Origin: an uncultured Pseudomonadota bacterium
GTDB taxonomy: Bacteria > Myxococcota_A > Polyangia > Fen-1088
Reading direction: 5' to 3'
DNA length: 64,000 nucleotides
NCBI GenBank assembly: GCA_963831685.1
Contig: CAWHRJ010000004.1
Coordinates: forward strand, 448,812-512,811
Shown: piece after piece, positions 1 to 64,000 of the stretch
How positions within the stretch are numbered: position 1 is the first letter of the stretch
Layout: each line of letters starts with the position of its first letter
The notes under the pieces: generated by a model
Database searches by the model: none
What the model was told of the DNA's origin: nothing
Seen by the model: the letters and a program-made list of their open reading frames with translations, nothing else
Made by a program: the position numbers and the translations under genes

Positions 1-1584
1 CTCGGCAAGGTCGACGTGACCGGCGACCTCCTCATGCCCAAAGAGTTTTTCCTGGCGCGCGTCTCGGTCAAGAGCGGCGAGATCTTCAACCGCTCGAAGC
101 TGTCGGACGATCTGCAGAAGCTGACCGACTACTACAAGGACCGCGGCTACGCCTACGTCAACGCCTGCCCCTCGACGCCGGTCAACGAGAAGACCCGGGT
201 GGTCGACGTCTTCTTCGAGATCCAGAAGGGTGAGCTGGTCAGCTTCAACCGCATCAACATCCGCGGGAACAACAAGACGCGCGACAAGGTGATCCGGCGC
301 GAGCTGCGCATCGCCGAGGGAGACACCTTCAACCAGTCGCTGCTCGACTATTCGAAGAAGCGGGTCAACGCGCTCGGGTACTTCGAGAAGGTCGAGATGT
401 CGACCAAGCGCGGCGAGTCCGACGACAGGATGGACGTCAACTTCGAGGTCAACGAGCGGCCGACCGGGACGTTCCAGATCGGCGCCGGGTTCTCCTCGGT
501 CGAGAACTTCATCGCCCAGGCCCAGATCTCGCAGAACAACCTGTTCGGCCGCGGGCAGCTCCTGACGCTGCAGGCGCAGCTCTCCAGCCTCCGGCAGCTT
601 TTTCTCCTCCAGTTCCAGGATCTCTACTTCCTCGACACCAACTGGACCTTCGGCTTCAACCTGTTCAAGCAGGACCAGTTCCTCTATTCGTTCATCCGCT
701 CGTCGAAGGGAGGCAGCCTCACCTGGGGATACCTCCTGGCCGAGGACCTCCGCCTGCTGCTCACCTACAAGCTGGAGCAGGTCGGCATCGGTACCAGCTC
801 GTTCGGGTTCGGCGGGGGGCTCTTCGGCACGCCGAGCATCGGCGTCCCCATCACCACCAGCGGCATCGCCAACCTGTTCCGCTCGGGGATCACCTCCTCG
901 GTCCGCGGCACGCTCTCCTACGACTCGCGCAACGACCGCATGTTCCCCAGCCGCGGCTGGTACAACACGATCTCCGCCGAGATCGCCGATCCGGACGTCA
1001 CCTTCTCGGAGAACACCTTCACGCGCTACGAAGGAACCACGCGCTACTTCTACCCGCTCTGGGGCCCGTTCGTCTTTCGCGCCAAGCTGGAGGGCGATCT
1101 GATCGTCAGCCGCGACCCGCGCGGCGTGCCGATCTTCGAGCGCTACTTCACGGGCGGCATCTACAACATCCGCGGGTTCTCGCCGCTCTCGCTGGGACCG
1201 GTCATCCGGTCACTGGCCCAGCAGGCGCCCGACGCCTCGCTCAACAACTTCCTGGTCGGCGGCAACGTGCAGGTGATCGCCAACGCGGAGATCGAGTTTC
1301 CGATCTTCGACAAGGTGGGGATCCGGGGCGTCGTCTTCGCCGACGCCGGCAACGCGTTCAACCTGGAAGACCAGTACTGCAAGCTCAAACCGTTCAACGT
1401 CGACGCGAGCAAGGACCCGTGCAAGAACCCGCTCGACATCGACGCCTACCGCGCGAGCTGGGGGTTCGGCTTCCGCTGGTTCTCCCCGATCGGTCCGCTC
1501 CGGTTCGAGTGGGGCATCCCGTTCTGGACGCTCCCCGGCGAACAGCCCATCGTGTTCGAATTCACGATTGGTAACTTTTTCTAG
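1..1584 (+). CDS. bamA: BamA (Omp85) outer-membrane protein assembly factor, C-terminal part; the 5' end lies outside the window
   Basis: Frame 1 is open from nt 1 (track ORF 16..1584). The translation shows the last POTRA domain plus a beta-barrel pattern: YNIRGF, alternating strands, and a C-terminal FEFTIGNFF ending in Phe. It is followed directly by skp, as in the canonical cluster. Confidence 0.9.
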
Positions 1585-1624
1585 GGCGCCCGTGTTAAGC
1601 ATCCGTCCGGTAAAGGAGATACGA

Positions 1625-2179
1625 ATGTCACGCGCATCACGATTCCTGGCTCTGGCGATCCTCCTGCTCGGCTCCGCAACCGCGTTCGCCGAGGACACGA
1701 AGCTCGGGTTCGTCGACATGCAGCGCGCGCTGAACGAGACGGACGACGGGAAGAAGGCCAAGGCCGCCCTCAAGAAGGTCTTCGATCAGAAGCAGAAGGA
1801 GCTGGACGAGCAGCAGGCCGCCCTCAAGAAGGACGTCGAGGACCTGGACAAGAAGCGGACGTTGCTGCCGCCCGAGCAGGTGCGTGAGAAGGAGGCCGAG
1901 CTGCAGAGCCGGATGCAGAAGGTGCAGCAGACCTACCTTCGCCACCAGCAAGATCTGTCGGCCAAGGAGCAGGAGGCGACCGCGAAGATCTACGAGCGCA
2001 TGAACAAGATCATCGCCAAGATCGCCACCGCCGAGGGCTTTTCGATGATCGTCGACAAGTCGGCGCTGGTGTTCGCCAAGCCGCACCTCGACCTCACCAA
2101 CGACCTCATTCGACGCTACAATTCGGGCGAGGGAGCCGAGGGCGGCGGCAAGGCGCCGGCGCCAGCGGCCAAGAAGTAG
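1625..2179 (+). CDS. skp: Periplasmic chaperone Skp/OmpH
   Basis: ATG at 1625 sits 6 nt after AAGGAG (1613-1618). It has a signal peptide (LAILLLGSATAFA) and a K/E/Q-rich coiled-coil OmpH-like body. It lies immediately after bamA. Confidence 0.85.
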   Translation: MSRASRFLALAILLLGSATAFAEDTKLGFVDMQRALNETDDGKKAKAALKKVFDQKQKELDEQQAALKKDVEDLDKKRTLLPPEQVREKEAELQSRMQKVQQTYLRHQQDLSAKEQEATAKIYERMNKIIAKIATAEGFSMIVDKSALVFAKPHLDLTNDLIRRYNSGEGAEGGGKAPAPAAKK

Positions 2180-2184
2180 GCGTC

Positions 2185-2640
2185 GTGCTCGATATCCGGG
2201 CGATCGAGCGGATCCTCCCCCACCGGTATCCGTTCCTGCTCGTCGACCGCGTCGACGAGGTCGGCCCGGACAAGCTGGTCGCCCGCAAGCTGGTCTCGCG
2301 CAACGAGCCGCACTTCAACGGCCACTTCCCCGGCCACCCGGTGATGCCGGGGGTCCTCATCATCGAAGCGCTCGCCCAGGCCGGCGCGCTCCTGGCGGCA
2401 CAGACCGTCGGCTTCGATCCCGAAAAGCAGGTCATCTACTTCATGGCCATCGACAAGGCCCGCTTCCGGAAGCCCGTGGTGCCGGGCGACGTGCTGATGC
2501 TGGAGATCGTTCCCCTGCGCAAGGGGGGCGCGATCTGGAAGCTGCACGGCGAGGCCAAGGTCGACGGCGTGGTGGTGGCCGAGGCGGAGCTGCTGGCGTC
2601 GATTCAGCCGCGCGACGCCGCGGCGGCGCCCCAGGGCTGA
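2185..2640 (+). CDS. fabZ: 3-hydroxyacyl-ACP dehydratase FabZ
   Basis: GTG start. The translation is LPHRYPFLLVDRV...EPHFNGHFPGHPVMPGVLIIEALAQ, a hot-dog fold with the catalytic His and Glu context typical of FabZ. Confidence 0.93.
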   Translation: MLDIRAIERILPHRYPFLLVDRVDEVGPDKLVARKLVSRNEPHFNGHFPGHPVMPGVLIIEALAQAGALLAAQTVGFDPEKQVIYFMAIDKARFRKPVVPGDVLMLEIVPLRKGGAIWKLHGEAKVDGVVVAEAELLASIQPRDAAAAPQG

Positions 2641-2645
2641 GCCCC

Positions 2646-3980
2646 GTGCGCGCGGCGGGGCGCTCGGTGCTTGCGATCGCCGCGCTCCTCGCGGGCTGCC
2701 ACCGCTCCGCGATGCCGCCGCGCCCCGACGGTGCCGCTGTCGTCGTGGCGCCCGAGACGGTCGACGACGGGATCGCCACCGGGGCCGAGATCGAGCCCAA
2801 CGACACGCTCGCCAAGGCCCAGCCGCTGGCGGTCACGGCGGCGGCGCCCGTCGCGATCGCCGGCACCCTCCCGCCGGCCGGCGCCGGCAAGCACGACATC
2901 GATCTCTTCCGGATCGACCTCCCGGCGCCCGATGCCGGCGCGCCGACGGTTGCCGGCGGGGACGCCGCGACGCCGCCACCGCCGCCCCGCCTCGTGCTGC
3001 GCGCCGATCTCCGTCCCGTCGCCAGCCTCGCCGTCACGCTGGAGGCGCTCGATGCCGCCGGTCACGTCCTGGTCACGGCGGCCGGGCAGGCGGGTGAGGC
3101 GATCAGCATCCCCAACCTCGCCGCGCGCCCCGGGACCATCCACCTGCGCATCCGGGCGGCGAGCGGCGAGGGGGACGCGGGCGGGAGCTACCGGCTGGTC
3201 GCGCGCCTCGCGCCGTTCGACGCCGGCGCCGAGATCGAGCCGAACGGCGACGCCGCGCACGCGACGGATCTCGCGCCCGGCGGGGAGGCGGTCGGTTACC
3301 TCGGCTGGCGCCACGACCAGGACTGGTACCGGCTGCCGGTGGCCGGTATCGCCGAGGGGAGCGTGCTCTCGGTCGACCTCGATCCGGTCGCGGAGGTCGG
3401 CGCGACGCTTGCGCTGCACGGCGCCGACGGTCACAAGCTGACCGACGCGCGGGGACGGAAGGGCGAGCGTGTGGTCCTGCGCAACGTGCGTTTCCCCGCC
3501 GGTGATCCGTTCGTCTTCGTGGTCGTCCGCGCCGACGTCGGATGGAGCGCCGACGCCCGCTACAACGTCCGGCCCCGCGCCGATCTCCCCAAGGCGGGCA
3601 GCGAGGCCGAGCCGAACGACGATCAGGCGCACGCGCAGGTCATCGGCGACGGGACGGTCACCGGTTACCTCGCGCGCGGCGACGTCGACTTCTTCCGCTA
3701 CTCGACCGACGGGATGGCGTTGCTGGACCTCGAGGTCGCCCCGCCCGAGCGCGGCGGCGTGGAGGTCGAGATCACGCGCGAGGACAACACGCTGCTGGCG
3801 CGCGCGCAGAGCGGCCACCACCTGCCGGCCCGCATCGCCGGACAGCCGATCCCGGGAGGCCCGATCCTGATCCGGGTCGTTCCCCGCCACGGGCCGATCG
3901 ATTCGGATGATCCGTACCGGCTGACGCTGTCGTCGCGGCCGGCCCCCGCGGGGGGCGAGCCGGCACCGAAGGCTGAATGA
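2646..3980 (+). CDS. Secreted lipoprotein with three PPC-like (pre-peptidase C-terminal type) repeats
   Basis: Lipobox LLAGC. There are three about 115-aa repeats, each opening with [AS]E[IA]EPN[DG] (AEIEPNDTLAKAQPL, AEIEPNGDAAHATDL, EAEPNDDQAHAQVI) and carrying D.D.[FWY][FY]R motifs. GC3 codon bias is strong. Confidence 0.75.
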   Translation: MRAAGRSVLAIAALLAGCHRSAMPPRPDGAAVVVAPETVDDGIATGAEIEPNDTLAKAQPLAVTAAAPVAIAGTLPPAGAGKHDIDLFRIDLPAPDAGAPTVAGGDAATPPPPPRLVLRADLRPVASLAVTLEALDAAGHVLVTAAGQAGEAISIPNLAARPGTIHLRIRAASGEGDAGGSYRLVARLAPFDAGAEIEPNGDAAHATDLAPGGEAVGYLGWRHDQDWYRLPVAGIAEGSVLSVDLDPVAEVGATLALHGADGHKLTDARGRKGERVVLRNVRFPAGDPFVFVVVRADVGWSADARYNVRPRADLPKAGSEAEPNDDQAHAQVIGDGTVTGYLARGDVDFFRYSTDGMALLDLEVAPPERGGVEVEITREDNTLLARAQSGHHLPARIAGQPIPGGPILIRVVPRHGPIDSDDPYRLTLSSRPAPAGGEPAPKAE

Positions 3981-4642
3981 AGCGCGCCGCGGTGCTCGCG
4001 CTCCTGGCCGGCATGCTCGGGTCCGCCTGCGCGCACCACCCCGAGGAGCCGGCGGCCACCGTCTCCGCCTTCGGCGCGGCGCTGGCGCGCGGCGATCTTG
4101 GCGCCGCCTACCGGCTGACCTCGCTCGACTTCCAGCGGAGGATCCCCTTCGACGCCTTCGCCGCCGGGTTCACCGCGGGCGGGGGCGAGCCGGCGGCGCT
4201 GGGGCGGCGGATGGTCGCCGAGGCACCCGGGCTGCACCCGCGGGTCGAGGTCACGCTCGCGCTCGGCGAGCGCGTGCCGCTGGTCCTGGAAGGTGGACGC
4301 TGGCGCATCGACGCACCCATCTACGAGGCCTGGGGCCAGGCCACGCCGCGCGCCGCGGTCCTCACCTTCGTCCGGGCCGTCGACGCCCGACGTTACGACG
4401 TCGTGCTGCGTCTCTGTCCCGATCGGTACCGGGCGCGGCTGTCGGCCGAGCGGCTGCGGACCTTCTGGGAAGGCGAGCAGAAGGAGGCGCACCACGCCCT
4501 GCTCGAACGGATGCGCGCGTCGGCGGGCGCTTCCATCGTCGAGGTGGGTGACGAGGCGCGGCTCGAGCTGGCGCCGGATCGCCAGGTTCGGCTGGTCCGC
4601 GAGGCCGGAGAATGGAAGATCGAGGATCCGGATGAATACTGA
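3977..4642 (+). CDS. Hypothetical lipoprotein
   Basis: The ATG overlaps the upstream stop (ATGA). Signal plus lipobox: LLAGMLGSAC. The frame is clean and GC3-biased. I recognise no family. Confidence 0.65.
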   Translation: MKRAAVLALLAGMLGSACAHHPEEPAATVSAFGAALARGDLGAAYRLTSLDFQRRIPFDAFAAGFTAGGGEPAALGRRMVAEAPGLHPRVEVTLALGERVPLVLEGGRWRIDAPIYEAWGQATPRAAVLTFVRAVDARRYDVVLRLCPDRYRARLSAERLRTFWEGEQKEAHHALLERMRASAGASIVEVGDEARLELAPDRQVRLVREAGEWKIEDPDEY

Positions 4643-4714
4643 TTCGTAACACTCCAGAACCGCGGCGTTTTTCGGTGCCTCACGTTCTGAGCCAAAATTG
4701 CCGAACTTGACTAA

Positions 4715-4731
4715 CAGGAAGAGATATTGCA
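4715..4731 (+). promoter_or_regulatory. Possible sigma-54 type -24/-12 promoter element (caGGaagagatatTGCa)
   Basis: GG at 4717-4718 and TTGCA at 4727-4731 have the consensus GG-N10-GC spacing. The element sits in an unusually AT-rich spacer about 29 nt upstream of the GTG at 4759. Only part of the TGGCAC half is matched. Confidence 0.2.
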
Positions 4732-4758
4732 GGCATTTAGCTAGAGGTTCTCCGTCCC

Positions 4759-4947
4759 GTGCTCGAACCTTGGATCATCGAACAGATCCGTCGTCGCGAG
4801 GAAGAGGAGCGGCGTCGCCACGAGCGACCGCGCCTCGAGATTCCTATGCGCGACGAACGCCGGCGTCCGGAGCCTGAGGACGGGGACGAGGAGCGCGAGG
4901 AGGATCACGACGCGCCCCAGCGCGGCGTCGTCATCATCGATATGTGA
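4759..4947 (+). CDS. Small, highly charged R/E-rich protein (62 aa), unknown function
   Basis: GTG start, 10 nt after AGAGG. The frame is GC3-biased. It has an ordered-looking N-terminus (MLEPWIIEQIRRREEE) and C-terminus (RGVVIIDM). Confidence 0.45.
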   Translation: MLEPWIIEQIRRREEEERRRHERPRLEIPMRDERRRPEPEDGDEEREEDHDAPQRGVVIIDM

Positions 4948-5034
4948 ACCGCAGCGTTCCGGCAGCTCCCCGGTTCGAGGTTGATCGCGTCGAGGGCGGA
5001 CGAGCTCTGCTCGGCCGACCTCATCGCGGGAGGT

Positions 5035-5057
5035 CTGGAACCCTCTCAGGGTTCCAG
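5035..5057 (+). promoter_or_regulatory. Perfect 10-bp/3-nt-loop palindrome CTGGAACCCT-CTC-AGGGTTCCAG, 14 nt upstream of the ATG at 5072
   Basis: Read directly from the sequence. It is a member of a three-copy family; the other copies are at 54474-54494 and 61034-61054. Confidence 0.55.
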
Positions 5058-5071
5058 GTTAGAAAGACGCC

Positions 5072-7654
5072 ATGGAGAAGGAGTCGGCGGGGTTCGTCGG
5101 GCGTCGGGCGGAGGTCGCGGTCCTGGATGAGGCGCTCGGGCGGGCGATCCGGTTCAACGCTCCCCAGACCGTGACGATCATCGCCGCGGATGGGCTCGGC
5201 AAGAGCCGCCTGTGCGATGAGTGGGTGGCCGCGCACCGGGGCGAGCAGCTGCGCATCGTGCGCGCGGCCGTGGAACAGGCGGTCGGGGCCGAGGCGGTGG
5301 CCCCGCGCGGGGCCCTGATCGCGCACCTGCTGCGCGTCCGGTTCGGGCTGGCCGAGCTGTCGCCAGACGAGGCCCTGCTGCAGTTCCGCGCGCAGCTGCA
5401 GGAGGTGTTCGGCGACCGGCGGATCCTCGAGCTGTCGACGCTGCTGGGCCGGTTTCTCGGCTTCGACCTGCCGGAGAGCCCGCTCGGCAGCGCTCTCGCG
5501 GGGCGCCCCGAGCAGGGGGCCGAGCTGGCGCGCGCGGTGCTTGCGCGCTTCCTCGAGCAGGACGCGGCCGGACGCCCAGTGGTCGTCATCGGCGAGAACC
5601 TGCAGGACGCCGACGACGACTCCCTGGCCGAGCTCGAGAGCCTGGCGGGCGAGCTGGTCGATGCGCCGATCATGATTGTCGCCACGGCGCGGCCGGAGCT
5701 GCTGGTCCGCCGCCCGGGGTGGGGGCGCGGTGGCGGCAACCACACCCGCATCGACCTGCAGCCGCTGACCCGGATGGAGATCGATCTGCTGGTCTCCTCG
5801 TACCTCGGCCCGTCGGCGCCGGTCCCCGCTGGCCTCGGCGAGCAGGTGGCGGCCGAATCGGCCGGCAATCCGCAGCTGGTCGGCGAGGTGCTGCGCGCTT
5901 ACCGAGAACACGGGATCCTGGCCGGCGGGCAGGGGCCGGGGGGCGAAGGGTGGCGCTTCGATCGGGATCGGGCGGCGCGCCAGCATCCCACGGCCACGCG
6001 CGAGGAGGTGGCGCACGCGCGCATCACCGTGCTGACGGCGGCCGAGCGCGACGTGCTGGCGCGCGCGGCGATCTTCGGCGGAGAGTTCTGGACCGGCGGG
6101 GTGGTGGCGCTGGGGCGAATGGCGGTGGCGCCCCCCGACGAGGCGGCGGTGTTCGCGCCCGATCCGACCATCACCGAGATCCATCAGATTCTGGAGAGCC
6201 TGCGCGAGCGTGGGTTCGTCGAGCGGGTGGCGAAGTCGTCGATCCCGGAGGAGACCGCCTGGGCCTTCTGCCAGACGATCGAGCGGCGCCTCTTGGAGGC
6301 CGACGCCGCATCGGAGCTGACCAAGCGCCGCAAGACCTTCGCCGCGCAGTGGCTGGAGAGCCGGGGCGGGGAGGGGCGCGAGCAGCGGCTCGAGGCGCTG
6401 GCGCGGCTCTACGAGGGGGCGGGCGACGCGCGCCGGGCCGCCTACTGCTTCGTGACGGCGGCGGGGCTGGCGCGCGATCACCTGCTGCTCGATCGCGCGC
6501 ACGCGCTCTACATGGCCGGGATCCGACACCTGGAGCTCGACGACGCCGTGGCCAAGATGGACGCGCTCTATGCGGCCGGGGACGTGGCGGCGCGGCTCGG
6601 GCGGACGCGTGAATCGGTGGGGCTGTTTCAGGAGATGCTGCGGCTGGCCTGGCGGCTCGATCTGCCTGCCAAGGGGGGGGCGGCGCACGGGCGGATCGGC
6701 CGGCTCCTGAGCACGCTGGGAGAGAACGCGCGCGCGCGGGCGCACCTGGAGCTCGCGCAGAAGCTGTTCGAGGTGGCGGGCGACGGGCCCGGCGTCGCGG
6801 CGGCGCTCGACGACATCGGGCGGATCCACTTCCTCATGGGCGAGCCGGAGCAGTCGCTGGCGCGGCACCGCTCGGCGCTCGCCGTGCGCGAGCAGCTGGG
6901 GGACGACCGCGGGCGCTCGCTGACGCTGTCGCGGCTCGGGCAGGTGCTGCGGGCGACCGGCGCGCTGTCGGCGGCGGGGGAACACTTCCGGGCGGCGCTC
7001 GATCTGCGCCGCCGGATCTCCAACCTGCCGGGGGTGATCGCCTCCCTGCTCGATCTCGGGGCGCTGGAGCGCGATCTCGGTCGCCGGCCGGAGGCGCTGT
7101 CGCTGCTGCGCGAGGGGCGCGATCTGGCGCGGGCGAGCGGCGAGAGGCTGCAGGAGTGCAGCCTGGCGATCGAGATTGGCGACTGTCACCTCGGCGACGG
7201 GCAACCGAACGCCGCCATCGCCGAGTTCCAGGCCGCGCGGGAGATAGCCCGGCAGTTCGGTGCGCGGGGGCTCCTGTCGGAGGCGACGCGCGGGATCGCC
7301 GAGGCGGAGCTGGCGCTGGGTGAGGCGGCGCGCGCGCGCGACGACGCCCGGTCGGCGTTCGAAATAGCCGAGCGGGCGGGGGCGCCGCCGCTGGCGGGCG
7401 CCGCGCTGCGGGTGGCCGCCGCCGCCGTCGGAGCCGGGGCGCCGGGCGAGGCCGATATGGGCGGGGCGCGCGAGATGTTCGACCGCGCGATCGAGGTCCT
7501 GACCGGCGCGGGCGCCGAGCTGGAGCTGGCCCGCACGCTCGATGCCTACGCGGAGTTCGAGGATCGCTCGGGGCGCGACGACACCGCCTCCGAGCTGCGC
7601 CGCCAGGCGCGCCTCATCCGCCACCGCGAGCCGCAGTCGTCGTCCGCGGCGTGA
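5072..7654 (+). CDS. STAND/AAA_16-type ATPase with C-terminal TPR array (signal-transduction regulator)
   Basis: The N-terminus reads FVGRRAEVAVLDEAL...TVTIIAADGLGKSRL (P-loop), followed by a Walker-B-like VVVIGENLQDADDDS. The C-terminal half is repeated TPR-like A/L/G-rich helices. The long minus-strand ORF 5021..7624 is an antisense shadow. Confidence 0.8.
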   Translation: MEKESAGFVGRRAEVAVLDEALGRAIRFNAPQTVTIIAADGLGKSRLCDEWVAAHRGEQLRIVRAAVEQAVGAEAVAPRGALIAHLLRVRFGLAELSPDEALLQFRAQLQEVFGDRRILELSTLLGRFLGFDLPESPLGSALAGRPEQGAELARAVLARFLEQDAAGRPVVVIGENLQDADDDSLAELESLAGELVDAPIMIVATARPELLVRRPGWGRGGGNHTRIDLQPLTRMEIDLLVSSYLGPSAPVPAGLGEQVAAESAGNPQLVGEVLRAYREHGILAGGQGPGGEGWRFDRDRAARQHPTATREEVAHARITVLTAAERDVLARAAIFGGEFWTGGVVALGRMAVAPPDEAAVFAPDPTITEIHQILESLRERGFVERVAKSSIPEETAWAFCQTIERRLLEADAASELTKRRKTFAAQWLESRGGEGREQRLEALARLYEGAGDARRAAYCFVTAAGLARDHLLLDRAHALYMAGIRHLELDDAVAKMDALYAAGDVAARLGRTRESVGLFQEMLRLAWRLDLPAKGGAAHGRIGRLLSTLGENARARAHLELAQKLFEVAGDGPGVAAALDDIGRIHFLMGEPEQSLARHRSALAVREQLGDDRGRSLTLSRLGQVLRATGALSAAGEHFRAALDLRRRISNLPGVIASLLDLGALERDLGRRPEALSLLREGRDLARASGERLQECSLAIEIGDCHLGDGQPNAAIAEFQAAREIARQFGARGLLSEATRGIAEAELALGEAARARDDARSAFEIAERAGAPPLAGAALRVAAAAVGAGAPGEADMGGAREMFDRAIEVLTGAGAELELARTLDAYAEFEDRSGRDDTASELRRQARLIRHREPQSSSAA

Positions 7655-7690
7655 GGCCGGTCGGGCCCGGCTCCATCCGCGCGCTGCGGG

Positions 7691-9094
7691 CTACTTCTTG
7701 GCGGCGAGCTTGCCGGCCGGCTTGGCGGGCTTGGCGGCGGCGGTCGTCGTGCCGCCGCTCTTCTTGAGGTCGTCCGGCTTGACCAGGATGCGGTCGAGCG
7801 ACCACTTGGGCGCCAGATAGACGTCGGTACCCTTTCCGCTGGCGACGAAGTAGCTGACTTTGTCCTTGGTCTCGTCGCCGACGCGGATCGCGCATCCCGT
7901 CTTCTTGCCCTTGACCGTGATGAGTTTCGGCTTGGCGAGGCCGTTGTCCTTGAGCGACTGGTCCTCGGCGAAGGCGGATCCCTTGAGATCCTTGAAGGCC
8001 CCGGCGATCGGCGTCGCCTTCGACCCGTCGAGCTCCAGCTTGGCCGGCTTGGTTGCCTTCCACGCGCTGCCGCTCTTGACCAGCGTGTAGGAGTGGTCGC
8101 CGGCGCTGACGGAAATCTCGCTCACGTCGTCGGCCGACAGATCGCAGAGCGTCTTGTCGCGGAACTCGATCGGCCCCTTGTTCACCTTGTCGACGCCGTA
8201 CTTCTTGACCAGGAAGACCTGCGGTGCGTCCGCCTTCTTGACGTAGAGCTGGTCCTCGCCCTTCTTGTTGCCGAGCAGGGCGACGACGCTCTTCCCCCCC
8301 TTCAACCCGACGGTGACGGTGAGCGCCGGCGGCTCGAGGCCGGCCGCGGCGAGCGTGACGCCGTCGGCGAAGTCGTTCGCCTTCCAGCTGGAGAGGGTCT
8401 GCACCATCCCGTTCGGAACGCTGTTGTCGAGGGTCTCGATCTTGACGGTGCTCGAGACGACCGCCCACTTGTCCTCGCTCCCCTCCTTGGTACCGGTCTT
8501 CTTGAGCGAAATCTTGGCGCCGTCCCTGGCGGCCACGTCCAGCTTCTCCACGTCCGTCGCGAGGAAGGAGACGATTCCCTTGTCACGCCAGTCGCTGGGC
8601 CCCTTGTCGAACAGGAACTTGGTGATCCCGCTGGCGCGCCAGACGTCGTTGCTGCCGGCCGGCCGGACCATCGTCCCGGCGCCGACGCCCTTGCCGACGA
8701 TGAGGTCGGCCAGCACCTTGGCGTCGTGTTTGACGACCAGGTGGACGCCCGACTTGTCGTCGACCTCGAACTCGGCTTGCTTGTCCGGCTGCTGCGTCAC
8801 GAGATCGCTGACGTCCATCTTGCCGAGCCCCTCGAACGCCGCCTTGGCGGCGCCGCTGTCGGCCGGGTAGGCGACCGGCGCGGTCACCTTGTAGGTTCCG
8901 CCCTCGTTCTTGATGGTCGTGGTGACGCCGTTCTTGGTCACGTCGATGGTGGTGATCTCGGCTGGCGTGAGGGCGGCGATCGGGTGGGGGTGGTCGCTGG
9001 CGCGCTCCCCCTTCTCCGGTTGCCGGAGGGCGACGATGGCGACGATGGCCAGGACGACGAAGGCCCCGAGGGCGGCGAGCGTTTTCTTGTTCAT
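7691..9094 (-). CDS. DUF4340-like protein, last gene of the GldG-type ABC operon
   Basis: It has an N-terminal TM anchor followed by repeated beta-rich modules. The start overlaps the upstream stop (ATGA at 9091-9094). Position after a GldG-like gene is typical for this family. Confidence 0.75.
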   Translation of the reverse strand: MNKKTLAALGAFVVLAIVAIVALRQPEKGERASDHPHPIAALTPAEITTIDVTKNGVTTTIKNEGGTYKVTAPVAYPADSGAAKAAFEGLGKMDVSDLVTQQPDKQAEFEVDDKSGVHLVVKHDAKVLADLIVGKGVGAGTMVRPAGSNDVWRASGITKFLFDKGPSDWRDKGIVSFLATDVEKLDVAARDGAKISLKKTGTKEGSEDKWAVVSSTVKIETLDNSVPNGMVQTLSSWKANDFADGVTLAAAGLEPPALTVTVGLKGGKSVVALLGNKKGEDQLYVKKADAPQVFLVKKYGVDKVNKGPIEFRDKTLCDLSADDVSEISVSAGDHSYTLVKSGSAWKATKPAKLELDGSKATPIAGAFKDLKGSAFAEDQSLKDNGLAKPKLITVKGKKTGCAIRVGDETKDKVSYFVASGKGTDVYLAPKWSLDRILVKPDDLKKSGGTTTAAAKPAKPAGKLAAKK

Positions 9095-10782
9095 AGTTTC
9101 TGACCCCGCCGGCGGGTGCGCCGGCCCAGGTAGCGCAGGATTCCGAAGCCGATGAAGAGCGCCGGCACGCCTGCGATGTTGATCACCTTGACCGCGACCA
9201 CCGAGCCGTCCGAGCCGACCTCGATCGGGCGCGCGGCGACGGTCTTGCTCCGCACGGGCGTCAGCGTCTCGTCCTCCAGCGTCCAGCTGACGGCGTTGAA
9301 CAGCATCTGGGCGCCCCCCTGGTAGAACGGGAGGTAGCGCGAGAGCTGCAGGTACTCGTCGGAGGCGAAGTCGGAGTCACCCACCACCACCAGCCGCACC
9401 GGCTTCTTCGACTCCGAGGGCGGCGCGTTCGCCGGCTCGGGGACGGACATGCCGGCCGGCGCGGCCGGCGCGTAGGCGCTCTTGAGAAGCCCCTGGTAGG
9501 CGTAGGCCAGGCCGAACACGCCGTGGTCCTTGGGGTCCTTGGCCTCCTCGATGTCGGCCATCGGCGCGAAGAAGAAGAAGCCGGTCTGCTTCCAGGCTTC
9601 GGGCGACGAGGCCGCCAGCGTCCAGAGCTTGGCGCCCGGCGTCTGCACCTTGCCGTCGGCCAGCGGGCCGACGAGCGAGACCGAGCTCGGGAAGGGGAAG
9701 ACCACCGCGTTCACGCCCGCCAGGATCGAGTTGTCCTTGTCGGCCTGCTCGGTCTTGACCCCCACGAACACCGGCAGGTTCTTGAGCATCTTGCGCCCGC
9801 CGGCGTCGATCGGGCCGGGGACGTTCTGCCGGTCGAACACGAAGTCCTCGCCGATCTTGAACCCGTACTTCTCCAGCAGCTCGTTCATGCCGGTGTTGTT
9901 GACCTGCCCGATCTTGGGCGAGGCGCCGGCCGGCATCTGGCCGCGCGGCGATCCCAGCGCCATCCCGTCGATGAGGAAGATCGCCCCGCGCCCCTTCATG
10001 AGGAAGCTGTCGATCTCGTGGCGCCCCTTGTCGTCGAACGGCTGCTTGGGGCCGCCCACGACCAGCGCGTCGACGTCGTCGCCGATCGCCGCCGTCGACG
10101 GGTTGACGGTGGTCGAGTCGAACTCCTGATCGACGACGTGCTTGAGGAAGGTGAACCCCTGCGTGAGGTCCTGCTCGCCGTGGCCGGTGGTGAAGGCGAC
10201 CTTGCGCTTCTTCTGGGTCAGCCGCTTGATCATCGAGGAGACCTCGTACTCGAGGCCCTCGACCTGGCTGATCTCCGGGATGGCGTCGTCCTTCCCCTGG
10301 TACTGGAAGCAGAGACCGAGCCAGTAGGTGCCGACCTCGAACTTCTGCGAGCGCATCACCTGGATCTGGAGCTTCTGCACCTTGCAGGCGGTGGCCTCGT
10401 CCTCGATCTTCTTGTCGGAAGCAGGATCGAACGCCTCGAAGCGGAGCTTCCCCTTCGAGTAGGTTCGGTAGTCGTCCATCATGTCGCGCACGTACTGGCT
10501 CGTGTTGGCCAGCTCCGGCGGCAGGTTCTCGGAGATGTACGCCTTGACCGTCAGGTAGTCGGGGAGCGCGCGAACGATCCCCTTCGAGGCGTCGGAGAGC
10601 GTGTAGACCTTGTTCTGCGTCAGATCGAGCCGGCCGAAGAGCCGCGTCGAGATCAGGTTCACCGCCACGACGGCGCCGATGATCAGCAGGACGTAGGTGG
10701 TGGCGTTCGAGGCGGAGCTGCGCTTGCGCAGGTTCATCTCCGACTTGTCCGACTTGCCTCGGTCGGTCTCTTCGGTCGCCAT
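9091..10782 (-). CDS. GldG-like ABC-transporter auxiliary protein
   Basis: ATG at 10782 sits 5 nt after GGAGGT. It has an N-terminal TM, a large periplasmic domain and a C-terminal TM (VINIAGVPALFIGFGILRYL). It follows an ABC-2 permease. Confidence 0.8.
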   Translation of the reverse strand: MATEETDRGKSDKSEMNLRKRSSASNATTYVLLIIGAVVAVNLISTRLFGRLDLTQNKVYTLSDASKGIVRALPDYLTVKAYISENLPPELANTSQYVRDMMDDYRTYSKGKLRFEAFDPASDKKIEDEATACKVQKLQIQVMRSQKFEVGTYWLGLCFQYQGKDDAIPEISQVEGLEYEVSSMIKRLTQKKRKVAFTTGHGEQDLTQGFTFLKHVVDQEFDSTTVNPSTAAIGDDVDALVVGGPKQPFDDKGRHEIDSFLMKGRGAIFLIDGMALGSPRGQMPAGASPKIGQVNNTGMNELLEKYGFKIGEDFVFDRQNVPGPIDAGGRKMLKNLPVFVGVKTEQADKDNSILAGVNAVVFPFPSSVSLVGPLADGKVQTPGAKLWTLAASSPEAWKQTGFFFFAPMADIEEAKDPKDHGVFGLAYAYQGLLKSAYAPAAPAGMSVPEPANAPPSESKKPVRLVVVGDSDFASDEYLQLSRYLPFYQGGAQMLFNAVSWTLEDETLTPVRSKTVAARPIEVGSDGSVVAVKVINIAGVPALFIGFGILRYLGRRTRRRGQKL

Positions 10783-10784
10783 GG

Positions 10785-11495
10785 TTACCTCCACCGCCGT
10801 GATTCGAGGGAGAGCGTCGCGATCAGCAGCGAGACGCCCATCACCGACAGGTAGTAGATGAGGTCCCGCGTGTCGATGACGCCACGCCCGATGTTCTCGA
10901 AGTGGCCGTCGATGCTGAGAAAGGCCACCAGCTTCTGCAGGGCCTCGGGCAGGAACTGGGTCAGCTTCCCCAGGAGGTAGAGCGCGAAGGAGATGGCGAA
11001 CGCCACGATGAACGAGACGATCGAGTTGCGCGTGAGCGACGAGGCCATCACGCCGATGGAGACGTAGGCGCCGCCCATGAGCACGAGGCCCAGGTAGCCT
11101 CCGATGGTCGGGCCGCGATCGAGCGGCCCCAGCGTCTTCACGGTGATCGCGAAGACCAGCGTCAGCCCGATCGCCGTGCAGAGCAGTGCCATCGCCGCCA
11201 GGAACTTGCCGACCACCACCTCCCAGTCACGCACCGGCATGGTGATGAGCAGCTCCAGCGTCCCGCTCGACTTCTCGTCGGCCAGGAGCCGCATGGTGAT
11301 CGCCGGAATGAGAAACATGAACAGCAGCGGCATGATGTTGAAGAAGCCGCGCATGTCGGCCTGCTTCTCCAGAAACAGCTGGGTGAAGAACAGGTAACCG
11401 GTGATGACCAGAAAAACCGGGACGACGATGTACGCCACCGGCGAGTTGAAGTAGGTGCGGATCTCGCGCCGCGAGATCACCAGCGCGGGGCTCAT
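10785..11495 (-). CDS. ABC-2 type permease (GldF-like)
   Basis: Six predicted TM segments and an ABC-2 family pattern. The start overlaps the ATPase stop (ATGA). Confidence 0.85.
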   Translation of the reverse strand: MSPALVISRREIRTYFNSPVAYIVVPVFLVITGYLFFTQLFLEKQADMRGFFNIMPLLFMFLIPAITMRLLADEKSSGTLELLITMPVRDWEVVVGKFLAAMALLCTAIGLTLVFAITVKTLGPLDRGPTIGGYLGLVLMGGAYVSIGVMASSLTRNSIVSFIVAFAISFALYLLGKLTQFLPEALQKLVAFLSIDGHFENIGRGVIDTRDLIYYLSVMGVSLLIATLSLESRRWR

Positions 11496-12472
11496 GAGTT
11501 CCCTTTCTCGGCTTCGGCGACGACGTCGCCAGTTGTCAGGTTGCGGAACACGTCCTCGAGAGACGCCGACTCGCGCAGGAGCTCGAGCAGCGTCCAGCGG
11601 TTGTCGACGGCGGCGCGGAAGATCGGCTTGCGCAGATCGGTCGCCGCCGACGCGTCGATCGCGAAGGCGTGCGACCCCTCCTCGCCGGCGATCATCTCGC
11701 AGTGGGCGACGCCGGCCAGGCTGGCCAGCCGGTCGCGGATCGCCTCCTTGACGACGCCGTTGGACTCCACGACCACCCGGTAGCGGCCCCCCTTCTCGCG
11801 GGCGCGCAACGAATCGGGCGTGCCGTCGGCGACCAGCCTGCCGCCGCTGATGATCAGGATGCGGCTGCAGGTCGCCTGGACCTCCGGCAGGATGTGCGTC
11901 GAGAGGATGACCGTCTTCTCGCGGCCGATCTCCTTGATGAGCGACCGGATCTCGACGATCTGGTTCGGGTCGAGGCCGCTGGTCGGCTCGTCGAGGATCA
12001 GGATGTCGGGGTCGTGCAGCATCGCCTGCGCGAGGCCGACGCGCTGGCGGAACCCCTTCGACAGCTCACCGACCAGCTTGCCGGCCACCTCGCCGAGGCC
12101 ACAGCGCTGCCCGACCTCCTTGATCCGCTCGCCGCGCCTGCCGGGCTCCATCCCCCGCATCGCGGCGGCGAACTCGAGGAACTCGAGCACCGTCATGTCG
12201 CGGTAGATCGGCGTGTCCTCGGGGAGGTAGCCGATCCGCCGGCGCACCTCGAGCGACTCGTCGAACACGTCGTGGCCCGCCACCCGCGCCCGACCGCTGG
12301 TCGGCGACAGGAAGCAGGTCAGCATCTTCATCGTGGTCGACTTCCCGGCGCCGTTCGGCCCCAGGAACCCCAGGACCTCGCCCTTGCGGACCGAGAAGCT
12401 CACGTGGTCCACGGCCCGGGTCGGCCCGTAGTCCTTGGTCAGTCCGTCGACCTCAATCATCACGTCCGACAT
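11492..12472 (-). CDS. ABC transporter ATP-binding protein (GldA-like)
   Basis: Walker A GPNGAGKST, signature LSKGFRQRV, Walker B ILILDEPTSGLD. ATG at 12472 sits 5 nt after GAGGTG; the track ORF starts at GTG 12478. Confidence 0.93.
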   Translation of the reverse strand: MSDVMIEVDGLTKDYGPTRAVDHVSFSVRKGEVLGFLGPNGAGKSTTMKMLTCFLSPTSGRARVAGHDVFDESLEVRRRIGYLPEDTPIYRDMTVLEFLEFAAAMRGMEPGRRGERIKEVGQRCGLGEVAGKLVGELSKGFRQRVGLAQAMLHDPDILILDEPTSGLDPNQIVEIRSLIKEIGREKTVILSTHILPEVQATCSRILIISGGRLVADGTPDSLRAREKGGRYRVVVESNGVVKEAIRDRLASLAGVAHCEMIAGEEGSHAFAIDASAATDLRKPIFRAAVDNRWTLLELLRESASLEDVFRNLTTGDVVAEAEKGNS

Positions 12473-12489
12473 CGGCACCTCATCGTCCA

Positions 12490-12518
12490 GTGGGGCAAGT
12501 GGGCAAGGATAGTGGGCA
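12490..12518. repeat. Three direct copies of GTGGG(G)CA[AG]G in the ABC-operon leader (TGCCCAC on the coding strand)
   Basis: Copies are at 12490-12497, 12499-12505 and 12512-12518, read directly. They lie immediately upstream of the ABC ATPase ribosome-binding site. Confidence 0.4.
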
Positions 12519-12695
12519 GGGGAGATGGCTGGCTTGTTCGCGGCCTAACTCCGGCCGCATCCAGGTTATTCCCGCTGCCGGGGCTACCTACGACGGGGGC
12601 CGCCGGGCTGTCAAGCGCCACGACACGGCCGAGCCATTGTGATTTCCTGCCGATCCGGCTGAGCAGACGCCTCCGTAGTTCCCGGCGGAGGTGAG

Positions 12696-14309
12696 ATGCA
12701 AGGAAACAGAACCGGAAAGACATTGGCCCTGCTGGCCACGCTGGGCTTTGGGACCCTCGCCGCAGGCTGCGGCAATCAATCGGAGGGCGCGTCGCCGCCG
12801 AGCGTCGCGCAGCAGGGGGCCTCGGAGGTGATCGACAGCTTCGAGACCGGCAGCGCGGCGGCCTGGACGCCGTTTTCGACCGGCGGCTCCACGATCCACG
12901 CCGCCGACGCGACGGTCCACGCGGACGGCGCCGCGAGCTCGACCGAGCTCACATACGACGTGGCGGCTGCCGGCTCGGCGGGCCTCGAGCGTGACTTTTC
13001 GTCGCCGCAGGACTGGTCGGCCGCCCCGGGGCTCACCCTGTGGGTCAACGGCCGAAACACGGGCGACACCTTCCTGGTCCAGATCTACGACGCCGGCCAT
13101 GAACGCTGGGAGTCGCGCTTCAAGGTCGACTTCACCGGGTGGCGCGAGATCGCCGTCCCCTTCTCGGGCCTGACCGCAGCCGCCTGGCAACCCCAGGACG
13201 CGCGCGTCGATGGCGTGCAGGACTTCGGCGGCGTGACCGGAATGGCGCTCGTCCCGTCGGAGAGCCCAGGTTCCGGCCTCCTCGACCTCGACACGCTCGC
13301 GCTCGGAACGCTCGCCACGTCGTCGCCCCAGTCGGGCACCGGCGCCGGGCGGCCGACCACCACCCCGACCGCGGCGCCCACGACGTCGCCGGACCCGACC
13401 CCGGCCGTGACGCCGACGCCCTCGGCGGCACCGACCCCGCCTGCGGCCCCGACCGCGACGCCGGCCACTCCCACCACGCCGCCCACGACGTCGGCGCCGA
13501 CCGCGCCCGCGACGCCGACGGCGACGCCGGCCGCGACGCCGGCCGCGACGCCGACGGTGACGCCGACCGCGGCCCCGACTGCGGCACCGGCGACCGCTCC
13601 GACCGCGGCCCCGACGGCCTCCGCGCCGAGCGGTCCCGTCACCGGGACGATCATCCCGCTCTACACGTCGCCAGCGGATCCCTCCTGGGCCACGGTGGCG
13701 GCGGCCAAGGCCGCGCACCCCGCGGTACCGGTCCTGGCGGTCGTCAACCCATCGAACGGTCCGGGCGGCGCGGCGGCGTCTGAGTACGCCGCGGGTATCG
13801 CCAAGCTGGCCGCCGCCGGGGTGAAGGTGATCGGCTACGTCCACACCTCTTGGGGGGCCCGGCCCACCGCCGAGCTCCAGGCCGAGATGAGCCAGTGGAA
13901 GAGCTGGTACCCGGGCGTGAGCGGCATCTTCTTCGACGAGATGGCCAACCAGGCGGGGCAGGAGTCCTACTACGCGGGCCTCACGAGCTATGCCAAGGGC
14001 CACGGGTTCGATTTCACGATCGGCAATCCGGGCTCGGACTCGTCTCCGACCTACGTCGGGACCGAGGACGTGATCCTCATCTACGAGAACGGCGGCCTCC
14101 CGTCGGTGACGGCGCTCGGCGGCTGGCACGCGTCGTACCCGCGCACCAACTTCGGCGTCATCCCGTATGCCGTCGGCAGCCTCGACGGTTCGTTCATCCA
14201 GGCGGCGAAGCCGTACGTGGCTTACATCTATCTGCAGAGCGACAACCTGCCGAATCCGTGGGACAGCGTCCCGCCGTATCTCGCCGACCTGGTGGCTGCC
14301 CTCGGCTGA
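12696..14309 (+). CDS. Secreted lipoprotein: N-terminal carbohydrate-binding-like beta-sandwich, Pro/Thr/Ala linker, C-terminal spherulin-4-like (GH135-type) domain
   Basis: Lipobox LAAGC. The C-terminal domain reads IIPLYTSPADPSW...VLAVVNPSNGPG...GVSGIFFDEMAN, which matches my memory of the spherulation-specific family 4 / Sph3 family. Confidence 0.8.
   Translation: MQGNRTGKTLALLATLGFGTLAAGCGNQSEGASPPSVAQQGASEVIDSFETGSAAAWTPFSTGGSTIHAADATVHADGAASSTELTYDVAAAGSAGLERDFSSPQDWSAAPGLTLWVNGRNTGDTFLVQIYDAGHERWESRFKVDFTGWREIAVPFSGLTAAAWQPQDARVDGVQDFGGVTGMALVPSESPGSGLLDLDTLALGTLATSSPQSGTGAGRPTTTPTAAPTTSPDPTPAVTPTPSAAPTPPAAPTATPATPTTPPTTSAPTAPATPTATPAATPAATPTVTPTAAPTAAPATAPTAAPTASAPSGPVTGTIIPLYTSPADPSWATVAAAKAAHPAVPVLAVVNPSNGPGGAAASEYAAGIAKLAAAGVKVIGYVHTSWGARPTAELQAEMSQWKSWYPGVSGIFFDEMANQAGQESYYAGLTSYAKGHGFDFTIGNPGSDSSPTYVGTEDVILIYENGGLPSVTALGGWHASYPRTNFGVIPYAVGSLDGSFIQAAKPYVAYIYLQSDNLPNPWDSVPPYLADLVAALG
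13320..13634 (+). repeat. Low-complexity Pro/Thr/Ala linker-coding region (about 105 aa of PT/AP repeats)
   Basis: The translation is TTTPTAAPTTSPDPTPAVTPTPSAAPTPPAAPTATPATPTTPPTT...APTAAPTASAP. The DNA is iterated gcgacgccg/accgcggcc units. Confidence 0.8.
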
Positions 14310-14344
14310 GCCCCGTTTGGCGCCCGAGCCCGGCGCCTCGACGA

Positions 14345-16687
14345 TCAGCAGTCGCTGTCTGTCACAGAAGTGCAGCCGGTCGGGCAGCAGTGATCCGAGC
14401 CGGCGGTCGAGCACGTCGTGATCGGGACGTGGCGGCAGGCGGAGTTGCAGGAGAGAGGATCGCCGACCAGCTGCTCCAGCGTGCACGGGTCGCCGTCGTC
14501 CGGGCAGGTGGTCGGGCAGGTGGTCGGAGGGTCGCAGGTCTCCCCGGCGCCGATGTGGCCGTCCCGGCAGGTCGGGGCGCAATCGCTGTCAGTGGCGGCG
14601 GTGCAGCCCGCGGGGCAGCAGCCATCGTTGTCGAGGCAGGCGACGACGGCGAAGTGCGTGCACCGGCGCGTGCAGTTCTGCACCGAGCCGCTGGCGATGT
14701 CGGTCGTGCAGGCGTCCGCGTCGTCGCAGGTCCGCGCGCAGGCGCCCGGCATGCCGGCGGTGATCGCCCGATCGCATTGCTCGCCCGCCTCGATGACCCC
14801 GTCGCCGCAGACGGCGGGACAGTCGGGATCGGTGGCGGCGGTGCAGCCCGCGGGGCAGCAGCCGTCGCCGCGCGCGCAGGCGCTGATCGGCGTGGCGACG
14901 CAGAGCGAGCTGCAGGTGCTGGGCGACCCGACCAAGGTCAACTTGGTGCAGGCGTTCGGCGCCGCGGGGCAAGCCGCGGGGCACGAGCCCGCGACCCCCT
15001 TGTCGCAGGTCTCGACCGGCGGGTCGACGACGCCGTCTCCGCACACGCCCGCGCAGTCCGCGTCGACGGTGAGGTCGCCGCCCGGCGGACAGCAGCCGTC
15101 GCCGGGCACGAAGGCCGTCACCGGCAGGTGGACGCAGCTGGCCGCGCAGGTTCCACCCGAGAGCAGGAGGTCGGTGGTGCAGGGATCGCCGTCGTCGCAG
15201 GCTGTCGGGCAGGCGCCCGGGTTGCCGGCCGAGATCGCGACGTCGCAGCTCTCGTCGATCTGGACCTTGCCGTCGCCGCAGGTCGCCGAGCAATCGGGAT
15301 CGGTGGCGGCGGTGCACCCGGCCGGGCAGCAGCCGTCGCTCTGCGGGCTGCAGGCCGCGATCGGGCTCGAGACACAGGTGGCGGTGCAGGCGCTCGTCGA
15401 GCCGGTCAGCGCCGTCTGCACGCAAGCCGACGGCGACGGAGGACAGCTCGTGGGGCAGGCGCCGGGCCCGACCGCCGCGCTGTCGCACGACTCGCCCGGT
15501 TCGACGACGCCGTCGCCGCAGCGGCCGGGGCAGTCGGTGTCGGTGACGCCGGTGCCGCCGTCCGGGCAACAGCCGTCGCCCGAGGTGGGGGTCGTGATCG
15601 ACGTGTGGGCGCATTTCACGGTGCAGCCGTTACCCACCAGAAAGTCGTTGGTGCAGCTCTTGCCGTCGTCGCAGTTGGTCGGGCAACTTCCGGCCTTCGG
15701 CGGCACGATCCCGACGTCGCACGATTCGCCCGTCCCCACCACTCCGTCGCCGCAGCTCTGCGGGCAATCGGTGTCGGTGGCGTAGGTCGCACCCGGCGGA
15801 CAGCAGCCGTCACCTCCCTGCGGCAGAATCCCCTGCTGGTAGTGCATGCAGATCGCCTGGCAGGTCGCGGGCGATACCAGCAGGCTGACGGCGCACGGAT
15901 CGGTGGACGTACACTCGCCCGAAGTCGGACAGGCGCCGGGGAGGCCGGGGGCGATCGCCGTGTCGCAGGTCTCGCCGGGGTCGACCTGTCCGTTGCCGCA
16001 GGTCGGGGAGCAGTCCGAATCGAGCGCGTGTGTCGTCGACGCCGGACAGCACCCGTCGCTTGTCGGGGGCGTGGCCGTAATCAGGACGTGCGTGCAGGAG
16101 AGGGTGCAGCCGCTGCCCGCCGGTATGTCGACCGTGCACGCCACACCATCGTCGCAGTCGGCCGGCGGGCATGCGCCGGGATCGCCGGCGGCGATGGCGA
16201 CGTCGCAGGTCTCGCCGGGGTCGACGCGCCCGTTGCCGCAGCGGGGGCTGGTGGCCGCGTCGGCCCCGCCATCGGCGCCCGAGCTGCCGCCGGTACCGCC
16301 CGTGCACGGGCCGCCACCGCAGGTTAGGCCCACATAGACGGTCGGGCGGCCGTTGGGGCCGACGATCGTCGAGGCGACCCGTCCGGTCGCGACGGGCGAC
16401 CCGGTTGGCCCGAGGGCGGTGACCGCAACGCTGATGTTCCCCGTCGCGTTCGGCGGCAGGTCGGCCCCGAGCGTGGTCGGAAAGGCGATCGGCTCGCCGT
16501 CGGGACGCGCGTAGACGTTGGACGCTGCGCCCGCGGGCCCCGTGATCGTCACGTTCAGCGTGCTCACGGGGGGCGGCGTGCCGGAGGCGGTCACGACCAG
16601 CACCATGACGGCGTCGCCGCTGCTCTGGCAGGCGGCGGCCGAGAGGGCCAATGCCGCGACCATCGGGAGGGCCACCCGGCGCATCAT
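14345..16687 (-). CDS. Cys-rich repeat lipoprotein with eight about 80-aa modules (myxobacterial CGNG..DPGE.CD type)
   Basis: The start ATGATG at 16687 overlaps the upstream stop (TGATGATG). Signal plus lipobox: MMRRVALPMVAALALSAAAC. An Ig-like N-terminal region is followed by eight tandem modules. Confidence 0.85.
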   Translation of the reverse strand: MMRRVALPMVAALALSAAACQSSGDAVMVLVVTASGTPPPVSTLNVTITGPAGAASNVYARPDGEPIAFPTTLGADLPPNATGNISVAVTALGPTGSPVATGRVASTIVGPNGRPTVYVGLTCGGGPCTGGTGGSSGADGGADAATSPRCGNGRVDPGETCDVAIAAGDPGACPPADCDDGVACTVDIPAGSGCTLSCTHVLITATPPTSDGCCPASTTHALDSDCSPTCGNGQVDPGETCDTAIAPGLPGACPTSGECTSTDPCAVSLLVSPATCQAICMHYQQGILPQGGDGCCPPGATYATDTDCPQSCGDGVVGTGESCDVGIVPPKAGSCPTNCDDGKSCTNDFLVGNGCTVKCAHTSITTPTSGDGCCPDGGTGVTDTDCPGRCGDGVVEPGESCDSAAVGPGACPTSCPPSPSACVQTALTGSTSACTATCVSSPIAACSPQSDGCCPAGCTAATDPDCSATCGDGKVQIDESCDVAISAGNPGACPTACDDGDPCTTDLLLSGGTCAASCVHLPVTAFVPGDGCCPPGGDLTVDADCAGVCGDGVVDPPVETCDKGVAGSCPAACPAAPNACTKLTLVGSPSTCSSLCVATPISACARGDGCCPAGCTAATDPDCPAVCGDGVIEAGEQCDRAITAGMPGACARTCDDADACTTDIASGSVQNCTRRCTHFAVVACLDNDGCCPAGCTAATDSDCAPTCRDGHIGAGETCDPPTTCPTTCPDDGDPCTLEQLVGDPLSCNSACRHVPITTCSTAGSDHCCPTGCTSVTDSDC
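14348..16249 (-). repeat. Eight tandem coding repeats (about 240 nt each) of a Cys-rich module
   Basis: Each module has the pattern C[GR][ND]G.V..GE.CD....G.PG.CP..C.D...C..D.......C...C.H..I.....DGCCP.G......D.DC. The pattern is visible in the translation of ORF 14345..16804. Confidence 0.8.
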
Positions 16688-17310
16688 CAGAAGAACTTCT
16701 TGTCCCCGAGATCGGTGCTGGGCGTCGACGTTTCGGATCGGCCGGCCAGTGCCGCCGCGGTCGCGCCGGCCGCCAGCGCCACGCCGATCGCCGTCCAGAG
16801 CCACCAGCGGCGCCAGATCGGCGTGGGGTGCTTGGCGGCCGTCCCCGCCGTCGCGCCCGACGCGGACGTGAGCCCGGCGGCCGGAACGAGTGGGGGTGCG
16901 GCCCGCAGGCCCTCGATCTCCCCGACCCGCCGCTCGGCGATGTCGCGATCCGGCCCGGCCGCGGCGCCCGCCAGGTAGCGCTCGTAATAGAAGAGCGCCT
17001 GTTCGGTCGCGCCGAGCTGGCGGTACGCCTCGGCGATCTGAAACAGGAACTGCGGATCGGCGCGCAGCTCGTAGGCCCGCCGGTACTCGGCGATGGCATC
17101 CTGGTAGCGCCCGAGGAGGTAGAGCCGGTGCCCCTGGGCGACGTGCTCTTCGACCTCGACGTCGGCCGGCGTGGAGGCGGCGGCCGACGTGGCGGCGTCG
17201 GGCGGGGCAGGGGGTGCGCTGCGCGCGGGCCTGGCCGCGAGCACGACGAACGCGAGCAGGAAAGCGAGCAAGAAAGCTCGAAGCGACGCGAGGGGTCTGA
17301 GGCTAAGCAC
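16687..17310 (-). CDS. TPR-containing, Pro/Ala-linker, single-pass membrane protein (cassette 1 anchor)
   Basis: GTG start and a signal/anchor. The TPR block reads HRLYLLGRYQDAIAEYRRAYELRADPQFLFQIAEAYRQLG...YYERYL. The C-terminal TM reads WWLWTAIGVALAAGATAAALA. It is homologous to the product of 34955..35850. Confidence 0.8.
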   Translation of the reverse strand: MLSLRPLASLRAFLLAFLLAFVVLAARPARSAPPAPPDAATSAAASTPADVEVEEHVAQGHRLYLLGRYQDAIAEYRRAYELRADPQFLFQIAEAYRQLGATEQALFYYERYLAGAAAGPDRDIAERRVGEIEGLRAAPPLVPAAGLTSASGATAGTAAKHPTPIWRRWWLWTAIGVALAAGATAAALAGRSETSTPSTDLGDKKFF

Positions 17311-17336
17311 GGAAACCCGCTGCCTTTTCAGGGACG

Positions 17337-17366
17337 ATTCTGCGCCCCGCGCCGCGCCGCCGTCAA
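17337..17366 (-). promoter_or_regulatory. Candidate sigma-70-like promoter TTGACG-N18-CAGAAT for the TPR/Cys-rich operon
   Basis: On the minus strand, TTGACG is at 17366-17361 and CAGAAT at 17342-17337, about 27 nt upstream of the GTG at 17310. This is a pattern match only. Confidence 0.25.
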
Positions 17367-17383
17367 CGCCGCCTCCCGTCCGT

Positions 17384-19203
17384 TCAGCGCCGCCGCGGCT
17401 TGGAAGGAGTGCGGACGAGCACCGGCTCGAGCGGTGCCAGCGTCGCCATCCAGCGGTCGGCGACCGCCTGCGCGGCGGCGGCGAGCGGCGCCGGCGCGGC
17501 GGCGGCCAACGGCGCCGGAACGGCGGCCGCGAAGATCGACCGCGCGCTCTTTGCCAGCGCCGAGGAGAGCTTGGGGGCCTTCCCCTTGCCGCCGGCGAGC
17601 AGCGCCTCGAACGCCTTCACGTCGGCGGGGGCGAGCGGCCGGAAACGATCGGGCCGCGCCGCGCGCTTGGTTTCGCCCCCCGCGAGGAGGCGCGCGACGA
17701 GGGCCGTGCGGGCCAGCGTGCCGAGATCGAGCGCCGCCTCGTCCCCGCCGGTCCCTTCCAGCGCCGCTCCCCCAGGGGCGACGTCCTCGGTCGTCACGCC
17801 CAGGCCCCGGACCAGCGTCTGGGCGGCGGCCGCCTGCTCGACCGCGGCGGCGGCGCGCGCGAGGTCGGCGAGTCGTCGGAACGGCCGCTCGCCCCCGGCG
17901 GGCGGCTCGTCGAGCAGCCGGGGGAACATCGGGCGCAGCCGGGTGACGGCCTCCAGCACCGTTGCGTCGTCGGTCTCCGCGAGATCGAAGCCGCGGCGGC
18001 CGAACGGCCCGTCGCTACGTAGCGTGAGCGCCAGCTGCTTGACCTTGCCGACGAGGCTGACGCCCAGCCTGAAGAGCCGGCCGAGCGGGATGGTGCGCAG
18101 CGCTGCCGCGCCGCGCGCGTCGTCCCCCTGGGCGAGCCACTCGATCGCGAGATCGAGCGTGGCCACCAGCCGCTCGAGCACGGCGGACACCGCCTCGTCG
18201 TCGCCGGGAGTGACCGGTCGGCGGCGAGCACGCGGTTGGTGAGCGCCACCAGCGCGAAGTGCAGCTCGTCGACCTCGTCGCCGGCGGCGAGCTCCTGCGC
18301 GGCGCGCGCGAACGGCGACGCGTCGGTGTCGCCCAGCCGCTCGACCAGCGCCGTCGGCATGCGGAGGGCCGCGCCGTCGCCGCCGGGCTGGGCGTGCGCA
18401 CGTGGTTCGTGTCCGCGCCGCGCCTCGCCGATGCGCACGCTCGCCGGGTCGAGCTCGCGGTAGACCTCGAGCGCCTCGTAGTAGTCGGCGAAGCCGAGAT
18501 CCGCCATGCGCCCCTGGCGCCAGCGGTAGGCCGTCTCCTCGAGCTCCGAGTCGAGCTCGCCGGTAGAGCCGACCAGGAGCCGCCGCGCGAGGTCCAGGTC
18601 GGTCCGGTAGAGCGCGTCGACGAGCCGGATGAGCGCCCGCGCCGACATCGGGCCCTTGCTCTGCCCCCTCGGGCGCGCCTGCAGAACCGGCACGACGCCG
18701 CGACGTCGAGCACGAAGAAGCCGTCGGGCGTCGGGTAGAACGTCCCCTCGGGCTCGTCGGGCGGCTTCTTCCTGGGCGCAGATCGTAGATGCGGCTCGTC
18801 TTGCGCAGCAGCAGAGGCGCGAACGAGCTCGACGTCGAGCCCCGCGACCCAGCGCCAATCGTCTCGTACGGCGCCTCGGCCATCGCCTCGAGCCACTCGG
18901 CGAGCGCGCGCGGGCGCGACCTGGTCGCGCTCCCACAGCGCGAAGTCGAGCACCACCTGCAGCTGCTCGGCGCGTCGCTGCGGCGAGGATGTCGCCCGCG
19001 TCGCGCGAGGCCCATCTCGTGCATGACGTAGTAGAGCTCGTCGCCGGGCAGCGCGCGGACCGCCGCGCTCGGGGTCGGGGCCCTCGAGCAGGGCGTCGGC
19101 GCGGCGCAGCTTGCGCCCGCGCCCGAGCTGCGCGCGGTAGCGCGACAGGGCGACGACGTTGTCGGGCTCGGAGGCGGTCGGGCAGGGCTTCGGGCGGTGC
19201 CAT
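17384..19203 (-). pseudogene. Conserved hypothetical protein (about 600 aa) with the reading frame broken many times
   Basis: Protein-like segments are spread over three minus-strand frames (track ORFs 17384..19714, 17794..19203, 18015..18956). Examples are ALPGDELYYVMHEMGL, VLDFALWERDQVAPARA, LAEWLEAMAEAPYETIG, TFYPTPDGFFVLDVAA and ALIRLVDALYRTDLDLARRLLVGSTGELDSELEETAYRWRQGRMADLGFADYYEALEVYRELDP. The last about 270 aa (17384 to about 18200) are intact in one frame. Confidence 0.6.
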
Positions 19204-20489
19204 GAGTCATCATATACGCGATAAGCTCACGCGCTCGATGCTCTCGACGGTTCTCCGCACGATCCGCACGCACGCGCTCGTCGCGCCCGGCGATCGGGTG
19301 ATCGTCGCCGTGTCGGGCGGGCCCGACTCGATGGCGCTGCTGCACGCGCTGTGGGAAGCGCGCGATCGGCTGGGGCTGACGCTGGAGGTGGCGACGGTCG
19401 ACCACGGCCTGCGCCCCGAGGCGCGCGCCGAGGGCTGGCGCTGGTCCGTGCGCGCGCCCAGGCGCTCGGGCTGCCGTGGCACGCGCCTCGCCGTCGACGT
19501 CGCGGCGCGCGCAAGCGCGGTCCCTCGTGGCAGGACGCCGCGCGCCGCGTGCGCCTCGGCGCGCTCGAGGCGCTCGCGGCGCGAGCGGGGCGCGCGCGGA
19601 TCGCGCTCGGCCACCAGGCCGACGATCAGGCCGAGACAGTGCTGTTCCGCGATCGTGCGCGGCACCGGCCTGCCGGGGCTCTCCGGGATCCCGTACCGCG
19701 CGCGGGCCGTTCATCCGCCCGCTGCTCGACGTCCGCGCGCCGGAGGTGCTTCGCTACCTCGCGCGGCGGAGCATCCCGTTCGTCGAGGATCCCTCGAACG
19801 CCGACCCGCGCTTCGCGCGCGCGCGCGTTCGCCATCGCTACCTGCCGCTGCTCGCCGAGGAGAACCCGCGCGTCGCGAGGCGCTCGTCGCGCTGGCGGCG
19901 GCGGCGCGCGGCGCGCCCGCCGCGCGCCGACGTGATCGCGACGCTGCCGCGGCGGGTGCGCCGCCGCGGTCGGCCGGCTGCGCGCGCGCGGCGGGACGGC
20001 CGCGGTCGATCTGTGGGCGGGCGGCGTCGTCGAGATCGCCTACGGTCAAGTCCGCGATCCGGCCGCGCGACGCCGGCCGGGCGGCGGCTGCACGCGCCGC
20101 CGAGCTGCTCATCCCCGGTCCGGGCGCCTACCGCTGGGCGGCCGGGACCCTCGACGTGCGGGAGGCGGCGGCCGGGCGAGGGGGGCGCGCGGGCGTGGGA
20201 GGCTCGGCGGAGTTCGACGCCGACGGCTCGACTGGCCGCTCGCGCTGCGGGCCCGCCGCCCGGGCGACCGCATGCGTCCGCGCGGCGGCCGCGGCAGCCG
20301 CAAGCTCTCCGACCTGCTCATCGACGCCAAGGTCGCCGCGCGCCGCCCGCGACGCGCTGCCGGTGCTCACGACGGCCGACGACGTCGTGCTGTTCGTGCC
20401 GGGGCTGCGCTCCGGCGGAGGCGCCCGTCCGGACGGAGACACCCGCCGCCTCGTGCGGCTTCGGTTCGACGTTGACCGCCGATACATGA
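19202..20489 (+). pseudogene. tilS: tRNA(Ile)-lysidine synthetase TilS with multiple frame breaks; 3' end uncertain
   Basis: The PP-loop VIVAVSGGPDSMALLHAL is in frame 1. Further segments appear in other frames: LGLPWH / SWQDAARRVR...IALGHQADDQAETVLFR / RPLLDVRAPEVLRYLARRSIPFVEDPSNADPRFARARVRHRYLPLL / RKLSDLLIDAKV / LPVLTTADDVVLFVPGLR (track ORFs 18629.., 19351.., 19476.., 20272..). Confidence 0.85.
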
Positions 20490-20531
20490 GCGCGCGGTCG
20501 CCGAGACATTCTCGCGACATCAAAGGAGTGT

Positions 20532-20560
20532 TTGACCCTCACCGGTTTGGGGGCAATACT
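20532..20560 (+). promoter_or_regulatory. Candidate sigma-70-like promoter TTGACC-N17-AATACT upstream of ftsH
   Basis: TTGACC is at 20532-20537 and AATACT at 20555-20560. It is followed by a 7-bp hairpin (GCCCCAC 20571-20577 / GTGGGGC 20592-20598) and AAGGA before the GTG at 20619. This is a pattern match only. Confidence 0.3.
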
Positions 20561-20618
20561 TTTCAAGTTCGCCCCACGTCCGCCGTTGTGAGTGGGGCTG
20601 AACCCGAAAGGACCTCGA

Positions 20619-22578
<1,960 letters not shown>

Positions 22579-22616
22579 GGGCGCTCGCTTCGCTCGCTGC
22601 GCCCGGTCGCGCGTCG

Positions 22617-22687
22617 CCTTGCGCGGGAAGATCGGGCCTGCTCACCCTCCACGCCCTTCCCACCCGGCCCGATCTTCCCGCGCAAGG
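22617..22687 (+). terminator. Perfect 22-bp inverted repeat (27-nt loop) downstream of ftsH, followed by CTTTT
   Basis: The left arm CCTTGCGCGGGAAGATCGGGCC (22617-22638) is the exact reverse complement of the right arm at 22666-22687. This was read directly. Confidence 0.6.
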
Positions 22688-22737
22688 CTCGGGTCGCTTT
22701 TGGCCATGTGGTGAGGGAGGATCGGGGATAGTGAGGC

Positions 22738-23536
22738 TGTGGGCTGCCTCATCGTCGGCGTTCTGAACTGACGCCGGACTCGTTTTCCGACGGGGGGCGG
22801 TACGTCTCCGCCGAGGACGCCATCGCTGCAGGACTCAGAATGGCTGAAGAGGGGGCGGCCTGGATCGACGTCGGCGGGGAGTCGACGCGGCCGGGGGCGA
22901 CGGTGGTGCCCGAGGACGAGGAGAAGGCGCGCGTCCTGCCGGTGATCGCGGGGCTCAAAAGTCAGTTGGCGGCGGGGGTCAGAATCTCGATCGACACGTA
23001 CAAGGCGGGGACGGCGCGGGCGGCGCTGGCGGCGGGGGCGACGGTCGTCAACGACGTCTCGGGCGGCCTGCTCGATCCGGCGATCCTCGGGGTCGCGGCC
23101 GAAGCGGGGGCCGCCATCGTGCTCGGCCACCTGCGCGGGGCGCCGTCGACCATGATGGAGGAGATCGTTTTCGACGACGTCGTCGACGAGGTGGGCGCCG
23201 AGCTCGAAGAGCGGATCGCGGCGGCGCGGCGGGCGGGCTGCGGCGAGATCTGGGCCGATCCGGGCATCGGGTTCGGCAAGCGGATCGAGCACAACCTGGC
23301 CCTGCTGCGGGCGATTCCGGCGCTGCGTCGCGCGGCTCGGCGTGCCGTTGCTGGTCGGCGTGTCGCGCAAGTCGTTCATCGGACAGCTCGACCGGCAAGC
23401 CGGCGGCGGAGCGGCAGTTCGGGACGGCAGCGGCGGTGGCGGCCGCCGTGCTGCGCGGCGCGGCGGCGGTGCGGGTTCACGACGTCGGCGCGATGCGCGA
23501 CGTCGTGGCGTCGCGGAGGCCCTGCTCCATGATTAA
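22738..23536 (+). pseudogene. folP: Dihydropteroate synthase FolP, about 4 frame breaks
   Basis: The protein reads ...VGVLN|VTPDSFSDGGRY..., with one nt missing near 22768. WIDVGGESTRPGA and DPGIGFGK lie in track ORF 22840... LGVPLLVGVSRKSFIGQL, PAAERQFGTAAAVAAAVLRGAAAVRVHDV and VAEALLHD lie in two other frames. Confidence 0.88.
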
Positions 23537-23553
23537 ACTGCGGTAGAGACCCC

Positions 23554-24922
23554 ATGGGAACCGAGGAGAGGCAGCTGTTCGGCACCGACGGGATCCGCGG
23601 CGTCGCCAACCGGACCCGATGACCGCCGAGATCGCGCTGCGCCTCGGGCAGGCGGTCGCCCAGCGCTTCCGCCACGCCGAGCGTCCCGGGCGGATCGTCA
23701 TCGGCAAGGACACGCGGCTCTCCGGGTACATGCTGGAGAGCGCGCTGCAGGCGGGCATCGTCTCGGCGGGCGCCGACGTGATGCTGGTCGGCCCGCTGCC
23801 GACGCCGGGGATCGCCTTCATCACCTGGTCGATGCGCGCCGACGCGGGCGTGGTCATCAGCGCCTCGCACAATCCGTATCAGGACAACGGCATCAAGATC
23901 TTCGCCGCCGACGGGTTCAAGCTGCCCGACGACGTCGAGGCCGACATCGAGCGGCGCATGGAGGCGATCGGCGCCGGCAACGACGGCGCGCGCGCGGCGC
24001 CCGACGCCATCGGCAAGGCGGTCCGCATCGACGACGCCGCGGCCGCTACGTGCAGTTCCTCAAGCAGACCTTCCCCAAGGAGCACACGCTCGACGGGCTG
24101 AAGGTCGTCGTCGACTGCGCGAACGGCGCCGCCTATCAGGTCGCGCCGCAGGTGTTCGAGGAGCTGGGCGCCGAGGTGATCGCGCTGAACGTGTGGCCCG
24201 ACGGGCGCAACATCAACGACGACTGCGGCGCGCTGCACCCGGAGGTCATGGCCGAGGAGGTCCGGCAGTCCGGGGCCGCGCTCGGGGTCGCGCTCGACGG
24301 CGACGCCGACCGCGTCATCCTGGCCGACGAGAAGGGGAACATCATCGACGGCGACCAGGTGATGGCGATCCTGGGGACGCGCCTGCTCGATCGGCGGCAG
24401 CTCCCGCAAGAGACCGTGGTCGCGACGGTGATGTCGAACCTGGGGCTCGAGCGGGCGCTCTCGGCCAAGGGCGGGAAGCTGCTGCGCACGGCGGTCGGGG
24501 ATCGCTACGTCGTGGAGGCGATGCGCGAGCGCGGGCTGTCGCTGGGCGGCGAGCAGTCGGGGCACATCATCTTCCTCGAGCACGCGACCACCGGCGACGG
24601 TGTCGTGGCGGCGCTGCGGGTGCTCGACGTGATGGTCGCCGAGGGGAAGCCGCTCTCGGAGCTGTCGCGCGCGATGACCCGCTTCCCGCAGGTGCTGCTC
24701 AACTTCGCGGTGTCGCGCAAACGGCCGTTCGACGAGATGCCGGCGCTGCAGAAGGTCATCGCGGCGATCGAGCGCGATCTGGGGGCCGACGGCCGGGTGC
24801 TGGTGCGCTATTCTGGCACCGAGGCGAAGGCACGGGTGATGATCGAAGGGACCGACGAGGCGGGCATCCGGGCGCAGGCGGACGAGATCGCGAGCGCGCT
24901 TCAGCGCGAGCTTGCGCGCTGA
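23554..24922 (+). pseudogene. glmM: Phosphoglucosamine mutase GlmM, 2 frame breaks
   Basis: [19 protein letters not shown] is in frame 1. The active-site [14 protein letters not shown] is in ORF 23619..24101. The rest is in ORF 24050..24922. The second break coincides with a missing G in gcgggccgc near 24036. Confidence 0.9.
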
Positions 24923-25650
24923 TGATTCGCCTCTACGTCAACGTCGACCACGTCGCGACGCTGCGCCAGCAGCGCGGCACCCGCTATCCCGACCCGGTCG
25001 CGGCGGCGACGCTGTGCGAGCTCGGCGGCGCCGACGGCATCACCGTCCACCTGCGCGAGGACCGCCGCCACATCCAGGAGCGCGACGTGCGTGTCCTCAA
25101 GGAGACGGTGCGGGGCGTGCTCAATCTGGAGATGGCGGCGACCGACGAGATGCTGCGCATCGCGCGTGAGGTGAAGCCCGACTTCTGCACGCTGGTCCCC
25201 GAGAAGCGCGAGGAGCGGACGACCGAAGGGGGGCTCTCGGTCGCGCCCGGCGCGGAGGTCGAGAAGGTCGCGCGCGGGCTCGCGGAGGCGGGGATCGGCG
25301 TCAGCCTGTTCATCGATCCCGAGCCGCGTGCCGTCGAGGCGTCGGCGCGGCTCGGCGTCGGGACGGTCGAGCTGCACACCGGCTACTACTGCCTGGCGCC
25401 GGCGCGCAGCCCCGAGGCGGGCAAGCAGCTCCAGCGGCTCGAGCTCGCCGCGCGCGCCGCCAGCGAGGCCGGCGTGCGGCTGGGAGCCGGGCACGGGCTC
25501 GACTACGCGAACCTGGCGCCGGTCGTCGCGCTGCCCGGGCTCGAGGAGCTGAACATCGGCCACGGCCTCATCGCGCGCGCCGTCCTCCTCGGGATGCGCG
25601 CCGCCGTCGAGGAGCTGCGCGCGGTGATCGCGGCCGGCCCCCAGGTCTAG
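24922..25650 (+). CDS. pdxJ: Pyridoxine 5'-phosphate synthase PdxJ
   Basis: The ATG overlaps the glmM stop (TGATG). The translation is LYVNVDHVATLRQQRG...ITVHLREDRRHI...ELHTG..., an intact 242-aa frame. Confidence 0.93.
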   Translation: MIRLYVNVDHVATLRQQRGTRYPDPVAAATLCELGGADGITVHLREDRRHIQERDVRVLKETVRGVLNLEMAATDEMLRIAREVKPDFCTLVPEKREERTTEGGLSVAPGAEVEKVARGLAEAGIGVSLFIDPEPRAVEASARLGVGTVELHTGYYCLAPARSPEAGKQLQRLELAARAASEAGVRLGAGHGLDYANLAPVVALPGLEELNIGHGLIARAVLLGMRAAVEELRAVIAAGPQV

Positions 25651-25660
25651 TGGACGACTA

Positions 25661-27220
25661 GTGGACTTTCCGCTGCTGATGACCGCGGCCGAGATGCGCG
25701 CGGCCGATCTGGCGATCGCGCGCGCGCTCGGCGTGCCGACGCTGCGGCTGATGGAGAGCGCCGGACGCGGGATCGCCGACGTCGTGCGCCGCGAGATCGC
25801 CGGCGCGTCAGGGGAGGTGGTGATCGTCTGCGGCGGCGGCTCGAACGGCGGTGATGGTTTCGTCGCCGCGCGCCACCTCGCCGATGCGGGCACGCGGGTG
25901 CGGGTGCTCCTGACCGTGCCGCGGGCGAAGATTCAGGGGGACGCCGCGGCGGCGCTGGCGGCGCTCGACGAGACGGGTGTCGTGCCGATCGAGGACGGGA
26001 GCGGCTGGGTCGACGCAGCGGCCTGGCGCCCGCGCCTCGGCGGCGCGCGCGTGGCCGCGGTCGTGGACGCGCTCTTCGGTACCGGCTTCCGGGGCCCGGT
26101 GCGCGACGTTCCGGCGGCGGCGATCGCGGCCATGAACGCCGCCGGCGGCCGCAAGATCGCCGTCGACATCCCCTCGGGCCTCGACGCCGACACGGGGCGA
26201 GCGGCGGGTGCCGTCTTCCGGGCCGACGTGACGGCGACGATGGGTGCGCGGAAGCTCGGGCTCGTCATCGGCGAGTCGTCGCCGGTCGGCCGGATCGAGA
26301 TCGTCGACCTGGGTGTGCCCGTCGACGCGACACTCGCGCCTGCGGTGCGCTGCCGGCTGCTCGACACGCCGGGGATCGCTGCCCTCTTGCCGCGAAGGAA
26401 CCCCGATGCCCACAAGGGGAGCAAGGGCCATCTACTGGTCGTGGCGGGCTCGGCAGGGAAGACGGGCGCGGCGTTCCTGACCGGCATGGCGGCGTTGCGA
26501 AGCGGCGCGGGGTTGGCCACGATCGCCACGACCGCCGCCGGGCAGATCGCGCTCGACGCGAAGACGATCGAGCTCATGACCGCTCGCTACGCCGACGGCG
26601 AGGATGCGGATCCCGTGACGGCAGTTCCGGCCCTGAGGGTGCTGGCGATGCGCGCGCAGGCACTGGCGCTGGGTCCCGGCATTCCGACCGGTCCGGGGAT
26701 GCGGGCCCTGGTTCATCAGCTCGCGACGAAATCTGTGCTGCCGATGGTGATCGACGCGGACGGCCTGAACGCCCTCGGTACCGAGGCGGCGGACATCCTC
26801 TCCCACGCTCCCGCGCCGCGGGTCCTGACACCGCATCCGGGCGAGATGGGACGCCTCCTGGGAATGTCGATAGCCGACGTTCAGGCCGATCGACTGGGGC
26901 ACGCTCGCAGCCTCGCGGCAGCTTCGCGTGCCGTCGTCGTGCTCAAGGGCGCTCACACGATCGTCGCGGCCCCGAGCGCGCAACTGTTCGTCAATCCTGC
27001 GGCGACCAGCTCACTCGCCACCGCGGGCAGCGGCGACGTGCTGACCGGGGTGATCGGCGCCCTGCTGGCGCGGGGCCTCGACGCGCTCAGCGCCGCCCAG
27101 ATCGGCGTCTACGTGCACGGCGCGGCCGGCGAGGCGTTGGCGCCCCGGCTCGGCGACGGCGTCGTGGCGGGCGATCTGCCGCTGGCGATCGCCGAGGTCA
27201 TGGCGCGGCTCGCAGGGTGA
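25661..27220 (+). CDS. nnr: Bifunctional NAD(P)H-hydrate repair enzyme Nnr (epimerase/dehydratase)
   Basis: An N-terminal YjeF_N pattern (VIVCGGGSNGGDG) is joined to a C-terminal carbohydrate-kinase pattern (HKGSKGHLLVVAGS...GSGDVLTG). The start is GTG 25661 or ATG 25679. Confidence 0.9.
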   Translation: MDFPLLMTAAEMRAADLAIARALGVPTLRLMESAGRGIADVVRREIAGASGEVVIVCGGGSNGGDGFVAARHLADAGTRVRVLLTVPRAKIQGDAAAALAALDETGVVPIEDGSGWVDAAAWRPRLGGARVAAVVDALFGTGFRGPVRDVPAAAIAAMNAAGGRKIAVDIPSGLDADTGRAAGAVFRADVTATMGARKLGLVIGESSPVGRIEIVDLGVPVDATLAPAVRCRLLDTPGIAALLPRRNPDAHKGSKGHLLVVAGSAGKTGAAFLTGMAALRSGAGLATIATTAAGQIALDAKTIELMTARYADGEDADPVTAVPALRVLAMRAQALALGPGIPTGPGMRALVHQLATKSVLPMVIDADGLNALGTEAADILSHAPAPRVLTPHPGEMGRLLGMSIADVQADRLGHARSLAAASRAVVVLKGAHTIVAAPSAQLFVNPAATSSLATAGSGDVLTGVIGALLARGLDALSAAQIGVYVHGAAGEALAPRLGDGVVAGDLPLAIAEVMARLAG

Positions 27221-29288
27221 GCCCGGCCGCGCGCCAGACGGCCCCGCGCGGCAGGCCGCCCAAGCGCGCGACCCCGGTCGCGTCGGTCCGCGCGTCGATC
27301 TCGACGCCGCCGCCCGCCAGCGTGACCCAGCGTCCGACGACCGGCGTTCCGTCGGTGGCGCCGAGTCGGATCGCCGTCCATTCGCCGCCGGGCGGGTAGG
27401 CCAGCGCAGCGCGCGCGTTGCGGGCCAGCGGTCCGTCGGGACCCCGCGCCGCGATCTCCAGCGCGCCGTGGGCCTCCCGCGCGCCGCGCGCCGCCCAGGC
27501 GGCCGCGGCGCGCACCTCGGGCGGCTCGTCGGCCGCCGCGATCAGCGCCGCCAGCCATTCGCCGCCGCGCGGCCCGCGGGCGATCGCGGGGCAGAGGCGC
27601 GCCCGCACGGGTGCCGCGCTCTCGCCGAAGGCGCGGGCCAGCGCCGCGGCCTGCTCGTCGGTCAGGCGGGCGACGGCCAGCACGTCGGCCGCGGCTGTCG
27701 CCGCCGGACCGCCCGCCGCGACCAGCCCGAGCACCCGTTCGACGACGGCGCGATCGCCGAGCGGCTCCCCGGCATGCGCGGCGGCCAGCAGATCGAGGAA
27801 CGCCGGCGACGGATCGCCGGGCGCTTTCAGCAGGGCGTCGTCCAGGCGCCTCGGGCCTTCGGGAGCGGGGTTGGTCTCCGCGCAATGGATGGTCGCCTCG
27901 GCGGCAGCGCGGCGGACGGCTGCATCGGCGTCGGCGAGCGGGCGGACCCAGCGAGCTGCCGCGGCGCACCCGCGGTCGAGCGCGCCGCCGAGCCGGACCG
28001 CCGCGGCCCGGACGCGTGGATCGGGATCGGCGAGGCCCGCCTCGACCACCACGGCGCCCCGCGGATCGGCGAGCGTCTGCAGGGCCGCGAAGGCCGCCAG
28101 CCGCACGTCGGCCTGCCGCGCCTCGGCGGCCCGCGCGAGGGCCGGGAGGGAGGCCGGATCCGCGAGGCGCCCGAGAGCGTCGATGGCCACCAGCCAGAGC
28201 GCGGGGTCTCCGTCGCGCGTGTCGGTCGCGGCGGCGAGCGCGCGGGTCGCCCGGCGATCGCCGAGATCGCCCAGCAACGCGGCGGCGATCGCCGCGCTCG
28301 ACGGGGTCCCCTGCGCGAGCTCCGCGGCGAGCGGCTCGACCGCGGCCGGGCCGGCAGCCAGCAGTGCCACCCTCGCCTCGTCGGCGACGGGGGGACGCCG
28401 CAGGCTCTCCACCAGCGCGGAGATCGCCGCGGGCGTGGCGATCTCTCCGAGCGCGAGCTGGGCGTGGCGGGCCAGCTCGTCGGGCGGCGGGCGCCGCCCG
28501 AGGGCGATCAGAGTCGGAACGGCCGCCGCCATGGACGGCGCCGCCAGCGCGTCGATGGCCGCCGCTCGCAGATCGATCGGCTGCTCCGCCGCCACGCGGA
28601 GCAGGGCCGGCACGGCGCGCGGATCGCCGAGACCGCGGAGCGCGCGCAGCGCCGCCAGCCGGATCCCGCGATCGCCGTCGTCCAGCCGCTCGCAGAGCGG
28701 CAACGTCGCGCGCGCGGCGCCGACGCGGTCCTCGGCGGCCGCCGCGGCGACGAGCGCGATCGCCTGCTGCCGGATCTCGCGGTTGTCGTCGTCGAGCGCC
28801 GCCACCACGGTGGGGAGCGACGGCGCCACCTCCTGCCGCCCCAGCGCCTCCAGCCCGCGCAGCCGGATCGTGGCGTCCCGATCGCGGATCGCCTGCTCGA
28901 TCGCGCCGCGGGCCTGCCGGCTCAACGACGGGGCGCGCGACAGGAGATCGAGCCCCAGCGTCCTCGAAACCAGCGTGTGCGGGGACGAGCCGAGCCAGTC
29001 GAGCGCCGCCGCCAGCGCGCGGGGATCGCCCACCCGCGCCAGCCGGCGGCCGACGTAGGCACGCACCTCGGGCTCCGGGTCGTCGAGCAGCGGCACGAGA
29101 TAGGGGGCCGCCGCCGCGATGCCGTGACGCGCGGTGAGCCGATCCGCCGCTGCAGCGCGGTCCGGCCCGGGGAGCGCCACCAGCGCCCGTCCGTCGACCT
29201 CCAGCGCGCCGGGCCAGGCGAAATCACCGCCGACGAGACCGACGACACCGGCGAGACCGACGAGGGCCGATCCCCACGCCGCGAACAT
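27198..29288 (-). CDS. HEAT-repeat protein with N-terminal TM anchor and C-terminal beta-sandwich-like domain
   Basis: It carries many DP.VR..A...LG HEAT/PBS-lyase-type repeats. The frame is an intact 696 aa. The 3' end overlaps nnr convergently by 23 nt. Confidence 0.8.
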   Translation of the reverse strand: MFAAWGSALVGLAGVVGLVGGDFAWPGALEVDGRALVALPGPDRAAAADRLTARHGIAAAAPYLVPLLDDPEPEVRAYVGRRLARVGDPRALAAALDWLGSSPHTLVSRTLGLDLLSRAPSLSRQARGAIEQAIRDRDATIRLRGLEALGRQEVAPSLPTVVAALDDDNREIRQQAIALVAAAAAEDRVGAARATLPLCERLDDGDRGIRLAALRALRGLGDPRAVPALLRVAAEQPIDLRAAAIDALAAPSMAAAVPTLIALGRRPPPDELARHAQLALGEIATPAAISALVESLRRPPVADEARVALLAAGPAAVEPLAAELAQGTPSSAAIAAALLGDLGDRRATRALAAATDTRDGDPALWLVAIDALGRLADPASLPALARAAEARQADVRLAAFAALQTLADPRGAVVVEAGLADPDPRVRAAAVRLGGALDRGCAAAARWVRPLADADAAVRRAAAEATIHCAETNPAPEGPRRLDDALLKAPGDPSPAFLDLLAAAHAGEPLGDRAVVERVLGLVAAGGPAATAAADVLAVARLTDEQAAALARAFGESAAPVRARLCPAIARGPRGGEWLAALIAAADEPPEVRAAAAWAARGAREAHGALEIAARGPDGPLARNARAALAYPPGGEWTAIRLGATDGTPVVGRWVTLAGGGVEIDARTDATGVARLGGLPRGAVWRAAGLTLRAAP

Positions 29289-29337
29289 CGCCGCAGTATA
29301 GCGGTGCGCCGGCCGGCGGATCGTTTAGACTTCCCGC

Positions 29338-29618
29338 ATGACGCGCGAGATCATCGTGAGCATCCTGGAAGGCGAGGGGGCGGAAGGAAAAGGGGGAGCT
29401 TCAAGATCCCCGAGGCCCGCGAGGCGACCTGCTTCATCTCCAGCCCCGGAGAGATCCTGGGGGTCGCTCGCGTCATCAAGGTCGAGCTCAAGGATCAGTT
29501 CCTGACGCTCGCGACGACGAAGGATGAACGCTTCGTCTTCGCCTACGCCGACGTGCTGGGGTTCAAGCTCGCCGCGCCCGCGCAAGGCAAGGACCGCGCC
29601 GCCGGGTTCGGCCGCTAG
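29338..29618 (+). pseudogene. Small conserved-looking protein (about 93 aa), one frame break in an A/G run
   Basis: MTREIIVSILEGEGAEGK from ATG 29338 joins GSFKIPEAREATCFISSPGEILGVARVIKVELKDQFLTLATTKDERFVFAYADVLGFKL... (the tail of track ORF 27468..29618). The junction falls in ggaaggaaaagggggagc, about 29385-29397. Confidence 0.5.
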
Positions 29619-30517
29619 CGCATCGACATCGACCAGCTGGCGATCGTCTTGCTGCCGTTGAACTTGGGGAACATCGGCATGCGCGAGAGGACGCAGCTGG
29701 CGAACCCGCCCTTCTGACCATTCACCTTCACCGCGGAGACCTTGCCGGTGCCGCGCACGACGAAGTCGAGGCTCATCTCGCTGAGGCCCGGGTTGTGCTT
29801 TCGCTCGGCCATGAGGCAGGGAACGAGGCCCCGGTAGTGGTGCATCATCGACTCCTCGATGACGCCGTCGTCGAGGGTCTCGTCGCCCGCGCTGGCGAAC
29901 TTCGAGGCGTCGCCGATGTTCGTGTCGTTGCTGAACTCCCCGTCCTCGGCTTTCGAGCCGCTGGCGTGGTGGCCGCTGCCGCGCTTGGCGACGTGCGCGC
30001 TCTGGAAGCTCAGCTTGACGTCCTTGAGGAACGCGTCGACCTCGGCCTCCTCCTCGCGCGACGCCAGCTTGGTCTCGTCTGTCGCCTTGCGCGTCATGAC
30101 GTAGAAGCCGACGCCGCCCGCCGCCACCAGCAGGAAGACGATGCTGAACAAGAACGTCGCCGCGCGCTTCTTCTTCTCGGTGCTCTCCATCGTCTGCTCG
30201 GCGGTCGCGCGCCGCTTCTGCTCGCGGCGGCGCTCCGCGGTCTTGGTGAACTCGCCCAGCGCCGGGAAGTCCTTCACCTTCTTGCGCGCGCCGGTGTCGC
30301 TGTCGACGATCATGTGCTCGCCGATGATCTCGCCGCGCGCGATCTGCGCGCGGATTTGCGCCAGCGAGAACGGCCCGAAGTCGAGCTTGTCCTTCTGGAT
30401 GAGCCAGCGCTCCTGGGTCTCGTCGACGACGCCGCCCGCCGCCTCGGCGACGTTGAAGGCGTGCCCGAGCGAGCTGCGCGGCGGCGGCGCCGCCGGGGGC
30501 TCGACCGACTGCTGCAC
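29615..30517 (-). CDS. GYF_2-domain / TM / C-terminal beta-domain protein, probably the C-terminal half of the upstream kinase-like gene
   Basis: The GYF-type motif is WLIQKDKLDFGPFSLAQIRAQIARGEIIGEHMIVDSDTG. A K/R-rich stretch is followed by the TM FLFSIVFLLVAAGGVGFYVM. The frame stays open upstream of the annotated GTG. Confidence 0.7.
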   Translation of the reverse strand: MQQSVEPPAAPPPRSSLGHAFNVAEAAGGVVDETQERWLIQKDKLDFGPFSLAQIRAQIARGEIIGEHMIVDSDTGARKKVKDFPALGEFTKTAERRREQKRRATAEQTMESTEKKKRAATFLFSIVFLLVAAGGVGFYVMTRKATDETKLASREEEAEVDAFLKDVKLSFQSAHVAKRGSGHHASGSKAEDGEFSNDTNIGDASKFASAGDETLDDGVIEESMMHHYRGLVPCLMAERKHNPGLSEMSLDFVVRGTGKVSAVKVNGQKGGFASCVLSRMPMFPKFNGSKTIASWSMSMR

Positions 30518-31422
30518 GGCGGCCTGCCGGGCCGCGACGTTCGCGCCGTGGCCGCTTGGGACGGGGCGGCGGCCGGCGCGCCGTTGGCAGCAGGCTGGGC
30601 CAGGGCGGCGGCGAGCGCGTCGCGCAGCTCCATCGGCGAGGCGAAGCGGGCCGCGGGATCCTGGGCGAACGCCGCGGCCAGGATGGAGTCGACGATGGGG
30701 GGGACGTCTGCCGCGACCTGCGAGACCGGCGTGAACGGCGTCGACGGGAGGCGGCCGGTGACGACCTCGTAGAGCATGACCCCCAGCGAGTAGACGTCGG
30801 AGGCCGTGGTCGGCGCCGCCCCGGCCAGCACCTCGGGGGAGCAGTAAACGTGGTCGGGGGCGCCGCTGGGCGCGCCGCGCCGGGCCAGCGCCGGGACGGT
30901 GCGCGAAAGGCCGAGGTCGGCCACCTTGACGCGCCCGGCCTTGTTGACCCAGATGGCCGCCGGGTTGAGGCCGCCGTGGGGCATGAGGCCGGCCGCGCTC
31001 TCGAGGCCGTTCGCCACGTGCGTGATCAGGTTGCAGGCGCCCTTGAAGGAGACGTTGCGCCCCTCGCGCCGTTTGCCGTCGATGAAGTCGCGCAGCGTCT
31101 GGCCGTCGAGCAGCTCGGTGGCGATGAAGTAGTAGTCGGCCTCGCGGCCGACGGTCAGCACGTCGATCAGGTTCTTGTGGACGAGGGCGCTGGCGTTCTC
31201 GATGTCGGTCACCAGCTGCGCGGCGGCGGGGCCCAGCGTGCGCAGCGAGATGACACGGACCGCGGCGGGGCCGCGCCGGTTGGCGTCGGTCGCCCGATAG
31301 GTCTGGCTGACAGAATCTTGACCCAGGAGGGCGTCGAGCCTGAACCGGCTGCCAACGACGGCGCCGGCTTGAAACTGCCCGGCGGGGGCCGACACGGCGA
31401 GCGAGTCACGTGCGGGGGCCAT
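30310..31422 (-). CDS. Ser/Thr-kinase-like domain protein with degenerate catalytic motifs (predicted pseudokinase); the last about 90 codons look out of frame
   Basis: The kinase fold is recognisable (ATELLDGQTLRDF, KVADLGLS, SPEVL, DVYSLGVMLYE). However the HRDLKPxN motif reads HGGLNPAA, VAIK reads AVRVI, and there is no Gly-rich loop. The tail is R/S-rich and overlaps the GYF ORF. Confidence 0.7.
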   Translation of the reverse strand: MAPARDSLAVSAPAGQFQAGAVVGSRFRLDALLGQDSVSQTYRATDANRRGPAAVRVISLRTLGPAAAQLVTDIENASALVHKNLIDVLTVGREADYYFIATELLDGQTLRDFIDGKRREGRNVSFKGACNLITHVANGLESAAGLMPHGGLNPAAIWVNKAGRVKVADLGLSRTVPALARRGAPSGAPDHVYCSPEVLAGAAPTTASDVYSLGVMLYEVVTGRLPSTPFTPVSQVAADVPPIVDSILAAAFAQDPAARFASPMELRDALAAALAQPAANGAPAAAPSQAATARTSRPGRPPCSSRSSPRRRRRRAARSGTPSTSPRRRAASSTRPRSAGSSRRTSSTSGRSRWRKSARRSRAARSSAST

Positions 31423-31485
31423 GCGAGGTCGACGACTTTATCAAAAAATGGGTACAAACCGAAGCCGCACGGCAGCGGCCCTGAT

Positions 31486-31965
31486 TTATTTGTTCTCGAC
31501 CACCTGCGGCAGCTTCTTGGCCTGCGCGATCCAGTCGGCCAGCTGCGGCTCGGTGGGCGGCTTTTCCGAGATCTTGGCCGTCTTGTTGGCGGCCCCCATG
31601 GCGGTGGTCAGCGGGCCGGCCTCCTTGGTCACCAGATCGGCCGTGCTCTTGACGCCGGCCGCCTCCAGCAGCAGGACCATCTCGGAGCCGACCCCCTTGA
31701 TGCGCAGCAGGTCGCAGCGGCGAACCAGATCCAGGAGCTCCGGGCCCTTGAGCCCGGTGGCCTTGGCCAGCGCCTTGCGATCCTTGCTCTTGGCCGCCTT
31801 GTCGAGCAGCTGCTCGGTCGTCTCGATCTTCCCCTTGTGCAGCTTCTCGACCTGGGGCTGGGTGATGAGGCGCGGAACGTCGGCGACCGCGTAGTGGCTG
31901 GCGCGCGCAATCCCAGCTGATGCCAGGAGCGCAAGCGACAGCAAAAATGGCAGCGTCTTTCGCAT
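31486..31965 (-). CDS. Secreted DUF4332-like (helix-hairpin-helix) protein
   Basis: The internal ATG at 31965 of track ORF 31486..32679 gives the signal peptide MRKTLPFLLSLALLASAGIARA. The HhH-like motif is LLRIKGVGSEMVLLLEAAGVKSTADL. Confidence 0.65.
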   Translation of the reverse strand: MRKTLPFLLSLALLASAGIARASHYAVADVPRLITQPQVEKLHKGKIETTEQLLDKAAKSKDRKALAKATGLKGPELLDLVRRCDLLRIKGVGSEMVLLLEAAGVKSTADLVTKEAGPLTTAMGAANKTAKISEKPPTEPQLADWIAQAKKLPQVVENK

Positions 31966-31976
31966 GGCAGCCTCCG

Positions 31977-32597
31977 TCAGAGCGTCTTGAAGCGGCGGAC
32001 CAGCTCGCGCAGTCGGCGCGAGCCGCCCCCTTCCCGGTAGATGAACCGCACGCCAGTCTGGTGCGGACCCGCATGATAGACAACGCGGCCCGAAAGGTCG
32101 AATGGCGCCTCGCTGCCAGGCGGGGTGATCTCCAGGACCACGTCGGTGCCGATCGGGGGTTGGACCCCACCCAGCACCAGGCCCCCGCTGACGCTGATCT
32201 CCCGCAGCTCGGCGTCGACCGATTCGAGCGCCGCGGTCACCCGGAGCTTGCAGGGGATGCCGATCGGGATGCGGGTGTGCTTGCGGCGGCGGGTGGCCGG
32301 GCGGACGCCGCGCAGGGTCTCGACCATGAAGTCGCGCTTGGCGGCCTCGTCCGAGTCGAAGGCGACGGTGGCCCCTGCCCGGACCCGCATGCGGGGCAGC
32401 GCAGGGCGCCAGGCGGTCACGTGACCGCGAATGAGCACCTTGTTCGGGAGCCCGTCGCAGGCCATCTCGACCACCACGGCCGTGCCGGGGGCGAGCTCGG
32501 TCGTCGTCGGGCAGAACACGCCGCCCGTGGGGAGATCTAACCGGTAGTGCTCCTCGAACTCTTCGAGGTTCCGACAGCGGACGCGGAGAATGTTCAC
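31977..32597 (-). CDS. PilZ domain protein
   Basis: The PilZ signature is RRRKHTRIPI...(D/E).S.SGG in TRRRKHTRIPIGIPCKL...ELREISVSGGLVL. It also has an N-terminal PilZ-like half. GTG start. Confidence 0.85.
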   Translation of the reverse strand: MNILRVRCRNLEEFEEHYRLDLPTGGVFCPTTTELAPGTAVVVEMACDGLPNKVLIRGHVTAWRPALPRMRVRAGATVAFDSDEAAKRDFMVETLRGVRPATRRRKHTRIPIGIPCKLRVTAALESVDAELREISVSGGLVLGGVQPPIGTDVVLEITPPGSEAPFDLSGRVVYHAGPHQTGVRFIYREGGGSRRLRELVRRFKTL

Positions 32598-32661
32598 TTA
32601 GGGGGCTCCGAGGTTTTGCAAAATAGCCGAGGGGCCGCGGATGTACTAGGGTTCTCGGCCC

Positions 32662-33527
32662 ATGCCCATCCGCGTACACATTGGCGGTTCCATTTGTCCC
32701 CCTGAGGAAGCGAAGGTATCAGTTTTTGACCGCGGTTTCCTCTATGGCGACAGCGTCTACGAAACCATCGGTACGTATCACGGGCGCCTCTTCGCAGGGC
32801 GCGATCACCTGGATCGGCTGGAACGCTCGGCGGAACGGATTGGTCTTCGCGCCCCGCCGCGCGCCGCCATCGAGAAAGCGATGGCCGAAACGATCGCGGC
32901 GGCTGGCTTCCCCGAGTCGCGCGTGCGCGTCATCCTGACCCGGGGGTCGGCAAGCTGGATCTCGATCCGGCGTCGACCGACGACACGCAGCTCGTGGTCA
33001 TCGTCTACCCGCTGGGCGCGCCGACGGCCGAGATGTACGAAAAGGGGGTCGCGGTGGCGATCGTGTCGATCACGCGCAACAGCCCGGCCGCCATGGACCC
33101 GAAGGTGAAATCGGGCAACTACCTGAACAACGTGCTGGCGCTGGGCGAGGCGCGCCGGCGCAACAAGGCCTACGAGGCGATCCTCTGCGGCGGCGACGGC
33201 AGCATCGCCGAGGGATCGACCAGCAACATCTTCGTCGTCGCGGGCGGCGAGGTCCGGACGCCGCCCCCCGAGGTCGGCATCCTGGACGGCATCACGCGCG
33301 CCAAGGTGATCGAGCTCTGCCGGGCGAACGGCGTGGCGTTCGCCGAGCGCCGCATCTCCCCCGACGAGCTGCGCGGCGCGGACGAGGCGTTCATCACCAG
33401 CGCCACGCGTGGCGTCCTGCCGGTCACCGCCGTCGACGAAAAGCCGGTGGCGGGCGGCCTACCGGGACCTGTCACCCGGAAGCTGATGGGTCTTTACGAC
33501 GCGCTCGCACTCCGGGGCGTAGACTAG
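32662..33527 (+). pseudogene. Class IV (branched-chain/D-amino-acid/ADC-lyase type) aminotransferase, single frame break
   Basis: FDRGFLYGDSVYET is in ORF 32662... The C-terminal part, KSGNYLNNVLALGEA...EGSTSNIFVV...GILDGITR, is in ORF 32994..33527. The break sits at a G run, acccggggg|tcggcaag (about 32944-32948), and restores TRGVGKLDLDP. Confidence 0.85.
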
Positions 33528-33545
33528 TAGCGACAAGGTGACGAC

Positions 33546-33770
33546 GTGAATCCCGCCGCGACGTTGCTGCCGAAGTTCTTCGTGATCTGCAGCGTCATCC
33601 TGATCCTGACCGGGGTGGCGCAGTACTTCGTGCGCCCCCGCCGCGACAAGGAGACGCTGCCCGAGAAGATCGCCAACCGCGCGACGATCACGGCGCTGCT
33701 CTCGATCGCCTTCGGCCTCGCGGGCCTGCTCGTCGGCCTGGGCATCGTCCCGATGCCGCATTTTCACTGA
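33546..33770 (+). CDS. Small two-TM membrane protein (74 aa)
   Basis: GTG start, strong GC3 bias and two hydrophobic helices. Confidence 0.55.
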   Translation: MNPAATLLPKFFVICSVILILTGVAQYFVRPRRDKETLPEKIANRATITALLSIAFGLAGLLVGLGIVPMPHFH

Positions 33771-33792
33771 GCGCGGGCCGCTCAGCCGGGCG

Positions 33793-34818
33793 CTACCCCT
33801 TTTTGCCCTTGCCGCCCTTGCCGCCGCCGCCGGTGGCCTTGGCCAGCTTGGGCGAGACCATCACGCGCTCCTTCGGCAGGAACGACAGCGCCGCGGTGTA
33901 CGTCTTGGTCTTCTGTTGCTCCTGATCCTTCATCGCGCCCTTGTCGTCGGTCTTGTGCAGGCCGATCTTGGCGAAGGTGATCGCCGCGTAGGAGGCGATC
34001 GTCTCCTGCACGTTCGACAGGTGCTGGTCGAACTCCTGGCGGGTGACGGTGATCTTCAGGACCGGCTGATCGTCGAGCAGGCCGGTGTACGTCACCTGCT
34101 GCAGCTCGGGCGCCTTGGCGAACATCGTCGTCAGGAACTCCGCCCAGTAGGTCATCGCGCTGTTGAACGACAGCGTCTTCTCGTACTCGTCCTTGCCGCT
34201 CTCGAGATAGGGGTACGTCACCTCGACGGCCTTGTGGGGCTCATCGACGGTCATGGTCGGCTTGTGTTTGAAGTTGTCGTCGACGTGCGCGATCTTCTTC
34301 TTCTCCGCGAGGTGGCAGGTGTCCTCGAGGTCCTCGACCTCGCCGCGGTTCAAGCTGTGCATGAACGCCTTCTGCACCTCCTCGGCGAACAGCAGCGGGA
34401 TGGCGTTCTCGCACTTCGGCCCCTTGTCGCCGTGCTCGCGCCAGATCTTGGCCACCGGGTTGCCGCCGGTCTGGGCCTCCCCCTCGGTCTTGTAGAACGC
34501 GCCCAGGAAGGTGGTCGGCTCGAACGTGTTGCGCGTCATCGCGTAGCGATAGAGGAACTGCAGCGCGGGGTAGATCTGGTCGCGCTTGGTCGGCTGCTTC
34601 AGCGCGACGTGGATCTTCACGTCCTGACCGTCGGTCGGGCCGCTGACCTCGTCGCGGATGACCGTGAACTGCGGGATGCCGGCCGGGATCTTCGGCTGAT
34701 CGCAGCAGGTGGTCGGCGCGGCGGCCTTTTCAGTCTGGCAGGACGACAGGGAGAGCAGGGCGCAGAGGGGCACCCCGGCGAGAACCACAACGCTACGCGG
34801 CAGTTTCTGAGATCGCAT
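33793..34818 (-). CDS. Hypothetical lipoprotein with Gly/Lys tail
   Basis: ATG sits 5 nt after GGAGG. Lipobox LSLSSC. The composition is K/E/T-rich with more A/T-ending codons than its neighbours. The C-terminus is ATGGGGKGGKGKKG. Confidence 0.7.
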   Translation of the reverse strand: MRSQKLPRSVVVLAGVPLCALLSLSSCQTEKAAAPTTCCDQPKIPAGIPQFTVIRDEVSGPTDGQDVKIHVALKQPTKRDQIYPALQFLYRYAMTRNTFEPTTFLGAFYKTEGEAQTGGNPVAKIWREHGDKGPKCENAIPLLFAEEVQKAFMHSLNRGEVEDLEDTCHLAEKKKIAHVDDNFKHKPTMTVDEPHKAVEVTYPYLESGKDEYEKTLSFNSAMTYWAEFLTTMFAKAPELQQVTYTGLLDDQPVLKITVTRQEFDQHLSNVQETIASYAAITFAKIGLHKTDDKGAMKDQEQQKTKTYTAALSFLPKERVMVSPKLAKATGGGGKGGKGKKG

Positions 34819-34913
34819 CCGATCCTCCTCGAAGGTGACGCGGAACGTACCTCAACCCGCCGGCCTCAGGTGTCTTTCTTTCCAACCGGGTCGGGGTAGG
34901 GTATTGTACGTGG

Positions 34914-34940
34914 CCGGAGCTGATGCAGCTTCAGCTCCGG
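34914..34940 (+). promoter_or_regulatory. Perfect 10-bp stem / 7-nt loop hairpin CCGGAGCTGA-TGCAGCT-TCAGCTCCGG, 14 nt upstream of the ATG at 34955
   Basis: Read directly from the sequence. Confidence 0.4.
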
Positions 34941-34954
34941 GCTAAATCCATAAA

Positions 34955-35850
34955 ATGGCATCGAATGTCATGACGCGGCGACCTCGTCCATTCGCGCTGC
35001 TTTTTTCGATGATTCTGCTCTGCCTCGGGGCCAAAGAGGCGCGCGCGCAGCTGACGCCGCAGCAGAAACAGGACATCCACGTCCACTATCAGCAGGCGAC
35101 GCGCGCCTACGACCTCGGCAAGTACCAGGAGGCCGTCGACGAATACCAGAAGGTCTACGAGATCGACGGCGATCCGGTCATGCTCTACAACATCGGGCAG
35201 GCGTATCGGTTGAACGATCAGCCGCAAGAGTCGATTCACTTTTACCGGCGCTACCTGCAGCGGTCGCCCGAGGCGAGAAACCGCGACGACGTCGAGCGGA
35301 AGATTGCTTCGCTGGAAAGACTGATCGAGGAGCGCCGCAAGGCGGCCGCCGCGGTCGCGCCGCCGCCGCCCAAGAAGGAACCGCCGCCGCCGCCGCCCAA
35401 GGTCGAGGCGCCGCCGCCGCCGGTGGTCACACCGGTCGTGGTGGCGCCGCCGCCCCCGCCGCCACCGGAGCCGCCGTCGACCACGCGGCGGGTGGTCGGC
35501 TGGTCTATGATCGGCGTCGGCGTGGCGAGCGGCGTGGTCGCGGTCATCGAAGGGGTCAACGCCAAGAACAAGGGCGATCAGCTGACGCAGAACTCGATGA
35601 TGACGACAAACGGGATGATCCGACGTTCGACGCCAACCAGCAGTCCCTCCAGTCGGAGGGCAAGACCGCCAACATCGTCGCCATCGTTTGCGGCATCGGC
35701 GGCACGGCGCTGGCCGTGACCGGAGCAATCATCCTCATCACCAACGGCTCGTCGTCGAGCGACGCGCCGCCCACGTCGACGACCAGCGTCAGCTTCACCC
35801 CCTGGCTGGCCCCCGGACTGGTCGGCGGAGGAATGGGGTTGAGGTTCTAG
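34955..35850 (+). pseudogene. TPR / Pro-rich linker / membrane protein (cassette 2 anchor), one frame break near 35588
   Basis: The TPR block reads ATRAYDLGKYQEAVDEYQKVYEIDGDPVMLYNIGQAYRLN...FYRRYL. A PPPPPK linker and a TM follow. After ...GDQLTQ the protein-like continuation is in another frame: DDPTFDANQQSLQSEGKTANIVAIVCGIGGTALAVTGAIILITNG...FTPWLAPGLVGGGMGLRF, with the stop at 35848-35850. Confidence 0.75.
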
Positions 35851-35853
35851 ACC

Positions 35854-36888
35854 ATGCGATCGGCGCAGGTCCTGGCCGTCCGCGCGGCTCTGCTGGGCCT
35901 CGTGCTGGCGGGCACGGGCTGCTTTCGCCCAAAGATTCTGCCGGGCGGCTTCGCCTGCGGCGACGCCGGCGCAGGCGTCAACGGTATCTGCCCTGACGGC
36001 CTCCTCTGCGACCCGAGAAGCGGCACCTGCGTCTCGTCGATCGGTGGCGCCGGCGGTGGCGGGACGGGTGGCGCTGCGGGCAAGGGTGGGCAAGGCGGCC
36101 AGGGAGGCGGCAAGGCCGGCATGGACGGCGGCGTGCGCGACATGGCTCCGGACGTTCCCGTCACCTGCCTTCCGTCAGTGGCTACGACGACCTGTCCGGC
36201 GAGCGACGCCGGAACGGGGATGTGTGATCCGGTTTGCAACACCGGCTGCGGCCAATGCAACGAGAAGTGCTCGGTGAATACGTCGGGCAATCTCACCTGC
36301 AACATTCCAACAGGCGGAGGGACTGTCGGGTTGTCGCAGCCATGCAGTCCAAGCAAGTCCGGCGCGGCCCAGACCGACAACTGCGCGCCCGGCCTGGTCT
36401 GTCTCAACGTTTCCGTCTGCCAGTACCGCTGCTATCAGTTCTGCCGGACCAGCGCCGACTGCAGCAACGGAGCAGGCTGCTCGCGCGACGCCGGTGGCGG
36501 CTATTCCTTCTGCGACGTTCCCCAGACGACCTGCGACCCCATCTTGGGTGCGCAGAAGATCGGGTGCCCGGGTCCGCCCCTGTTCACCTGCTACCTGTCG
36601 TCGACTACTGACCAAACCGTCTGCGATTGTCAGACCGGTATGACCTCCGGCGCTGTGGGCGCTTCCTGTACGCGTTCCCGAGACTGCTTTGCGGGCCTCA
36701 TCTGTATCGACTTCCAGGGGAACGGCAGCAAGTTTTGCAAGAAGGTCTGTCGTCTTCCGGGTGACGGTGGCGTCAACCTGACGAACGCCGACGCGGGCGA
36801 AGAGGGCTGTGTCGACTACCGGAATTGCCTCCCGATCGTGCTGCCGAGCGGAACCAACGACCCGACTTACGGCTACTGCAACGAGTAG
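35854..36888 (+). CDS. Cys-rich secreted lipoprotein (cassette 2, copy A)
   Basis: ATG sits 3 nt after the upstream stop. Lipobox LAGTGC is followed by FRPKILPGGFACGD. It has a Gly-rich linker and more than 30 Cys, and ends in TYGYCNE. Confidence 0.8.
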   Translation: MRSAQVLAVRAALLGLVLAGTGCFRPKILPGGFACGDAGAGVNGICPDGLLCDPRSGTCVSSIGGAGGGGTGGAAGKGGQGGQGGGKAGMDGGVRDMAPDVPVTCLPSVATTTCPASDAGTGMCDPVCNTGCGQCNEKCSVNTSGNLTCNIPTGGGTVGLSQPCSPSKSGAAQTDNCAPGLVCLNVSVCQYRCYQFCRTSADCSNGAGCSRDAGGGYSFCDVPQTTCDPILGAQKIGCPGPPLFTCYLSSTTDQTVCDCQTGMTSGAVGASCTRSRDCFAGLICIDFQGNGSKFCKKVCRLPGDGGVNLTNADAGEEGCVDYRNCLPIVLPSGTNDPTYGYCNE

Positions 36889-36899
36889 GAGCGGCGACG

Positions 36900-37751
36900 G
36901 TGGCGAATCTCCGTCGTCTTGCGTTCGCTGTGCTCGCCATGGCGGCCATGGTCGGTTGCTACAGCCCGAACATCACGCCGGGAGGGTTCAGGTGCGGTGA
37001 CGGCAGCGCGTGCCCGGACAAGTTTCGCTGCGCGGCGGATGGACGCTGCTATCGGGAAGACATGGACGCCAGCCTCGACATCGCGGTGGACAGGCCGCCG
37101 GTCTGCACGTCGGTGACCTCGATTTCGACGCCGGTCTGTGCGAGCGGAGCCGTCGGCGGGCAGTGCAACCCGAGTTGCCAGACCGAATGCGGCGGGTGCG
37201 GTTGGTGTTCGGTGGTTGCGGGCGCGTCCAAGTGCCTGATCGGAACGGAAGGGGCAAATGACGTCGGGGCGGTCTGCGATCCGATCAGCTCGACCATCTC
37301 GACCAGCTGCAAGGCGGGGCTCTACTGCCAGCCGGAGTGCGGCGATACGACGGGCCGTTGCTACAGGTTTTGCTCGCAGGACAACAAGGATTGCGGATCG
37401 GGGTTGACGTGCACCGTGAACCTGCGGCAGGTAGGCGGCGCGGCGCCGATGGGGCAGTTCTTGCTCTGCACTCTCGCGTCGGCGACCTGCGACGTCGTCG
37501 GAAAAGCGGACTGTCCAGCGCCTTATGCCTGCTACCCGTTCGGAGCCCAGCAGACCGAGTGTGATTGCGCCGGAACGGCCAACACCGGCGAGCCTTGCGG
37601 GCCCGGCGTCAGCTGCGTTCCCGGCGACTGGTGCGTTCAATTCGGTGCCACTGGCAACAGCACCTGTCTTCAGGCGTGCAACGGTTCGGCGGACTGCACC
37701 ATGGGCGGCACGTGCAGTAATCCCGGAACGAAGTACGGCTACTGCATGTAG
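36900..37751 (+). CDS. Cys-rich secreted lipoprotein (cassette 2, copy B; paralogue of 35854..36888)
   Basis: GTG at 36900 sits 8 nt after AGGAG. Lipobox AAMVGC is followed by YSPNITPGGFRCGD, and the protein ends in KYGYCM. It shares Cys spacing with copy A. Confidence 0.8.
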   Translation: MANLRRLAFAVLAMAAMVGCYSPNITPGGFRCGDGSACPDKFRCAADGRCYREDMDASLDIAVDRPPVCTSVTSISTPVCASGAVGGQCNPSCQTECGGCGWCSVVAGASKCLIGTEGANDVGAVCDPISSTISTSCKAGLYCQPECGDTTGRCYRFCSQDNKDCGSGLTCTVNLRQVGGAAPMGQFLLCTLASATCDVVGKADCPAPYACYPFGAQQTECDCAGTANTGEPCGPGVSCVPGDWCVQFGATGNSTCLQACNGSADCTMGGTCSNPGTKYGYCM

Positions 37752-37817
37752 CTGCCCGAGGGATGGGCTCAGGATCGAATGATGTCGGGGAGCGCCGCGG
37801 CTGGTGCGACGGGCGGC

Positions 37818-38033
37818 TCAGGTGACGCGACGGGCTCGACGGGCCAGGTCTTCGAACGCGATCATGTCCTCGAGGTAGCGGAGCCGCTCCGAAGGACTGA
37901 GGCGCAGCCGCGCTGCGATCTGGCTCCGCTCGTCGGCGGATATCGGTGCTCTGCTCGTCGGGGCCGTCTCACCGCCGCTTGCCCGCGGCTCGGCCGGCTG
38001 GTGAGGCGGGTTGGTGGACCCCGGAGAGCTCAC
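37818..38033 (-). CDS. Small ORF (71 aa) downstream of and overlapping hepT; unknown function
   Basis: The GTG overlaps the hepT stop (GTGA). The N-terminus is Pro-rich and disordered. The C-terminus is helical (ERSQIAARLRLSPSERLRYLEDMIAFEDLARRARR). Codon bias is only moderate. Confidence 0.35.
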   Translation of the reverse strand: MSSPGSTNPPHQPAEPRASGGETAPTSRAPISADERSQIAARLRLSPSERLRYLEDMIAFEDLARRARRVT

Positions 38034-38340
38034 CTGACGCCGAATCGCTGGGCGATGACGGCGGCAAGCGTCCGAAGATCGTCGAGCCTGGTCGTGACGA
38101 TGCTCTCGAGGATACGCGGATCGATCGTCTGGTAGTTGTGGACCGCGAGGTTGCGGAAGCCGACCATCTTGCGCAGGCGGCCGGCGAGGGCGGGATCGAG
38201 CACACCGTGCTGCTCGAGCAGCGAGAACGTCTCGGCCACCCCGCTCGGCAGTCCGTAGCCCTCGGTCGCCACGACGTGAGCGGCGAGGTCGATCGCGGCC
38301 TGAGCGGCCCGCGTGAGGCTCAGGACGGTGATGTCCTTGC
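38030..38340 (-). CDS. hepT: HepT (DUF86/HEPN) toxin, conserved core; 5' end unresolved
   Basis: The RX4HXY motif appears in FRNLAVHNY, and the upstream helix is AAQAAIDLAAHVV. The frame is open into mntA but has no start codon upstream of GTG 38272. A HepT-like N-terminal helix (VRRTIEETILRRI) lies in the mntA frame, so an indel near 38335-38345 is likely. Confidence 0.8.
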
Positions 38341-38727
38341 GATCCGTCTCAGGATGGTCTCCTCGATCGTCCTTCGCACCAGCCTGAGCTCCTCGTAGCG
38401 ATCGGGGAGGCGCGTGAGGAACTCGATCCGGCGCCGCGGCGCGCGGTCGGCGACCAGACGGCCCGTCTTGATCGCCTGGTGGGCGATGATCGGCGACGCC
38501 ACGTCGAGGTCCACCACGTCAACCGGCCGGCCGACAAGCTGTTCCAGGTCCGCACGCGCGTCGAGCAGCTTCGTGCCGTCGGGGCGGTTGTGGAAGAGGA
38601 CCGCCAGGTCGATGTCCGAGTCGGCGCGCGCACCTCGAACCTGCGATCCGAACAGCCAGGCGGCGTCCACGCCCCATCGGCGGTCGAGATCCTCGACGAT
38701 CGCCGCCACCGCGTCGTTCAGCTCCAC
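38320..38727 (-). CDS. mntA: MntA-type minimal nucleotidyltransferase antitoxin
   Basis: The pol-beta NTase signature is LFGSQVRGARADSDIDLAV...VDVVDL. GTG start. It lies directly upstream of hepT. Confidence 0.85.
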   Translation of the reverse strand: MELNDAVAAIVEDLDRRWGVDAAWLFGSQVRGARADSDIDLAVLFHNRPDGTKLLDARADLEQLVGRPVDVVDLDVASPIIAHQAIKTGRLVADRAPRRRIEFLTRLPDRYEELRLVRRTIEETILRRIARTSPS

Positions 38728-38801
38728 GAGCCTAATCGTAACACGCGTCCCGGAGCGCGCGAACGCCCGAGCCCAGCCCGGCCGCCCAAAGTCGAGTAGT
38801 C

Positions 38802-39684
38802 TTGGGGCCCATGTCGTCGCCGCCGTCCGCCACGCTCCCGCGGTTCGCGTTCCTGACGCCGCGCACGCTGCCGCCGGCGTCGAAGATCGAGGGGCGGGTG
38901 GCGGTGCTCGACATCGCGTTCGCCAGCGAGGGGGGCGGGGCGTCGTTCGAGAAGACGACGCTCCCCTTTATCAAAGGACTGGGCGGTCGCCTCGCGGCGT
39001 GGGTCGATCACCACGACCACGACCGCCACGTCGACTACAAGGACGATCCGCGCTTCGTGCTGACGACCAAGGCGGAGCACGGCGCCTGCCCGGAGATGGT
39101 GACGCCCGAGGTGGTTCGCGCCGCCGGGCCGGTCGACACGGTGGCGATGCACCTCGATCTCGACGGGATCTACTCGGGCGCCAAGTGGGTGCTGGGCGGC
39201 GTCGAGCCGTACGAAGGGCGCCGACGCCGACGCGCGCGCCGTCGACACGCGCCGCGGCGAGCCGGGGCCGATCGGGAACGCGCATCGATCGCGCGCTGCG
39301 GGCGCGGTTTCGCGACGAGACGCTCAAGCACCGGGTCATCCAGTACCTGGTGGCGCGCGCGAAGGCGCCGGTGCTGTGGGAGCGAGATCGAGGAGGCGGC
39401 GCGCGAGATCGACCCGCTGCTCGACGAGGCCGAGCGGCTCGCGGAGCGCTACCAGATGCGTCGACGGCGTCGCCTACGTCGAGGCGCGGGGGCGGCCGTA
39501 CGACAAGACGGAGCTCCTGCTGCTCGGGCAGGAGCGGGCGCCGGTGGCGGTGGTGCGCGACTCGGGCTCGCTGACGATCGCCGCCGACTTCGAGTCGGGG
39601 CTTCGACTTCGTGAAGCTGTTCGACCTCGGCGGCGGGATGCCGACCCGGGTGACGTCCCCGAGGCACGCCGCACCGAGGTCATG
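38802..39684 (+). pseudogene. Hypothetical protein (HHDHD-containing N-terminal domain) with the frame broken repeatedly; 3' end uncertain
   Basis: The first about 135 aa are intact (…WVDHHDHDRHVDYKDDPRFVLTTKAEHGACPEM…). Later protein-like pieces lie in other frames: IDRALRARFRDETLKHRVIQYLVAR, SEIEEAAREIDPLLDEAERLAERY, VDGVAYVEARGRPYDKTELLLLGQERAPVAVVRDSGSLTIAADFESG. Confidence 0.45.
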
Positions 39685-39753
39685 ACGCAAGCTGGCGGCC
39701 GCGGTCGCCGCCCGCGCGCGGCCGCCGCGGCGGCGTCGGTGTAAGCTCCGGCC

Positions 39754-40662
39754 ATGGCCACGCCGCCGCCAAACCCCAGCGAATCCCGGCACGCACGTCG
39801 GCGCTCGCGGCGCGCGTCCTGTCGGCGGCCGGCGGGCATGCGCGCCGGGCTGGCGTCGGAAGGGCCGCTCCCGTCGCGCCGCGACATCGCGCGCGCTGGT
39901 CGAGGAGCTGCTCGAGGTGCTGTTCCCGGAGTCGCACCGGCTCGGCACCGACGGCGGCAGCCTGCAGGACCACGTCGCCGCGACGATCGGGTCGCTCGAG
40001 GCGCACCTCGAGACGGCGATCTACCTGGGCCTGCACCGGCTCTGCGGCAACAGGGACCGGGCGCGGTGGCACGCTGCGCCAAGCGCGCGCGCGCGACTCA
40101 CCGCGCCGCCTGCTGGAGGCGCTGCCCGACATCCGCGCGGCGCTGGCAAGGACGTGCTGGCCGCGTTCGAGTCGCGACCCGGCGGCCACCGGCATCGACG
40201 AGATCGTCGCCTGCTACCCGGGCCTCTACGCCATCGCCGTCTACCGCGTCGCGCACCATCTGCTGAAGCGACGGCGCGCGAGGTGGTGCCGCGCATGCTG
40301 ACCGAGCACGCGCACTCGCGCACCGGCATCGACATCCACCCGGGCGCGACGATCGGCGAGTCGTTCTTCATCGACCACGGCACCGGGCATCGTCGTCGGC
40401 GAGACCTCGCCGATCGGCAACCGCGTGCGCATCTACCAGGGCGTGACGCTGGGCGCGCTGTCGATCCGCGACCGCGGCCGCGCCGACAGGCTCGGGCCCG
40501 GGGAAGCAGCGCCACCCGACGATCGAGGACGACGTGATCATCTACGCCAACGCGACGATCCTGGGCGGCAACACCGTGATCGGGCAGGGCGCGATCGTGG
40601 GCGGCAACGCCTGGATCACCTACTCGGTGCCGCCGGGCATCCGGGTCGGCGTGGGGACCTAG
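39754..40662 (+). pseudogene. cysE: Serine O-acetyltransferase (CysE/EpsC type) with multiple frame breaks
   Basis: Segments are spread over three frames: [91 protein letters not shown], and the hexapeptide tail [34 protein letters not shown]. The stop is at 40660-40662. Confidence 0.8.
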
Positions 40663-40689
40663 CGACGCTCTCCCCGCGGATCACTCGAG

Positions 40690-41960
40690 CTTCTGCGCGA
40701 GCGTCTCGGCGCAGATCCTCGAGACCCAACGGCCGATCCGGGTGCTGCGCCTCGTCGCCTGGGGCGAGGAGGTCGAGCGCGAGCTTCTTCGCGGCCGCGG
40801 CGCGCGCGAGCTGCCGCGGCCCGAGTACCGGATCCCGCCCGAGGTCGCCGAGGCGGGGGCGCGCTTTCGCGCGCTCAAGGCGCTGGTCCCCGGGTCGGGC
40901 GCGATCGAGATCTTCCTGCGCGAGACCTGCGACGCGTTCGCCACCGCGGCGCGCATGCTGGCCGCGGTCGGCACGCAGCGACTTCTACTATCACTCGGTC
41001 GAGCTCTACGGGCGCCCCGCCAGCCTGACGGCCGATCGGCGGACGACCAACCTGGATCTGGCGCAGCACTTCCGCCGCGTCGTCGACGGCGTGGCGGGCG
41101 CGGCGCGCCGATCCCCAGCCCACCGGACGAGCTACTGCTACGACGCCGAGGAGGTGGTGCCGCTGCTGGCGCGCGCGGTTCGCGGCGTTCTTCCCCGGCC
41201 AGCAGATCGGCGTCGAGGTCGTCGACGGGATCGCCGCCAAGGCGGTGGCCGGCGTCGACGGCGTGCGGATGCAAGCGCGGGCGCGGTTCTCGCCGCGCGA
41301 TCTGGCGCAGCTCGAGTTCCACGAGGGACACGTCCACGTGGCGACGGCGCTGAACGGGCGGGCGCAGCCGGTGATGCCGTTCATCGGGCTACCCGTCGCC
41401 GCGCACGACCGGCGACGCAGGAGGGGCTGGCGGTGTTGACGGAGTTCCTGACCCAGTCGACCAGCATCGATCGCCTGCGGCGCCTCGCCGACCGGACGCT
41501 GGCGATCAAGATGGCCGAGGACGGCGCCGATTTCTGCGAGCTCTATCGCTTCTTCCGCGAGCGCGCGACACGACGAGACGAGCGCGTACGACAGTGCGCG
41601 GCGGGTCTGCCGCGGCGGGCTCTGTCGCCGGGCGGCGCGCCGTTCACCAAGGACGTCTGCTACCTGGACGGCCTCCTGCGGGTGACGAACTTCATGCGCG
41701 TGGCGCTGGTCAAGGGTCACCTCGGCGACGTGCCGCTCTTCTTCGCCGGGAAGATCGCCGTCGAGGACGTCCCGCTGTTCGGGCGCCTGCAGCGCGAGGG
41801 GTTGGTGCGGTCGCCCGAATACTTGCCCGCGTGGGCGCGCGATCTCTCTTACCTCACGGCGTTCATGAGCTACTCGGCTTTTCTCGGCGAGTGCGACCTC
41901 GACGCCGAGCGCCGACGCTACGAGGATCTCATGACGCGGGCCGAGGGCGAGATGGGATGA
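40690..41960 (+). pseudogene. DUF1704 / QEGLA-motif protein (flavohemoglobin expression-modulating family) with multiple frame breaks; start uncertain
   Basis: TQEGLAVLTEFLTQSTSIDRLRRLADRTLAIKMAEDG contains the QEGLA motif. Also present are FHEGHVHVATALNG and the tail APFTKDVCYLDGLLRV...LSYLTAFMSYSAF. The pieces lie in track ORFs 40425.., 40742.. and 41245... Confidence 0.7.
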
Positions 41961-42694
41961 GCCCCATCAGCCGGGCGCCCAGCAGCACCGTCGCCAGGCA
42001 GGCCCACTGCGCCGGGGTCAGCCCCGCGTAGCGCTGGTCGGGGAGTGCGACGTCGGTCGCGCGCAGGAAGTCGAGGCCGAACCGAACCGGCGCGTACATC
42101 ATCGCCGCGAGACCAATGACGTGGCCCGGCGGGCGCGGCTTGCGCGCGTAGGCGAAGAGGATCGCGGTCATGACGATCGTGAAGAGGAGCTCGTCGAGGC
42201 CGAGATCGTGGCGCGGACCGTCGGGGAAGCGCACGGCCAGGAAGAAGTCGGTGTGGCGGCCCGGGTGATCGTGCGCCGTGAAGCAGCCGGTCCGCCCGAA
42301 GATCCACCCGACCGAGAGGCCGAGCGCGACCGAGTCGGCGTACGCCAGTCGGTCGATCTTCTCCTTCTTGCGTGTAGTAGAGAAACGCCAGGAGCGCGCC
42401 CAGGAAGCCGCCAAACGACGAGAGCCCCGACCAGACGTTGAGCAGCACCAGCGGGTTCTGCTTGATGCGCTCCGGGAAGTAGAAGATCACCGACACCAGG
42501 TGGGCGACGATGAAGCCGCCGATCACGATCCGCGCGTTCAGGAAGCGGACGTCCTGCGCATCGAGGCCGCGCTTGGCCCCCTGCGCGACCACGATCCGGT
42601 CGCCGACGATCACGCCGATCGCGACCAGCACGCCGAACATGTGAATCGGGATCGACCCGATGTCGAACAGATGTCCGTTGAAGTACGGAATCAT
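41929..42694 (-). pseudogene. lgt: Prolipoprotein diacylglyceryl transferase Lgt, one frame break near 42369-42372
   Basis: The N-terminal half is MIPYFNGHLFDIGSIPIHMFGVLVAIG...WSGLSSFGGFLGALLAFLYYT. The C-terminal half, in ORF 41929..42414, is KKEKIDRLAYADSVALGLSVGWIFGRTGCF. The ATG overlaps the lipA stop (ATGA). Confidence 0.85.
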
Positions 42695-43662
42695 CGGTCG
42701 GAGGCAGCGTTTCGCAGAGCCAGGACGATGTCGCGCTGGCCATCGGCGTGGTAGCTGGAGCGGACCATCGGGCCCGACTCGACGTGCGGGAATCCGAGCG
42801 CGAGGGCCTCGGCCTTGAGGGCGTCGAACTCGGCCGGGGGGACGAAGCGCGCGACCTCGAGGTGCTTGGGGGAGGGGCGTAGGTACTGGCCCAGCGTCAG
42901 GATGTCGACGCCGATCTGGCGCAGCTCGCCGAGGACGGCGCGCACCTCGTCGAGCTCCTCGCCGAGGCCCAGCATGAGGCCCGTCTTGGTGATCGCGCCC
43001 GCCGCCTTGGCGTGGCGAAGGATCGCGTACGAGCGCGGGTAGCTGGCCTGGACGCGGACCTGGCGCGACAAACGCGGGACGGTCTCCAGGTTGTGCGCGA
43101 AGACGTCGGGGCCGGCGCCGAGCACGGTGTCGACGGCGGTGGTGTCCCCCTTGAAGTCGCCCGTCAGGACCTCCAGCACCAGCTCGGGGCTGCGCCGCTT
43201 GACCGCGCGGATCGTCGCCGCCCAGTGCTCGGCGCCGCCGTCGGGGAGGTCGTCGCGGTCGACGCAGGTGATCACCGTGTGGCGCAGGCCGAGCTCGCCC
43301 AGCATCGTCGCGACATGTTCGGGCTCGTCGGGATCGGGCGGCAGCGGCCGCCCGGTCGGCACGTCGCAAAACTGACAAGACCGCGTGCAGATCCCGCCCA
43401 GGATCATGATGGTCAGCGACTGCCGGTTCCAGCACTCGCCGATGTTGGGGCACGACGCGCTCTCGCAGACGGTGTGCAGCCCCAGCTCGGCGACCCGCTG
43501 CTTGAGATCGAAGAAGACCTCGCCGCGCGGCATCTTCATCCGGATCCAGTCGGGCTTGGGCTGGAACTGCGGGCGCGCGGCCGGCGCGGCGCCGCTCGCC
43601 TCTAGCTCGGCCTGCAGGACGCGCAGCTTGCGCGACCGGGTCTCGACGATCCGCTCGGACAT
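42691..43662 (-). CDS. lipA: Lipoyl synthase LipA
   Basis: The Cys clusters CESASCPNIGECW and CTRSCQFC are present in an intact 323-aa frame. Confidence 0.95.
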   Translation of the reverse strand: MSERIVETRSRKLRVLQAELEASGAAPAARPQFQPKPDWIRMKMPRGEVFFDLKQRVAELGLHTVCESASCPNIGECWNRQSLTIMILGGICTRSCQFCDVPTGRPLPPDPDEPEHVATMLGELGLRHTVITCVDRDDLPDGGAEHWAATIRAVKRRSPELVLEVLTGDFKGDTTAVDTVLGAGPDVFAHNLETVPRLSRQVRVQASYPRSYAILRHAKAAGAITKTGLMLGLGEELDEVRAVLGELRQIGVDILTLGQYLRPSPKHLEVARFVPPAEFDALKAEALALGFPHVESGPMVRSSYHADGQRDIVLALRNAASDR

Positions 43663-43732
43663 TCGAGCGTTGAATCTACTCGATCCCCGGCGCCATGTCC
43701 GGCGGACGTGCCTGCTATCCTAACGCCGGCGT

Positions 43733-45520
43733 ATGACGGACGCGCGGATCGCTCGGCTGGGGGTCGTCGGGCTCCTCGGTATGCTCGGCGGGTGCGTTGC
43801 GGCCGGCTGTGGCCCGGCGCCGGCGGCGGGGTCACGCCAGATCGATGCGGGCGCCGGCGACGCGCCGGTCGCCGCCGACAGCGCCGGCCTGGACGTCGGG
43901 ATCGGCCCCTGGACCGCCTCGCCCGACGCGGCGGCGCCGATCCCGCTCGACGACGTGACCGTCTACGCGTTCAGCCAGAGCGGCAACGACACGGGCGACC
44001 CACAGGTGATCACGCTCGGGCCGGACATCAACATCCGAGGCTGGCAGCGCTGGCACACCTACGGCTACCAGGCGAGCGAGTACGATTTCGGCTACGTCGC
44101 CAGCGCGCACGCCGCGGGGGTGAAGTTCATCGGCGGTACGACCGCGACGGCGCTGTTCGCGGATGAGTTCCCCAACTCGCAGTTCCCATCGACTCAGTAC
44201 AGCGACGTCGCGACGCGCGACGCGACCGGCGCCGTCGTCGCCCACCCGTCGATCATGCCCAACTTCTACCGCGGCTCGCTGGCGAATCCGCTCTACCGCG
44301 AGTACCTGATTCGCATCTCGGAGATCCAGATCGACGGCGGCGTCGACGGCCTCTTTTTCGACGAGATCAATCAGGACTACGAGGGCGCCAGCTTCGACGG
44401 CAACGAGGGGTTCGACGCGTATCACCTGGCGGAATTCAACGCCTACCTGCTCTGGCGCTTCCCGGGGGTCGACTACGCGACGATGTTCGGGATGACGGCC
44501 GACAACCTGCTGAAGGCGAACGTCGCGCCGGGCGATCTGACGAACAACTTCAACTACCAGACCTACCTCGCCGCGCACGGCTGGGGGCATAGCCCGTTCG
44601 CGGCCGCCAACCCACTCGGCGCCATCTGGGGCCGCGCCGTGCAGAACCGCCCCGCGCCTGGCGCCGGCACCTTCGTCGACAGCGCCGAGCCCTACCGCTA
44701 CTGGGGGCAGATCGCGTCGACGTTGAGGGCTTACGCGCAACAGAAGTACGGCCGCTCGATCTATCTGACCTCGAACGGCGTCTGGCCGCTGGTCGACTTC
44801 CAAGGCGTCGGCCTCTACGAGTTCAACCAGGACGACGATGGGGACGATGCGCAGTACGTGCCGGTGACGTCGGGATCGACGACAGCGGCGGCTCACCTCG
44901 ACGGCACGCGCAGCCTGCAGCGTCCGTTCCTGAGCCTCAAGGCGCGGTCGGCGGAGCTGGCCCCGGGCGCCCCGGTGGTCCTGTTCATCGATTGGCCGAC
45001 CAACTTCATGTCGTACTACCTGCACATGCCGACGAGCGAGCAGGAGGACTACTGGCGGATCTACGCGGCCGAGGCCTACGCCAATGGGCTCTTCTTCGCC
45101 TTCTTCCTTGCTGATACCGTCGGCGACCCGACCGCCACCCAGCTCGGCTTGATGCCGTTCTTCCAGAGCTTGACGGCGTTTTACAAGGGGCACGCCGGCC
45201 TTTACCACGGCGTCACATTCCCGCCCGACGTTCTCATCAGTGTCCAGGTGTCGCTGGTGGGCGACATGACCGCCGTCGCCGACCAGGCCACCCCGCGGCG
45301 GCGGCTCCTGCACCTCGTGAACCACGACTACAGCGGGGCGTTGGTCGAGCACGACGGGTTCACGGTGGCGGTCCCGCTGCCGAGCGCGCCGACGTCGGTG
45401 ACCTTGGCGTCGCCCGATCTCCCGGCCGACGTCGACCTGCCGTTCACCTATCAAGGCGGCTCGGTGGCGGTGGTCGTGCCGTCACTCGTCGCTTACGACG
45501 TCATCGAGATCGCGTACTGA
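43733..45520 (+). CDS. Secreted lipoprotein, putative TIM-barrel glycoside-hydrolase-like protein
   Basis: Lipobox LGMLGGC. The motif GGVDGLFFDEINQDYEG resembles the GVSGIFFDEMAN motif of the spherulin-4-like protein at 12696. The frame is an intact 595 aa. The family is not recognised with certainty. Confidence 0.6.
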   Translation: MTDARIARLGVVGLLGMLGGCVAAGCGPAPAAGSRQIDAGAGDAPVAADSAGLDVGIGPWTASPDAAAPIPLDDVTVYAFSQSGNDTGDPQVITLGPDINIRGWQRWHTYGYQASEYDFGYVASAHAAGVKFIGGTTATALFADEFPNSQFPSTQYSDVATRDATGAVVAHPSIMPNFYRGSLANPLYREYLIRISEIQIDGGVDGLFFDEINQDYEGASFDGNEGFDAYHLAEFNAYLLWRFPGVDYATMFGMTADNLLKANVAPGDLTNNFNYQTYLAAHGWGHSPFAAANPLGAIWGRAVQNRPAPGAGTFVDSAEPYRYWGQIASTLRAYAQQKYGRSIYLTSNGVWPLVDFQGVGLYEFNQDDDGDDAQYVPVTSGSTTAAAHLDGTRSLQRPFLSLKARSAELAPGAPVVLFIDWPTNFMSYYLHMPTSEQEDYWRIYAAEAYANGLFFAFFLADTVGDPTATQLGLMPFFQSLTAFYKGHAGLYHGVTFPPDVLISVQVSLVGDMTAVADQATPRRRLLHLVNHDYSGALVEHDGFTVAVPLPSAPTSVTLASPDLPADVDLPFTYQGGSVAVVVPSLVAYDVIEIAY

Positions 45521-45583
45521 CTTTCGGGTCGCTGAACGCAACCCGGGACGAAAACGCGCCGAACATGGCGTGGTATCCTCGGT

Positions 45584-46162
45584 GTGTTGTCCTCTCAGCC
45601 TCATATCGCCGACCTGGTCGCGTCCGAGCGCCTCCGTCCATTGCGACGCATCGAGTACGAGCGCATGGTGGACGAAGGCTTCTTCGACGAGGAGGAGAAG
45701 ATCGAGCTCCTCGACGGAGTCATCGTCGAGATGACTCGGCAGGGACCAAGGCACGCGAGCACGGTCCAAAGGTTGACGCATCTGCTGGTGTTGACGCTCG
45801 ACCCGAGGGCCGAGGTGCGTGTTCAACTGCCGTTTGCTGCTTCGGATGTCTCCGAGCCCGGGCCGGACGTCGCGGTCGTGCCCACGGGGGGACACGAACG
45901 GGCGCATCCGGAGGAGGCGATGTTGCTCATCGAGGTATCGGAGTCCTCGCTCAGCAAAGACCGCCGAGTGAAGGCCCGAATCTACGCGGAGGCGGGCACT
46001 CCCGAGTACTGGATCGTCGATGTCACGGCCGGCGCGATCGAGGTCCGGACCGAGCCCGGTGCTGGCGGGTACCGCCGGGTCCGCGTCGCCCAGCCCGGCG
46101 AGACAATCCGTCTGCAGGCCTTTCCGGACGTCGAGATTGCCGTCAGCGACGTCGTTCGCTGA
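45584..46162 (+). CDS. Uma2-family (DUF820) restriction-endonuclease-fold protein
   Basis: The translation is EYERMVDEGFF...ELLDGVIVEM...PDVAVV...LLIEVSESS...K...YAEAGTPEYWIVD, the typical PD-(D/E)xK Uma2 layout. Confidence 0.85.
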   Translation: MLSSQPHIADLVASERLRPLRRIEYERMVDEGFFDEEEKIELLDGVIVEMTRQGPRHASTVQRLTHLLVLTLDPRAEVRVQLPFAASDVSEPGPDVAVVPTGGHERAHPEEAMLLIEVSESSLSKDRRVKARIYAEAGTPEYWIVDVTAGAIEVRTEPGAGGYRRVRVAQPGETIRLQAFPDVEIAVSDVVR

Positions 46163-46183
46163 CCGCGCGCGGCGTTCCCGCCG

Positions 46184-47596
46184 CTAGATGTGAACGACCT
46201 CGCCGAGCGCGGCGGCGGTCGCCTCATACATCACCTCCGACAACGTCGGGTGGGGGTGGACCGCCGCCAGCACGTCGTGGGCGGTGGCCTCGGAGGTGAT
46301 CGCCAGCGACATCTCGGCGATGAGATCGGTGACGCCGTAGCCGATGCCGTGGACACCGACGATCTCGCCCCGTGCCTTGTTGGTGATCACTTTGATGAAG
46401 CCATCGAGGTGGTTGGCGCCCAGCGCCTTGCCGTTGACGTTGAAGGGGAACTTGCCGACGGAGATGTCGATCCCCGCCTCGCGCGCCTGGGCCTCGGTCT
46501 TCCCGATGGACGCCACCTCCGGGTCGCAGTAAGTGCAGCCGGGGATGGCATCGTAATTCACCGGCACGACGTGCTTGCCGGCCATGGCCTCGACCGTCCG
46601 CACGCCCTCCGCCATCGCCACGTGGGCCAAGAGCGGCGGTCCGGCGCAGTCGCCGATCGACCAGATCCCGGGGCTGGTGGTGCGGTACTGGTCGTCGACC
46701 TGGATGAAGCCGCGGTCGAGCGCGACGCCCATCCCCTCGAGGCCGATCCCCTCGACGTTCGCGCGCACGCCGACCGCCATCAGGACGCGCTCCGAGGTGA
46801 TGGTCTCGGCCTTGCCCTGGCCATCCACGAACGAGGTGGTCGCCGTCTTGCCGCTCACCTTGATGCCGGTCGTCTTGGCGCCGGTGTGGATGATCATCCC
46901 TTTTTTCTTCAGCGCTCTGGTCAGCGAGGCCGACACCTCCTCGTCCTCGATCGGCAGGACGCGCGGCATGAACTCGATGACCGTGACCTCGACGCCGAAG
47001 GCGTTCCAGAAGTCGGCGAACTCGATCCCGATCGCGCCGGCGCCGATGACGACGACCGACTTCGGAACCTCGGGCAGCACCATCGCCTCGCGGTAGGTGA
47101 TGATCCGGTCCCCGTCGGGCTCGATGCCGGGCAGGAACTTGGCGCGCGCGCCGGTGGCGATGATGGTGCGCGGCGCCTCGAGCGCCAGCTTGCCGGCCTG
47201 CTTGCCTCCGGCGGTCGTCTCCACCTCCAGCTTGTTCCGCCCGGTCAGCGTCGCCGTCCCCTTGAGGTGGGTGACGCCGTACTTCTTGAACAGGAACTCG
47301 ACGCCGCCGGCGAGCTTCTCCGAGACGCTGCGGCTGCGCGCGATGATCTTGCTCCAGTCGAAGCTGACGGGCCCCTGGACGACGATCCCCATCTCGCCGG
47401 CGTGCTGCACCGCGCGCATCGTCTCGGCCGACTTCAGCAGCGCCTTGGTCGGGATGCAGCCCCAGTTGAGACAGATGCCGCCGGCGCGCTCGCGCTCGAT
47501 GCAGACGGTCTTGAACCCCAGTTGCGCGCCGCGAATCGCCGCGACGTACCCGCCGGGGCCCGCCCCGACGACGATCAGGTCGTACTTGTCAGCCAT
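46184..47596 (-). CDS. lpdA: Dihydrolipoyl dehydrogenase (E3)
   Basis: ATG at 47596 (MADKYDLIVVGAGPGGY). The redox disulfide is GGICLNWGCIPTK. The C-terminal HPHPTLSE is present. Confidence 0.93.
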   Translation of the reverse strand: MADKYDLIVVGAGPGGYVAAIRGAQLGFKTVCIERERAGGICLNWGCIPTKALLKSAETMRAVQHAGEMGIVVQGPVSFDWSKIIARSRSVSEKLAGGVEFLFKKYGVTHLKGTATLTGRNKLEVETTAGGKQAGKLALEAPRTIIATGARAKFLPGIEPDGDRIITYREAMVLPEVPKSVVVIGAGAIGIEFADFWNAFGVEVTVIEFMPRVLPIEDEEVSASLTRALKKKGMIIHTGAKTTGIKVSGKTATTSFVDGQGKAETITSERVLMAVGVRANVEGIGLEGMGVALDRGFIQVDDQYRTTSPGIWSIGDCAGPPLLAHVAMAEGVRTVEAMAGKHVVPVNYDAIPGCTYCDPEVASIGKTEAQAREAGIDISVGKFPFNVNGKALGANHLDGFIKVITNKARGEIVGVHGIGYGVTDLIAEMSLAITSEATAHDVLAAVHPHPTLSEVMYEATAAALGEVVHI

Positions 47597-47799
47597 CGAA
47601 TGTGGATAGTTGGATAGCACAAGTGAGGCCCGATCGTCTTTCAGTGAAGAATTTGGTCCCCCCTTGCCATGATTTAACGGGTGCGTCTATTCTGCTGCCT
47701 ACGCGCGACCGCGAGGAGCCGCTCGAGTTTCGGGTGTCCCGTCCCGGCCTTTGGCTGTGATGATGGCGCTGGCACGCAGCCCCGATCTGTGAGGTAACC

Positions 47800-48846
47800 A
47801 TGTTCCTATCGCGATCCCTTACCAGGACCCTGGCGCTGACCGTCATCTCGGCAGCGACGCTGGGCGGCCTCGGGTGCAAGTCCAGTACGCAGGCCACGCC
47901 CATCACCTCGGCGGCCTGCACGGACCCGTCGATGTCGGTGGCGATCACCGACCCCACCAACTACACGCTGTCGGATTCCTTCTCGCTCCAGCACGTCGTT
48001 TTGCAGGACAACTACGACCTGGTGTTCGACTGGAGCAACCTGACCGTGGATTTCTTCGGCCAACCAGTCAATCCCCTGACCGACATCAACTTGGTATCGG
48101 CCTCGCTCTGGAAGCTCACCCCTTCGGACATCGAGCAGGCGCTCAAAGTCGATAACCTGAACATGATGCTGAGCAATATGTACGGCATCATCACGACGTA
48201 TCCTGACGGGACCTATACGCACATGGACCTGCTCGGCTTCAACGAGCTCACGAACCCACTGCCGACGGACGAGCTCTGGTCGCGCTTCGACACAGCCACG
48301 CCGAATTACCAGTATCCGCAGGACCAGTACACGTTCCTGTTGATGGCGCAGAGCGGGGCCGACGTGGGCAAAAAGCCGCACAGCATCGCCCTTTTCAACA
48401 TCGATCCAGGCTCCTCTACGCAGAGCCTCTCTCTGACCAACGACTCCGCCAAGCTGACCTACTCCGTCGATCTGGAGCACGCGCAGCCGATGCTGGTGCC
48501 GGCCGGCGTCCCCGCTCTGACCATCGACTGGACTCAGATGATGACGAACTGCCTGGGGAACTTTTACGACGGCAGCCAGATCACCGAAGCGGCGGTGGCC
48601 CACTTCACGAGCAAGACGCTTCCCGAGCTGCAGCAGGACTTCCTGAACCTGGAAAACCTCGCCGACGGCTGGTGGTCTGGCGAGCCGCCGCCCGGGCGCA
48701 GCATCGATCTCAGCACGCTGACCGACGCGAACGGGGCGGCGTTCCCGGGGATCGATTCGACGGGCGTCTGGATGGCGGCGCTCTTCTGCGGCAACTGCAA
48801 CAACCCGGCGCCCTGGTCAATCACGATCCTCCGACCCTGTCAGTGA
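47800..48846 (+). CDS. Hypothetical lipoprotein (348 aa) with visibly relaxed GC3
   Basis: Lipobox LGGLGC. The frame is intact. It uses many A/T-ending codons (aat tac cag tat, gat aac ctg aac atg atg), unlike flanking genes. I recognise no family. Confidence 0.7.
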   Translation: MFLSRSLTRTLALTVISAATLGGLGCKSSTQATPITSAACTDPSMSVAITDPTNYTLSDSFSLQHVVLQDNYDLVFDWSNLTVDFFGQPVNPLTDINLVSASLWKLTPSDIEQALKVDNLNMMLSNMYGIITTYPDGTYTHMDLLGFNELTNPLPTDELWSRFDTATPNYQYPQDQYTFLLMAQSGADVGKKPHSIALFNIDPGSSTQSLSLTNDSAKLTYSVDLEHAQPMLVPAGVPALTIDWTQMMTNCLGNFYDGSQITEAAVAHFTSKTLPELQQDFLNLENLADGWWSGEPPPGRSIDLSTLTDANGAAFPGIDSTGVWMAALFCGNCNNPAPWSITILRPCQ

Positions 48847-48868
48847 CAGGCGGGCGGCCACTGTCGGT

Positions 48869-49489
48869 TCACTCGGGATCGCGGGTCTGCGCGGCCGACC
48901 AGAGCTCTCTGTACTTGGCGCGCACGTAAGGATCCAGGTCGTCGGCCAGGTTCGCGGGGAGGTTGGCTGCCTTGACGAGCTCGAGGACGTCCGCGAGATC
49001 CTTGAGTCGGTGCGGCGCCGTCATCCCGGACGCGAGCTTCAGCTCCACCAGCTTCGGGAGCGACAGAATCCGAAACCGCTCACCCTCGATGGCGGCGCCC
49101 GATGGATCGGGAAACTGGACGGGCTTCGGTCGGCCATCGCCGGGGAACTCACCGGCGATGAGGACATCGATGTCGACGCCGTTCTCGGTGTCGCGAAACC
49201 CCTTGCTGCCCGCGAACTTCTCGACGTAGCCACGCCCGAGGTTGACCGCCTTGAATCTGGCCAGGCCGTCGGCCGTCAGCAACAGATCGACGTCGGAGGT
49301 CGCGCGTTCGTAGCCGTGCGCGCCGAGAGCCAGGGCGCCGACGATGGCGTAGGGGATTTGCGCATCGGCGAGCCGCTTCGCCAGCGCTGTCGCGGCCCGG
49401 TGGACCTTACCGGCCTTCATGAAGAACTGCTCCGCGTTCTCGAGCGCTTGCTCGAAGCGGCGCTCCAGGAGCCGGCTCGCCGTGGACAC
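48869..49489 (-). CDS. Stand-alone pol-beta-fold nucleotidyltransferase-like protein
   Basis: The NTase motifs are IVGALALGAHGYERATSDVDLLL and, later, VDIDVLI. The C-terminus is helical. GTG start, 43 nt downstream of the E2 stop on the same strand. Confidence 0.65.
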   Translation of the reverse strand: MSTASRLLERRFEQALENAEQFFMKAGKVHRAATALAKRLADAQIPYAIVGALALGAHGYERATSDVDLLLTADGLARFKAVNLGRGYVEKFAGSKGFRDTENGVDIDVLIAGEFPGDGRPKPVQFPDPSGAAIEGERFRILSLPKLVELKLASGMTAPHRLKDLADVLELVKAANLPANLADDLDPYVRAKYRELWSAAQTRDPE

Positions 49490-49532
49490 CCGAAAAGGCT
49501 ACCACGGCCAGAAAGGTGTGCGGCGCGCCCGC

Positions 49533-50930
49533 TCAGAACGCCAGCGAGATCGGCTTCTCGAGGATCGCCACGATCGCTTGAAGCAGCCGGGCGCCGAGGG
49601 CGCCGTCGACGACGCGGTGGTCGCAGGAGAGGGTGATCGACATGCGCTGACCGACGACGATCTTGTCGTCCTTGACCACCGGCTCCTTGCGGACGGTGCC
49701 GACGGCCAGGATGGCCCCCTCGGGCGGGTTGATGATCGCCGCGAAGTCGCGGATCCCCATCATGCCCAGGTTGGAGACCGAGAAGGTCGCGCCGGTGTAC
49801 TCCTCGGGGCGCAGCTTGCGCTCGCGCGCCCGCTTGGCCATCTCGCGCGCCTCGGTGGCGATCTGCCCGATGGTCTTCTTGTCGGCGTCGCGGATGACCG
49901 GCGTGATGAGGCCGTCCTCGATGGCGACGGCCATGCCGATGTCGACGCGGGCGTGCTGGGTGATCGCCTCCTCGCCGAACGAGGCGTTCGCCTCCGGGAC
50001 CTTGCGCAGCGCCAGCGCGCAGGCCTTGAGCACCAGGTCGTTGACCGACAGCTTGGAGCCGTGGACCTGCGCCACCTGCTCGCGGAACTCCATCGCGGCG
50101 TCCATCTCGACGTCGGCGGTCAGGTAGAAGTGCGGGACGGTCGTCTTGGCCTCGAGCAGGCGGGCGGCGATCGTTCGCCGCATCATCGACAGCGGCTTGA
50201 CGAGATCGTCGGGGGGCGCGGCGGCGGCCGGGCGGGCCTCGGCGCGGCGCTCGGGGACCAGCTGCGCGGGAAGCGGCGCGGCGGACGACGCGCGCGGCGC
50301 GGTCGCCGTGGCGGGCGCCTCCTCGGCGGCGTGCCAGTCGACCAACGGGGCGGCTTGTCCCCCTCCGTCGGCCAGCGCCTTCACGTCGCGCTCGACGATC
50401 CGGCCCCCGGGGCCGGTCCCTTGCACGGTGCGGAGATCGACGCCGAGATCGGTCGCCAGCCTGCGGGCGAGCGGCGAGGCCAGCACCTTGGTCGCCGGCG
50501 TGCCCGCCGCGACGGCGGGACGGGGCGGGGGCGTCGGACGTGCGACCTGTCCGTTCGCCTTCGGGGCCGGCGCTGGCGCGGCGGCCTTCGGCGCCGGCGC
50601 GGGCGCCGTCGCCGCCACCTTGGCCGGCTCGGGCTTGGCGCCGCCCGAGGCGCGCCCCTTGGCCTCCTCGACCAGCTTGGAGATGTCGTCCCCCGCCTTG
50701 CCGATGATGGCGATCGGAGTCCCGACGGGGACGCTGGCGCCGTCGGCGATGAGGCGCTTGAGCAGCACGCCCTGATCGAACGCCTCGAAGTCCATCACCG
50801 CCTTGTCGGTCTCCACCTCGGCGAGCACCTCCCCCGGCGCCACCGTGTCACCTTCGTTCTTGCGCCACTTCTGCAGCACCCCGATCTTCATCGTGTCGGA
50901 GAGCTGCGGCATGTCGAGGATGGTTGCCAT
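49533..50930 (-). CDS. pdhC: Dihydrolipoamide acyltransferase (E2) of a pyruvate/2-oxoacid dehydrogenase complex
   Basis: It has a lipoyl domain (EVETDKAVMDFEA), an Ala/Pro linker, a subunit-binding domain (ASPLARRLA) and the catalytic DHRVVDGA. Confidence 0.92.
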   Translation of the reverse strand: MATILDMPQLSDTMKIGVLQKWRKNEGDTVAPGEVLAEVETDKAVMDFEAFDQGVLLKRLIADGASVPVGTPIAIIGKAGDDISKLVEEAKGRASGGAKPEPAKVAATAPAPAPKAAAPAPAPKANGQVARPTPPPRPAVAAGTPATKVLASPLARRLATDLGVDLRTVQGTGPGGRIVERDVKALADGGGQAAPLVDWHAAEEAPATATAPRASSAAPLPAQLVPERRAEARPAAAAPPDDLVKPLSMMRRTIAARLLEAKTTVPHFYLTADVEMDAAMEFREQVAQVHGSKLSVNDLVLKACALALRKVPEANASFGEEAITQHARVDIGMAVAIEDGLITPVIRDADKKTIGQIATEAREMAKRARERKLRPEEYTGATFSVSNLGMMGIRDFAAIINPPEGAILAVGTVRKEPVVKDDKIVVGQRMSITLSCDHRVVDGALGARLLQAIVAILEKPISLAF

Positions 50931-50969
50931 TGCGGGTCGCGTTCCTTCGGGGGCGGCGGGTGAGGGTGA

Positions 50970-51950
50970 CTACTCGAGGTAGAGCAGCTTCTTGGCGGCC
51001 GCGACGGCGCGGGGCACGTCGGGGATGCACTGCTGCTCGAGGTGGTGGTTATACGGCATCGGCATGTCGGCGCCAGTGAGGCGCTCGACCGGCGCGTCGA
51101 GATCGTCGAAGCAGCGGCGGCCCATGCGGTAGGCGATCTCCGCCCCCACACCGTTGAACGGCCATCCTTCTTCGATGATGAGGCAGCGGCCGGTCTTCTT
51201 GACCGATTCGACCAGCAGCTCCTCGTCGAGCGGTCGGATGGTCCGCGGGTCGACGACCTCGGCCTCGATGCCTTCGGCGCCGAGCGCGTCGGCGGTCGCC
51301 AGCGCGATCTTCACCATCTTCGACCAGCCGATGATCGTGAGGTCCTTGCCGGGGCGCTTCACCTCGGCGACGCCGAGCGGGATGGTGTACTCGCCGTCGG
51401 GGATCTCCCCCTGATCGGCGTAGAGCACCTCGCCCTCGATGAAGATGATCGGGTTGTCGTCGCGGATGGCGCTCTTGAGGAGGCCCTTGGCATCCTTCGG
51501 ATTCGCCGGCATGACGACCTTGAGCCCCGGGATGTGGGCCCAGAGCGCCTCGGTCGACTGGCTGTGCTGCGCGGCCAGCATGTGCGCCGAGCCGCCCGGA
51601 CCGCGGAACACGACCGGTAGCGTGAACTGCCCGCCCGACATCTGGCGGATCTTGGCGGCGTTGTTGATCAGCTGATCGGCTGCGACGAAGGAAAAGTTCC
51701 AGGTCATGAGCTCGATGATCGGCCGCAGCCCGACCATCGCGGCGCCGATACCGACGCCGACGAAGCCGCCCTCGGCGATCGGCGTGTCGATGACCCGCCT
51801 CTCCCCGAACTTCTTGAGCAGACCCTTGGAGACCTTGTAAGCGCCGTCGTAGTGGCCGACCTCTTCCCCCATGAGGAAGATACGATCGTCCTTCTCCATC
51901 TCCTCGGCCATGGCCTCATTGAGGGCCTCGCGAAAAGCAACCGTCCGCAT
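50970..51950 (-). CDS. pdhB: 2-oxoacid dehydrogenase E1 beta subunit
   Basis: The translation is REALNEAMAEEMEKDDRIFLMGEEVG...VIDTPIAEGGFVG..., an intact 326 aa. Confidence 0.93.
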   Translation of the reverse strand: MRTVAFREALNEAMAEEMEKDDRIFLMGEEVGHYDGAYKVSKGLLKKFGERRVIDTPIAEGGFVGVGIGAAMVGLRPIIELMTWNFSFVAADQLINNAAKIRQMSGGQFTLPVVFRGPGGSAHMLAAQHSQSTEALWAHIPGLKVVMPANPKDAKGLLKSAIRDDNPIIFIEGEVLYADQGEIPDGEYTIPLGVAEVKRPGKDLTIIGWSKMVKIALATADALGAEGIEAEVVDPRTIRPLDEELLVESVKKTGRCLIIEEGWPFNGVGAEIAYRMGRRCFDDLDAPVERLTGADMPMPYNHHLEQQCIPDVPRAVAAAKKLLYLE

Positions 51951-51986
51951 AGTCTCTCCGCTTGTCCTTTCCGTTACTCTTGTTCG

Positions 51987-53002
51987 TTATTCTTTGTAAG
52001 TGAACTCGGCCAGCTTCTCGTAGGCGAGCTCGGGGCTCTCGTCGGCGAACTTCACCGCCTCCTCGATCTCGGCCGCCACCTTCTCCTCGATGGCGACGAT
52101 CTCCTTCTCGTCGATCTTCGCGCGCGTCAGGAGCTCACGGCCGTAGGAGACCGGATCGCGCTTCTTCCACTCCTCGACCTCCTCCTTGGTCCGGTAGAGG
52201 CCGGCGTCGGACATCGAGTGGCCGCGAAAACGATAGGTGCGGATCTCGATCAGGGTCGGCAGCGACTCGTTGCGGGCGCGGCGCACCGCCTCGGCCACGC
52301 GATCGCGTACGCGGACCACGTCCTCGCCGTCGAAGCGATCGCGCGCGATGCCGTAGGCCAGCGCCTTCTGCGAGACGTCCGCCACCGACAGCGACCGGTA
52401 GAGCGGCGTCCCCATCGAGTAGAGGTTGTTCTCGCAGATGAAGACGACCGGCAGCCGCCAGAGCGCCGCCAGCGCGACCCCCTCGTGGAAGGCGCCCTGG
52501 GGAACCGACCCGTCGCCGAAGAAGCACATCGTGACCCTGCCCGTCGCCGCTGGTACTTCGACGCGAAGGCGGTGCCGGCCGCCAGCGGGATGTGCCCGCC
52601 GACGATGCCGTAGCCGCCGAGGAAGTTCTTGCTCGGCGTCGAACAGGTGCATCGAGCCGCCGAGACCCTTCGAGGCGCCCGTCGCCTTGCCGTAGAGCTC
52701 GGCGATGATCGACTTGCGCGGTCATCCCCTTGGCGTAGGCGTGGGCGTGCTCGCGATAGGTGGCGATCACGTAGTCCTCCGGCTTGAGCGCCGCGAGGGC
52801 GCCGACCGCCACCGCCTCCTGGCCAATATACAAGATGTAGGAACCCGCCGAACTTGCGCAGCGCGTAGGCCTTCGCCAGCGCCTCCTCCATGCGCCGGAT
52901 GGCCAGCATCTGGTGGTAGTAGTGGGCCAGTTGGCCCTTGTCGGGCGTGCTGGTGCTTTCGCGAGGCGCTTCGGCCTCGCGCTCGGTGGCGCTCATCTCC
53001 AA
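51987..53002 (-). pseudogene. pdhA: 2-oxoacid dehydrogenase E1 alpha subunit, frame broken several times (about 52540-52850)
   Basis: Segments are spread over three minus frames (track ORFs 52250.., 52135.., 51987..): [93 protein letters not shown], and [17 protein letters not shown]...[14 protein letters not shown]...[10 protein letters not shown]. Confidence 0.88.
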
Positions 53003-53226
53003 AAGTTCTCCTCGCTGGCGTGGGGCGGCACGGAAATGACTACGGGAACCGCGAAGATATACCAGGAGCGGCGCGCCCCGGGAAGATTTCGCGCACGCCG
53101 CGTTTAGCCGAATTCGAAGTCGTGTTGGTCAACATCAGGGCGCGCCCGCGGACGGCCCTCGGGGAGCCCGCGTCAGATTTGTTTCGCTCAACCTGGAGCT
53201 GGTTCTGCCGATAGCTCCGGTACGAA

Positions 53227-54439
53227 ATGGGCTCGCTTAGTGCATCCGGGGCAGAGGCAAAACAGGGACCCGAACCCGAGGCGGCGGGACGCGGTCTCGT
53301 CCTTCTGGTGGACGACGAACAGTCGATCGCGCGCGCCTACGCGCGCACGCTGGGCGCCGCCGGCTTCGCGGTCGAAGTCGCCTTCGACGGCAAGGAGGCG
53401 GCTGCGGCGGCGCGCGATCGCAGCTTCGACGTCATCGTCAGCGACATCGCGATGCCCGAGATGAACGGGCTCGAGCTCCTGCGCGCGGTGCGCGAGCACG
53501 ATCTCGACGTGCCGTTCGTCCTCATGACCGGCGGGCCGGCGATCGACAGCGCCGTCCGCGCCGTCGAGTACGGCGCCCTGCGCTACCTCATCAAGCCGGT
53601 CTCGGCGGCGGAGCTGGAGGAGGTGGTGGCGCGCGCGGTGCGGCTGCACCAGATGGCGCGCATCAAGCGCGAGGCGCTGGAGATGTTCCGGATGGACGGC
53701 AAGCACCTCGGCGACCGCGCCGGTCTCGAGGCGCGCTTCGCGTCGGCGCTCAGCTCGCTCTGGATCGCCTACCAGCCGATCGTCTCGTGGTCGAAGCGGT
53801 CGACGTTCGCCCACGAGGCGCTCGTGCGCAACGAGGAGCCGACCCTGCGCTCGCCTCCGGATCTGTTCGAGGCCGCCGAGCGCCTCGGGCGCCTGCGAGG
53901 AGCTCGGGCGCATCATCCGCGACCGCGTGGCCCAGACGCTGGACGCCCATCCCGTCGACGGCCTGCTGTTCGTCAACGTGCACGCGATGGAGCTGGCCGA
54001 CGATCGGCTCGTCTCCTCCGACGCGCCCCTGTCGCGCCACGCCGGACGCGTGGTCCTCGAGGTGACGGAGCGGGCGCCCCTCGAAAAGATCCGCGACGCC
54101 ACCAGCCGCGTCGCGCAGCTGCGCGCGCTCGGCTACCGCATCGCCGTCGACGATCTGGGCGCCGGCTACGCGGGGCTGACCAGCTTCGCGCACCTCGAGC
54201 CCGACGTGGTCAAGGTCGACATGTCGCTGATCCGCGGCATCGACAGCTCGCCGATGAAGCAGAAGCTGCTCGGCTCGATCGTCGGCCTCTGCCACGATCT
54301 CGGAATCGAGATCATCGCCGAGGGGATCGAGACGGCCGCCGAGCGCGACACGCTGGTCCGCCTCGGCGGCGATCTCTGCCAGGGCTACCTCTTCGCGCGT
54401 CCCGAGAAGCCCTGGGCCTCGATCAACTTCGACAAGTAG
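53227..54439 (+). pseudogene. Response-regulator receiver + EAL (c-di-GMP phosphodiesterase) protein, one frame break near 53897
   Basis: The REC domain reads LVLLVDDE...DVIVSDIAMPEMNG...KP. The EAL domain starts ...YQPIV...HEALVR. It continues in ORF 53927..54439 with VLEVTE...IAVDDLGAGYAGL...VKVDMSLIRGI...IAEGIET...GGDLCQGYLFARP. Confidence 0.85.
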
Positions 54440-54473
54440 GCCGCCACGCCGCTCGCACGGCGCGGGAGGGCGT

Positions 54474-54494
54474 GGGAACCCTTTGACGGTTCCC
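54474..54494 (+). promoter_or_regulatory. Palindrome GGGAACCCT-TTG-ACGGTTCCC (one mismatch), 13 nt upstream of the queD GTG
   Basis: Read directly from the sequence. It is related to the elements at 5035-5057 and 61034-61054. Confidence 0.45.
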
Positions 54495-54507
54495 ATATAC
54501 TGATGTC

Positions 54508-54870
54508 GTGCAAGTCGAGCTGACCAAGGAGTACCGCTTCGAGGCGGCGCATCACCTGCCACGCGTCCCGCAGGAGCACAAGTGCGCGCGCGTCCACGGC
54601 CACAGCTACAAGGTCGAGCTCGCCGTGGCGGGCGCGGTGAACCCGGAGACAGGGTGGCTCATCGACTTCGGCGTCATCGACGACGCCTGGGCCGTATTGT
54701 TCGAGCGCTTCGATCACCACAACCTGAACGACGTTCCGGGGCTCGAGAACTCGACCTGCGAGAACATCGCCATCTATGTCTGGCGCGAGCTGGCGCCGCG
54801 CATCGAGGAGCTCTCGGCGGTCACGGTCTGGGAGACCTACGACAGCAAGTGCACCTACCGGGGCGGCTGA
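54508..54870 (+). CDS. queD: 6-carboxy-5,6,7,8-tetrahydropterin synthase QueD
   Basis: It has FEAAHHLP...C...HGHSY (Zn/His motif) and is 120 aa, with ...DHHNLND. Confidence 0.9.
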   Translation: MQVELTKEYRFEAAHHLPRVPQEHKCARVHGHSYKVELAVAGAVNPETGWLIDFGVIDDAWAVLFERFDHHNLNDVPGLENSTCENIAIYVWRELAPRIEELSAVTVWETYDSKCTYRGG

Positions 54871-54901
54871 CGCCAGTGAGCGCCGTGTGCAGGATGTGCA
54901 A

Positions 54902-55759
54902 ATGACGGGGGGCGTGGCGCGGTTCCTGACGCTGAACCTCTGGGGCGAGAACGGCCCCTGGGAGGCGCGCATGGCCCTCTTGCAGGCGCGGCTCGACACG
55001 ATCGCGCCTGACGTGATGGGCCTGCAGGAGGTGCGCGAGGTTCCGGGGCGGGTGCCGAACCAGGCGGAGGTGCTGGCCGGGCCGCGCGGCTGGCACCACG
55101 TCTTCGCGCCGACCACCACTTTCAACGGAGGCCGCGAGGGGCTGGCGATCGTCTCGCGCTTCCCGATCGGCGCGCAGGACTTCAGCCCGCTGCCGCACAG
55201 CACGGAGGCGGAGGGGCGGGGGATCCTGTCGGCGCGGCTCGACGGCGAGGCGGGCGGCCTCTGGGTCCACTCGACGCACCTCTCCTACCGCGAGCACGAG
55301 GGGCTCTTGCGCGAGGCGCAGGTGCAGTTCGTCGACGAGCTCCTCGCCGCGCACGACAACGGCAGCCCCCGGATCGTGATGGGCGACTTCAACACGGTCC
55401 CGGAGAGCGACGAGCTGCGCTTCCTCACCGGGCAGCACACGCTGGGCGGACGGCGCGTCGCGTACCAGGATGCCTGGACGGCCGTAAACCAGGATCGCCC
55501 CGGACACACCTGGGTGCGCGCCAACGACTACACGGAGCGGATGCACTGGCTGCGGCGGGACCGTCGGCTCGACTACATCTTCGTGACGCCGGTGCGGCGC
55601 GACCGGCGGGCGACGGTCCGCGCGTCGGCGGTGGTGCTCGATCTGCCCGAGACGGGACCCGACGGGGAGCGGATCTTCGCCTCCGATCACTTCGGCGTCA
55701 TCGCGGACGTGCAGATCCTGCCCCCGGCACCCCCGGTACCCCCGGTAGAGAAAGGTTAG
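54902..55759 (+). CDS. Endonuclease/exonuclease/phosphatase (EEP) family protein
   Basis: The internal ATG at 54902 of track ORF 54776... The translation is FLTLNLWG...DVMGLQEV...GDFN...SDHFGV, the typical EEP motif order. Confidence 0.85.
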   Translation: MTGGVARFLTLNLWGENGPWEARMALLQARLDTIAPDVMGLQEVREVPGRVPNQAEVLAGPRGWHHVFAPTTTFNGGREGLAIVSRFPIGAQDFSPLPHSTEAEGRGILSARLDGEAGGLWVHSTHLSYREHEGLLREAQVQFVDELLAAHDNGSPRIVMGDFNTVPESDELRFLTGQHTLGGRRVAYQDAWTAVNQDRPGHTWVRANDYTERMHWLRRDRRLDYIFVTPVRRDRRATVRASAVVLDLPETGPDGERIFASDHFGVIADVQILPPAPPVPPVEKG

Positions 55760-55764
55760 CGGCG

Positions 55765-56673
55765 ATGTTCCGGCTGGCGCATGTGACCGATCCCCACTTC
55801 CGCGGACCGCGCGGCTTCCCGGGCGTCCGCCCGGGCGAGCTCTTCGGCAAGCGGGCCGTCGGCTATCTGAACCTGACCGTGAACCGCGTCCGCAAGCACA
55901 AGATGGATCTGCTGGAGGACATGCGCGTCGACGTCCGCGCCCAGGCGCCCGATCACCTGGCGATGACCGGCGATCTCTCGAACATCGCGCTCACCTCCGA
56001 GTGGCGCTCGGCGCTGGCCTGGCTGGACATGTCGGGCGTCGCCCCCGACGCCATCTCGGTCATCCCCGGGAACCACGACGCTTACGTCCCCCAGGTGCTG
56101 GCCACGCGCGAATTCGAGCGCCTGTTCGCGCCGTACCAGACGAGCGATCTCGATCGCGACGGGGAGGCAGCCTACTACCCGTTCGTGCAGATCCGCGAGC
56201 CGCTGGCGCTGGTCGGCGTCTCCAGCGCCGTCCCCACCGGCGATCTCGGTGCCTGGGGGCGCATCGGCGAGGCGCAGCTCGCGCGCCTGGAGGCGATTCT
56301 GACGGCGCCCGAGCTGCGCGGCCTCACCCGCGTCGTCCTCGTCCACCATCCGCCGGTCGTCCACAAGGGCGGCGAGCACCGCAACCTGCGCGATCGCGAC
56401 GCCTTCGCCGCCGTGCTGGCGCTCGCGGGCGCCGACCTGGTCCTGCACGGCCACGACCACGAGGACCAGCGCGCCGAGCTGTCCGGGCCGGGCGGCGCCA
56501 AGATCCCGATCGTCGGCGCCGGCTCGGCCTCGTACGCCGGCGGCCCCGAGCGTCGGGCGCGCTACAGCATCTACGAGTTCGGCGACGATCGTTCGATCAC
56601 CTGGACCAGCCGCGTGCACGACGAGGCGACCAGCTTCTTCCGCGAGATGCGCCGGGAAGCCCTGACGCCGTAA
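55765..56673 (+). CDS. Metallophosphoesterase
   Basis: It has HVTDPHF, MTGDLS, GNHD and VLVHHPP...HGHDH motifs in an intact 302-aa frame. Confidence 0.85.
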   Translation: MFRLAHVTDPHFRGPRGFPGVRPGELFGKRAVGYLNLTVNRVRKHKMDLLEDMRVDVRAQAPDHLAMTGDLSNIALTSEWRSALAWLDMSGVAPDAISVIPGNHDAYVPQVLATREFERLFAPYQTSDLDRDGEAAYYPFVQIREPLALVGVSSAVPTGDLGAWGRIGEAQLARLEAILTAPELRGLTRVVLVHHPPVVHKGGEHRNLRDRDAFAAVLALAGADLVLHGHDHEDQRAELSGPGGAKIPIVGAGSASYAGGPERRARYSIYEFGDDRSITWTSRVHDEATSFFREMRREALTP

Positions 56674-56688
56674 GGCCCTTTCGCCGCG

Positions 56689-57201
56689 CTATTCGACCGC
56701 TCGCCCCCGGAAGCGCCGCATGCCCGGGGGACCCAAGGTCGCGTGCGCCGGGATGGTCGGCGTGGCGCGGACGGGCGGCGGCTCGTTCAACTTGGGCTTG
56801 TCGGGCAGCGGCGGTTCGTCGCGCACGCGGGCGACCGCGGGGCCGATGCGCCGGGCGACCAGGTTGGCGGCCATGCGCAACGCCGGCATGTTGACCGGAC
56901 CGGCGACGACGATGCAGAGCAGCCCGCCCGCGAGCGACTTGAGATACACGCGGTGCTCGCCGTAGCGGACCACCGCCATCTCCAGCTCGTCGCCGGAGGC
57001 GGCGAAGGTCTCGCCCACCCGCACGAGGCGGCTGCCGGCTTCGGCGAGCACGGCGTCCTCGAACAGCGCCGGGATCTCGCGGGCCACCAGACGCCCGCTC
57101 TCGGCGCAGACGAAGCTACCGGTGATGCCGGAGACGTCCTTGAGCGTGGCGAGGCTGATGCGGACGTTCTCGCCTACCTCGTGCACCTCGGCGCCGGTCA
57201 T
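56689..57201 (-). CDS. Roadblock/LC7 (MglB-like) domain protein with Pro-rich tail
   Basis: The ATG at 57201 overlaps the upstream stop (ATGA). The translation is LATLKDVSGITGSFVCAESGRLVAREIP...AVVRYGEHRVYLKSLAGGLLCIVV, a Robl fold pattern. Confidence 0.8.
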   Translation of the reverse strand: MTGAEVHEVGENVRISLATLKDVSGITGSFVCAESGRLVAREIPALFEDAVLAEAGSRLVRVGETFAASGDELEMAVVRYGEHRVYLKSLAGGLLCIVVAGPVNMPALRMAANLVARRIGPAVARVRDEPPLPDKPKLNEPPPVRATPTIPAHATLGPPGMRRFRGRAVE

Positions 57202-58058
57202 AGCCCCAGCTTCTCCCGCAGCGCCGCCAGGTTGGCGTCCGTGCGCGGCCGCAGCGCCACGGTCTCTCCGGCGGCATCGGCAAAGACGATGCAGCGTCCC
57301 TCCACGAACCCGCACTCGACGGCGGAGAATTCGCCCAACCCCAAGAGCTCGCCCGTCAGCTGCAACAGGCGCTGGACGTAGGCGACGGTCTCGGCCAGAT
57401 CTTCACTCCCCCCGCGGTTGCTGATCACCGCACCGGTGGGACCGAGCCGCATCATCGCTGCGAAGTCCCCCCCGAGCTCGGTCCGCCCGCTCTGAGGTCC
57501 ACCCTTGGGCGTCGGAGCCGCCTCTTCCAAATCCGACCCGCGCATGGTTCGTTCTCCTTCCTCATCGATCTCGGAAAACTCGATCTCCTCGAACGTCTCC
57601 GTCTCCGTCTCCCCTTGGTTCGCGGGCGCGGCTCGCCCCGGAAACGCGACCAGGTTCGAAGCTCCCTCGTCGCGGAGCTGAGCCGCCTGCAGCAGGAGGC
57701 CCTCGTGCGACGTGATGATCGAACGCTGTTCGGGCCAGGGGCGATCGCAGGTCTGGAAGGATCCGTTGGTCCATCCCAGGATCTCCAGCGCCGCCGCCTC
57801 GCCGATCCGCAGGGCCGTCGAGGCGTGAATGATGTCCCCGCGATCGAAGTAGAGGTACCCGACGCCCCCTTCGCCCACCACCTGAACCGTGCGGTGCACG
57901 CGGGCGAGACACTCCATCTGCACGAGATCCCACAGCCCCGCGCCCCTGAGGCGGGCCGAGAATCCCCTCGTCACGGGCGCCGCGCCCCCCGGCGACGTCA
58001 GCTCCTCGTCGCCGCTGCCCGACTGATCCTCGTTTTGTCCGCGACTCTGCACGATCAC
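57198..58058 (-). CDS. DUF4388 (PatA-N-like) domain protein with acidic linker and C-terminal Roadblock-like domain
   Basis: GTG at 58058 follows AGGAGGGAG (58070-58062). DUF4388 pattern: LWDLVQMECLARVHRTVQV...GYLYFDRGDIIHA...GEAAALEILGWTNGSF. The C-terminus reads GAVISNRGGSEDLAETVAYVQRLLQLTGEL...CIVFADAAG. The track ORF starts at TTG 58076. Confidence 0.75.
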   Translation of the reverse strand: MIVQSRGQNEDQSGSGDEELTSPGGAAPVTRGFSARLRGAGLWDLVQMECLARVHRTVQVVGEGGVGYLYFDRGDIIHASTALRIGEAAALEILGWTNGSFQTCDRPWPEQRSIITSHEGLLLQAAQLRDEGASNLVAFPGRAAPANQGETETETFEEIEFSEIDEEGERTMRGSDLEEAAPTPKGGPQSGRTELGGDFAAMMRLGPTGAVISNRGGSEDLAETVAYVQRLLQLTGELLGLGEFSAVECGFVEGRCIVFADAAGETVALRPRTDANLAALREKLGL

Positions 58059-58072
58059 TGACTCCCTCCTCG

Positions 58073-59578
58073 TCAATCAGGAAGCGGCTCCACGCTGTAC
58101 CCCTCCATGCCCATCTCTGGTACATCGAGCCCGATGGTCTCCGTGTGGGACGACACCCGGTTCCCGACCAGCGCGCCGGTGATCCGGAGCGCCACCCAGG
58201 TCACGACCCCGACCCACAGGACGTTCGCCAGGAGGCCGACGCACTCGGCGACGAACTGCGACGGATCGCCGTAAAACAGACCGCGCACCGGCCCCGCCAC
58301 GCCGTTCCAGCCGTCGCCGTACCGGCCGTCGGCGAACAGGCCCAAGGAGATGATCCCCCAGGCGCCGCAGGTCCCGTGCACCGACGACGCGCCGACCGGA
58401 TCGTCGATCTTGAGCACGTTCTCGATGAACATCGCCGACACGACGACCAGCACCCCCGCCACGAGGCCGATGAAGATCGCCGCCGGCGCCGTCACGAACG
58501 CGCAGGGGGCGGTGATGGCGACCAGCCCGGCCAGCATCCCGTTGCAGAGCATGCTCACGTCGGGCGTGTCGAAGCGCAGCTTCATGTAGAGGTAGGCGCC
58601 GAACGCGCCCGTCGCCGAGGCGAGCATGGTGTTCACGGCGATGACCGCGATGTGCGTGTCGGTCCCCGACAGCGTCGATCCCGGGTTGAAGCCGAACCAT
58701 CCGAACGCGAGGATGAACGTCCCGAGCACCGCCATCGGGATGTTGTGCCCGGGGATCGGTCGGGCCTTCCCCGCGGCGTCGTACTTCCCGTGGCGCGGGC
58801 CCATCACCTTGGCGCCGACCAGCGCGGCCACGCCGCCCACCATGTGGACCACCGAGCTGCCGGCGAAGTCGACGTGCCCGTGTCCGAGCCCGAAGTTGTG
58901 TCCCAGCTGCGCCAGCCAGCCGCCGCCCCAGACCCAGTTGGCGTAGATCGGGTACATGACCGTCGACAGGATGAAGCTGAAGATCACGAACGAGGTGAAC
59001 TTCCATCGCTCGGCCATGGCGCCGGTCGGAATCGTGGCCGCCGTGTCCATGAACACCATTTGAAACAAGAAAAGCGCGGCGACCGGCGCCGTGTAGACCG
59101 CGGGCGAGAGGAAGAAGCCGCGCATGCCGAAGATGCCGAAGGCCTTGCCGCCGATCTGGATGACCATCTCGCTCGACAGTGTCGGGTCGTTGCCGAAGGT
59201 GGACATCGCTCCCACGCCGCCCATCTGCAGCGCGAACCCGAACGCCCAGAAACCGATGATCCCGATCGCGTAGACCAGGAAGTTCATCCCCATCGTGTGG
59301 GCGACGTTCTTGGCCCGCGTCAGCCCCGTCTCGACGAGCGCGAAGCCCGCCTGCATGAACATCACCAGGAATCCGGTGACCAGCGTCCAGACGATGTTCA
59401 GCGCCGTCTGGCCGGACAGCACCAGCTCGCGCGTCTCCGAAAGATTCTTGGACAGCTCTGCGAGATTGGAATCCAAACTGTGACCCTGTTCCACGTTCGC
59501 AGAAGAACGGTCAAGGTGACGTTTCCGGGACGCCAGAATTCGGTTGCAGTCGTGCGACGATTCGCCGACGGGCGGCAA
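58073..59578 (-). CDS. amtB: Ammonium transporter AmtB (start codon uncertain)
   Basis: FMQAGFALVETG, AVDFAGSSVVHMVGG, GWFGFNPGS and the twin-His context are present. TTG at 59578 sits 7 nt after GGGAG. Alternative starts are GTG 59494 and TTG 59476. Confidence 0.9.
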   Translation of the reverse strand: MPPVGESSHDCNRILASRKRHLDRSSANVEQGHSLDSNLAELSKNLSETRELVLSGQTALNIVWTLVTGFLVMFMQAGFALVETGLTRAKNVAHTMGMNFLVYAIGIIGFWAFGFALQMGGVGAMSTFGNDPTLSSEMVIQIGGKAFGIFGMRGFFLSPAVYTAPVAALFLFQMVFMDTAATIPTGAMAERWKFTSFVIFSFILSTVMYPIYANWVWGGGWLAQLGHNFGLGHGHVDFAGSSVVHMVGGVAALVGAKVMGPRHGKYDAAGKARPIPGHNIPMAVLGTFILAFGWFGFNPGSTLSGTDTHIAVIAVNTMLASATGAFGAYLYMKLRFDTPDVSMLCNGMLAGLVAITAPCAFVTAPAAIFIGLVAGVLVVVSAMFIENVLKIDDPVGASSVHGTCGAWGIISLGLFADGRYGDGWNGVAGPVRGLFYGDPSQFVAECVGLLANVLWVGVVTWVALRITGALVGNRVSSHTETIGLDVPEMGMEGYSVEPLPD

Positions 59579-59631
59579 ACTTTTGCTCCCGCGCTGGCGC
59601 TCGAGTCGCCGTGCCGACGTTGCGCGACGGC

Positions 59632-61013
59632 CTAGTCGTCGGCGGGATGCTTGACGATGGCCAGCGCGGCGTTGGCGTCGCGGACCTCGCGGGGAGCGCT
59701 CTCGGTCGGCGGCGCGGGGACGGCGAGGGCGGGCATCAGATCGGCGATGGTCACCCCGGCGATGCGGCGGCGGCGCCCCTCATCGAGCTCGTCGACCAGG
59801 CTCTGCAGCGCCGGGGAGGTCGCGCCACCGTGCGCGATCTCGATGTCGGTCGAGCGGAACACCGCCAGCACGTCGTCGAGCGGGATCGCCCCGGCCGCCC
59901 GCCCGGGGATGTAACCGTTGAGGTCGCCGTGCACCTCGGCGATGAGGCCGCGCGCCTTGAGCCGGTTGACGATCCGCTCGACGATGTCGGGCGTGAGGCC
60001 GAACTCGGTGGCCAGCCGCTCCTTGGGGTAGCCCGGCGCCCGCCGTCTCGTGCGTCGCCGCGACCGCCGCCAGGAGCTGCGCGGCGAGCAGGCCGTTGAT
60101 CGGCTCGTCGTCGCGCTGCCGGCGATCCTCCGCCTCGAGCAGCCGCAGGTTCTGCAGCGAGTGCGCGATCTCCGCGCCCAGCAGCACCAGCAGCCAGGAC
60201 GGTGTAGATCCAGACCAGCACCAGCGGCACGAGGCCGAGCGGGCCGTACACGCCGCTGTAGCTCTTGAGCATGATCTGCTGCGGCGAAGCGGACGAAGAC
60301 CAGCTTGACCAGCCTCGAGCAGGAACGCCGTGACCAGCGCCGCCGCACGATCGCCGCGCGACCAGTCGACGTTGGTGCGCGGCAGGAGCTTGTTCATCAG
60401 CACCAGCGCCAGGAACTGCGATCAGAACGGCGCGAAGAAGCGCGACACGGCGCCCGACTCGACGAGCCGCCCGGACCAGTAGAGCGAGAACGCCCGCCAG
60501 CGTCGGCAGCAGCGTGACCATCGCGTAGAAGGTCAGGAACTTGCCGATCATCGTGCGCCGCTGACCGACGCGCCAGATGTCGTTGAAGATCCGCTCGACG
60601 GTGGCGTAGAGCGAGTAGCAGGTGACGAGGTGAAGATGAGGCCGCCGCCGCCGAGCGCGCCGATGCTGACCTTGCCGGCGAACTACTGGATCTGCTCGGT
60701 GACGTCGGACATGCGCGGGAAGACGTGCTCGGCGAAGAACTGCAGGAGGCGCGACTGCGGCGTCGAGCGAGCCGACCGCGCGCAGGATCGAGAACGCGAT
60801 CGCCGTGACCGGCACCAGCCACAGCGCCGTCTGGAAGGCGAGGGCGGCCGCCTGCTGCGGGCACTTGTCGCGCGCCCACTGCGCCAGGATGCGGATCGAG
60901 AGGCGGTAGACGAAGATCGCGGCGCGTGCCCGACGCGACAGGCGCATCGTCGCGGCGGCCGTGTACGGGTTCGACTCCAGGAAGACCCGGAGCTGGTTGA
61001 ACGTCCGCCGCAT
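59632..61013 (-). pseudogene. YihY/BrkB-family membrane protein with C-terminal winged-helix-like extension, frame broken several times
   Basis: The N-terminus is QWARDKCPQQAAALAFQTALWLVPVTAIAFSIL. Other YihY segments (YATVERIFNDIWRV..., MIGKFLTFYAMVTLLPTL, VYGPLGLVPLVLVWIYTVL) lie in different frames. The C-terminus is ERLATEFGLTPDIVERIVNRLKARGLIAEV. Confidence 0.7.
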
Positions 61014-61033
61014 CCCTCGGAATCGTATCAGTT

Positions 61034-61054
61034 CGGGACCCTGAGAGGGTCCCG
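61034..61054 (-). promoter_or_regulatory. Perfect 9-bp/3-nt-loop palindrome (minus strand: CGGGACCCT-CTC-AGGGTCCCG) between the lipase stop and the yihY start
   Basis: Read directly from the sequence. It sits 20 nt upstream of the ATG at 61013 and 21 nt downstream of the stop at 61076. It has the same ACCCTCTCAGGGT core as 5035-5057. Confidence 0.55.
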
Positions 61055-61075
61055 CTCGCCCCGGTCGACGCGCAA

Positions 61076-62095
61076 CTAACGCAGGGCGCGCAGGATCGCG
61101 TCGAAGACGGCCTGGGTGCGCACCATGTCCCGGTGGCGGGTGACCGGCAGCTTGACCACCTCGGGCTCGGCCCCCGCCCAGGCGTGCGCCGCTCCGACGG
61201 CGATCGTGCCGTCGCCGTCGCCGATCGCCGCCGGCGGCAGCCCCGCCAGCCGACCCTCGCCGGGGAGTCGCGCGCGCCCCTTCTCGACGACGATCCGCAC
61301 CTGCGTCGGCAGCCCGGTGCCGCAGATGCAGACCAGGCGCCGCGGCGCCGCCGCGCCGTCGAGCACACGGTAGAGCTCGCGCACCGCGGCCAGGCGCTGC
61401 CGGACGACGTCGGTCCAGACCGGATCGTCCGGCTGTCGGCGGAACACCGACAGCCGCAGGCGCCGCCAGGTCTCGACATCGTAGAGGTCGTAGCCGGCGT
61501 CCTCGGGGAGAAAGCCGGCCCCCGCCGGCTCGGGGATCGAATCGAGCCCGCCCGGGCAGGACATGAACTCCTCCGGCGTCACCCGCCGCCCGAGCGGCGC
61601 GAAGCGAAACCCGGCGTCGAAGCAGGCGACCGTCTCGATTGTCCCGGCGTGGGCGCCCCCCGACGTCACCACCCGCTCGACCGGCAGCTCCCGGTCGGCC
61701 GCGTAGGCGGCGCGCACGATCGGCCCGCCGTTCGAGAGGCCCAGGATGTCGATCTCCTCGCCGGCGCTGGCCGCGATCCGCCGCACCTCCGCCGCCAGCT
61801 CGACGCCGAGGCCGACCACCGGCTGCCGCCAGTCGTAGGTGAAGAAGTGGAGCGTCTGCCCCGGCCGATACCCCGCGCCGACGAGCGCCCGCTCGAGCTT
61901 GCCGACGAGATCGTACGTCAGGCCGAAGGGCAGGGGGATGCCGCGCAGGAGCCCCTTCGCCCCCCCGCGCACCCCGCCGAGCGCGCCGATCGGCGGCCCA
62001 CCGTAGAGCTGCGCGAACCGCCCCCAGATGAAGCCGAGCTTGTCATCGTGGATCTCGGTGCAAAAGAGCCCCGGGACGACCAGCAAGGGACGCAA
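61076..62095 (-). CDS. LCAT/PGAP1-like alpha/beta-hydrolase (lipase/acyltransferase); start uncertain
   Basis: It has FFTYDWRQ (LCAT-type motif) and the nucleophile elbow GLSNGG. The upstream part of track ORF 61076..62464 is R/P-rich junk. A possible TTG start at 62095 gives LRPLLVVPGLF. Confidence 0.7.
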   Translation of the reverse strand: MRPLLVVPGLFCTEIHDDKLGFIWGRFAQLYGGPPIGALGGVRGGAKGLLRGIPLPFGLTYDLVGKLERALVGAGYRPGQTLHFFTYDWRQPVVGLGVELAAEVRRIAASAGEEIDILGLSNGGPIVRAAYAADRELPVERVVTSGGAHAGTIETVACFDAGFRFAPLGRRVTPEEFMSCPGGLDSIPEPAGAGFLPEDAGYDLYDVETWRRLRLSVFRRQPDDPVWTDVVRQRLAAVRELYRVLDGAAAPRRLVCICGTGLPTQVRIVVEKGRARLPGEGRLAGLPPAAIGDGDGTIAVGAAHAWAGAEPEVVKLPVTRHRDMVRTQAVFDAILRALR

Positions 62096-62160
62096 GGTCG
62101 GGACACGGTAGCAGACGCCGGCGGCCGGCCGGCTCGAATTCTTCGTGGCCGGGTGGGGCG

Positions 62161-62190
62161 CGCGCGGCGCAACTTCTGGTCGCGCGGCGC
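62161..62190. repeat. Perfect 10-nt direct repeat CGCGCGGCGC-N10-CGCGCGGCGC in the divergent lipase/bEBP intergenic region
   Basis: The copies are at 62161-62170 and 62181-62190, followed by gagTATTATtcc and the ATG at 62214. Confidence 0.35.
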
Positions 62191-62213
62191 GAGTATTATT
62201 CCCACGAACACGG

Positions 62214-63528
62214 ATGCTGGTACTTGAGCAGAGGGGGGACACGGAGCCCGAAGAGCGGCCGTCGCGCCACGCCGGCAAGCGCGCGGTTCTTCTGGTCGCC
62301 TCGTCCGACGGCTTCCGGATCGTGGCGCCGCTCCCGGCCGGAGGCGCGACGACCATCGGCCGCGCCCCGGGGGACACGCCCGTCACGACCGCCGACGGGC
62401 CTGGCCCGTCGACCCTGCTCCCCGACGGCCTGCTGTCGCGCCAGCACCTGCGAATCGCCCACACGGAGCGCGGCTACGAGGCCGCCGACCTCGAGAGCCG
62501 CAACGGAACGCTGCTGGATGGCCGGCGGCTCGAGCAGCCGACCCGCCTCTCCGAGGGATCCATCCTCCTCTTCGGGAGCTACTCCGGCGTCTTCCGGATG
62601 GTCACCGACGCCGAGCTGGCGGCGCTGCGCCTGGACGCCGACAGCCCCTTCGGCCCGGTCCCGACCTTCTCGCCAGCGCTGGCCCTGACCTACGAGCGCC
62701 TGCGCAAGCTGGCCCGGACCGACACCGAGCTCCTGCTGGCCGGCGAGACGGGGGTCGGCAAGGAGATCTGCGCCCGCGCCATCCACGGCGCGGGCGGCCG
62801 GTCGAGGCGCCTCGGGCCGCGCCGGCGCCCACTCGACCGCCACGCGGGCCAAGCGGGGCCTGGTCGAGGCGGCCGACCGGGGGACGCTGCTGCTCGACGA
62901 GATCGGCGACATGGCACCCGAGCTGCAGGCCAAGATCTTCCGCTTCTTGCAGGACAGGACCTACCTACCGCTGGGAGCGACCAAGGTCCGCCGGGCCGAC
63001 GTCCGCGTCCTGGCTGCCACCACCCGATCCAACATCGGCCCGGCGGGCAATGCCTTGCGCCCCGACCTGGTCGCCCGCCTCGGCGCCGAGCCGACCGTCA
63101 TTCCCCCCTTGCGCCGCCGCGCCGAGGAGGTCGTACCGCTCGTCGCCCACTTCCGCACCGGCGCAGTCCGCAAGATCGAGCCCGCCGCTCTGCGCGCCAT
63201 GGCCCTCTACGCCTGGCCCCTCAACGTCCGCGAGCTGGAGAAGACTCTGGCCAACGCCATCGCCTTGTCATCCGACGGCGAGCTGCTGCTGGAGAACCTT
63301 CCCAGCGCCGTCCGCGGCTCCCTCGAGCGCGGCGCCCCCATCGAGGCGCGCGCCCGCAAGCCCCGCGCGGCACCCGACCGGCACGAGCTGGAACAGATTC
63401 TCAAGCAGCACGAGGGCAACGTCGCCAGCGTGGCGCGGGCCCTCGACCGGAAGTGGAACGTCGTCTGGCGGTGGATGGCGAAGCACGGGCTCCGGCCGGA
63501 GAAGTTTCGGAAGGGGCCGGAGGAATAG
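62214..63528 (+). pseudogene. FHA-domain, sigma-54-activator-like (AAA+/Fis HTH) regulator; frame broken and AAA+ core atypical around 62800-62900
   Basis: FHA: TIGRAPG...LLSRQHLRI...DLESRNGTLLDG. Walker A: GETGVGKE. The protein continues in ORF 62911..63528 with LLLDEIGDM, LQAKIFRFLQD, DVRVLAAT, WPLNVRELE and a Fis-type HTH (GNVASVARALDRKWNVVWRWMAKHG). Confidence 0.8.
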
Positions 63529-63614
63529 AGAGCGGGTCCAGCACAGCCGTGGCGGGAAGTCAGGCGCGGGAAATTGAGATTCCTGAGGTCGGTTGTGGGT
63601 AGGATGCCGGCGAC

Positions 63615-64000
63615 GTGAACGACGAGCGGGACGACGCGGGCTCGCGCGAGAGCGCGACCGCGATCGAGCGGCGGATCCGAACAACGGACAAGCAGGGGAC
63701 GAGCTCGCTGCCGCCGGGCACCGTGCTCGCGGGCCGCTACGAGGTCCGTGCGGTGATCGGGCGTGGCGGGATGGGCCTCGTGGTCGAGGCGTTCGACCGC
63801 ACGCTGGGTGTGACGGTGGCGATCAAGATCGTGCGCGCGGAGCTGGCGGGCGAGCGCGAATGGAGCGAGCGGCTGGCGCGCGAGGTGAAGCTGGCGCGGC
63901 AGATCCAGCACCCGAACGTCTGCCGCGTCTTCGACTTCGCGCACGCGGATGGGCGGGCGTTCCTGATCATGGAGCTGGCGACGGGTGGCACGCTTCGTGA
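63615..64000 (+). CDS. Ser/Thr protein kinase, N-terminal part (continues beyond the window)
   Basis: This is my own translation from GTG 63615; the frame is not in the supplied track. It reads ...YEVRAVIGRGGMGLVVEAFDRTLGVTVAIKIV...EVKLARQIQHPNVCRVFDF...FLIMELATGGTL, with a canonical Gly loop and VAIK Lys. Confidence 0.85.
   Translation, partial: MNDERDDAGSRESATAIERRIRTTDKQGTSSLPPGTVLAGRYEVRAVIGRGGMGLVVEAFDRTLGVTVAIKIVRAELAGEREWSERLAREVKLARQIQHPNVCRVFDFAHADGRAFLIMELATGGTLR

Follow-up and report, generated by a model that had tools for sequence, protein, structure and literature searches.

The DNA analysed here is a 64-kb window (C4:448812-512811) of a 74%-complete Polyangia MAG, G000, assembled into 6.3 Mb on 17 contigs with 70% G+C. 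It contains three copies of the palindrome GGRACCCT-N3-AGGGTYCC, each between co-directional genes and facing the start of the downstream one (Table 1). Copy 1 lies between a conserved 62-aa ORF (4759-4947) and an 860-aa STAND ATPase gene (5072-7654), and copy 2 is flanked by a 170-aa ORF, whose end is at 54439, and by queD (54508-54870). Copy 3, flanked by two minus-strand genes (61076-62464 and 59751-61013), occupies the whole spacer from the upstream stop codon (61076-61078) to the yihY ATG (61013). Reading the sequence bore out the positions, start distances and orientation given in the initial annotation, as well as its statement that the window holds no others: a pattern search allowing up to two mismatches returned exactly three. 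Chance would supply 0.05 palindromes in the window, as estimated from shuffles, and three were reached in 0 of 100 shuffles. The 62-aa ORF on the plus strand, 5' of the STAND ATPase gene, was missed by our codon-usage gene caller; its product is extremely charged and rich in Glu, Arg and Asp, DNA conservation along the stretch is 79-93%, and the stop falls at the same position (after ...ATCGAnATG) in nearly all genus genomes compared.

Table 1. Palindromes, elements and adjoining features at the three loci, in window coordinates.
Feature	Position	Strand	Remarks
Copy 1 palindrome, CTGGAACCCT-CTC-AGGGTTCCAG	5035-5057	+	14 nt before ATG at 5072
Copy 1, full-length element	4985..5057	+	From the sequence; nhmmer match C4:453802-453876
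Copy 1 domain 1, long interrupted hairpin	4985-5028	+	Closed by CGCG 4986-4989 / CGCG 5025-5028
Copy 1 linker, GGAGGT	5029-5034	+	
Copy 1 hairpin 2 with extended stem (CTGGAACCCT-CTC-AGGGTTCCAG)	5035-5057	+	
Copy 1 target-derived flank	5060..5074	+	-10-like TAGAAA 5060-5065; STAND ATPase ATG 5072-5074
Copy 2 palindrome, GGGAACCCT-TTG-ACGGTTCCC	54474-54494	+	13 nt before GTG at 54508
Copy 2, 29-nt hairpin-2-only insert, AGGGCGT-GGGAACCCT-TTG-ACGGTTCCC-A	54467..54495	+	
-10 box TATACT of queD	54496-54501	+	Directly 3' of copy 2; pre-existing GCGCGGG on the 5' side
Copy 3 palindrome, CGGGACCCT-CTC-AGGGTCCCG	61034-61054	-	20 nt before ATG at 61013
Copy 3, internally deleted element, TTGCGCGTCGA-CCGGGGCGAGC-hairpin 2	61034..61075	-	

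A genome-wide pattern search of G000 found 123 exact palindromes, and 147 with one mismatch allowed, far from randomly placed; to call copy 1 the first of three, as had been done initially, was a large undercount. The unit, too, is larger than the palindrome of 19-23 nt for which it had been taken: it is an oriented element, about 75-85 nt long, with the palindrome as its 3' hairpin. A conserved upstream module, always in a single orientation, precedes 136 of the 147 palindromes, and an nhmmer profile search of G000 recovered 153 copies (126 full length; 75 plus, 78 minus) dispersed over nearly all contigs. From 5' to 3' the parts are TCGCGTG, a long interrupted hairpin, GGAGCYCRTCGCGGGRGG and the palindrome, hereafter hairpin 2. 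The full unit reads 5'-TCGCGTG-RGSGRAG-(variable hairpin)-GGAGCYCRTCGCGGGRGG-N3-4-GGRACCCT-YYS-AGGGTYCC-N1-3 and is followed by 6-9 A/T-rich bases; counted from the start of the palindrome, positional information exceeds background between about -54 and +28 and nowhere else. Loops, in the element's orientation, include CCC (66), TTG (20), CTC (17) and TCG (10). In further subfamilies the 3' module is the same but follows one of two other 5' domains, and in about six copies in G000 the hairpin-2 module stands alone. Both G000 and related genomes often have 2-5 units arrayed head to tail, spaced at 78-87 nt.

We aligned 109 distinct full copies and derived an alifold consensus, which comprises two domains: domain 1 is the long interrupted hairpin, closed by CGCG/CGCG, and domain 2 is the palindrome extended by 1-3 outer pairs that are variable yet complementary (C/G 25, TG/CA 16, CG/CG 15, CA/TG 11, GCG/CGC 9, CCG/CGG 9, and others). 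The covariation test suggested in the initial annotation gave a clear answer, as changes are compensatory in both hairpins: ten variable pairs are 94% canonical in the 109 copies; shuffling the columns lowers this to 66% (1000 shuffles, maximum 70%), and sliding the partner column to 27-44%. The R/Y arm position is A-T in 73 of the 147 palindromes, G-C in 70 and otherwise in 4, and 46 different complementary haplotypes of the domain 1 apical stem occur among the 109 copies. Non-Watson-Crick pairs are G.U in 22 cases and A.C in 4 (p = 5e-4), which shows that a specific strand is kept foldable. Copy 1 as a whole folds at -44.8 kcal/mol as RNA and at -30 kcal/mol with DNA parameters, hairpin 2 alone at about -16 and -10 kcal/mol, respectively. 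Guide-like pairing of the hypervariable stem with the flanks was considered and dropped, as the excess of matches is weak (5.71 versus 5.45±0.10) and due to a few outliers.

All 25 genomes of the genus (G000 and 24 others) carry the pattern, at 14-252 copies each, and of 16 further families in the class one has it too; a reversed-pattern control gave 0-1 matches in 41 genomes. The loop variants that have expanded differ by genome, as with TCC in G008 and TTC in G002. A species-wide scan for CGCGGGRGG-N2-6-palindrome, using one genome for each of 185,579 prokaryotic species, returned at least 106 loci; among the loci listed, all belong to uncultured Polyangia, 'Myxococcales' or unclassified 'proteobacterium' MAGs, whose habitats are soil, fen and permafrost. 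An Rfam E-value search with copy 1 gave chance matches only, far below gathering scores, and no matching family.

The repeat family is gained and lost between close relatives, its stems hypervariable and its architecture conserved. At the copy 1 locus the element is missing from the orthologous spacer in 10 of 13 genus genomes, while G000 holds the element, G041 1.5 tandem units and G015 hairpin 2 only; the G015 sequence is an equal-length replacement with no net insertion, and a contribution from gene conversion is therefore possible. Hairpin 2 is also able to insert by itself, in a unit of 29 nt: at the copy 2 locus G000 equals the sequence of its relative G018 plus exactly 29 nt (AGGGCGT-palindrome-A), between GCGCGGG and TATACT, and boundary optimisation against G018 gave one unambiguous 29-nt cut. 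By the same procedure a second precise 29-nt hairpin-only insert was placed after GAGCGGGG. The queD spacer has been struck independently in G000, G021, G015 and G003; G021 carries a full-length copy of its own, ending ...GGGTTCCCA|TATAAT, and G015 and G003 carry reverse-oriented copies next to the upstream stop codon.

A wider comparison covered 779 kb of G018, the closest relative, which is syntenic and about 90% identical. This region holds 27 copies in G018 and 12 in the corresponding G000 DNA, and only the yihY site (copy 3) is clearly common to both; there G018 has a full-length element and G000 one without the apical part of domain 1, the deletion lying between two TCGCG(T/G) direct repeats. 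Window positions ~1577-1591, ~31976, ~42695-42725 and ~50287-50377 are empty in G000 and filled in G018, the site at ~31976 by a precise insert of 78 nt that separates a TGA stop from the ribosome-binding site (CGGAGG) of the next gene. Full inserts, as delimited by boundary optimisation, measure 76-83 nt, and a 57-nt derivative is without the 5' arm of hairpin 2. Insert ends are not uniform: three precise inserts have 0-1 nt of ambiguity and others have imperfect repeats of 4-8 nt. Direct repeats between left flank and tail are in modest excess over shuffled pairings (mean LCS 3.05 versus 2.72±0.07), with 10 of at least 5 nt versus 3.3. The YTAR or TATAAT next to hairpin 2 pre-exists in the empty site at 7 of 10 informative sites; at the other 3 the A/T-rich tail came with the element, not from the target.

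Placement was assessed against 5086 genes (79% coding) from a home-made codon-usage ORF caller, which is crude and gives approximate starts. Intergenic enrichment, a check suggested at the outset, is pronounced: 114 of the 153 copies fall outside called genes, far more than random placement at 79% coding would give (p = 2e-45), and 18 of the remaining 39 have a gene boundary no more than 120 nt away. Convergent spacers hold 37 of these 114 copies (17.9 expected, twofold enriched) and divergent spacers 11 (32.2 expected, threefold depleted), a spacer-type distribution far from expectation (chi2 = 34, p = 3e-8). The hairpin-2 side points toward the end of an opposite-strand gene in 78 of 114 copies (44% expected, p = 1e-7), and an opposite-strand stop codon begins 3-6 nt past the palindrome in 32 of 136 copies; 25 of 114 copies show the arrangement found in the window, co-directional and with the palindrome directed at the start of the next gene. 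The initial annotation held that random placement with no bias toward start codons would speak against the element. Copies are strongly non-random, but a start-codon bias is missing genome-wide, with 36 of 114 facing a start: the bias is toward gene ends.

Hairpin 2 usually ends 0-5 nt from a motif rich in T and A (YTAR, TATAAT). The tail has the consensus A-T-Y-T-R-R, without a T run, and about 65-70% of copies have YGA as their left flank. Because T/A-rich motifs in a genome of 70% G+C are mostly stop codons (on either strand) or -10 boxes, copies accumulate at gene ends and, less often, directly 5' of promoters close to a start codon.

Deep within ORFs there are seven copies, and at least five have a same-frame coding signature on both sides. 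One in-frame copy (G000 C2:711909-711983; orthologous loci L219-L231) occupies a site at which 11 relatives have a short linker rich in Pro, Ala and Thr, 9-27 nt long and in every case a multiple of three. Element-derived inserts make this stretch 90 nt in G000, 129 nt in G023 and 45 nt in G024, again multiples of three and stop-free; G018 is without the insert although its flanks are 96-97% identical to those of G000.

The three window copies are of the minority type that sits directly 5' of a -10 box. In 10 of 13 genus genomes the empty copy 1 site is a short spacer, ...ACTGGAC(G)-N17-CTAGACA-N7-ATG, with TTGACG as the first hexamer (-35 position) in G021, and it looks like a sigma-70-type promoter; this putative STAND ATPase promoter lies very near the ATG, so its mRNA would have little or no leader. 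At the copy 2 locus seven genomes read ...CGGG|TATA(A/C)T-N6-7-GTG. Judged from these alignments, the near-start promoters predicted for the STAND ATPase gene and queD across 7-10 genomes suggest leaderless or near-leaderless mRNAs in the genus. The constant spacing is thus real, and arises because the element landed directly 5' of existing -10 boxes, in promoters 6-11 nt from the start codon; the distance from palindrome to start is that of the -10 hexamer plus a short discriminator or leader, and for this reason the spacing of 13-20 nt looks constant. Copy 1 has the outer pair CT/AG, unique among 117 copies, and its 5' arm with this pair restores CTGGAA where the ancestral -35 CTGGAC stood, with the spacing of 17-18 nt unchanged, which is suggestive of selection for promoter compatibility. 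Ancestral promoter spacers share a weak excess identity with hairpin 2 (11-13/28 versus 7.5±2.2); the idea that such a spacer is itself a decayed hairpin 2 was set aside on this weak support.

We searched for an enzyme that could mobilise the element. The Y1_Tnp profile (PF01797) had no match above cut-off in G000, a 74%-complete MAG, and none in 15 of 26 genus genomes, which are incomplete MAGs; no element lies within 1.5 kb of any Y1 gene in the genus genomes. The genus has one strong match to a canonical Y1 transposase, in G021 only, with no element copy adjacent. The weak Y1_Tnp matches in G000 are the roughly 42 copies of TIRYT, a 1-kb RAYT-like (HUH/Y1) insertion sequence (for example C4:1860042-1860992, C2:846092-846538 and C2:469837-470286) that has about 20 matches in G018. 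TIRYT copies are mostly 95-98% identical and represent a large, recent expansion. As a mover TIRYT was rejected: its ends have no similarity to the element, nine genus genomes with 38-79 elements have no TIRYT, and five other families have TIRYT and no element. We also rejected an autonomous element with split ends, there being no ends that flank an ORF among 132 domain-1 matches; hairpin 2 follows directly in 125 of these and variant hairpins in the other 7. Genes bracketed by pairs of copies are ordinary housekeeping genes. Helitron/IS91-like termini (A|TC...CTRR|T) were dropped because clean insertions do not end in CTRR, and integron attC sites because copies are dispersed over all contigs and the R'/R'' cores misfit the arms by eye. 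Lagging-strand ssDNA transposition would predict an orientation bias with GC skew, and none was observed (31/31 and 44/47).

We conclude, with a probability of about 80%, that the palindrome is hairpin 2 of a non-coding, oriented two-hairpin repeat that is mobile, or was very recently mobile, in this Polyangia (Myxococcota) genus, whose members are uncultured soil bacteria. Among the readings first offered, the data support that of a small REP-like element, the copies forming a dispersed, structured, insertion-polymorphic repeat family. The element would spread via a folded single-strand intermediate recognised by its structure, like the substrates of REP/RAYT or IS200/IS605 systems, with the mobilising enzyme acting in trans; we infer the single-strand intermediate from the dependence on structure and the one folded strand. 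Effects on neighbouring genes, such as a replaced -35 region, hairpins at 3' ends and in-frame peptide inserts, would be by-products and not the repeat's reason.

The window itself had invited a different reading, that of a shared operator through which a dimeric transcription factor controls the STAND ATPase, queD and yihY genes, and three promoters whose -35/spacer region is covered by a perfect dyad at a constant distance from the start do look the part. Across the genome, however, the sites are not confined to promoters: about 150 copies exist, most of them next to gene ends rather than starts, 78 of 114 facing a gene end, 36 a start and 25 being arranged as in the window, and others form tandem arrays or lie in frame within coding sequence. 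The palindrome is attached to a conserved asymmetric 45-nt module, the changes in its arms are compensatory, as a hairpin needs and a protein half-site does not, and the site is missing 5' of the STAND ATPase and queD orthologues in most relatives; we regard an operator as extremely improbable. Enterobacterial REPs have been proposed as selected RNA features of gene ends, and a functional RNA feature here, whether 3'-UTR stabiliser, terminator or processing hairpin, would suit the stable RNA hairpins (hairpin 2 folds at -16 kcal/mol and the entire element at -45 kcal/mol), the enrichment at gene ends and convergent spacers, and a strand-specific wobble bias that is compatible with RNA. Yet in the commonest arrangement, next to an opposite-strand stop, the mRNA would be the complement of the G.U-biased strand; hairpin 2 differs from an intrinsic terminator in being followed by no U-tract, and a terminator scan at copy 1 was negative; copies also lie 5' of starts and within genes, and at 90% identity positions are almost never shared between genomes. 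Selection for such a feature is a decidedly unlikely origin of the family. The intercistronic terminator or processing hairpin of the initial annotation may hold as a side effect of the hairpins.

Three further explanations concern how a mobile repeat could be copied. Homology-assisted copying, by gene conversion or template switching between dispersed copies and sites that are decayed or micro-homologous, with no dedicated transposase, has a small but real probability, for none of the transposases tested proved to be a partner, both 29-nt inserts begin right after a pre-existing GCGGG(G) that mimics the element's CGCGGG(G), and a YTAR or TATA motif pre-exists in 7 of 10 sites. The repeated use of the same spacers, the equal-length replacement in G015, the weak similarity of ancestral spacers to hairpin 2 (11-13/28 versus 7.5±2.2) and the deletion derivatives between internal direct repeats fit it as well. 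It accounts poorly for clean insertions at sites unlike the element, such as TGA|CGGAGG, for about 150 dispersed copies with genome-specific expansions of different loop variants, and for micro-homologies of 5-7 nt, which are short for RecA-type conversion. A SINE-like retro-element, for which a host reverse transcriptase would copy an RNA into T/A-rich sites by target-primed synthesis, would explain the single folded strand, a 3' module that inserts alone with micro-homology at the 5' junction, direct repeats that are variable or absent, A/T-rich targets and head-to-tail arrays. We think it very unlikely, since most apparently 5'-truncated matches are subfamilies with a different 5' domain, and there is no linked RT gene and no poly-A or fixed 3' tail; such elements are not known from bacteria. 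It is also conceivable, if rather doubtful, that the family is a structure-selected replicator moved by no known transposase class. The stem haplotypes, folded strand, 29-nt module, arrays, re-use of spacers and lack of a Y1, RAYT or DDE partner would fit a single-strand copy-and-anneal process acting on cDNA or ssDNA. Its driver could be, for example, an unrecognised HUH-like enzyme or a reverse transcriptase, of which myxobacteria have many.

Interspersed hairpin repeats that are small and non-coding are well known as a general kind; this family is apparently undescribed, with no description found in literature searches and no Rfam family. Among the closest likenesses of the two-hairpin repeat are the REP/BIME/REPIN sequences and RAYTs of Enterobacteria and Pseudomonas: short G+C-rich hairpins with some 100-250 copies outside genes, over-represented in convergent spacers and at the 3' ends of genes, mosaic in build with different flanking modules on the same hairpin, selected for structure and specific to a genus or species. 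As a high-copy, mostly extragenic short palindrome (123-153 copies) the family would belong there. In contrast to REP/RAYT systems, most genus genomes have no RAYT gene and none adjoins the copies, the MAGs being incomplete; the element is without a GTAG-type head, the 3-4 nt before the hairpin being variable and pairing with the 3' side; copies are single or head-to-tail (78-87 nt spacing) and not inverted doublets; and the unit has a second, longer hairpin with a hypervariable stem. PATEs, which derive from IS200/IS605 and are served by Y1 HUH TnpA, resemble the element in their two subterminal hairpins and lack of terminal inverted repeats, in top-strand-specific folding (G.U 22 versus A.C 4 here), and in several clean inserts without target duplication and a biased left flank (YGA). 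They differ in that our two hairpins are unrelated in sequence, there is no bias with replication direction, the search turned up no cognate TnpA, and short direct repeats accompany some copies.

MITEs of the IS5/IS630 type in high-G+C genomes, which target CTAG or TA, are likewise small, non-coding and polymorphic between relatives, and land on T/A-rich tetranucleotides that coincide with stop codons. The element is, by contrast, asymmetric, with ends TCGCGTG... and ...GGTYCC(N1-3) and no terminal inverted repeats; it has no fixed-length target duplication, and the assembly holds no autonomous IS with its ends. Small mobile sequences of enterobacteria reportedly occur within genes. The in-frame copies inside protein-coding genes recall these and the Rickettsia palindromic elements (RPE), although intragenic copies are here a small minority and there is no sequence relationship. 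The family lacks defining traits of REP/RAYT, MITE and IS200/IS605 miniature elements, and it is unusual in its compensated hypervariable stems, 29-nt hairpin-only inserts, arrays, re-use of spacers and in-frame copies.

Annotation throughout the genus should treat the roughly 150 sites per genome as members of a single repeat family rather than as operators, terminators or small genes. The family is also a natural experiment: turnover is almost complete between genomes that are 90% identical, copies land repeatedly on stop codons and on near-start -10 boxes, where they replace the -35 region of promoters, and the element is tolerated in frame inside proteins. Since it stands apart from REP/RAYT, MITE and IS200/IS605 elements, identifying its mover could bring to light a new route by which small DNA spreads; should an overlooked ordinary enzyme move it, it is simply another REP-like family.

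Two minor observations concern the arrangement of the units. Perfect head-to-tail arrays of 4-5 whole units with a period of 78-80 nt occur in G000 (C4:570664-570982), in G021 (C8:200658-200972) and at L122 (CAWAKD010000009.1). REP and MITE families do not usually show this arrangement, which slippage or the copying mechanism itself could have left behind. Another palindrome, TCGCGGGGGGGGCCCTAAAGGCCCCTCCCGCGA, is found in G000 at C6:94874 (+) and C6:204593 (-), with the TCGCGGG motif re-used as both outer arms, and may be a separate small repeat or a rearranged derivative.

Follow-up and report, generated by a model that had tools for sequence, protein, structure and literature searches.

Lipoproteins encoded beside a TPR-containing partner, and envelope proteins built from tandem cysteine-rich repeats, are each known from described systems. 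Slam proteins (DUF560), found in Neisseria and other Proteobacteria, carry a periplasmic N-terminal TPR part and are encoded beside the lipoprotein that they serve (PMC5449769; PMC8406197). In Myxococcus xanthus, the envelope protein TraA, with its tandem Cys-rich repeats, is encoded together with TraB in a two-gene operon, in which a translational overlap joins it to its partner (PMC3325183). The locus described here, cassette 1, lies in a stretch of 64,000 nucleotides (the window) and resembles both. With TraA/TraB it shares the combination of a Cys-rich-repeat envelope protein and an overlapping gene for an envelope partner; the family of its TPR protein, hereafter the anchor, shares with Slam the occurrence of several pairs per genome and the diversity of the lipoprotein bodies. 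Cassette 1 is read, with modest confidence, as a conserved operon of two genes in an uncultured Polyangia bacterium from soil; its exported products would be made in coupled amounts and most likely form one envelope complex, in which the anchor docks the lipoprotein.

As read from the sequence, both genes lie on the minus strand, the anchor gene first and the lipoprotein gene overlapping its end, with the following features.

17337..17366, minus strand: promoter-like site (TTGACG, 18 nt, CAGAAT; a consensus match only) within the 73-nt gap between the anchor start and the upstream DUF6178 gene
16687..17310, minus strand: anchor gene, 207 aa plus stop, with a GTG start
17212..17310, minus strand: anchor signal peptide, about aa 1-33 (n-region with R5 and R11, h-region AFLLAFLLAFVVLAA, c-region ARPARS/A), predicted by reading the sequence
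16900..17169, minus strand: periplasmic TPR domain, aa 48-137, two TPRs plus a capping helix (Pfam, AlphaFold2, Foldseek)
16819..16899, minus strand: flexible linker rich in Ala, Pro and Gly, aa 138-164, without secondary structure (pLDDT 44-57)
16732..16818, minus strand: hydrophobic helix with a Trp-rich start, aa 165-193 (IWRRWWLWTAIGVALAAGATAAALAG; AlphaFold2 model)
16690..16731, minus strand: conserved C-terminal tail, aa 194-207 (..TPSTDLGDKKFF), with residues invariant in orthologues
16682..16689, minus strand: stop/start overlap TGATGATG (anchor TGA 16689-16687, lipoprotein ATG 16687-16685)
14345..16687, minus strand: lipoprotein gene, 780 aa plus stop, read from the sequence
16628..16687, minus strand: lipoprotein signal peptide and lipobox, aa 1-20 (MMRRVALPMVAALALSAAAC), with Cys20 predicted to be lipidated (..LSAAAC)
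16304..16627, minus strand: N-terminal head, aa 21-128, a seven-stranded beta-sandwich (model strands 26-123, pLDDT 80-93)
16241..16303, minus strand: disordered linker rich in Gly, Ser and Asp, aa 129-149 (pLDDT 30-48)
14348..16240, minus strand: eight tandem Cys-rich modules of 74-82 aa each, aa 150-780, from a repeat reading of the sequence
16240, 16000, 15754, 15520, 15280, 15043, 14809 and 14569, minus strand: starts of the eight modules (aa 150, 230, 312, 390, 470, 549, 627 and 707)

The promoter-like site is the sole sigma-70-like match in 14000-17600, where shuffled sequences gave an expectation of 0.1, and the upstream gene matches DUF6178 at E = 1e-100. A single A is common to the anchor stop and the lipoprotein start (TGATG), and MLSLR is the N-terminus of the anchor orthologues also. 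The first-pass annotation had claimed an overlap of the two genes, the order of signal peptide, TPR, Ala/Pro linker and transmembrane segment in the anchor, and a CGNG.VDPGE.CD-type build of eight modules in the 780-aa lipoprotein. The overlap is confirmed by the sequence at 16682-16689, the order is borne out by the Pfam TPR_2 match and the AlphaFold2 model, and the build holds, with CG[ND]G.V.PGE.CD opening each of the eight modules.

The anchor belongs to the TPR family, two profiles scoring above their curated cut-offs (TPR_2 with 30.9 bits against 27, E = 2.2e-7; TPR_8 with 26.2 bits against 25.7). Its AlphaFold2 model (overall pLDDT 80) shows a helix at aa 5-25 in the signal peptide, a TPR domain of five helices at pLDDT 97-98, a disordered linker at aa 138-164 and a helix at aa 165-193. 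The TPR domain matches the idealised TPR 1na3 in Foldseek (E = 6e-4, rmsd 1.7 Å) and superposes on peptide-binding TPRs, namely Hsp90-peptide binders and SycD/PcrH, at rmsd 1.4-2 Å. Canonical AxA cleavage sites are present in the anchor paralogues. Across the 44 aligned orthologues 25 TPR positions are invariant, and so are W166, W169, W170, W172 and T173 at the start of the helix and P197, L201, G202 and F206 in the tail, while the linker differs in length and sequence among orthologues and paralogues. The helix-start motif K/R-WWFWT is common to the paralogues of the same class (class a, defined below), and the ending P-[ST]-[ST]-x-L-G-x(2-4)-F recurs in class-a anchors from other Polyangia. 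The conserved F-ending tail resembles a recognition peptide of the periplasm, and such a role would give the anchor an unusual topology; the positive charges at the helix lie on the wrong flank for an N-out/C-in span. The docking model assigns this strongly conserved tail no role.

Judged by its lipobox motif, the cassette-1 cargo is a bacterial lipoprotein (Lgt/LspA substrate), and the predicted lipidation site is conserved, Cys20 being present in at least 90% of 46 homologues; the orthologues end their lipoboxes in ..AAC, ..GGC, ..SGC or ..ASC, and their +2 residue is Q, G, H, R, A or S and never K or D. The head begins about five residues past the lipid-bearing Cys and contains an invariant FPT motif (FPTT being nearly invariant), and a Foldseek search with it returned weak Ig-like matches, the best at E = 1.4e-3. 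The full model of head, linker and eight modules reaches pLDDT 81. The model shows every module as a single beta-hairpin with loops (pLDDT 70-92). Ten core Cys are present per module, to which modules 4, 6, 7 and 8 add two co-occurring ones; the 780 residues of the protein include 91 Cys (11.7%). The modules are 41-60% identical to each other, and within this genome the 80-aa module is confined to the cassette-1 lipoprotein. Residues E159, D162, D223 and D225 and their equivalents are invariant in every module and are candidate Ca2+ ligands; the acidic motifs at the module junctions (TD.DC ... CGNG.VD.GE.CD) probably bind Ca2+ and stiffen the array. The protein ends with its last module (..TSVTDSDC, then stop) and has no C-terminal hydrophobic tag. 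It is not hypervariable: length and module number are constant, identity across the genus is 54-86%, and of the 120 best among more than 1270 homologues, 117 have lengths of 750-830 aa.

Of 24 genomes from the same genus, about 20 contain full-length anchor orthologues (46-89% identity). At 18 of 19 orthologous loci within the genus the lipoprotein follows the anchor directly, the nineteenth being broken; at 14 of the 18 the downstream gene was called by a script, and at four the same lipoprotein start was seen by eye. The distance between the two genes at the script-called loci was -1 in five cases, -4 in five and +1 to +14 in four, and the downstream genes there encode proteins of 764-790 aa with about 90 Cys, except one copy of 619 aa. 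The pairing persists where anchor identity has fallen to 43%. Purifying selection acts on both genes, with dN/dS values against orthologues of 0.28-0.45 for the anchor and 0.32-0.43 for the lipoprotein, compared with 0.12-0.16 for a neighbouring ABC ATPase. Within the lipoprotein the head evolves fastest (35-83% identity, dN/dS 0.40-0.71), while within the anchor the TPR evolves slowest, which is not the simplest expectation for a tightly co-evolving interface.

The pair is one of many. An HMM built from the anchor orthologues and run against the 6.3-Mb genome matched just 20 ORFs, about 21 anchor paralogues being present overall, and nearly all matches have a common plan of signal peptide, two TPRs, low-complexity linker and membrane segment. 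A lipobox ORF starting -60 to +150 nt from the anchor stop was present for 11 of the 20 anchors and for 174 of 2056 control genes (8.5%; Fisher p = 1.7e-7), tight spacing for 7 of 20 and for 3.5% of controls (p = 4.6e-6), and by eye a lipoprotein gene comes immediately after the anchor in 15 of 21 paralogues. The same pairing was seen in other families of the class, and 39 of 40 other Polyangia genomes searched contained 9-35 anchor matches each. Only four TPR-core positions (A72, P86, L89 and A105) are invariant between paralogues, set against the near-invariance of the TPR within orthologues, a pattern to be expected were each TPR to recognise a partner of its own. The cassette-1 pair is one member of this large and so far undescribed family, in which a TPR anchor is paired with a lipoprotein.

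These results support the interpretation given in the first-pass annotation in part. The anchors form a real family and do not merely have generic TPR similarity; the pairing, for which a check in relatives had been proposed, is kept there; and its frequency in this genome exceeds chance. The match claimed between anchor 1 and a second anchor in the window (anchor 2, 34955-35850) stands for the signal peptide and TPR part, which aligns with 32% identity over 125 aa (E = 7e-21), and fails for the membrane ends. Class a, represented by anchor 1, has a single helix and the ..LG..F tail, and class b, represented by anchor 2, carries two helices and an F-ending tail; anchor 2 extends to 35850 only through a frame change near 35600-35640. 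The membrane end does co-vary with cargo type, as had been suggested for checking: class a goes with beta-sandwich-head lipoproteins and class b with "CF.P..PG..C" lipoproteins, a co-variation that is by itself no proof of contact because whole cassettes were probably duplicated as units. Cysteine richness as a theme common to the cargoes has to be given up, since the partner lipoproteins in this genome span 0.4-12.8% Cys.

What stays constant in the cargo of the cassette-1 class is the head. Cysteine richness does not: among public sequences, lipoproteins with the head contain 0.1-10.8% Cys. An anchor upstream was flagged for five of about 124 candidate Cys-rich lipobox ORFs in the genome, with a sixth (C4:1656603) known; most such candidates are without an anchor, which argues against the anchor being a general need for folding or export. 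A head-only profile retrieved 261 protein clusters of lipoproteins of 100-1315 aa, in which the match nearly always begins right behind the lipobox, and in four of six contexts checked the gene just upstream encodes a class-a anchor with the WWFWT helix and the ..LG..F tail. The link between head and anchor therefore runs in both directions; within this genome the head profile recognises only about five of the eight other class-a partners. A class-a cassette, as defined here, comprises an anchor (signal peptide, two TPRs, linker, K/R-WWFWT helix, ..LG..F tail) and, within about 20 nt downstream, the gene of a lipoprotein whose beta-sandwich head starts 3-12 residues past the lipid Cys; cassette 1 has all of these.

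In the proposed complex, the anchor would be exported via its cleavable signal peptide, so that the small TPR domain, of the peptide-binding type, would sit in the periplasm, carried by the flexible Ala/Pro linker on one Trp-capped, Gly/Ala-rich helix that would hold the protein in the membrane. The beta-sandwich head of the lipoprotein would be placed almost directly on its lipid anchor and be followed by the 630-residue array of eight modules, presumably knotted by disulfides. The anchor may serve as the dedicated docking or assembly partner of its one lipoprotein, its TPR recognising the head or the short tether, and docking would fix, position or stabilise the lipoprotein at the membrane. 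The module array would then be the working part, as a binding or spacing rod. In this scheme we infer the physical contact, the touching surfaces, the localisation, Ca2+ binding and the function of the pair. A transmembrane Ser/Thr kinase encoded just upstream in sister cassettes suggests that the anchor may also couple lipoproteins to signalling. A wider picture, offered tentatively and with a low estimate of its probability, is a "plug-in" envelope system of the Polyangia. A constant adaptor would dock lipoproteins by their membrane-proximal heads and so present interchangeable bodies (for example Cys-knot rods, fn3, FG-GAP or propeller-like domains), in about a third of the cassettes to a bitopic Ser/Thr kinase. 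Cassette 1 would belong to the members lacking a kinase and resemble a housekeeping unit, its fixed, Ca2+-stiffened eight-module rod acting as a periplasm-spanning or surface ruler or as a ligand sensor, with the F-ending tail as a periplasmic recognition peptide.

Among the other explanations, a signalling co-receptor fares best, and we regard it as unlikely. The helix or tail of the anchor would link the lipoprotein, as sensor, to a bitopic Ser/Thr kinase, which for cassette 1 would be encoded elsewhere, and the eight-module array would be a ligand-sensing ectodomain. The invariant helix start and tail would suit an anchor that touches a further membrane protein. At five of eight loci from other Polyangia families (L032, L069, L071, L079 and L080), the class-a anchor gene is immediately preceded by a Ser/Thr kinase gene in the same orientation; myxobacterial genomes contain very many kinases, so that some adjacency is expected. 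In this genome one of nine class-a anchors has a kinase upstream (C4:1031761-1033473), and kinases lie near four of eight class-b anchors; however, all of these kinases were identified by sequence motif alone. A motif search within 6 kb of cassette 1 found no kinase, and cassette 1 is not a kinase-bearing cassette. None was found at any of the 19 orthologous loci either, DUF6178 being upstream wherever checked.

An export helper analogous to Slam is distinctly improbable. The TPR protein would here deliver the adjacent lipoprotein to the outer membrane or cell surface, so that the Cys-rich rod would be displayed outside like the Cys-repeat stalk of TraA. The gene logic is alike, with a periplasmic TPR protein beside its lipoprotein and many paralogous pairs per genome (PMC5449769), and the surface receptor TraA likewise makes use of Cys-rich repeats (PMC3325183). 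For a periplasmic structure, a disulfide-rich array of 630 residues is large. Pfam TPR_Slam (PF24575) matches anchor 2 weakly, below the cut-off (E = 6.8e-4; 20.5 bits against 35.2), and anchor 1 not at all, and in some paralogues the same TPR is fused to a C-terminal domain that resembles a beta-barrel by eye, without a fold prediction or family match. However, a DUF560 barrel or pore-forming part is lacking in anchor 1 and every paralogue tested, the paralogues with this barrel-like domain are those without a lipoprotein partner, and a single helix is unable to translocate a folded, disulfide-bonded protein. The cassette-1 lipoprotein also lacks the C-terminal barrel domain of Slam substrates. 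Short lipoprotein tethers disfavour efficient Lol transport, and the tether of only about five residues between lipid Cys and head may count against it here. That the two proteins are merely co-expressed neighbours acting independently in the envelope, the overlap reflecting compact operon structure only, is very improbable: lipoprotein genes are common enough here to follow 8.5% of control genes and TPR proteins are plentiful in myxobacteria, but the pairing is kept at nearly all orthologous loci down to the lowest anchor identity, recurs among paralogues and in other families, and searches with the head lead back to anchors.

Myxobacteria have hundreds of lipoproteins and Ser/Thr kinases, mostly without a known role. 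The results point to a recurrent two-gene unit that ties one lipoprotein, by way of a conserved head, to a small membrane protein with TPRs; if this is correct, many envelope proteins now called "hypothetical" could be grouped and tested by one rule. The kinase-bearing sister cassettes suggest how sensor-less receptor kinases might receive outside signals, and the conserved anchor tail raises a clear and directly testable question of topology. All parts of cassette 1 are of familiar kinds, in an organism that is uncultured, and the 80-residue module with its 10-12 Cys has neither a solved structure nor a curated family of its own.

Comparison with known systems shows how far each likeness reaches. 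A search of the module against the PDB by fold and sequence gave no match save the "CGNSRVDEGEECD" stretch of ADAM17 (PDB 2i47), where the start of the disintegrin domain matches CGN(G/S)-x-V-(D/E)-x-GE-x-CD over about 13 residues, at an E value of 0.25 that is not significant; the remainder of the module is without counterpart there. In ADAM and snake-venom disintegrin-like domains this stretch is a Ca2+ site. The myxobacterial Cys-rich repeat DUF4215 (PF13948) shares the signature CGNG..(D/E).GE.CD that opens each module, and the whole lipoprotein scores 36.5 bits against it (cut-off 27; E = 5.8e-9), the best stretch covering profile positions 14-33 of 47 and no single repeat passing. With about 80 aa, 10-12 Cys (a CC pair among them) and a beta-hairpin, the module is roughly double the DUF4215 unit in size, and a search of NCBIfam with the lipoprotein found no family at E <= 0.01.

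TraA has a PA14-like head, TIGR04201-type repeats and a MYXO-CTERM tag, whereas the cassette-1 lipoprotein has a lipobox and no such tag, and TraB is OmpA-like whereas the partner in cassette 1 is a TPR protein. A TraA-type receptor was considered and set aside, Pfam yielding DUF4215 only and the C-terminal hydrophobic tag being absent. Membership of Slam was likewise rejected, DUF560 being absent from anchor 1, anchor 2 and four paralogues, including two with the barrel-like C-terminal domain. Slam is an outer-membrane beta-barrel, whereas the membrane part of anchor 1 is one alpha-helix followed by 14 residues; gene order and phylum differ, and homology stops at generic TPR. The domain by which the lipoprotein is recognised is a C-terminal barrel in Slam substrates, whereas in cassette 1 it is proposed to be the N-terminal head.

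Cassette 1 consists of two minus-strand genes, one for the anchor, a TPR membrane protein, and one for a Cys-rich lipoprotein. The features of the pair are as follows.

16687-17310, minus strand: anchor ORF, 207 aa
14345-16687, minus strand: lipoprotein ORF, 780 aa
Between the DUF6178 gene and the anchor: promoter-like site, a motif match

The stop/start overlap reported in the first-pass annotation was confirmed: the anchor TGA (16689-16687) has one base in common with the lipoprotein ATG (16687-16685), and TGATGATG is read at 16682-16689. No terminator was found downstream of the lipoprotein gene. The anchor plan described there, with a signal peptide, TPR domain, disordered Ala/Pro linker and hydrophobic helix, was recovered in all its parts. 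The anchor matched Pfam TPR_2 (E = 2.2e-7), and its AlphaFold2 model (pLDDT 80) contained a helix at residues 5-25, the TPR at 48-137 (pLDDT 97-98), the linker at 138-164 and a helix at 165-193. The proposed likeness to anchor 2, the second anchor in the window, which has its own Cys-rich lipoprotein (cassette 2), was found in the signal peptide and TPR part (32% over 125 aa, E = 7e-21) and not in the rest of the anchor.

The extent assigned to anchor 2, 34955-35850, spans two reading frames. The first, 34955-35719 (+), encodes the signal peptide, the TPR, the Pro linker and the first of two helices; the second helix and the ending ..GGGMGLRF lie in the frame that ends at 35850, with the shift near 35600-35640. 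This split is probably an assembly indel, because two other genes are frameshifted too: the reading frame of ftsH (20656-22714, +) switches near 21650-21700, and at least two switches occur in the DUF6178 gene that immediately precedes the cassette-1 anchor (17384 to about 19300, -). These switches inside the window indicate that the assembly (6.3 Mb, 70% G+C, 17 contigs), in which the window occupies C4:448812-512811, has indel errors, which may also be a cause of its low completeness estimate (74%). Cassette 1 is intact and has the length of its orthologues.

The lipoprotein, with lipobox Cys20 and 91 Cys, was indeed built from the CGNG-type modules noted earlier. Eight modules start at residues 150, 230, 312, 390, 470, 549, 627 and 707, with pairwise identities of 41-60%; the core Cys number 10 per module, and in modules 4, 6, 7 and 8 there are two more, always together, which would form one additional disulfide. 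The model (pLDDT 81) has three parts: a head, which is a seven-stranded beta-sandwich at residues 26-123 beginning about 5 residues past the lipid Cys, a disordered Gly/Ser linker at 130-147, and the module array, in which each of the eight modules was modelled as a beta-hairpin with loops. A known fold for the Cys module was sought and rejected. Foldseek searches of the PDB returned no match to the lipoprotein model at E <= 1e-3, and the weak matches (best E = 1.4e-3) were confined to the head of about 105 aa and were to sandwiches of generic type (Ig-like, CBM or pilotin); the single match in the PDB sequence search was the 'CGNSRVDEGEECD' stretch of ADAM17 (E = 0.25). The lipoprotein passed the Pfam DUF4215 cut-off, yet only profile positions 14-33 of 47 were matched, and it may be a peripheral DUF4215 member; the NCBIfam search gave no match. 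All module Cys were invariant in 46 homologues, as were acidic residues at every module junction (E159, D162, D223, D225 and their equivalents), which are possible Ca2+ sites. The module number is fixed: more than 1270 homologues were found, and 117 of the best 120 are 750-830 aa long. Within this genome, the 80-aa module is present in the cassette-1 lipoprotein only.

Full-length anchor orthologues (46-89% identity) were detected in about 20 of 24 same-genus genomes, and 19 orthologous loci were retrieved. Absence of the pairing in relatives, which the first-pass annotation had raised against its own proposal, was not observed, as the pair is kept in 18 of the 19 loci: an automated call placed the lipoprotein right behind the anchor in 14, with a spacing of -4 to +14 nt, and the same lipoprotein start was read by eye in four more. 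Among the 14 called lipoproteins, 13 have 764-790 aa and 89-93 Cys; the other is shorter, at 619 aa, with 51 Cys. The one broken locus is L028 (genome G001, C2:578000-589000), where the anchor frame continues into the lipoprotein modules, probably through a deletion or assembly error rather than a true fusion. The gene order is ftsH, tilS, DUF6178, anchor, lipoprotein, a CBM11/Spherulin4 lipoprotein on the opposite strand, and an ABC ATPase. The CBM11/Spherulin4 gene (12696-14309, +) encodes 537 aa, its two domains being separated by about 100 aa of Pro/Thr/Ala linker; it is convergent with the cassette-1 lipoprotein gene, their stops being 35 nt apart, and is syntenic in most orthologous loci. 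Across loci, identity to the window was 43-86% for the anchor (52-96% for its TPR), 54-86% for the lipoprotein (head 35-83%, modules 55-86%) and 84-97% for the ABC ATPase. The dN/dS values were 0.28-0.45 for the anchor, 0.32-0.43 for the lipoprotein, 0.40-0.71 for the head and 0.12-0.16 for the ABC ATPase, which indicates that the anchor and lipoprotein genes are real and under selection. Both evolve about three times faster than this housekeeping neighbour. The same genes occur in relatives that are MAGs bearing the names Polyangia bacterium, uncultured Myxococcales or 'MFD...bin'. Parts of the locus were present in DNA runs from soil, rhizosphere and peat only; a search for expression evidence found no RNA with parts of the locus.

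About 21 anchor paralogues were identified in the genome (tblastn and orthologue HMM), with a common N-terminal plan and three types of ending. Class a anchors have a single helix beginning K/R-WWFWT and a short tail. Class b anchors have two helices and then an F-ending tail that, by its sequence pattern, may form a beta-hairpin; some members carry PEGA domains. Class c anchors have a C-terminal domain that reads by eye as a beta-barrel. Two loci, C4:787690-788868 (+) and C4:1179383-1181146 (+), share the signal peptide and TPR start and end in such a by-eye barrel rather than helices; this domain had no Pfam match, and no lipoprotein gene lies downstream. When a gene was counted as paired if a lipobox ORF began between -60 and +150 nt from its stop, 11 of 20 anchors and 174 of 2056 control genes qualified (Fisher p = 1.7e-7); with tight spacing required, 7/20 and 72/2056 did so (p = 4.6e-6). 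By eye, 15 of 21 anchors have a downstream lipoprotein. Behind each of the nine class a anchors comes a lipoprotein that opens with a short tether plus a hydrophobic beta-strand. Four class b anchors, anchor 2 included, are followed by 'CF.P..PG..C' Cys-rich lipoproteins, and class c anchors in this genome have no lipoprotein partner. These rules are also valid in other families of the class. The co-variation of membrane end with cargo type that the first-pass annotation had envisaged is therefore present, the class a and b partners being different, and it places anchors 1 and 2, previously taken as the same kind, on opposite sides. An anchor-like gene at C4:1082653-1084017 (+) encodes a signal peptide, a long Pro-rich stretch, a WFW helix and a tail ..PPPTALGNMHAF, with no TPR visible; it is followed by a 359-aa head lipoprotein with 9.7% Cys (C4:1083527-1085086, +).

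Judged from sequence, the constant feature of the cargo is the head, not cysteine. The earlier theme of Cys-rich cargo was not upheld, since partner lipoproteins in this genome contain 0.4-12.8% Cys. A general need of Cys-rich lipoproteins for an anchor was also ruled out: about 124 candidate lipobox ORFs have at least 6% Cys, an upper bound not restricted to verified genes, and about six have an upstream anchor (five flagged by script, a sixth known from paralogue inspection). Within this genome the head is not an obvious shared domain, as the orthologue HMM and jackhmmer gave one further partner only. Profile-sequence comparison by hhalign linked the head, with graded strength, to five of the eight other class a partners (96, 79, 56, 43 and 18%) and not to the remaining three or to any class b partner (<1.5%); shuffles gave at most 2.4%. 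The matter was settled by a search of 1.84 billion representatives with the head profile (A4), which returned 261 clusters at E <= 1e-3. The matches begin nearly always at residues 15-40, just past the lipobox, in proteins of 100-1315 aa with 0.1-10.8% Cys. Among six head proteins whose genomic context was inspected, a class a anchor with the WWFWT helix and the ..LG..F tail lies directly upstream in four (L089, L090, L091, L093) and not in the other two.

The anchor carries a small TPR domain of the peptide-binding kind, whose surface hardly varies between orthologues but differs between paralogues. This pattern fits a specific partner, which the two-way genomic link between anchor and head suggests to be the head. 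Anchor and lipoprotein would be produced in coupled amounts and both exported, and the TPR domain would recognise the head. A dedicated docking or assembly complex is the reading we favour, by a modest preference. Conservation across the class extends to the anchor tail, P-[ST]-[ST]-x-L-G-x(2-4)-F, which should be cytoplasmic by simple counting. However, the helix has its positive charges on the opposite flank, the tail ending resembles C-termini of outer-membrane proteins, class b tails, periplasmic by count, have like endings, and some class a tails contain a Cys pair.

That the anchor acts as a kinase co-receptor seems rather unlikely. Of eight loci examined in other families, five have a Ser/Thr kinase directly upstream of the class a anchor, as does one class a anchor in this genome, and kinases lie near 4 of 8 class b anchors here; the motif search, which covered 6 kb around cassette 1 and the 19 orthologous loci, found none there, and a kinase in cis was rejected for cassette 1. 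In L032, a locus from another Polyangia family, a transmembrane Ser/Thr kinase (633 aa), a class a anchor ending ..PPASALGNIDFK and a head lipoprotein that is about 620 aa long and Cys-rich at its end stand in a row (2363-6626). An ORF with Ser/Thr kinase-like motifs (..VKVADLGLSR..) was also seen at 30310-31422 (-), about 3.5 kb from cassette 2 and on the opposite strand. An export factor resembling Slam is still less probable: Slam and the surface lipoproteins it serves come closest in gene logic, but the cassette-1 anchor lacks the barrel that defines Slam, so membership was ruled out. Mere co-expression, beside the two-way link of anchor and head, is very improbable.

In full-text literature searches, no paper on TPR-anchor/lipoprotein pairs in myxobacteria was found, although such papers could exist. 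The nearest myxobacterial use of Cys-rich repeats is TraA/TraB (PMC3325183), and the head, tag and partner of TraA are unlike those of the cassette-1 lipoprotein.

Follow-up and report, generated by a model that had tools for sequence, protein, structure and literature searches.

Layout of cassette 2 and its anchor protein

The window (the whole stretch of DNA that was analysed, 64,000 nucleotides from an uncultured soil myxobacterium of the Polyangia) contains a compact three-gene operon, cassette 2, in which a gene for a predicted membrane anchor (A2) is followed by the genes of two Cys-rich lipoproteins, L1 and L2. The L1 ATG at 35854 lies 3 nt behind the TAG stop of the anchor gene (35848-35850), and L1 and L2 are separated by a gap of 11 nt with an AGGAG that overlaps the L1 stop and lies 7 nt ahead of the GTG at 36900. 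This GTG is also the start of the public protein P0002, in agreement with the L2 start that a sequence-only reading of this DNA had placed behind AGGAG. The cassette and its upstream region comprise the following features:

33793-34818, minus strand: conserved 341-aa lipoprotein, divergent from the anchor; found 5' of the anchor in 32 loci, with 75-95% identity
34879-34907, plus strand: promoter-like element TTTCCA-17 nt-TATTGT, 5' of the anchor A2 gene; conserved in an alignment of 19 orthologous loci, single occurrence in the window
34955-35047, plus strand: anchor A2, type I signal peptide (MASNVMTRRPRPFALLFSMILLCLGAKEARA followed by Q), read from the sequence; modelled as helix 11-28 in orthologue P0121
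35048-35356, plus strand: anchor A2, periplasmic TPR head with two Pfam TPR motifs and five helices including a capping helix (Pfam and P0121 model)
35357-35491, plus strand: anchor A2, proline-rich linker of ~45 residues, read from the sequence; disordered in the P0121 model (residues 135-174)
35492-35602, plus strand: anchor A2, first hydrophobic helix (VVGWSMIGVGVASGVVAVIEGV) and start of a short loop, up to ...NSMM; helix 175-213 in the P0121 model
35603-35625, plus strand: frame break, a 23-nt stretch (ATGATGACGACAAACGGGATGAT) one base short of whole codons (tblastn, GC3, orthologues)
35626-35850, plus strand: anchor A2, remainder of the loop, second hydrophobic helix (35665-35739), conserved tail ...VSFTPWLAPGLVGGGMGLRF and stop; helix 229-267 in the P0121 model
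35854-36888, plus strand: L1 lipoprotein, 344 aa, 35 Cys, ATG start; signal peptide 35854-35919, lipid Cys and 4-Cys N-module 35920-36030, Gly-rich linker ~36031-36153, hypervariable Cys-rich domain ~36154-36885
36900-37751, plus strand: L2 lipoprotein, 283 aa, 35 Cys, GTG start; signal peptide 36900-36956, lipid Cys and N-module 36957-37049, linker ~37050-37103, hypervariable Cys-rich domain ~37104-37748

The TTTCCA-TATTGT element is a putative promoter of the anchor gene; it was missed by the consensus scan because it matches only 8 of 12 positions, and the promoter and terminator scan returned nothing useful. A hairpin in the 5' UTR (34914-34940) was no better than shuffled sequence (z = -1.2). 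The divergent 341-aa lipoprotein had no match in Pfam, NCBIfam or PADLOC and is only a possible part of the module, its link to the cassette being one of synteny. Downstream of L2, synteny continues into core genes.

ATG 34970 (MTRR...) is the anchor start kept in all orthologous loci, and ATG 34955 is confined to close relatives. The head scored above the curated cut-offs (in parentheses) of TPR_2 at 40.9 bits (27), TPR_1 at 33.1 (27.8) and TPR_8 at 32 (25.7), and residues 35-134 of the AlphaFold2 model of orthologue P0121 form a helical TPR head with a pLDDT of 96-98. By these profile scores and the modelled helical repeat fold anchor A2 qualifies as a TPR repeat protein. Foldseek searches with the anchor model returned generic TPR only, the top matches being consensus 3-TPR proteins, and in the model the head resembles peptide-binding 3-TPR modules. 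The two hydrophobic helices are separated by a loop of ~30 residues with no signalling domain, and the C-terminal tail was modelled with low confidence. The C-terminal part of the anchor had no match in Pfam, NCBIfam or PADLOC. From the sequence and the AlphaFold model, the anchor is predicted to lie in the inner membrane, and L1 and L2 are predicted to be outer lipoproteins.

The sequence-only reading had taken 34955-35850 as a single anchor gene leading up to L1. The stop codon and the spacing to L1 stand; the gene is, however, not one ORF, since the reading frame opened at 34955 terminates at 35719 and must shift to the frame of 35626. The short stretch at the break sits between a TCG (Ser) codon and CCG. 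In tblastn searches an intact orthologue matched in one frame as far as 35602 (92% identity) and in another from 35626 onward (79%), and GC3 changed frame at the same point, with both halves keeping high GC3. At least five other conserved genes in 29.6-42.7 kb, including a kinase and a class IV aminotransferase, also change frame when compared with orthologues from short-read MAGs, and for this reason the frame change in the anchor is most likely an indel of the long-read assembly. A real mutation that had left the anchor a pseudogene in a decaying cassette of this genome would be in line with the location of the shift between 35602 and 35626 and with the intact anchors (274-343 aa) of all 120 of the 120 orthologues among the matches listed. 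We judge this unlikely in view of the similarly broken neighbouring genes, the high GC3 and 80-92% identity to orthologues retained by both halves, and the fact that the closest relatives are Nanopore-only Microflora Danica MAGs.

The lipoproteins L1 and L2 and their divergence

L1 and L2 are predicted lipoproteins, each with the basic N-region, the uncharged hydrophobic region and the lipobox Cys within ~35 residues that define a type II signal peptide. The N-termini read MRSAQVLAVRAALLGLVLAGTG-C23 for L1 (lipobox ...LAGTG-C23) and MANLRRLAFAVLAMAAMVG-C20 for L2 (...AAMVG-C20), and the signal is conserved in the aligned homologues (44 for L1 and 39 for L2). The two proteins had been described as tandem paralogues with a common motif, Cys spacing and C-terminus, and this was borne out: they align by BLASTP with 31% identity (E = 6e-17) and 32 aligned cysteines, they have in common the motif C-[FY]-x-P-x-I-x-PGGF-x-CGD and a C-terminal YGYC(NE/M), and by these comparisons they are true paralogues. 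All cysteines are invariant across the L1/L2 homologues compared, and both genes are retained in 21 of the 21 loci long enough to show both.

The family to which they belong is large (655 cluster representatives at E <= 1e-10), with no member named and none in Pfam, NCBIfam or PDB, so the possibility raised at the outset that these Cys-rich proteins fall into an already characterised family was not borne out. Searches of Pfam, NCBIfam and PADLOC gave no match for L1 or L2, including DUF4215 (PF13948) and the Myxococcus cysteine-rich repeats (TIGR02232), and no toxin or nuclease domain was found. PDB sequence and profile searches reached E = 0.01 at best, with unrelated proteins over the Gly-rich linker of L1. 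The AlphaFold2 model of L2 (mean pLDDT 75) is built of beta hairpins and has no fold match in the PDB by Foldseek (best E-value 0.92); knottin/ICK, IGFBP-N, Dickkopf and EGF gave no significant structural or profile match for either protein. Long members of the family consist of tandem copies of the Cys-rich domain, with only sub-threshold matches to Dickkopf_N, EB and Lustrin, and no fusion of anchor and lipoprotein was present among those examined. The C-domains of L1/L2 relatives share one homologous scaffold and are not swapped unrelated modules.

A divergence island covers the Cys-rich domains of the two lipoproteins, which diverge far faster than all of their neighbours. In the comparison with the closest relative, the flanks have 92-98% nucleotide identity and the stretch 36.0-37.5 kb has 65-80%, a pattern that recurs in many pairs. 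Among fourfold sites at identical residues, 8-22% differ in the flanks, 8% in the TPR head and 16-18% in the signal peptide and N-module, whereas for the remainder of L1 and of L2 the figures are 53.5% and 58.4%. Four further pairs, some of them JGI metagenome contigs, gave the same contrast. The boundary between the conserved N-terminus and the deeply diverged C-terminal domain is thus intragenic, and the Cys-rich domains are near synonymous saturation between genomes whose flanks are ~94% identical. The TPR head of the anchor is 100% identical in amino acids to that of the closest relative, where L1 and L2 are ~65% identical. Their dN/dS is 0.24-0.29, which argues against gene-wide positive selection. 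An artefact of Cys-rich composition or of Nanopore errors was considered as the source of the island and rejected, as cassette 1 (see below) lacks an island and the JGI metagenome pairs have one.

Recurrence of the anchor and lipoprotein pairing

A second cassette in the window, cassette 1, also pairs an anchor with a Cys-rich lipoprotein:

16687-17310, minus strand: anchor A1, built of signal peptide, TPR, Ala/Pro linker, a single hydrophobic helix and the tail ...TDLGDKKFF; a paralogous anchor type with orthologues in loci L012-L017
14345-16690, minus strand: L3 lipoprotein, ~780 aa, 91 Cys; class II module (a beta domain) at the N-terminus, then DUF4215 repeats; A1 stop and L3 start overlap in TGATG

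The TPR blocks of A2 and A1 are homologous (36% identity over 84 aa, E = 6e-19), and A1 does precede a Cys-rich lipoprotein gene, both as proposed in the sequence-only reading. The Cys-rich proteins of the two cassettes are not related. The DUF4215 match of L3 (36.6 bits; cut-off 27) and its best BLASTP value against L1/L2 (E = 0.04, L1 with L3) mark it as unrelated to them; a family of all three Cys-rich proteins was therefore rejected and there is no three-member family in the window. L3 is not hypervariable.

Across genomes and metagenomes, 79 anchor-like loci were compared, their anchor being a secreted TPR protein with a linker and a membrane anchor at the C-terminus. In 77 of them a lipoprotein gene begins directly at the anchor stop, with a median distance of 72 nt from this stop to the lipobox Cys; the same regular expression matches 23% of the 295 other ORFs of the 79 loci. 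Anchors that usually stand alone, which would have spoken against a two-component module, are thus not what was found. The partner lipoproteins fall into 14 payload (C-terminal) clusters, that is, at least 13 forms besides cassette 2. The payloads include LVIVD, FG-GAP, Kelch and RCC1 propellers, a lectin-like domain and a PL11 rhamnogalacturonan (pectin) lyase at 544 bits, all of them domains of an extracellular type. A recurrent envelope module is in this respect supported, whereas the disulfide-rich character that had been given to its second component is not what unifies it: the partners include a pectin lyase and several beta-propellers, and many carry just 1-6 cysteines.

The common element of the partners is one of two conserved modules beside the lipid Cys, each of which has its own anchor architecture. 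Class I partners carry the motif C-[FY]-x-P-x-I-x-x-GG[FL]-x-C...C-P-x-G-[FY]-x-C and class II partners a beta domain. All 45 of the 45 anchors ahead of class I lipoproteins have a tail motif ending in F together with predicted hydrophobic segments, of which 39 anchors have two and 6 have three. Of the anchors before class II partners, 22 of 31 have one helix and a tail of ~19 aa. All class I loci whose anchors are of the A2 type represent a single orthologous locus in conserved synteny. The number of independent lineages is ~14 and not 77. Co-occurrence among species genomes (9 of 9) lies within one broadly syntenic region, so these count as one lineage and not nine. Our literature searches found no described system of a TPR protein and a Cys-rich lipoprotein in myxobacteria.

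Proposed role and comparison with known systems

The recurrence of the pairing, together with the divergence of L1 and L2 far beyond that of their neighbours, suggests a display module for variable cell-surface proteins. Near-saturated synonymous divergence between close genomes usually marks loci of recognition or evasion. Our preferred reading, which we put forward tentatively, is that cassette 2 may be an operon for a cell-envelope display module in which the anchor docks or escorts cognate lipoproteins with a hypervariable disulfide-scaffold payload. The anchor would be exported via its type I signal peptide, and a helical hairpin at its C-terminus would keep it in the inner membrane. It would present a small TPR head of the peptide-binding type on a poly-proline stalk whose ~45 residues would be long enough to span the periplasm. 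L1 and L2 each have three parts, which are a conserved 4-Cys mini-domain immediately behind the lipid Cys, then a flexible linker, and last a Cys-rich all-beta domain (~215-245 residues). By binding the conserved membrane-proximal module of its cognate lipoprotein or lipoproteins (a putative contact), the anchor could act as a dedicated docking or escort partner that places them at the outer membrane or cell surface, with the Cys-rich domains as exposed, variable surfaces for recognition or shielding.

The contact between anchor and lipoprotein, their localisation, the direction of action and the biological role are all putative, and the surface exposure of L1 and L2 is argued from just two things, the payload types at other loci and the hypervariability. 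One anchor per lipoprotein would be unusual for a catalytic sorting factor and fits a stoichiometric partner better, and both an escort and a tether are compatible with it. A broader and more speculative possibility is that TPR anchors and the two N-modules make up an undescribed Myxococcota-wide system for the placement of cell-surface lipoproteins, with a stalked docking partner of its own in each cassette, and that L1 and L2 are deeply diverged disulfide-scaffold alleles kept by recombination or balancing selection for cell-cell, phage or prey recognition.

It is also conceivable, and in our view rather doubtful, that the genes are co-transcribed without a functional link, the TPR protein being a conserved general envelope factor and L1 and L2 fast-evolving, weakly constrained passengers of a shared promoter. 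The anchor is indeed far more conserved than L1 and L2, the entire region is syntenic across related genomes and no known domain connects the anchor with its neighbours. However, the pairing has been retained in ~14 partner lineages with unrelated payloads, the anchor architecture tracks the N-terminal module of the partner, and anchor stop and lipoprotein start overlap or almost touch. The invariance of all cysteines also indicates that L1 and L2 are not decaying.

The social and predatory behaviour of Myxococcota relies on surface and exchanged lipoproteins. Routes of lipoproteins to the surface of diderm bacteria are known for few lineages, namely Neisseria (Slam, the surface lipoprotein assembly modulator), Bacteroidota (an export signal) and Borrelia, and to our knowledge the route in Myxococcota is essentially open. 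A recurrent cassette that gives each lipoprotein a lipid-proximal module and its own TPR partner offers a concrete, testable handle on surface lipoproteins in this phylum. L1 and L2 represent a large unannotated family, and their divergence can be used as a marker to follow diversity among strains of uncultured soil Polyangia.

The sitBAI cassette of Myxococcus, from the same phylum, resembles cassette 2 in that a signal-peptide accessory gene overlaps or abuts a downstream lipoprotein gene and the N-terminal part of the lipoprotein defines the family with a variable C-terminal part. The cassette encodes SitB as accessory protein, SitA as lipoprotein toxin and SitI for immunity. The sitB gene overlaps the downstream sitA lipoprotein gene, and SitB, which carries a type I signal sequence, increases the transfer of SitA (PMC5562445, PMC8546572). 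By analogy, the accessory protein of a polymorphic kin-discrimination or toxin cassette would boost delivery of a lipoprotein with a polymorphic C-terminal part, and the intragenic boundary between the conserved N-terminus and diverged C-terminus of L1 and L2 would fit this. We nevertheless regard such a cassette as improbable here. L1 and L2 lack a C-terminal toxin domain or nuclease, no immunity-like gene lies downstream (L1 is followed by its paralogue and L2 by syntenic core genes), the C-domains vary on one scaffold without module swapping, and the locus is a fixed chromosomal site and not a mobile element. The N-module has ~35 residues compared to ~375 for the SitA escort domains. The accessory protein in cassette 2 consists of TPR and membrane helices, whereas SitB has no detectable homology or domain and is a predicted beta-barrel (PMC5562445). 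No profile library searched gave sequence similarity to sitBAI.

An envelope-stress sentinel, in which an inner-membrane partner monitors the folding or trafficking of disulfide-rich outer-membrane lipoproteins, would fit the predicted topology of a periplasm-spanning inner-membrane protein with Cys-rich lipoproteins, but is very improbable given the short inter-helix loop without a signalling domain, the many partners that are not Cys-rich and a hypervariability unexpected in a sensor. Such a sentinel would work in the manner of the Rcs and Cpx systems (RcsF-IgaA, NlpE-CpxA).

The anchor shares with TonB and TolA an inner-membrane anchoring and a long proline-rich spacer bearing a binding domain toward the outer membrane, and one orthologue has been labelled TonB by automatic annotation. 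The order is, however, reversed, with an N-terminal binding head and a C-terminal membrane anchor; there is no TonB_C match, and neither the genes scanned in the window nor those annotated in L001, a related locus, included ExbBD or TolQR. TraA, a polymorphic receptor on the surface of myxobacteria, is likewise a Cys-rich Myxococcota protein of the cell-surface type whose alleles are strongly diverged between close relatives. It combines Cys-rich repeats with a PA14-like variable domain and a MYXO-CTERM tag, and has TraB (with an OmpA domain) as partner. It has no homology to L1 and L2, which are lipidated at the N-terminus and in which the Cys-rich domain is itself the variable part.

Slam and its adjacent surface lipoprotein substrates occur in Neisseria and other Proteobacteria. 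As in cassette 2, an envelope protein with a periplasmic TPR is encoded beside the lipoprotein or lipoproteins that it may serve, and some of the cassette partners, like Slam substrates, must act outside the cell. The anchor has a weak match to TPR_Slam (PF24575) at 21 bits (E = 4.5e-4), below the 35.2-bit cut-off. It lacks the DUF560 14-stranded outer-membrane barrel (no C-terminal Pfam match) and has a Pro-rich stalk and two long helices instead, and there is one anchor per lipoprotein cassette where Slam is one translocon for several substrates.

The second cassette and its frame break

Cassette 2 consists of a TPR anchor (A2) followed by two paralogous lipoproteins (L1 and L2), in a window with a G+C of 70% whose nearest public relatives are MAGs labelled Polyangia bacterium or uncultured proteobacterium (Microflora Danica).

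Features of cassette 2 and its neighbours
33793-34818, - strand: 341-aa lipoprotein with a Lys/Gly-rich C-terminus, divergent from anchor A2
34955-35850, + strand: anchor A2, with an N-terminal type I signal peptide (...KEARA/Q, read from the sequence), two TPR motifs (Pfam, above cut-off), a proline-rich stretch of ~45 residues, a hydrophobic helix, a second hydrophobic helix and the tail ...VSFTPWLAPGLVGGGMGLRF, then TAG 35848-35850
35854-36888, + strand: L1, ATG start 3 nt after the anchor stop
36900-37751, + strand: L2, GTG start 7 nt behind AGGAG
38030-38727, - strand: HepT-like RNase and MntA-type nucleotidyltransferase, a toxin-antitoxin pair

Two start candidates for A2 were found on the + strand (ATG 34955 and ATG 34970), with wider conservation for 34970. 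The sequence-only reading had described an anchor gene ending at 35850; this stop was retained, but the gene is not one open frame. As sequenced, the ORF stops at 35719, with orthologue-matching sequence running up to 35602 (...NSMM) and continuing in another frame from 35626, and GC3 switched frame at the same place. A true pseudogene in a decaying locus would be a less likely account of this break. The anchor was intact in 120 of 120 listed orthologues (274-343 aa; 58-89% identity). With orthologues from short-read MAGs (loci L003 and L010) as queries, at least five further conserved genes between 29.6 and 42.7 kb displayed a frame change, including a Ser/Thr kinase, a class IV aminotransferase and genes near 39.8-40.7 kb and 41.9-42.7 kb. 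The changes were located at 29618-31425, ~32945, 35603-35625, ~39217-39690, ~40387-40489 and ~42365-42369 (kinase, aminotransferase, anchor and three others). Because these nearby genes were also affected and the nearest relatives, the Microflora Danica MAGs, are assemblies of Nanopore reads, we read the A2 break as an assembly indel within the 23 nt of 35603-35625. Across the window the pattern suggests assembly indels of the sort common in long-read MAGs, and ORF-based gene calls in the window are therefore unreliable.

In an AlphaFold2 model of P0121, an intact A2 orthologue (mean pLDDT 78), five TPR-type helices (pLDDT 96-98) were followed by a Pro linker without order and a helical hairpin (175-213 and 229-267); the tail was of low confidence. 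Foldseek matched this model only to generic 3-TPR peptide-binding modules, the YbgF TPR domain and BamD. Upstream of A2, TTTCCA-17-TATTGT (34879-34907) was kept in 19 loci and was followed, in the probable 5' UTR, by a perfect 10-bp inverted repeat CCGGAGCTGA...TCAGCTCCGG (34914-34940); the stability gain of this hairpin over shuffled sequence was not significant.

The divergent 341-aa lipoprotein had no known domain, was found in 32 related loci and, with a fourfold divergence of 8.8%, ranked among the most conserved of the compared regional genes. The HepT-like RNase (79 aa) is probably truncated, as its match covered only profile positions 53-118. The toxin-antitoxin pair was missing in L002, the closest relative of the window, and present in L010, and is therefore a small insertion just 3' of L2. 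A CBM_11 plus Spherulin4 protein and the C-terminal part of a MATCAP-like (PF08014) protein neighbour the cassettes (12696-14309, +; 41433-41960, +); these genes were kept in related loci, with no evident link to the cassettes.

Cysteine-rich lipoproteins and their divergence

The placing of L1 3 nt past the anchor stop (ATG 35854) and of L2 at a GTG behind AGGAG agreed with the sequence-only reading, and this AGGAG overlaps the stop of L1. The proposed paralogy was confirmed by BLASTP (31% identity, E=6e-17); each protein has a lipobox and 35 cysteines, of which 32 align, together with the common motif C-[FY]-x-P-x-I-x-PGGF-x-CGD after the lipid Cys and a C-terminal YGYC. A profile search had been suggested as a check, and no relative of L1 or L2 was found in Pfam, NCBIfam, PADLOC or PDB. 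A word-indexed search recovered 119 relatives, all hypothetical proteins, in two size classes (L1-like, ~330 aa; L2-like, ~275 aa), while a family profile search, exhaustive over 1.84 billion cluster representatives, gave 2664 representatives at E<=1e-3, 655 at E<=1e-10 and 115 at E<=1e-30. Cysteines made up almost every invariant column in a set of 93 diverse members, and long members carried one N-module (the conserved segment directly after the lipid Cys) and then two or three tandem Cys-rich domains of ~200 residues. As modelled by AlphaFold2 (mean pLDDT 75), L2 has a small hairpin module behind its lipid Cys, then a disordered linker and a domain rich in beta hairpins, with no match to PDB folds below E=0.9; the weak best matches were double-knottin toxins, IGFBP-N and Dickkopf modules. 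The L1/L2 family and the anchor C-terminal region are two protein families absent from every curated library.

Nucleotide identity between the window and L002 was 92-98% in the flanks vs 65-80% at 36.0-37.5 kb, the 3' end of L2 was unalignable, and the same trough was observed in many other genome pairs. Fourfold divergence was near saturation in the rest of both L1 and L2.

Fourfold sites differing between the window and L002, counted at identical residues
Flanking genes: 8-22%
TPR head: 8%
Signal peptide and N-module: L1 18%, L2 16%
Rest of L1: 53.5%
Rest of L2: 58.4%

Four more pairs, some of them JGI metagenome contigs, gave 12-21% in flanks vs 44-67% in the domains; dN/dS in L1/L2 was 0.24-0.29. 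No such island was present in cassette 1 (21% vs 2-16%). Over long distances domain identity was still correlated with flank identity (Spearman 0.83-0.89). We conclude that divergence is several-fold faster in the Cys-rich domains than around them, at silent and replacement sites alike, and that the boundary lies inside each gene. Diverged alleles that are exchanged or persist for long are a better fit than positive selection over the whole gene. A local mutational cause would be an alternative.

GC3 was ~0.77-0.85 in L1 and L2 vs 0.86-0.98 in neighbouring genes, dropping in the divergence-island segments.

Recurrence of the anchor-lipoprotein pairing

The claimed homology to the anchor of cassette 1 (A1; 16687-17310, -) was upheld, with 36% identity over the shared TPR block (E=6e-19). 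The A1 stop overlaps the start of the lipoprotein gene L3 (~780 aa, 91 Cys). L3 was the third Cys-rich protein of the sequence-only reading; it is made of DUF4215 repeats and is unrelated to L1/L2. Directly 5' of the anchor, a DUF6178 protein (~608 aa) was present in the A1-type loci checked (L013-L017), and its gene in the window (17384-19714, -) is split between frames.

Among species-representative genomes, an L1-like gene followed the A2-type anchor in 9/9 and an L2-like gene in 8/9 (the ninth contig ends inside L1), and an L3 orthologue followed the A1-type anchor in 6/7. These loci lie in a broadly syntenic region, so each type represents one lineage. Scanning metagenomes with an alignment of diverse anchors added 80 loci. 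Counting all loci with downstream sequence, minus two generic TPR matches, a lipobox gene started at the anchor stop in 77 of 79 (lipobox Cys a median of 72 nt past the stop), with partners in 14 clusters by C-terminal regions, bearing out the anticipated co-occurrence. The lipobox regex was positive for 23% of 295 other ORFs in the same loci, a rate inflated by the conserved, divergently transcribed lipoprotein.

Two partner classes were set by the sequence adjoining the lipid Cys: class I has the L1/L2 motif with four Cys within ~35 residues, and class II a Cys-free beta domain, as in L3. Anchor architecture tracks partner class. All 45 class I-partnered anchors had two or three predicted hydrophobic segments (39 two, 6 three) and a tail ending ...F, and 22/31 class II-partnered anchors had one helix and a ~19-residue tail. 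The payloads behind the N-modules were the L1/L2 Cys-rich domain, DUF4215 repeats, LVIVD, FG-GAP, Kelch and RCC1 propellers, a lectin-like domain and a PL11 rhamnogalacturonan lyase (544 bits); external substrates are the targets of several of these types. The recurrent module of the sequence-only reading stands as a pairing, but disulfide richness is not common to its partners.

The short tail of all class I-partnered anchors (35740-35847 and related loci) reads ...V-S/A-F/L-x-P-W/L...G-x-x-G-G-x-x-L/A-R/Q/T-F-COOH, with a two-strand look; it recalls the C-terminal signal carried by barrel proteins of the outer membrane, despite following two very hydrophobic helices. Class I partners of one sublineage (L046, L049, L066, L068) have Asp at lipobox position -1 (...LVAD-C-Y-K-P...), unusual for a lipoprotein signal peptide.

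A possible docking or escort module

On the best-supported reading, anchor and cognate lipoprotein would form a docking or escort module. The anchor, a TPR protein on a stalk held in the inner membrane, would pair with its lipoprotein through the lipid-proximal module, and the cassette 2 payload would be a hypervariable disulfide scaffold, probably exposed. The main rival is that the anchor and L1/L2 are merely co-transcribed; the correspondence of anchor architecture and partner class is more readily suggestive of pairing. A sentinel similar to Rcs/Cpx is another rival, but the anchor carries no signalling domain. For a sitBAI-like polymorphic toxin cassette, both toxin domain and immunity gene are absent from cassette 2. 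Decay of the locus is the remaining rival.

Among known systems, the docking or escort module may work most like Slam and the surface lipoproteins encoded beside it, or like SitB-SitA. The anchor, however, lacks the DUF560 barrel of Slam and its TPR_Slam score is sub-threshold, while the toxin and immunity gene of SitB-SitA are missing in cassette 2. The stalk of the anchor is similar to that of TonB, although the order of parts is reversed and the TonB_C domain is missing.
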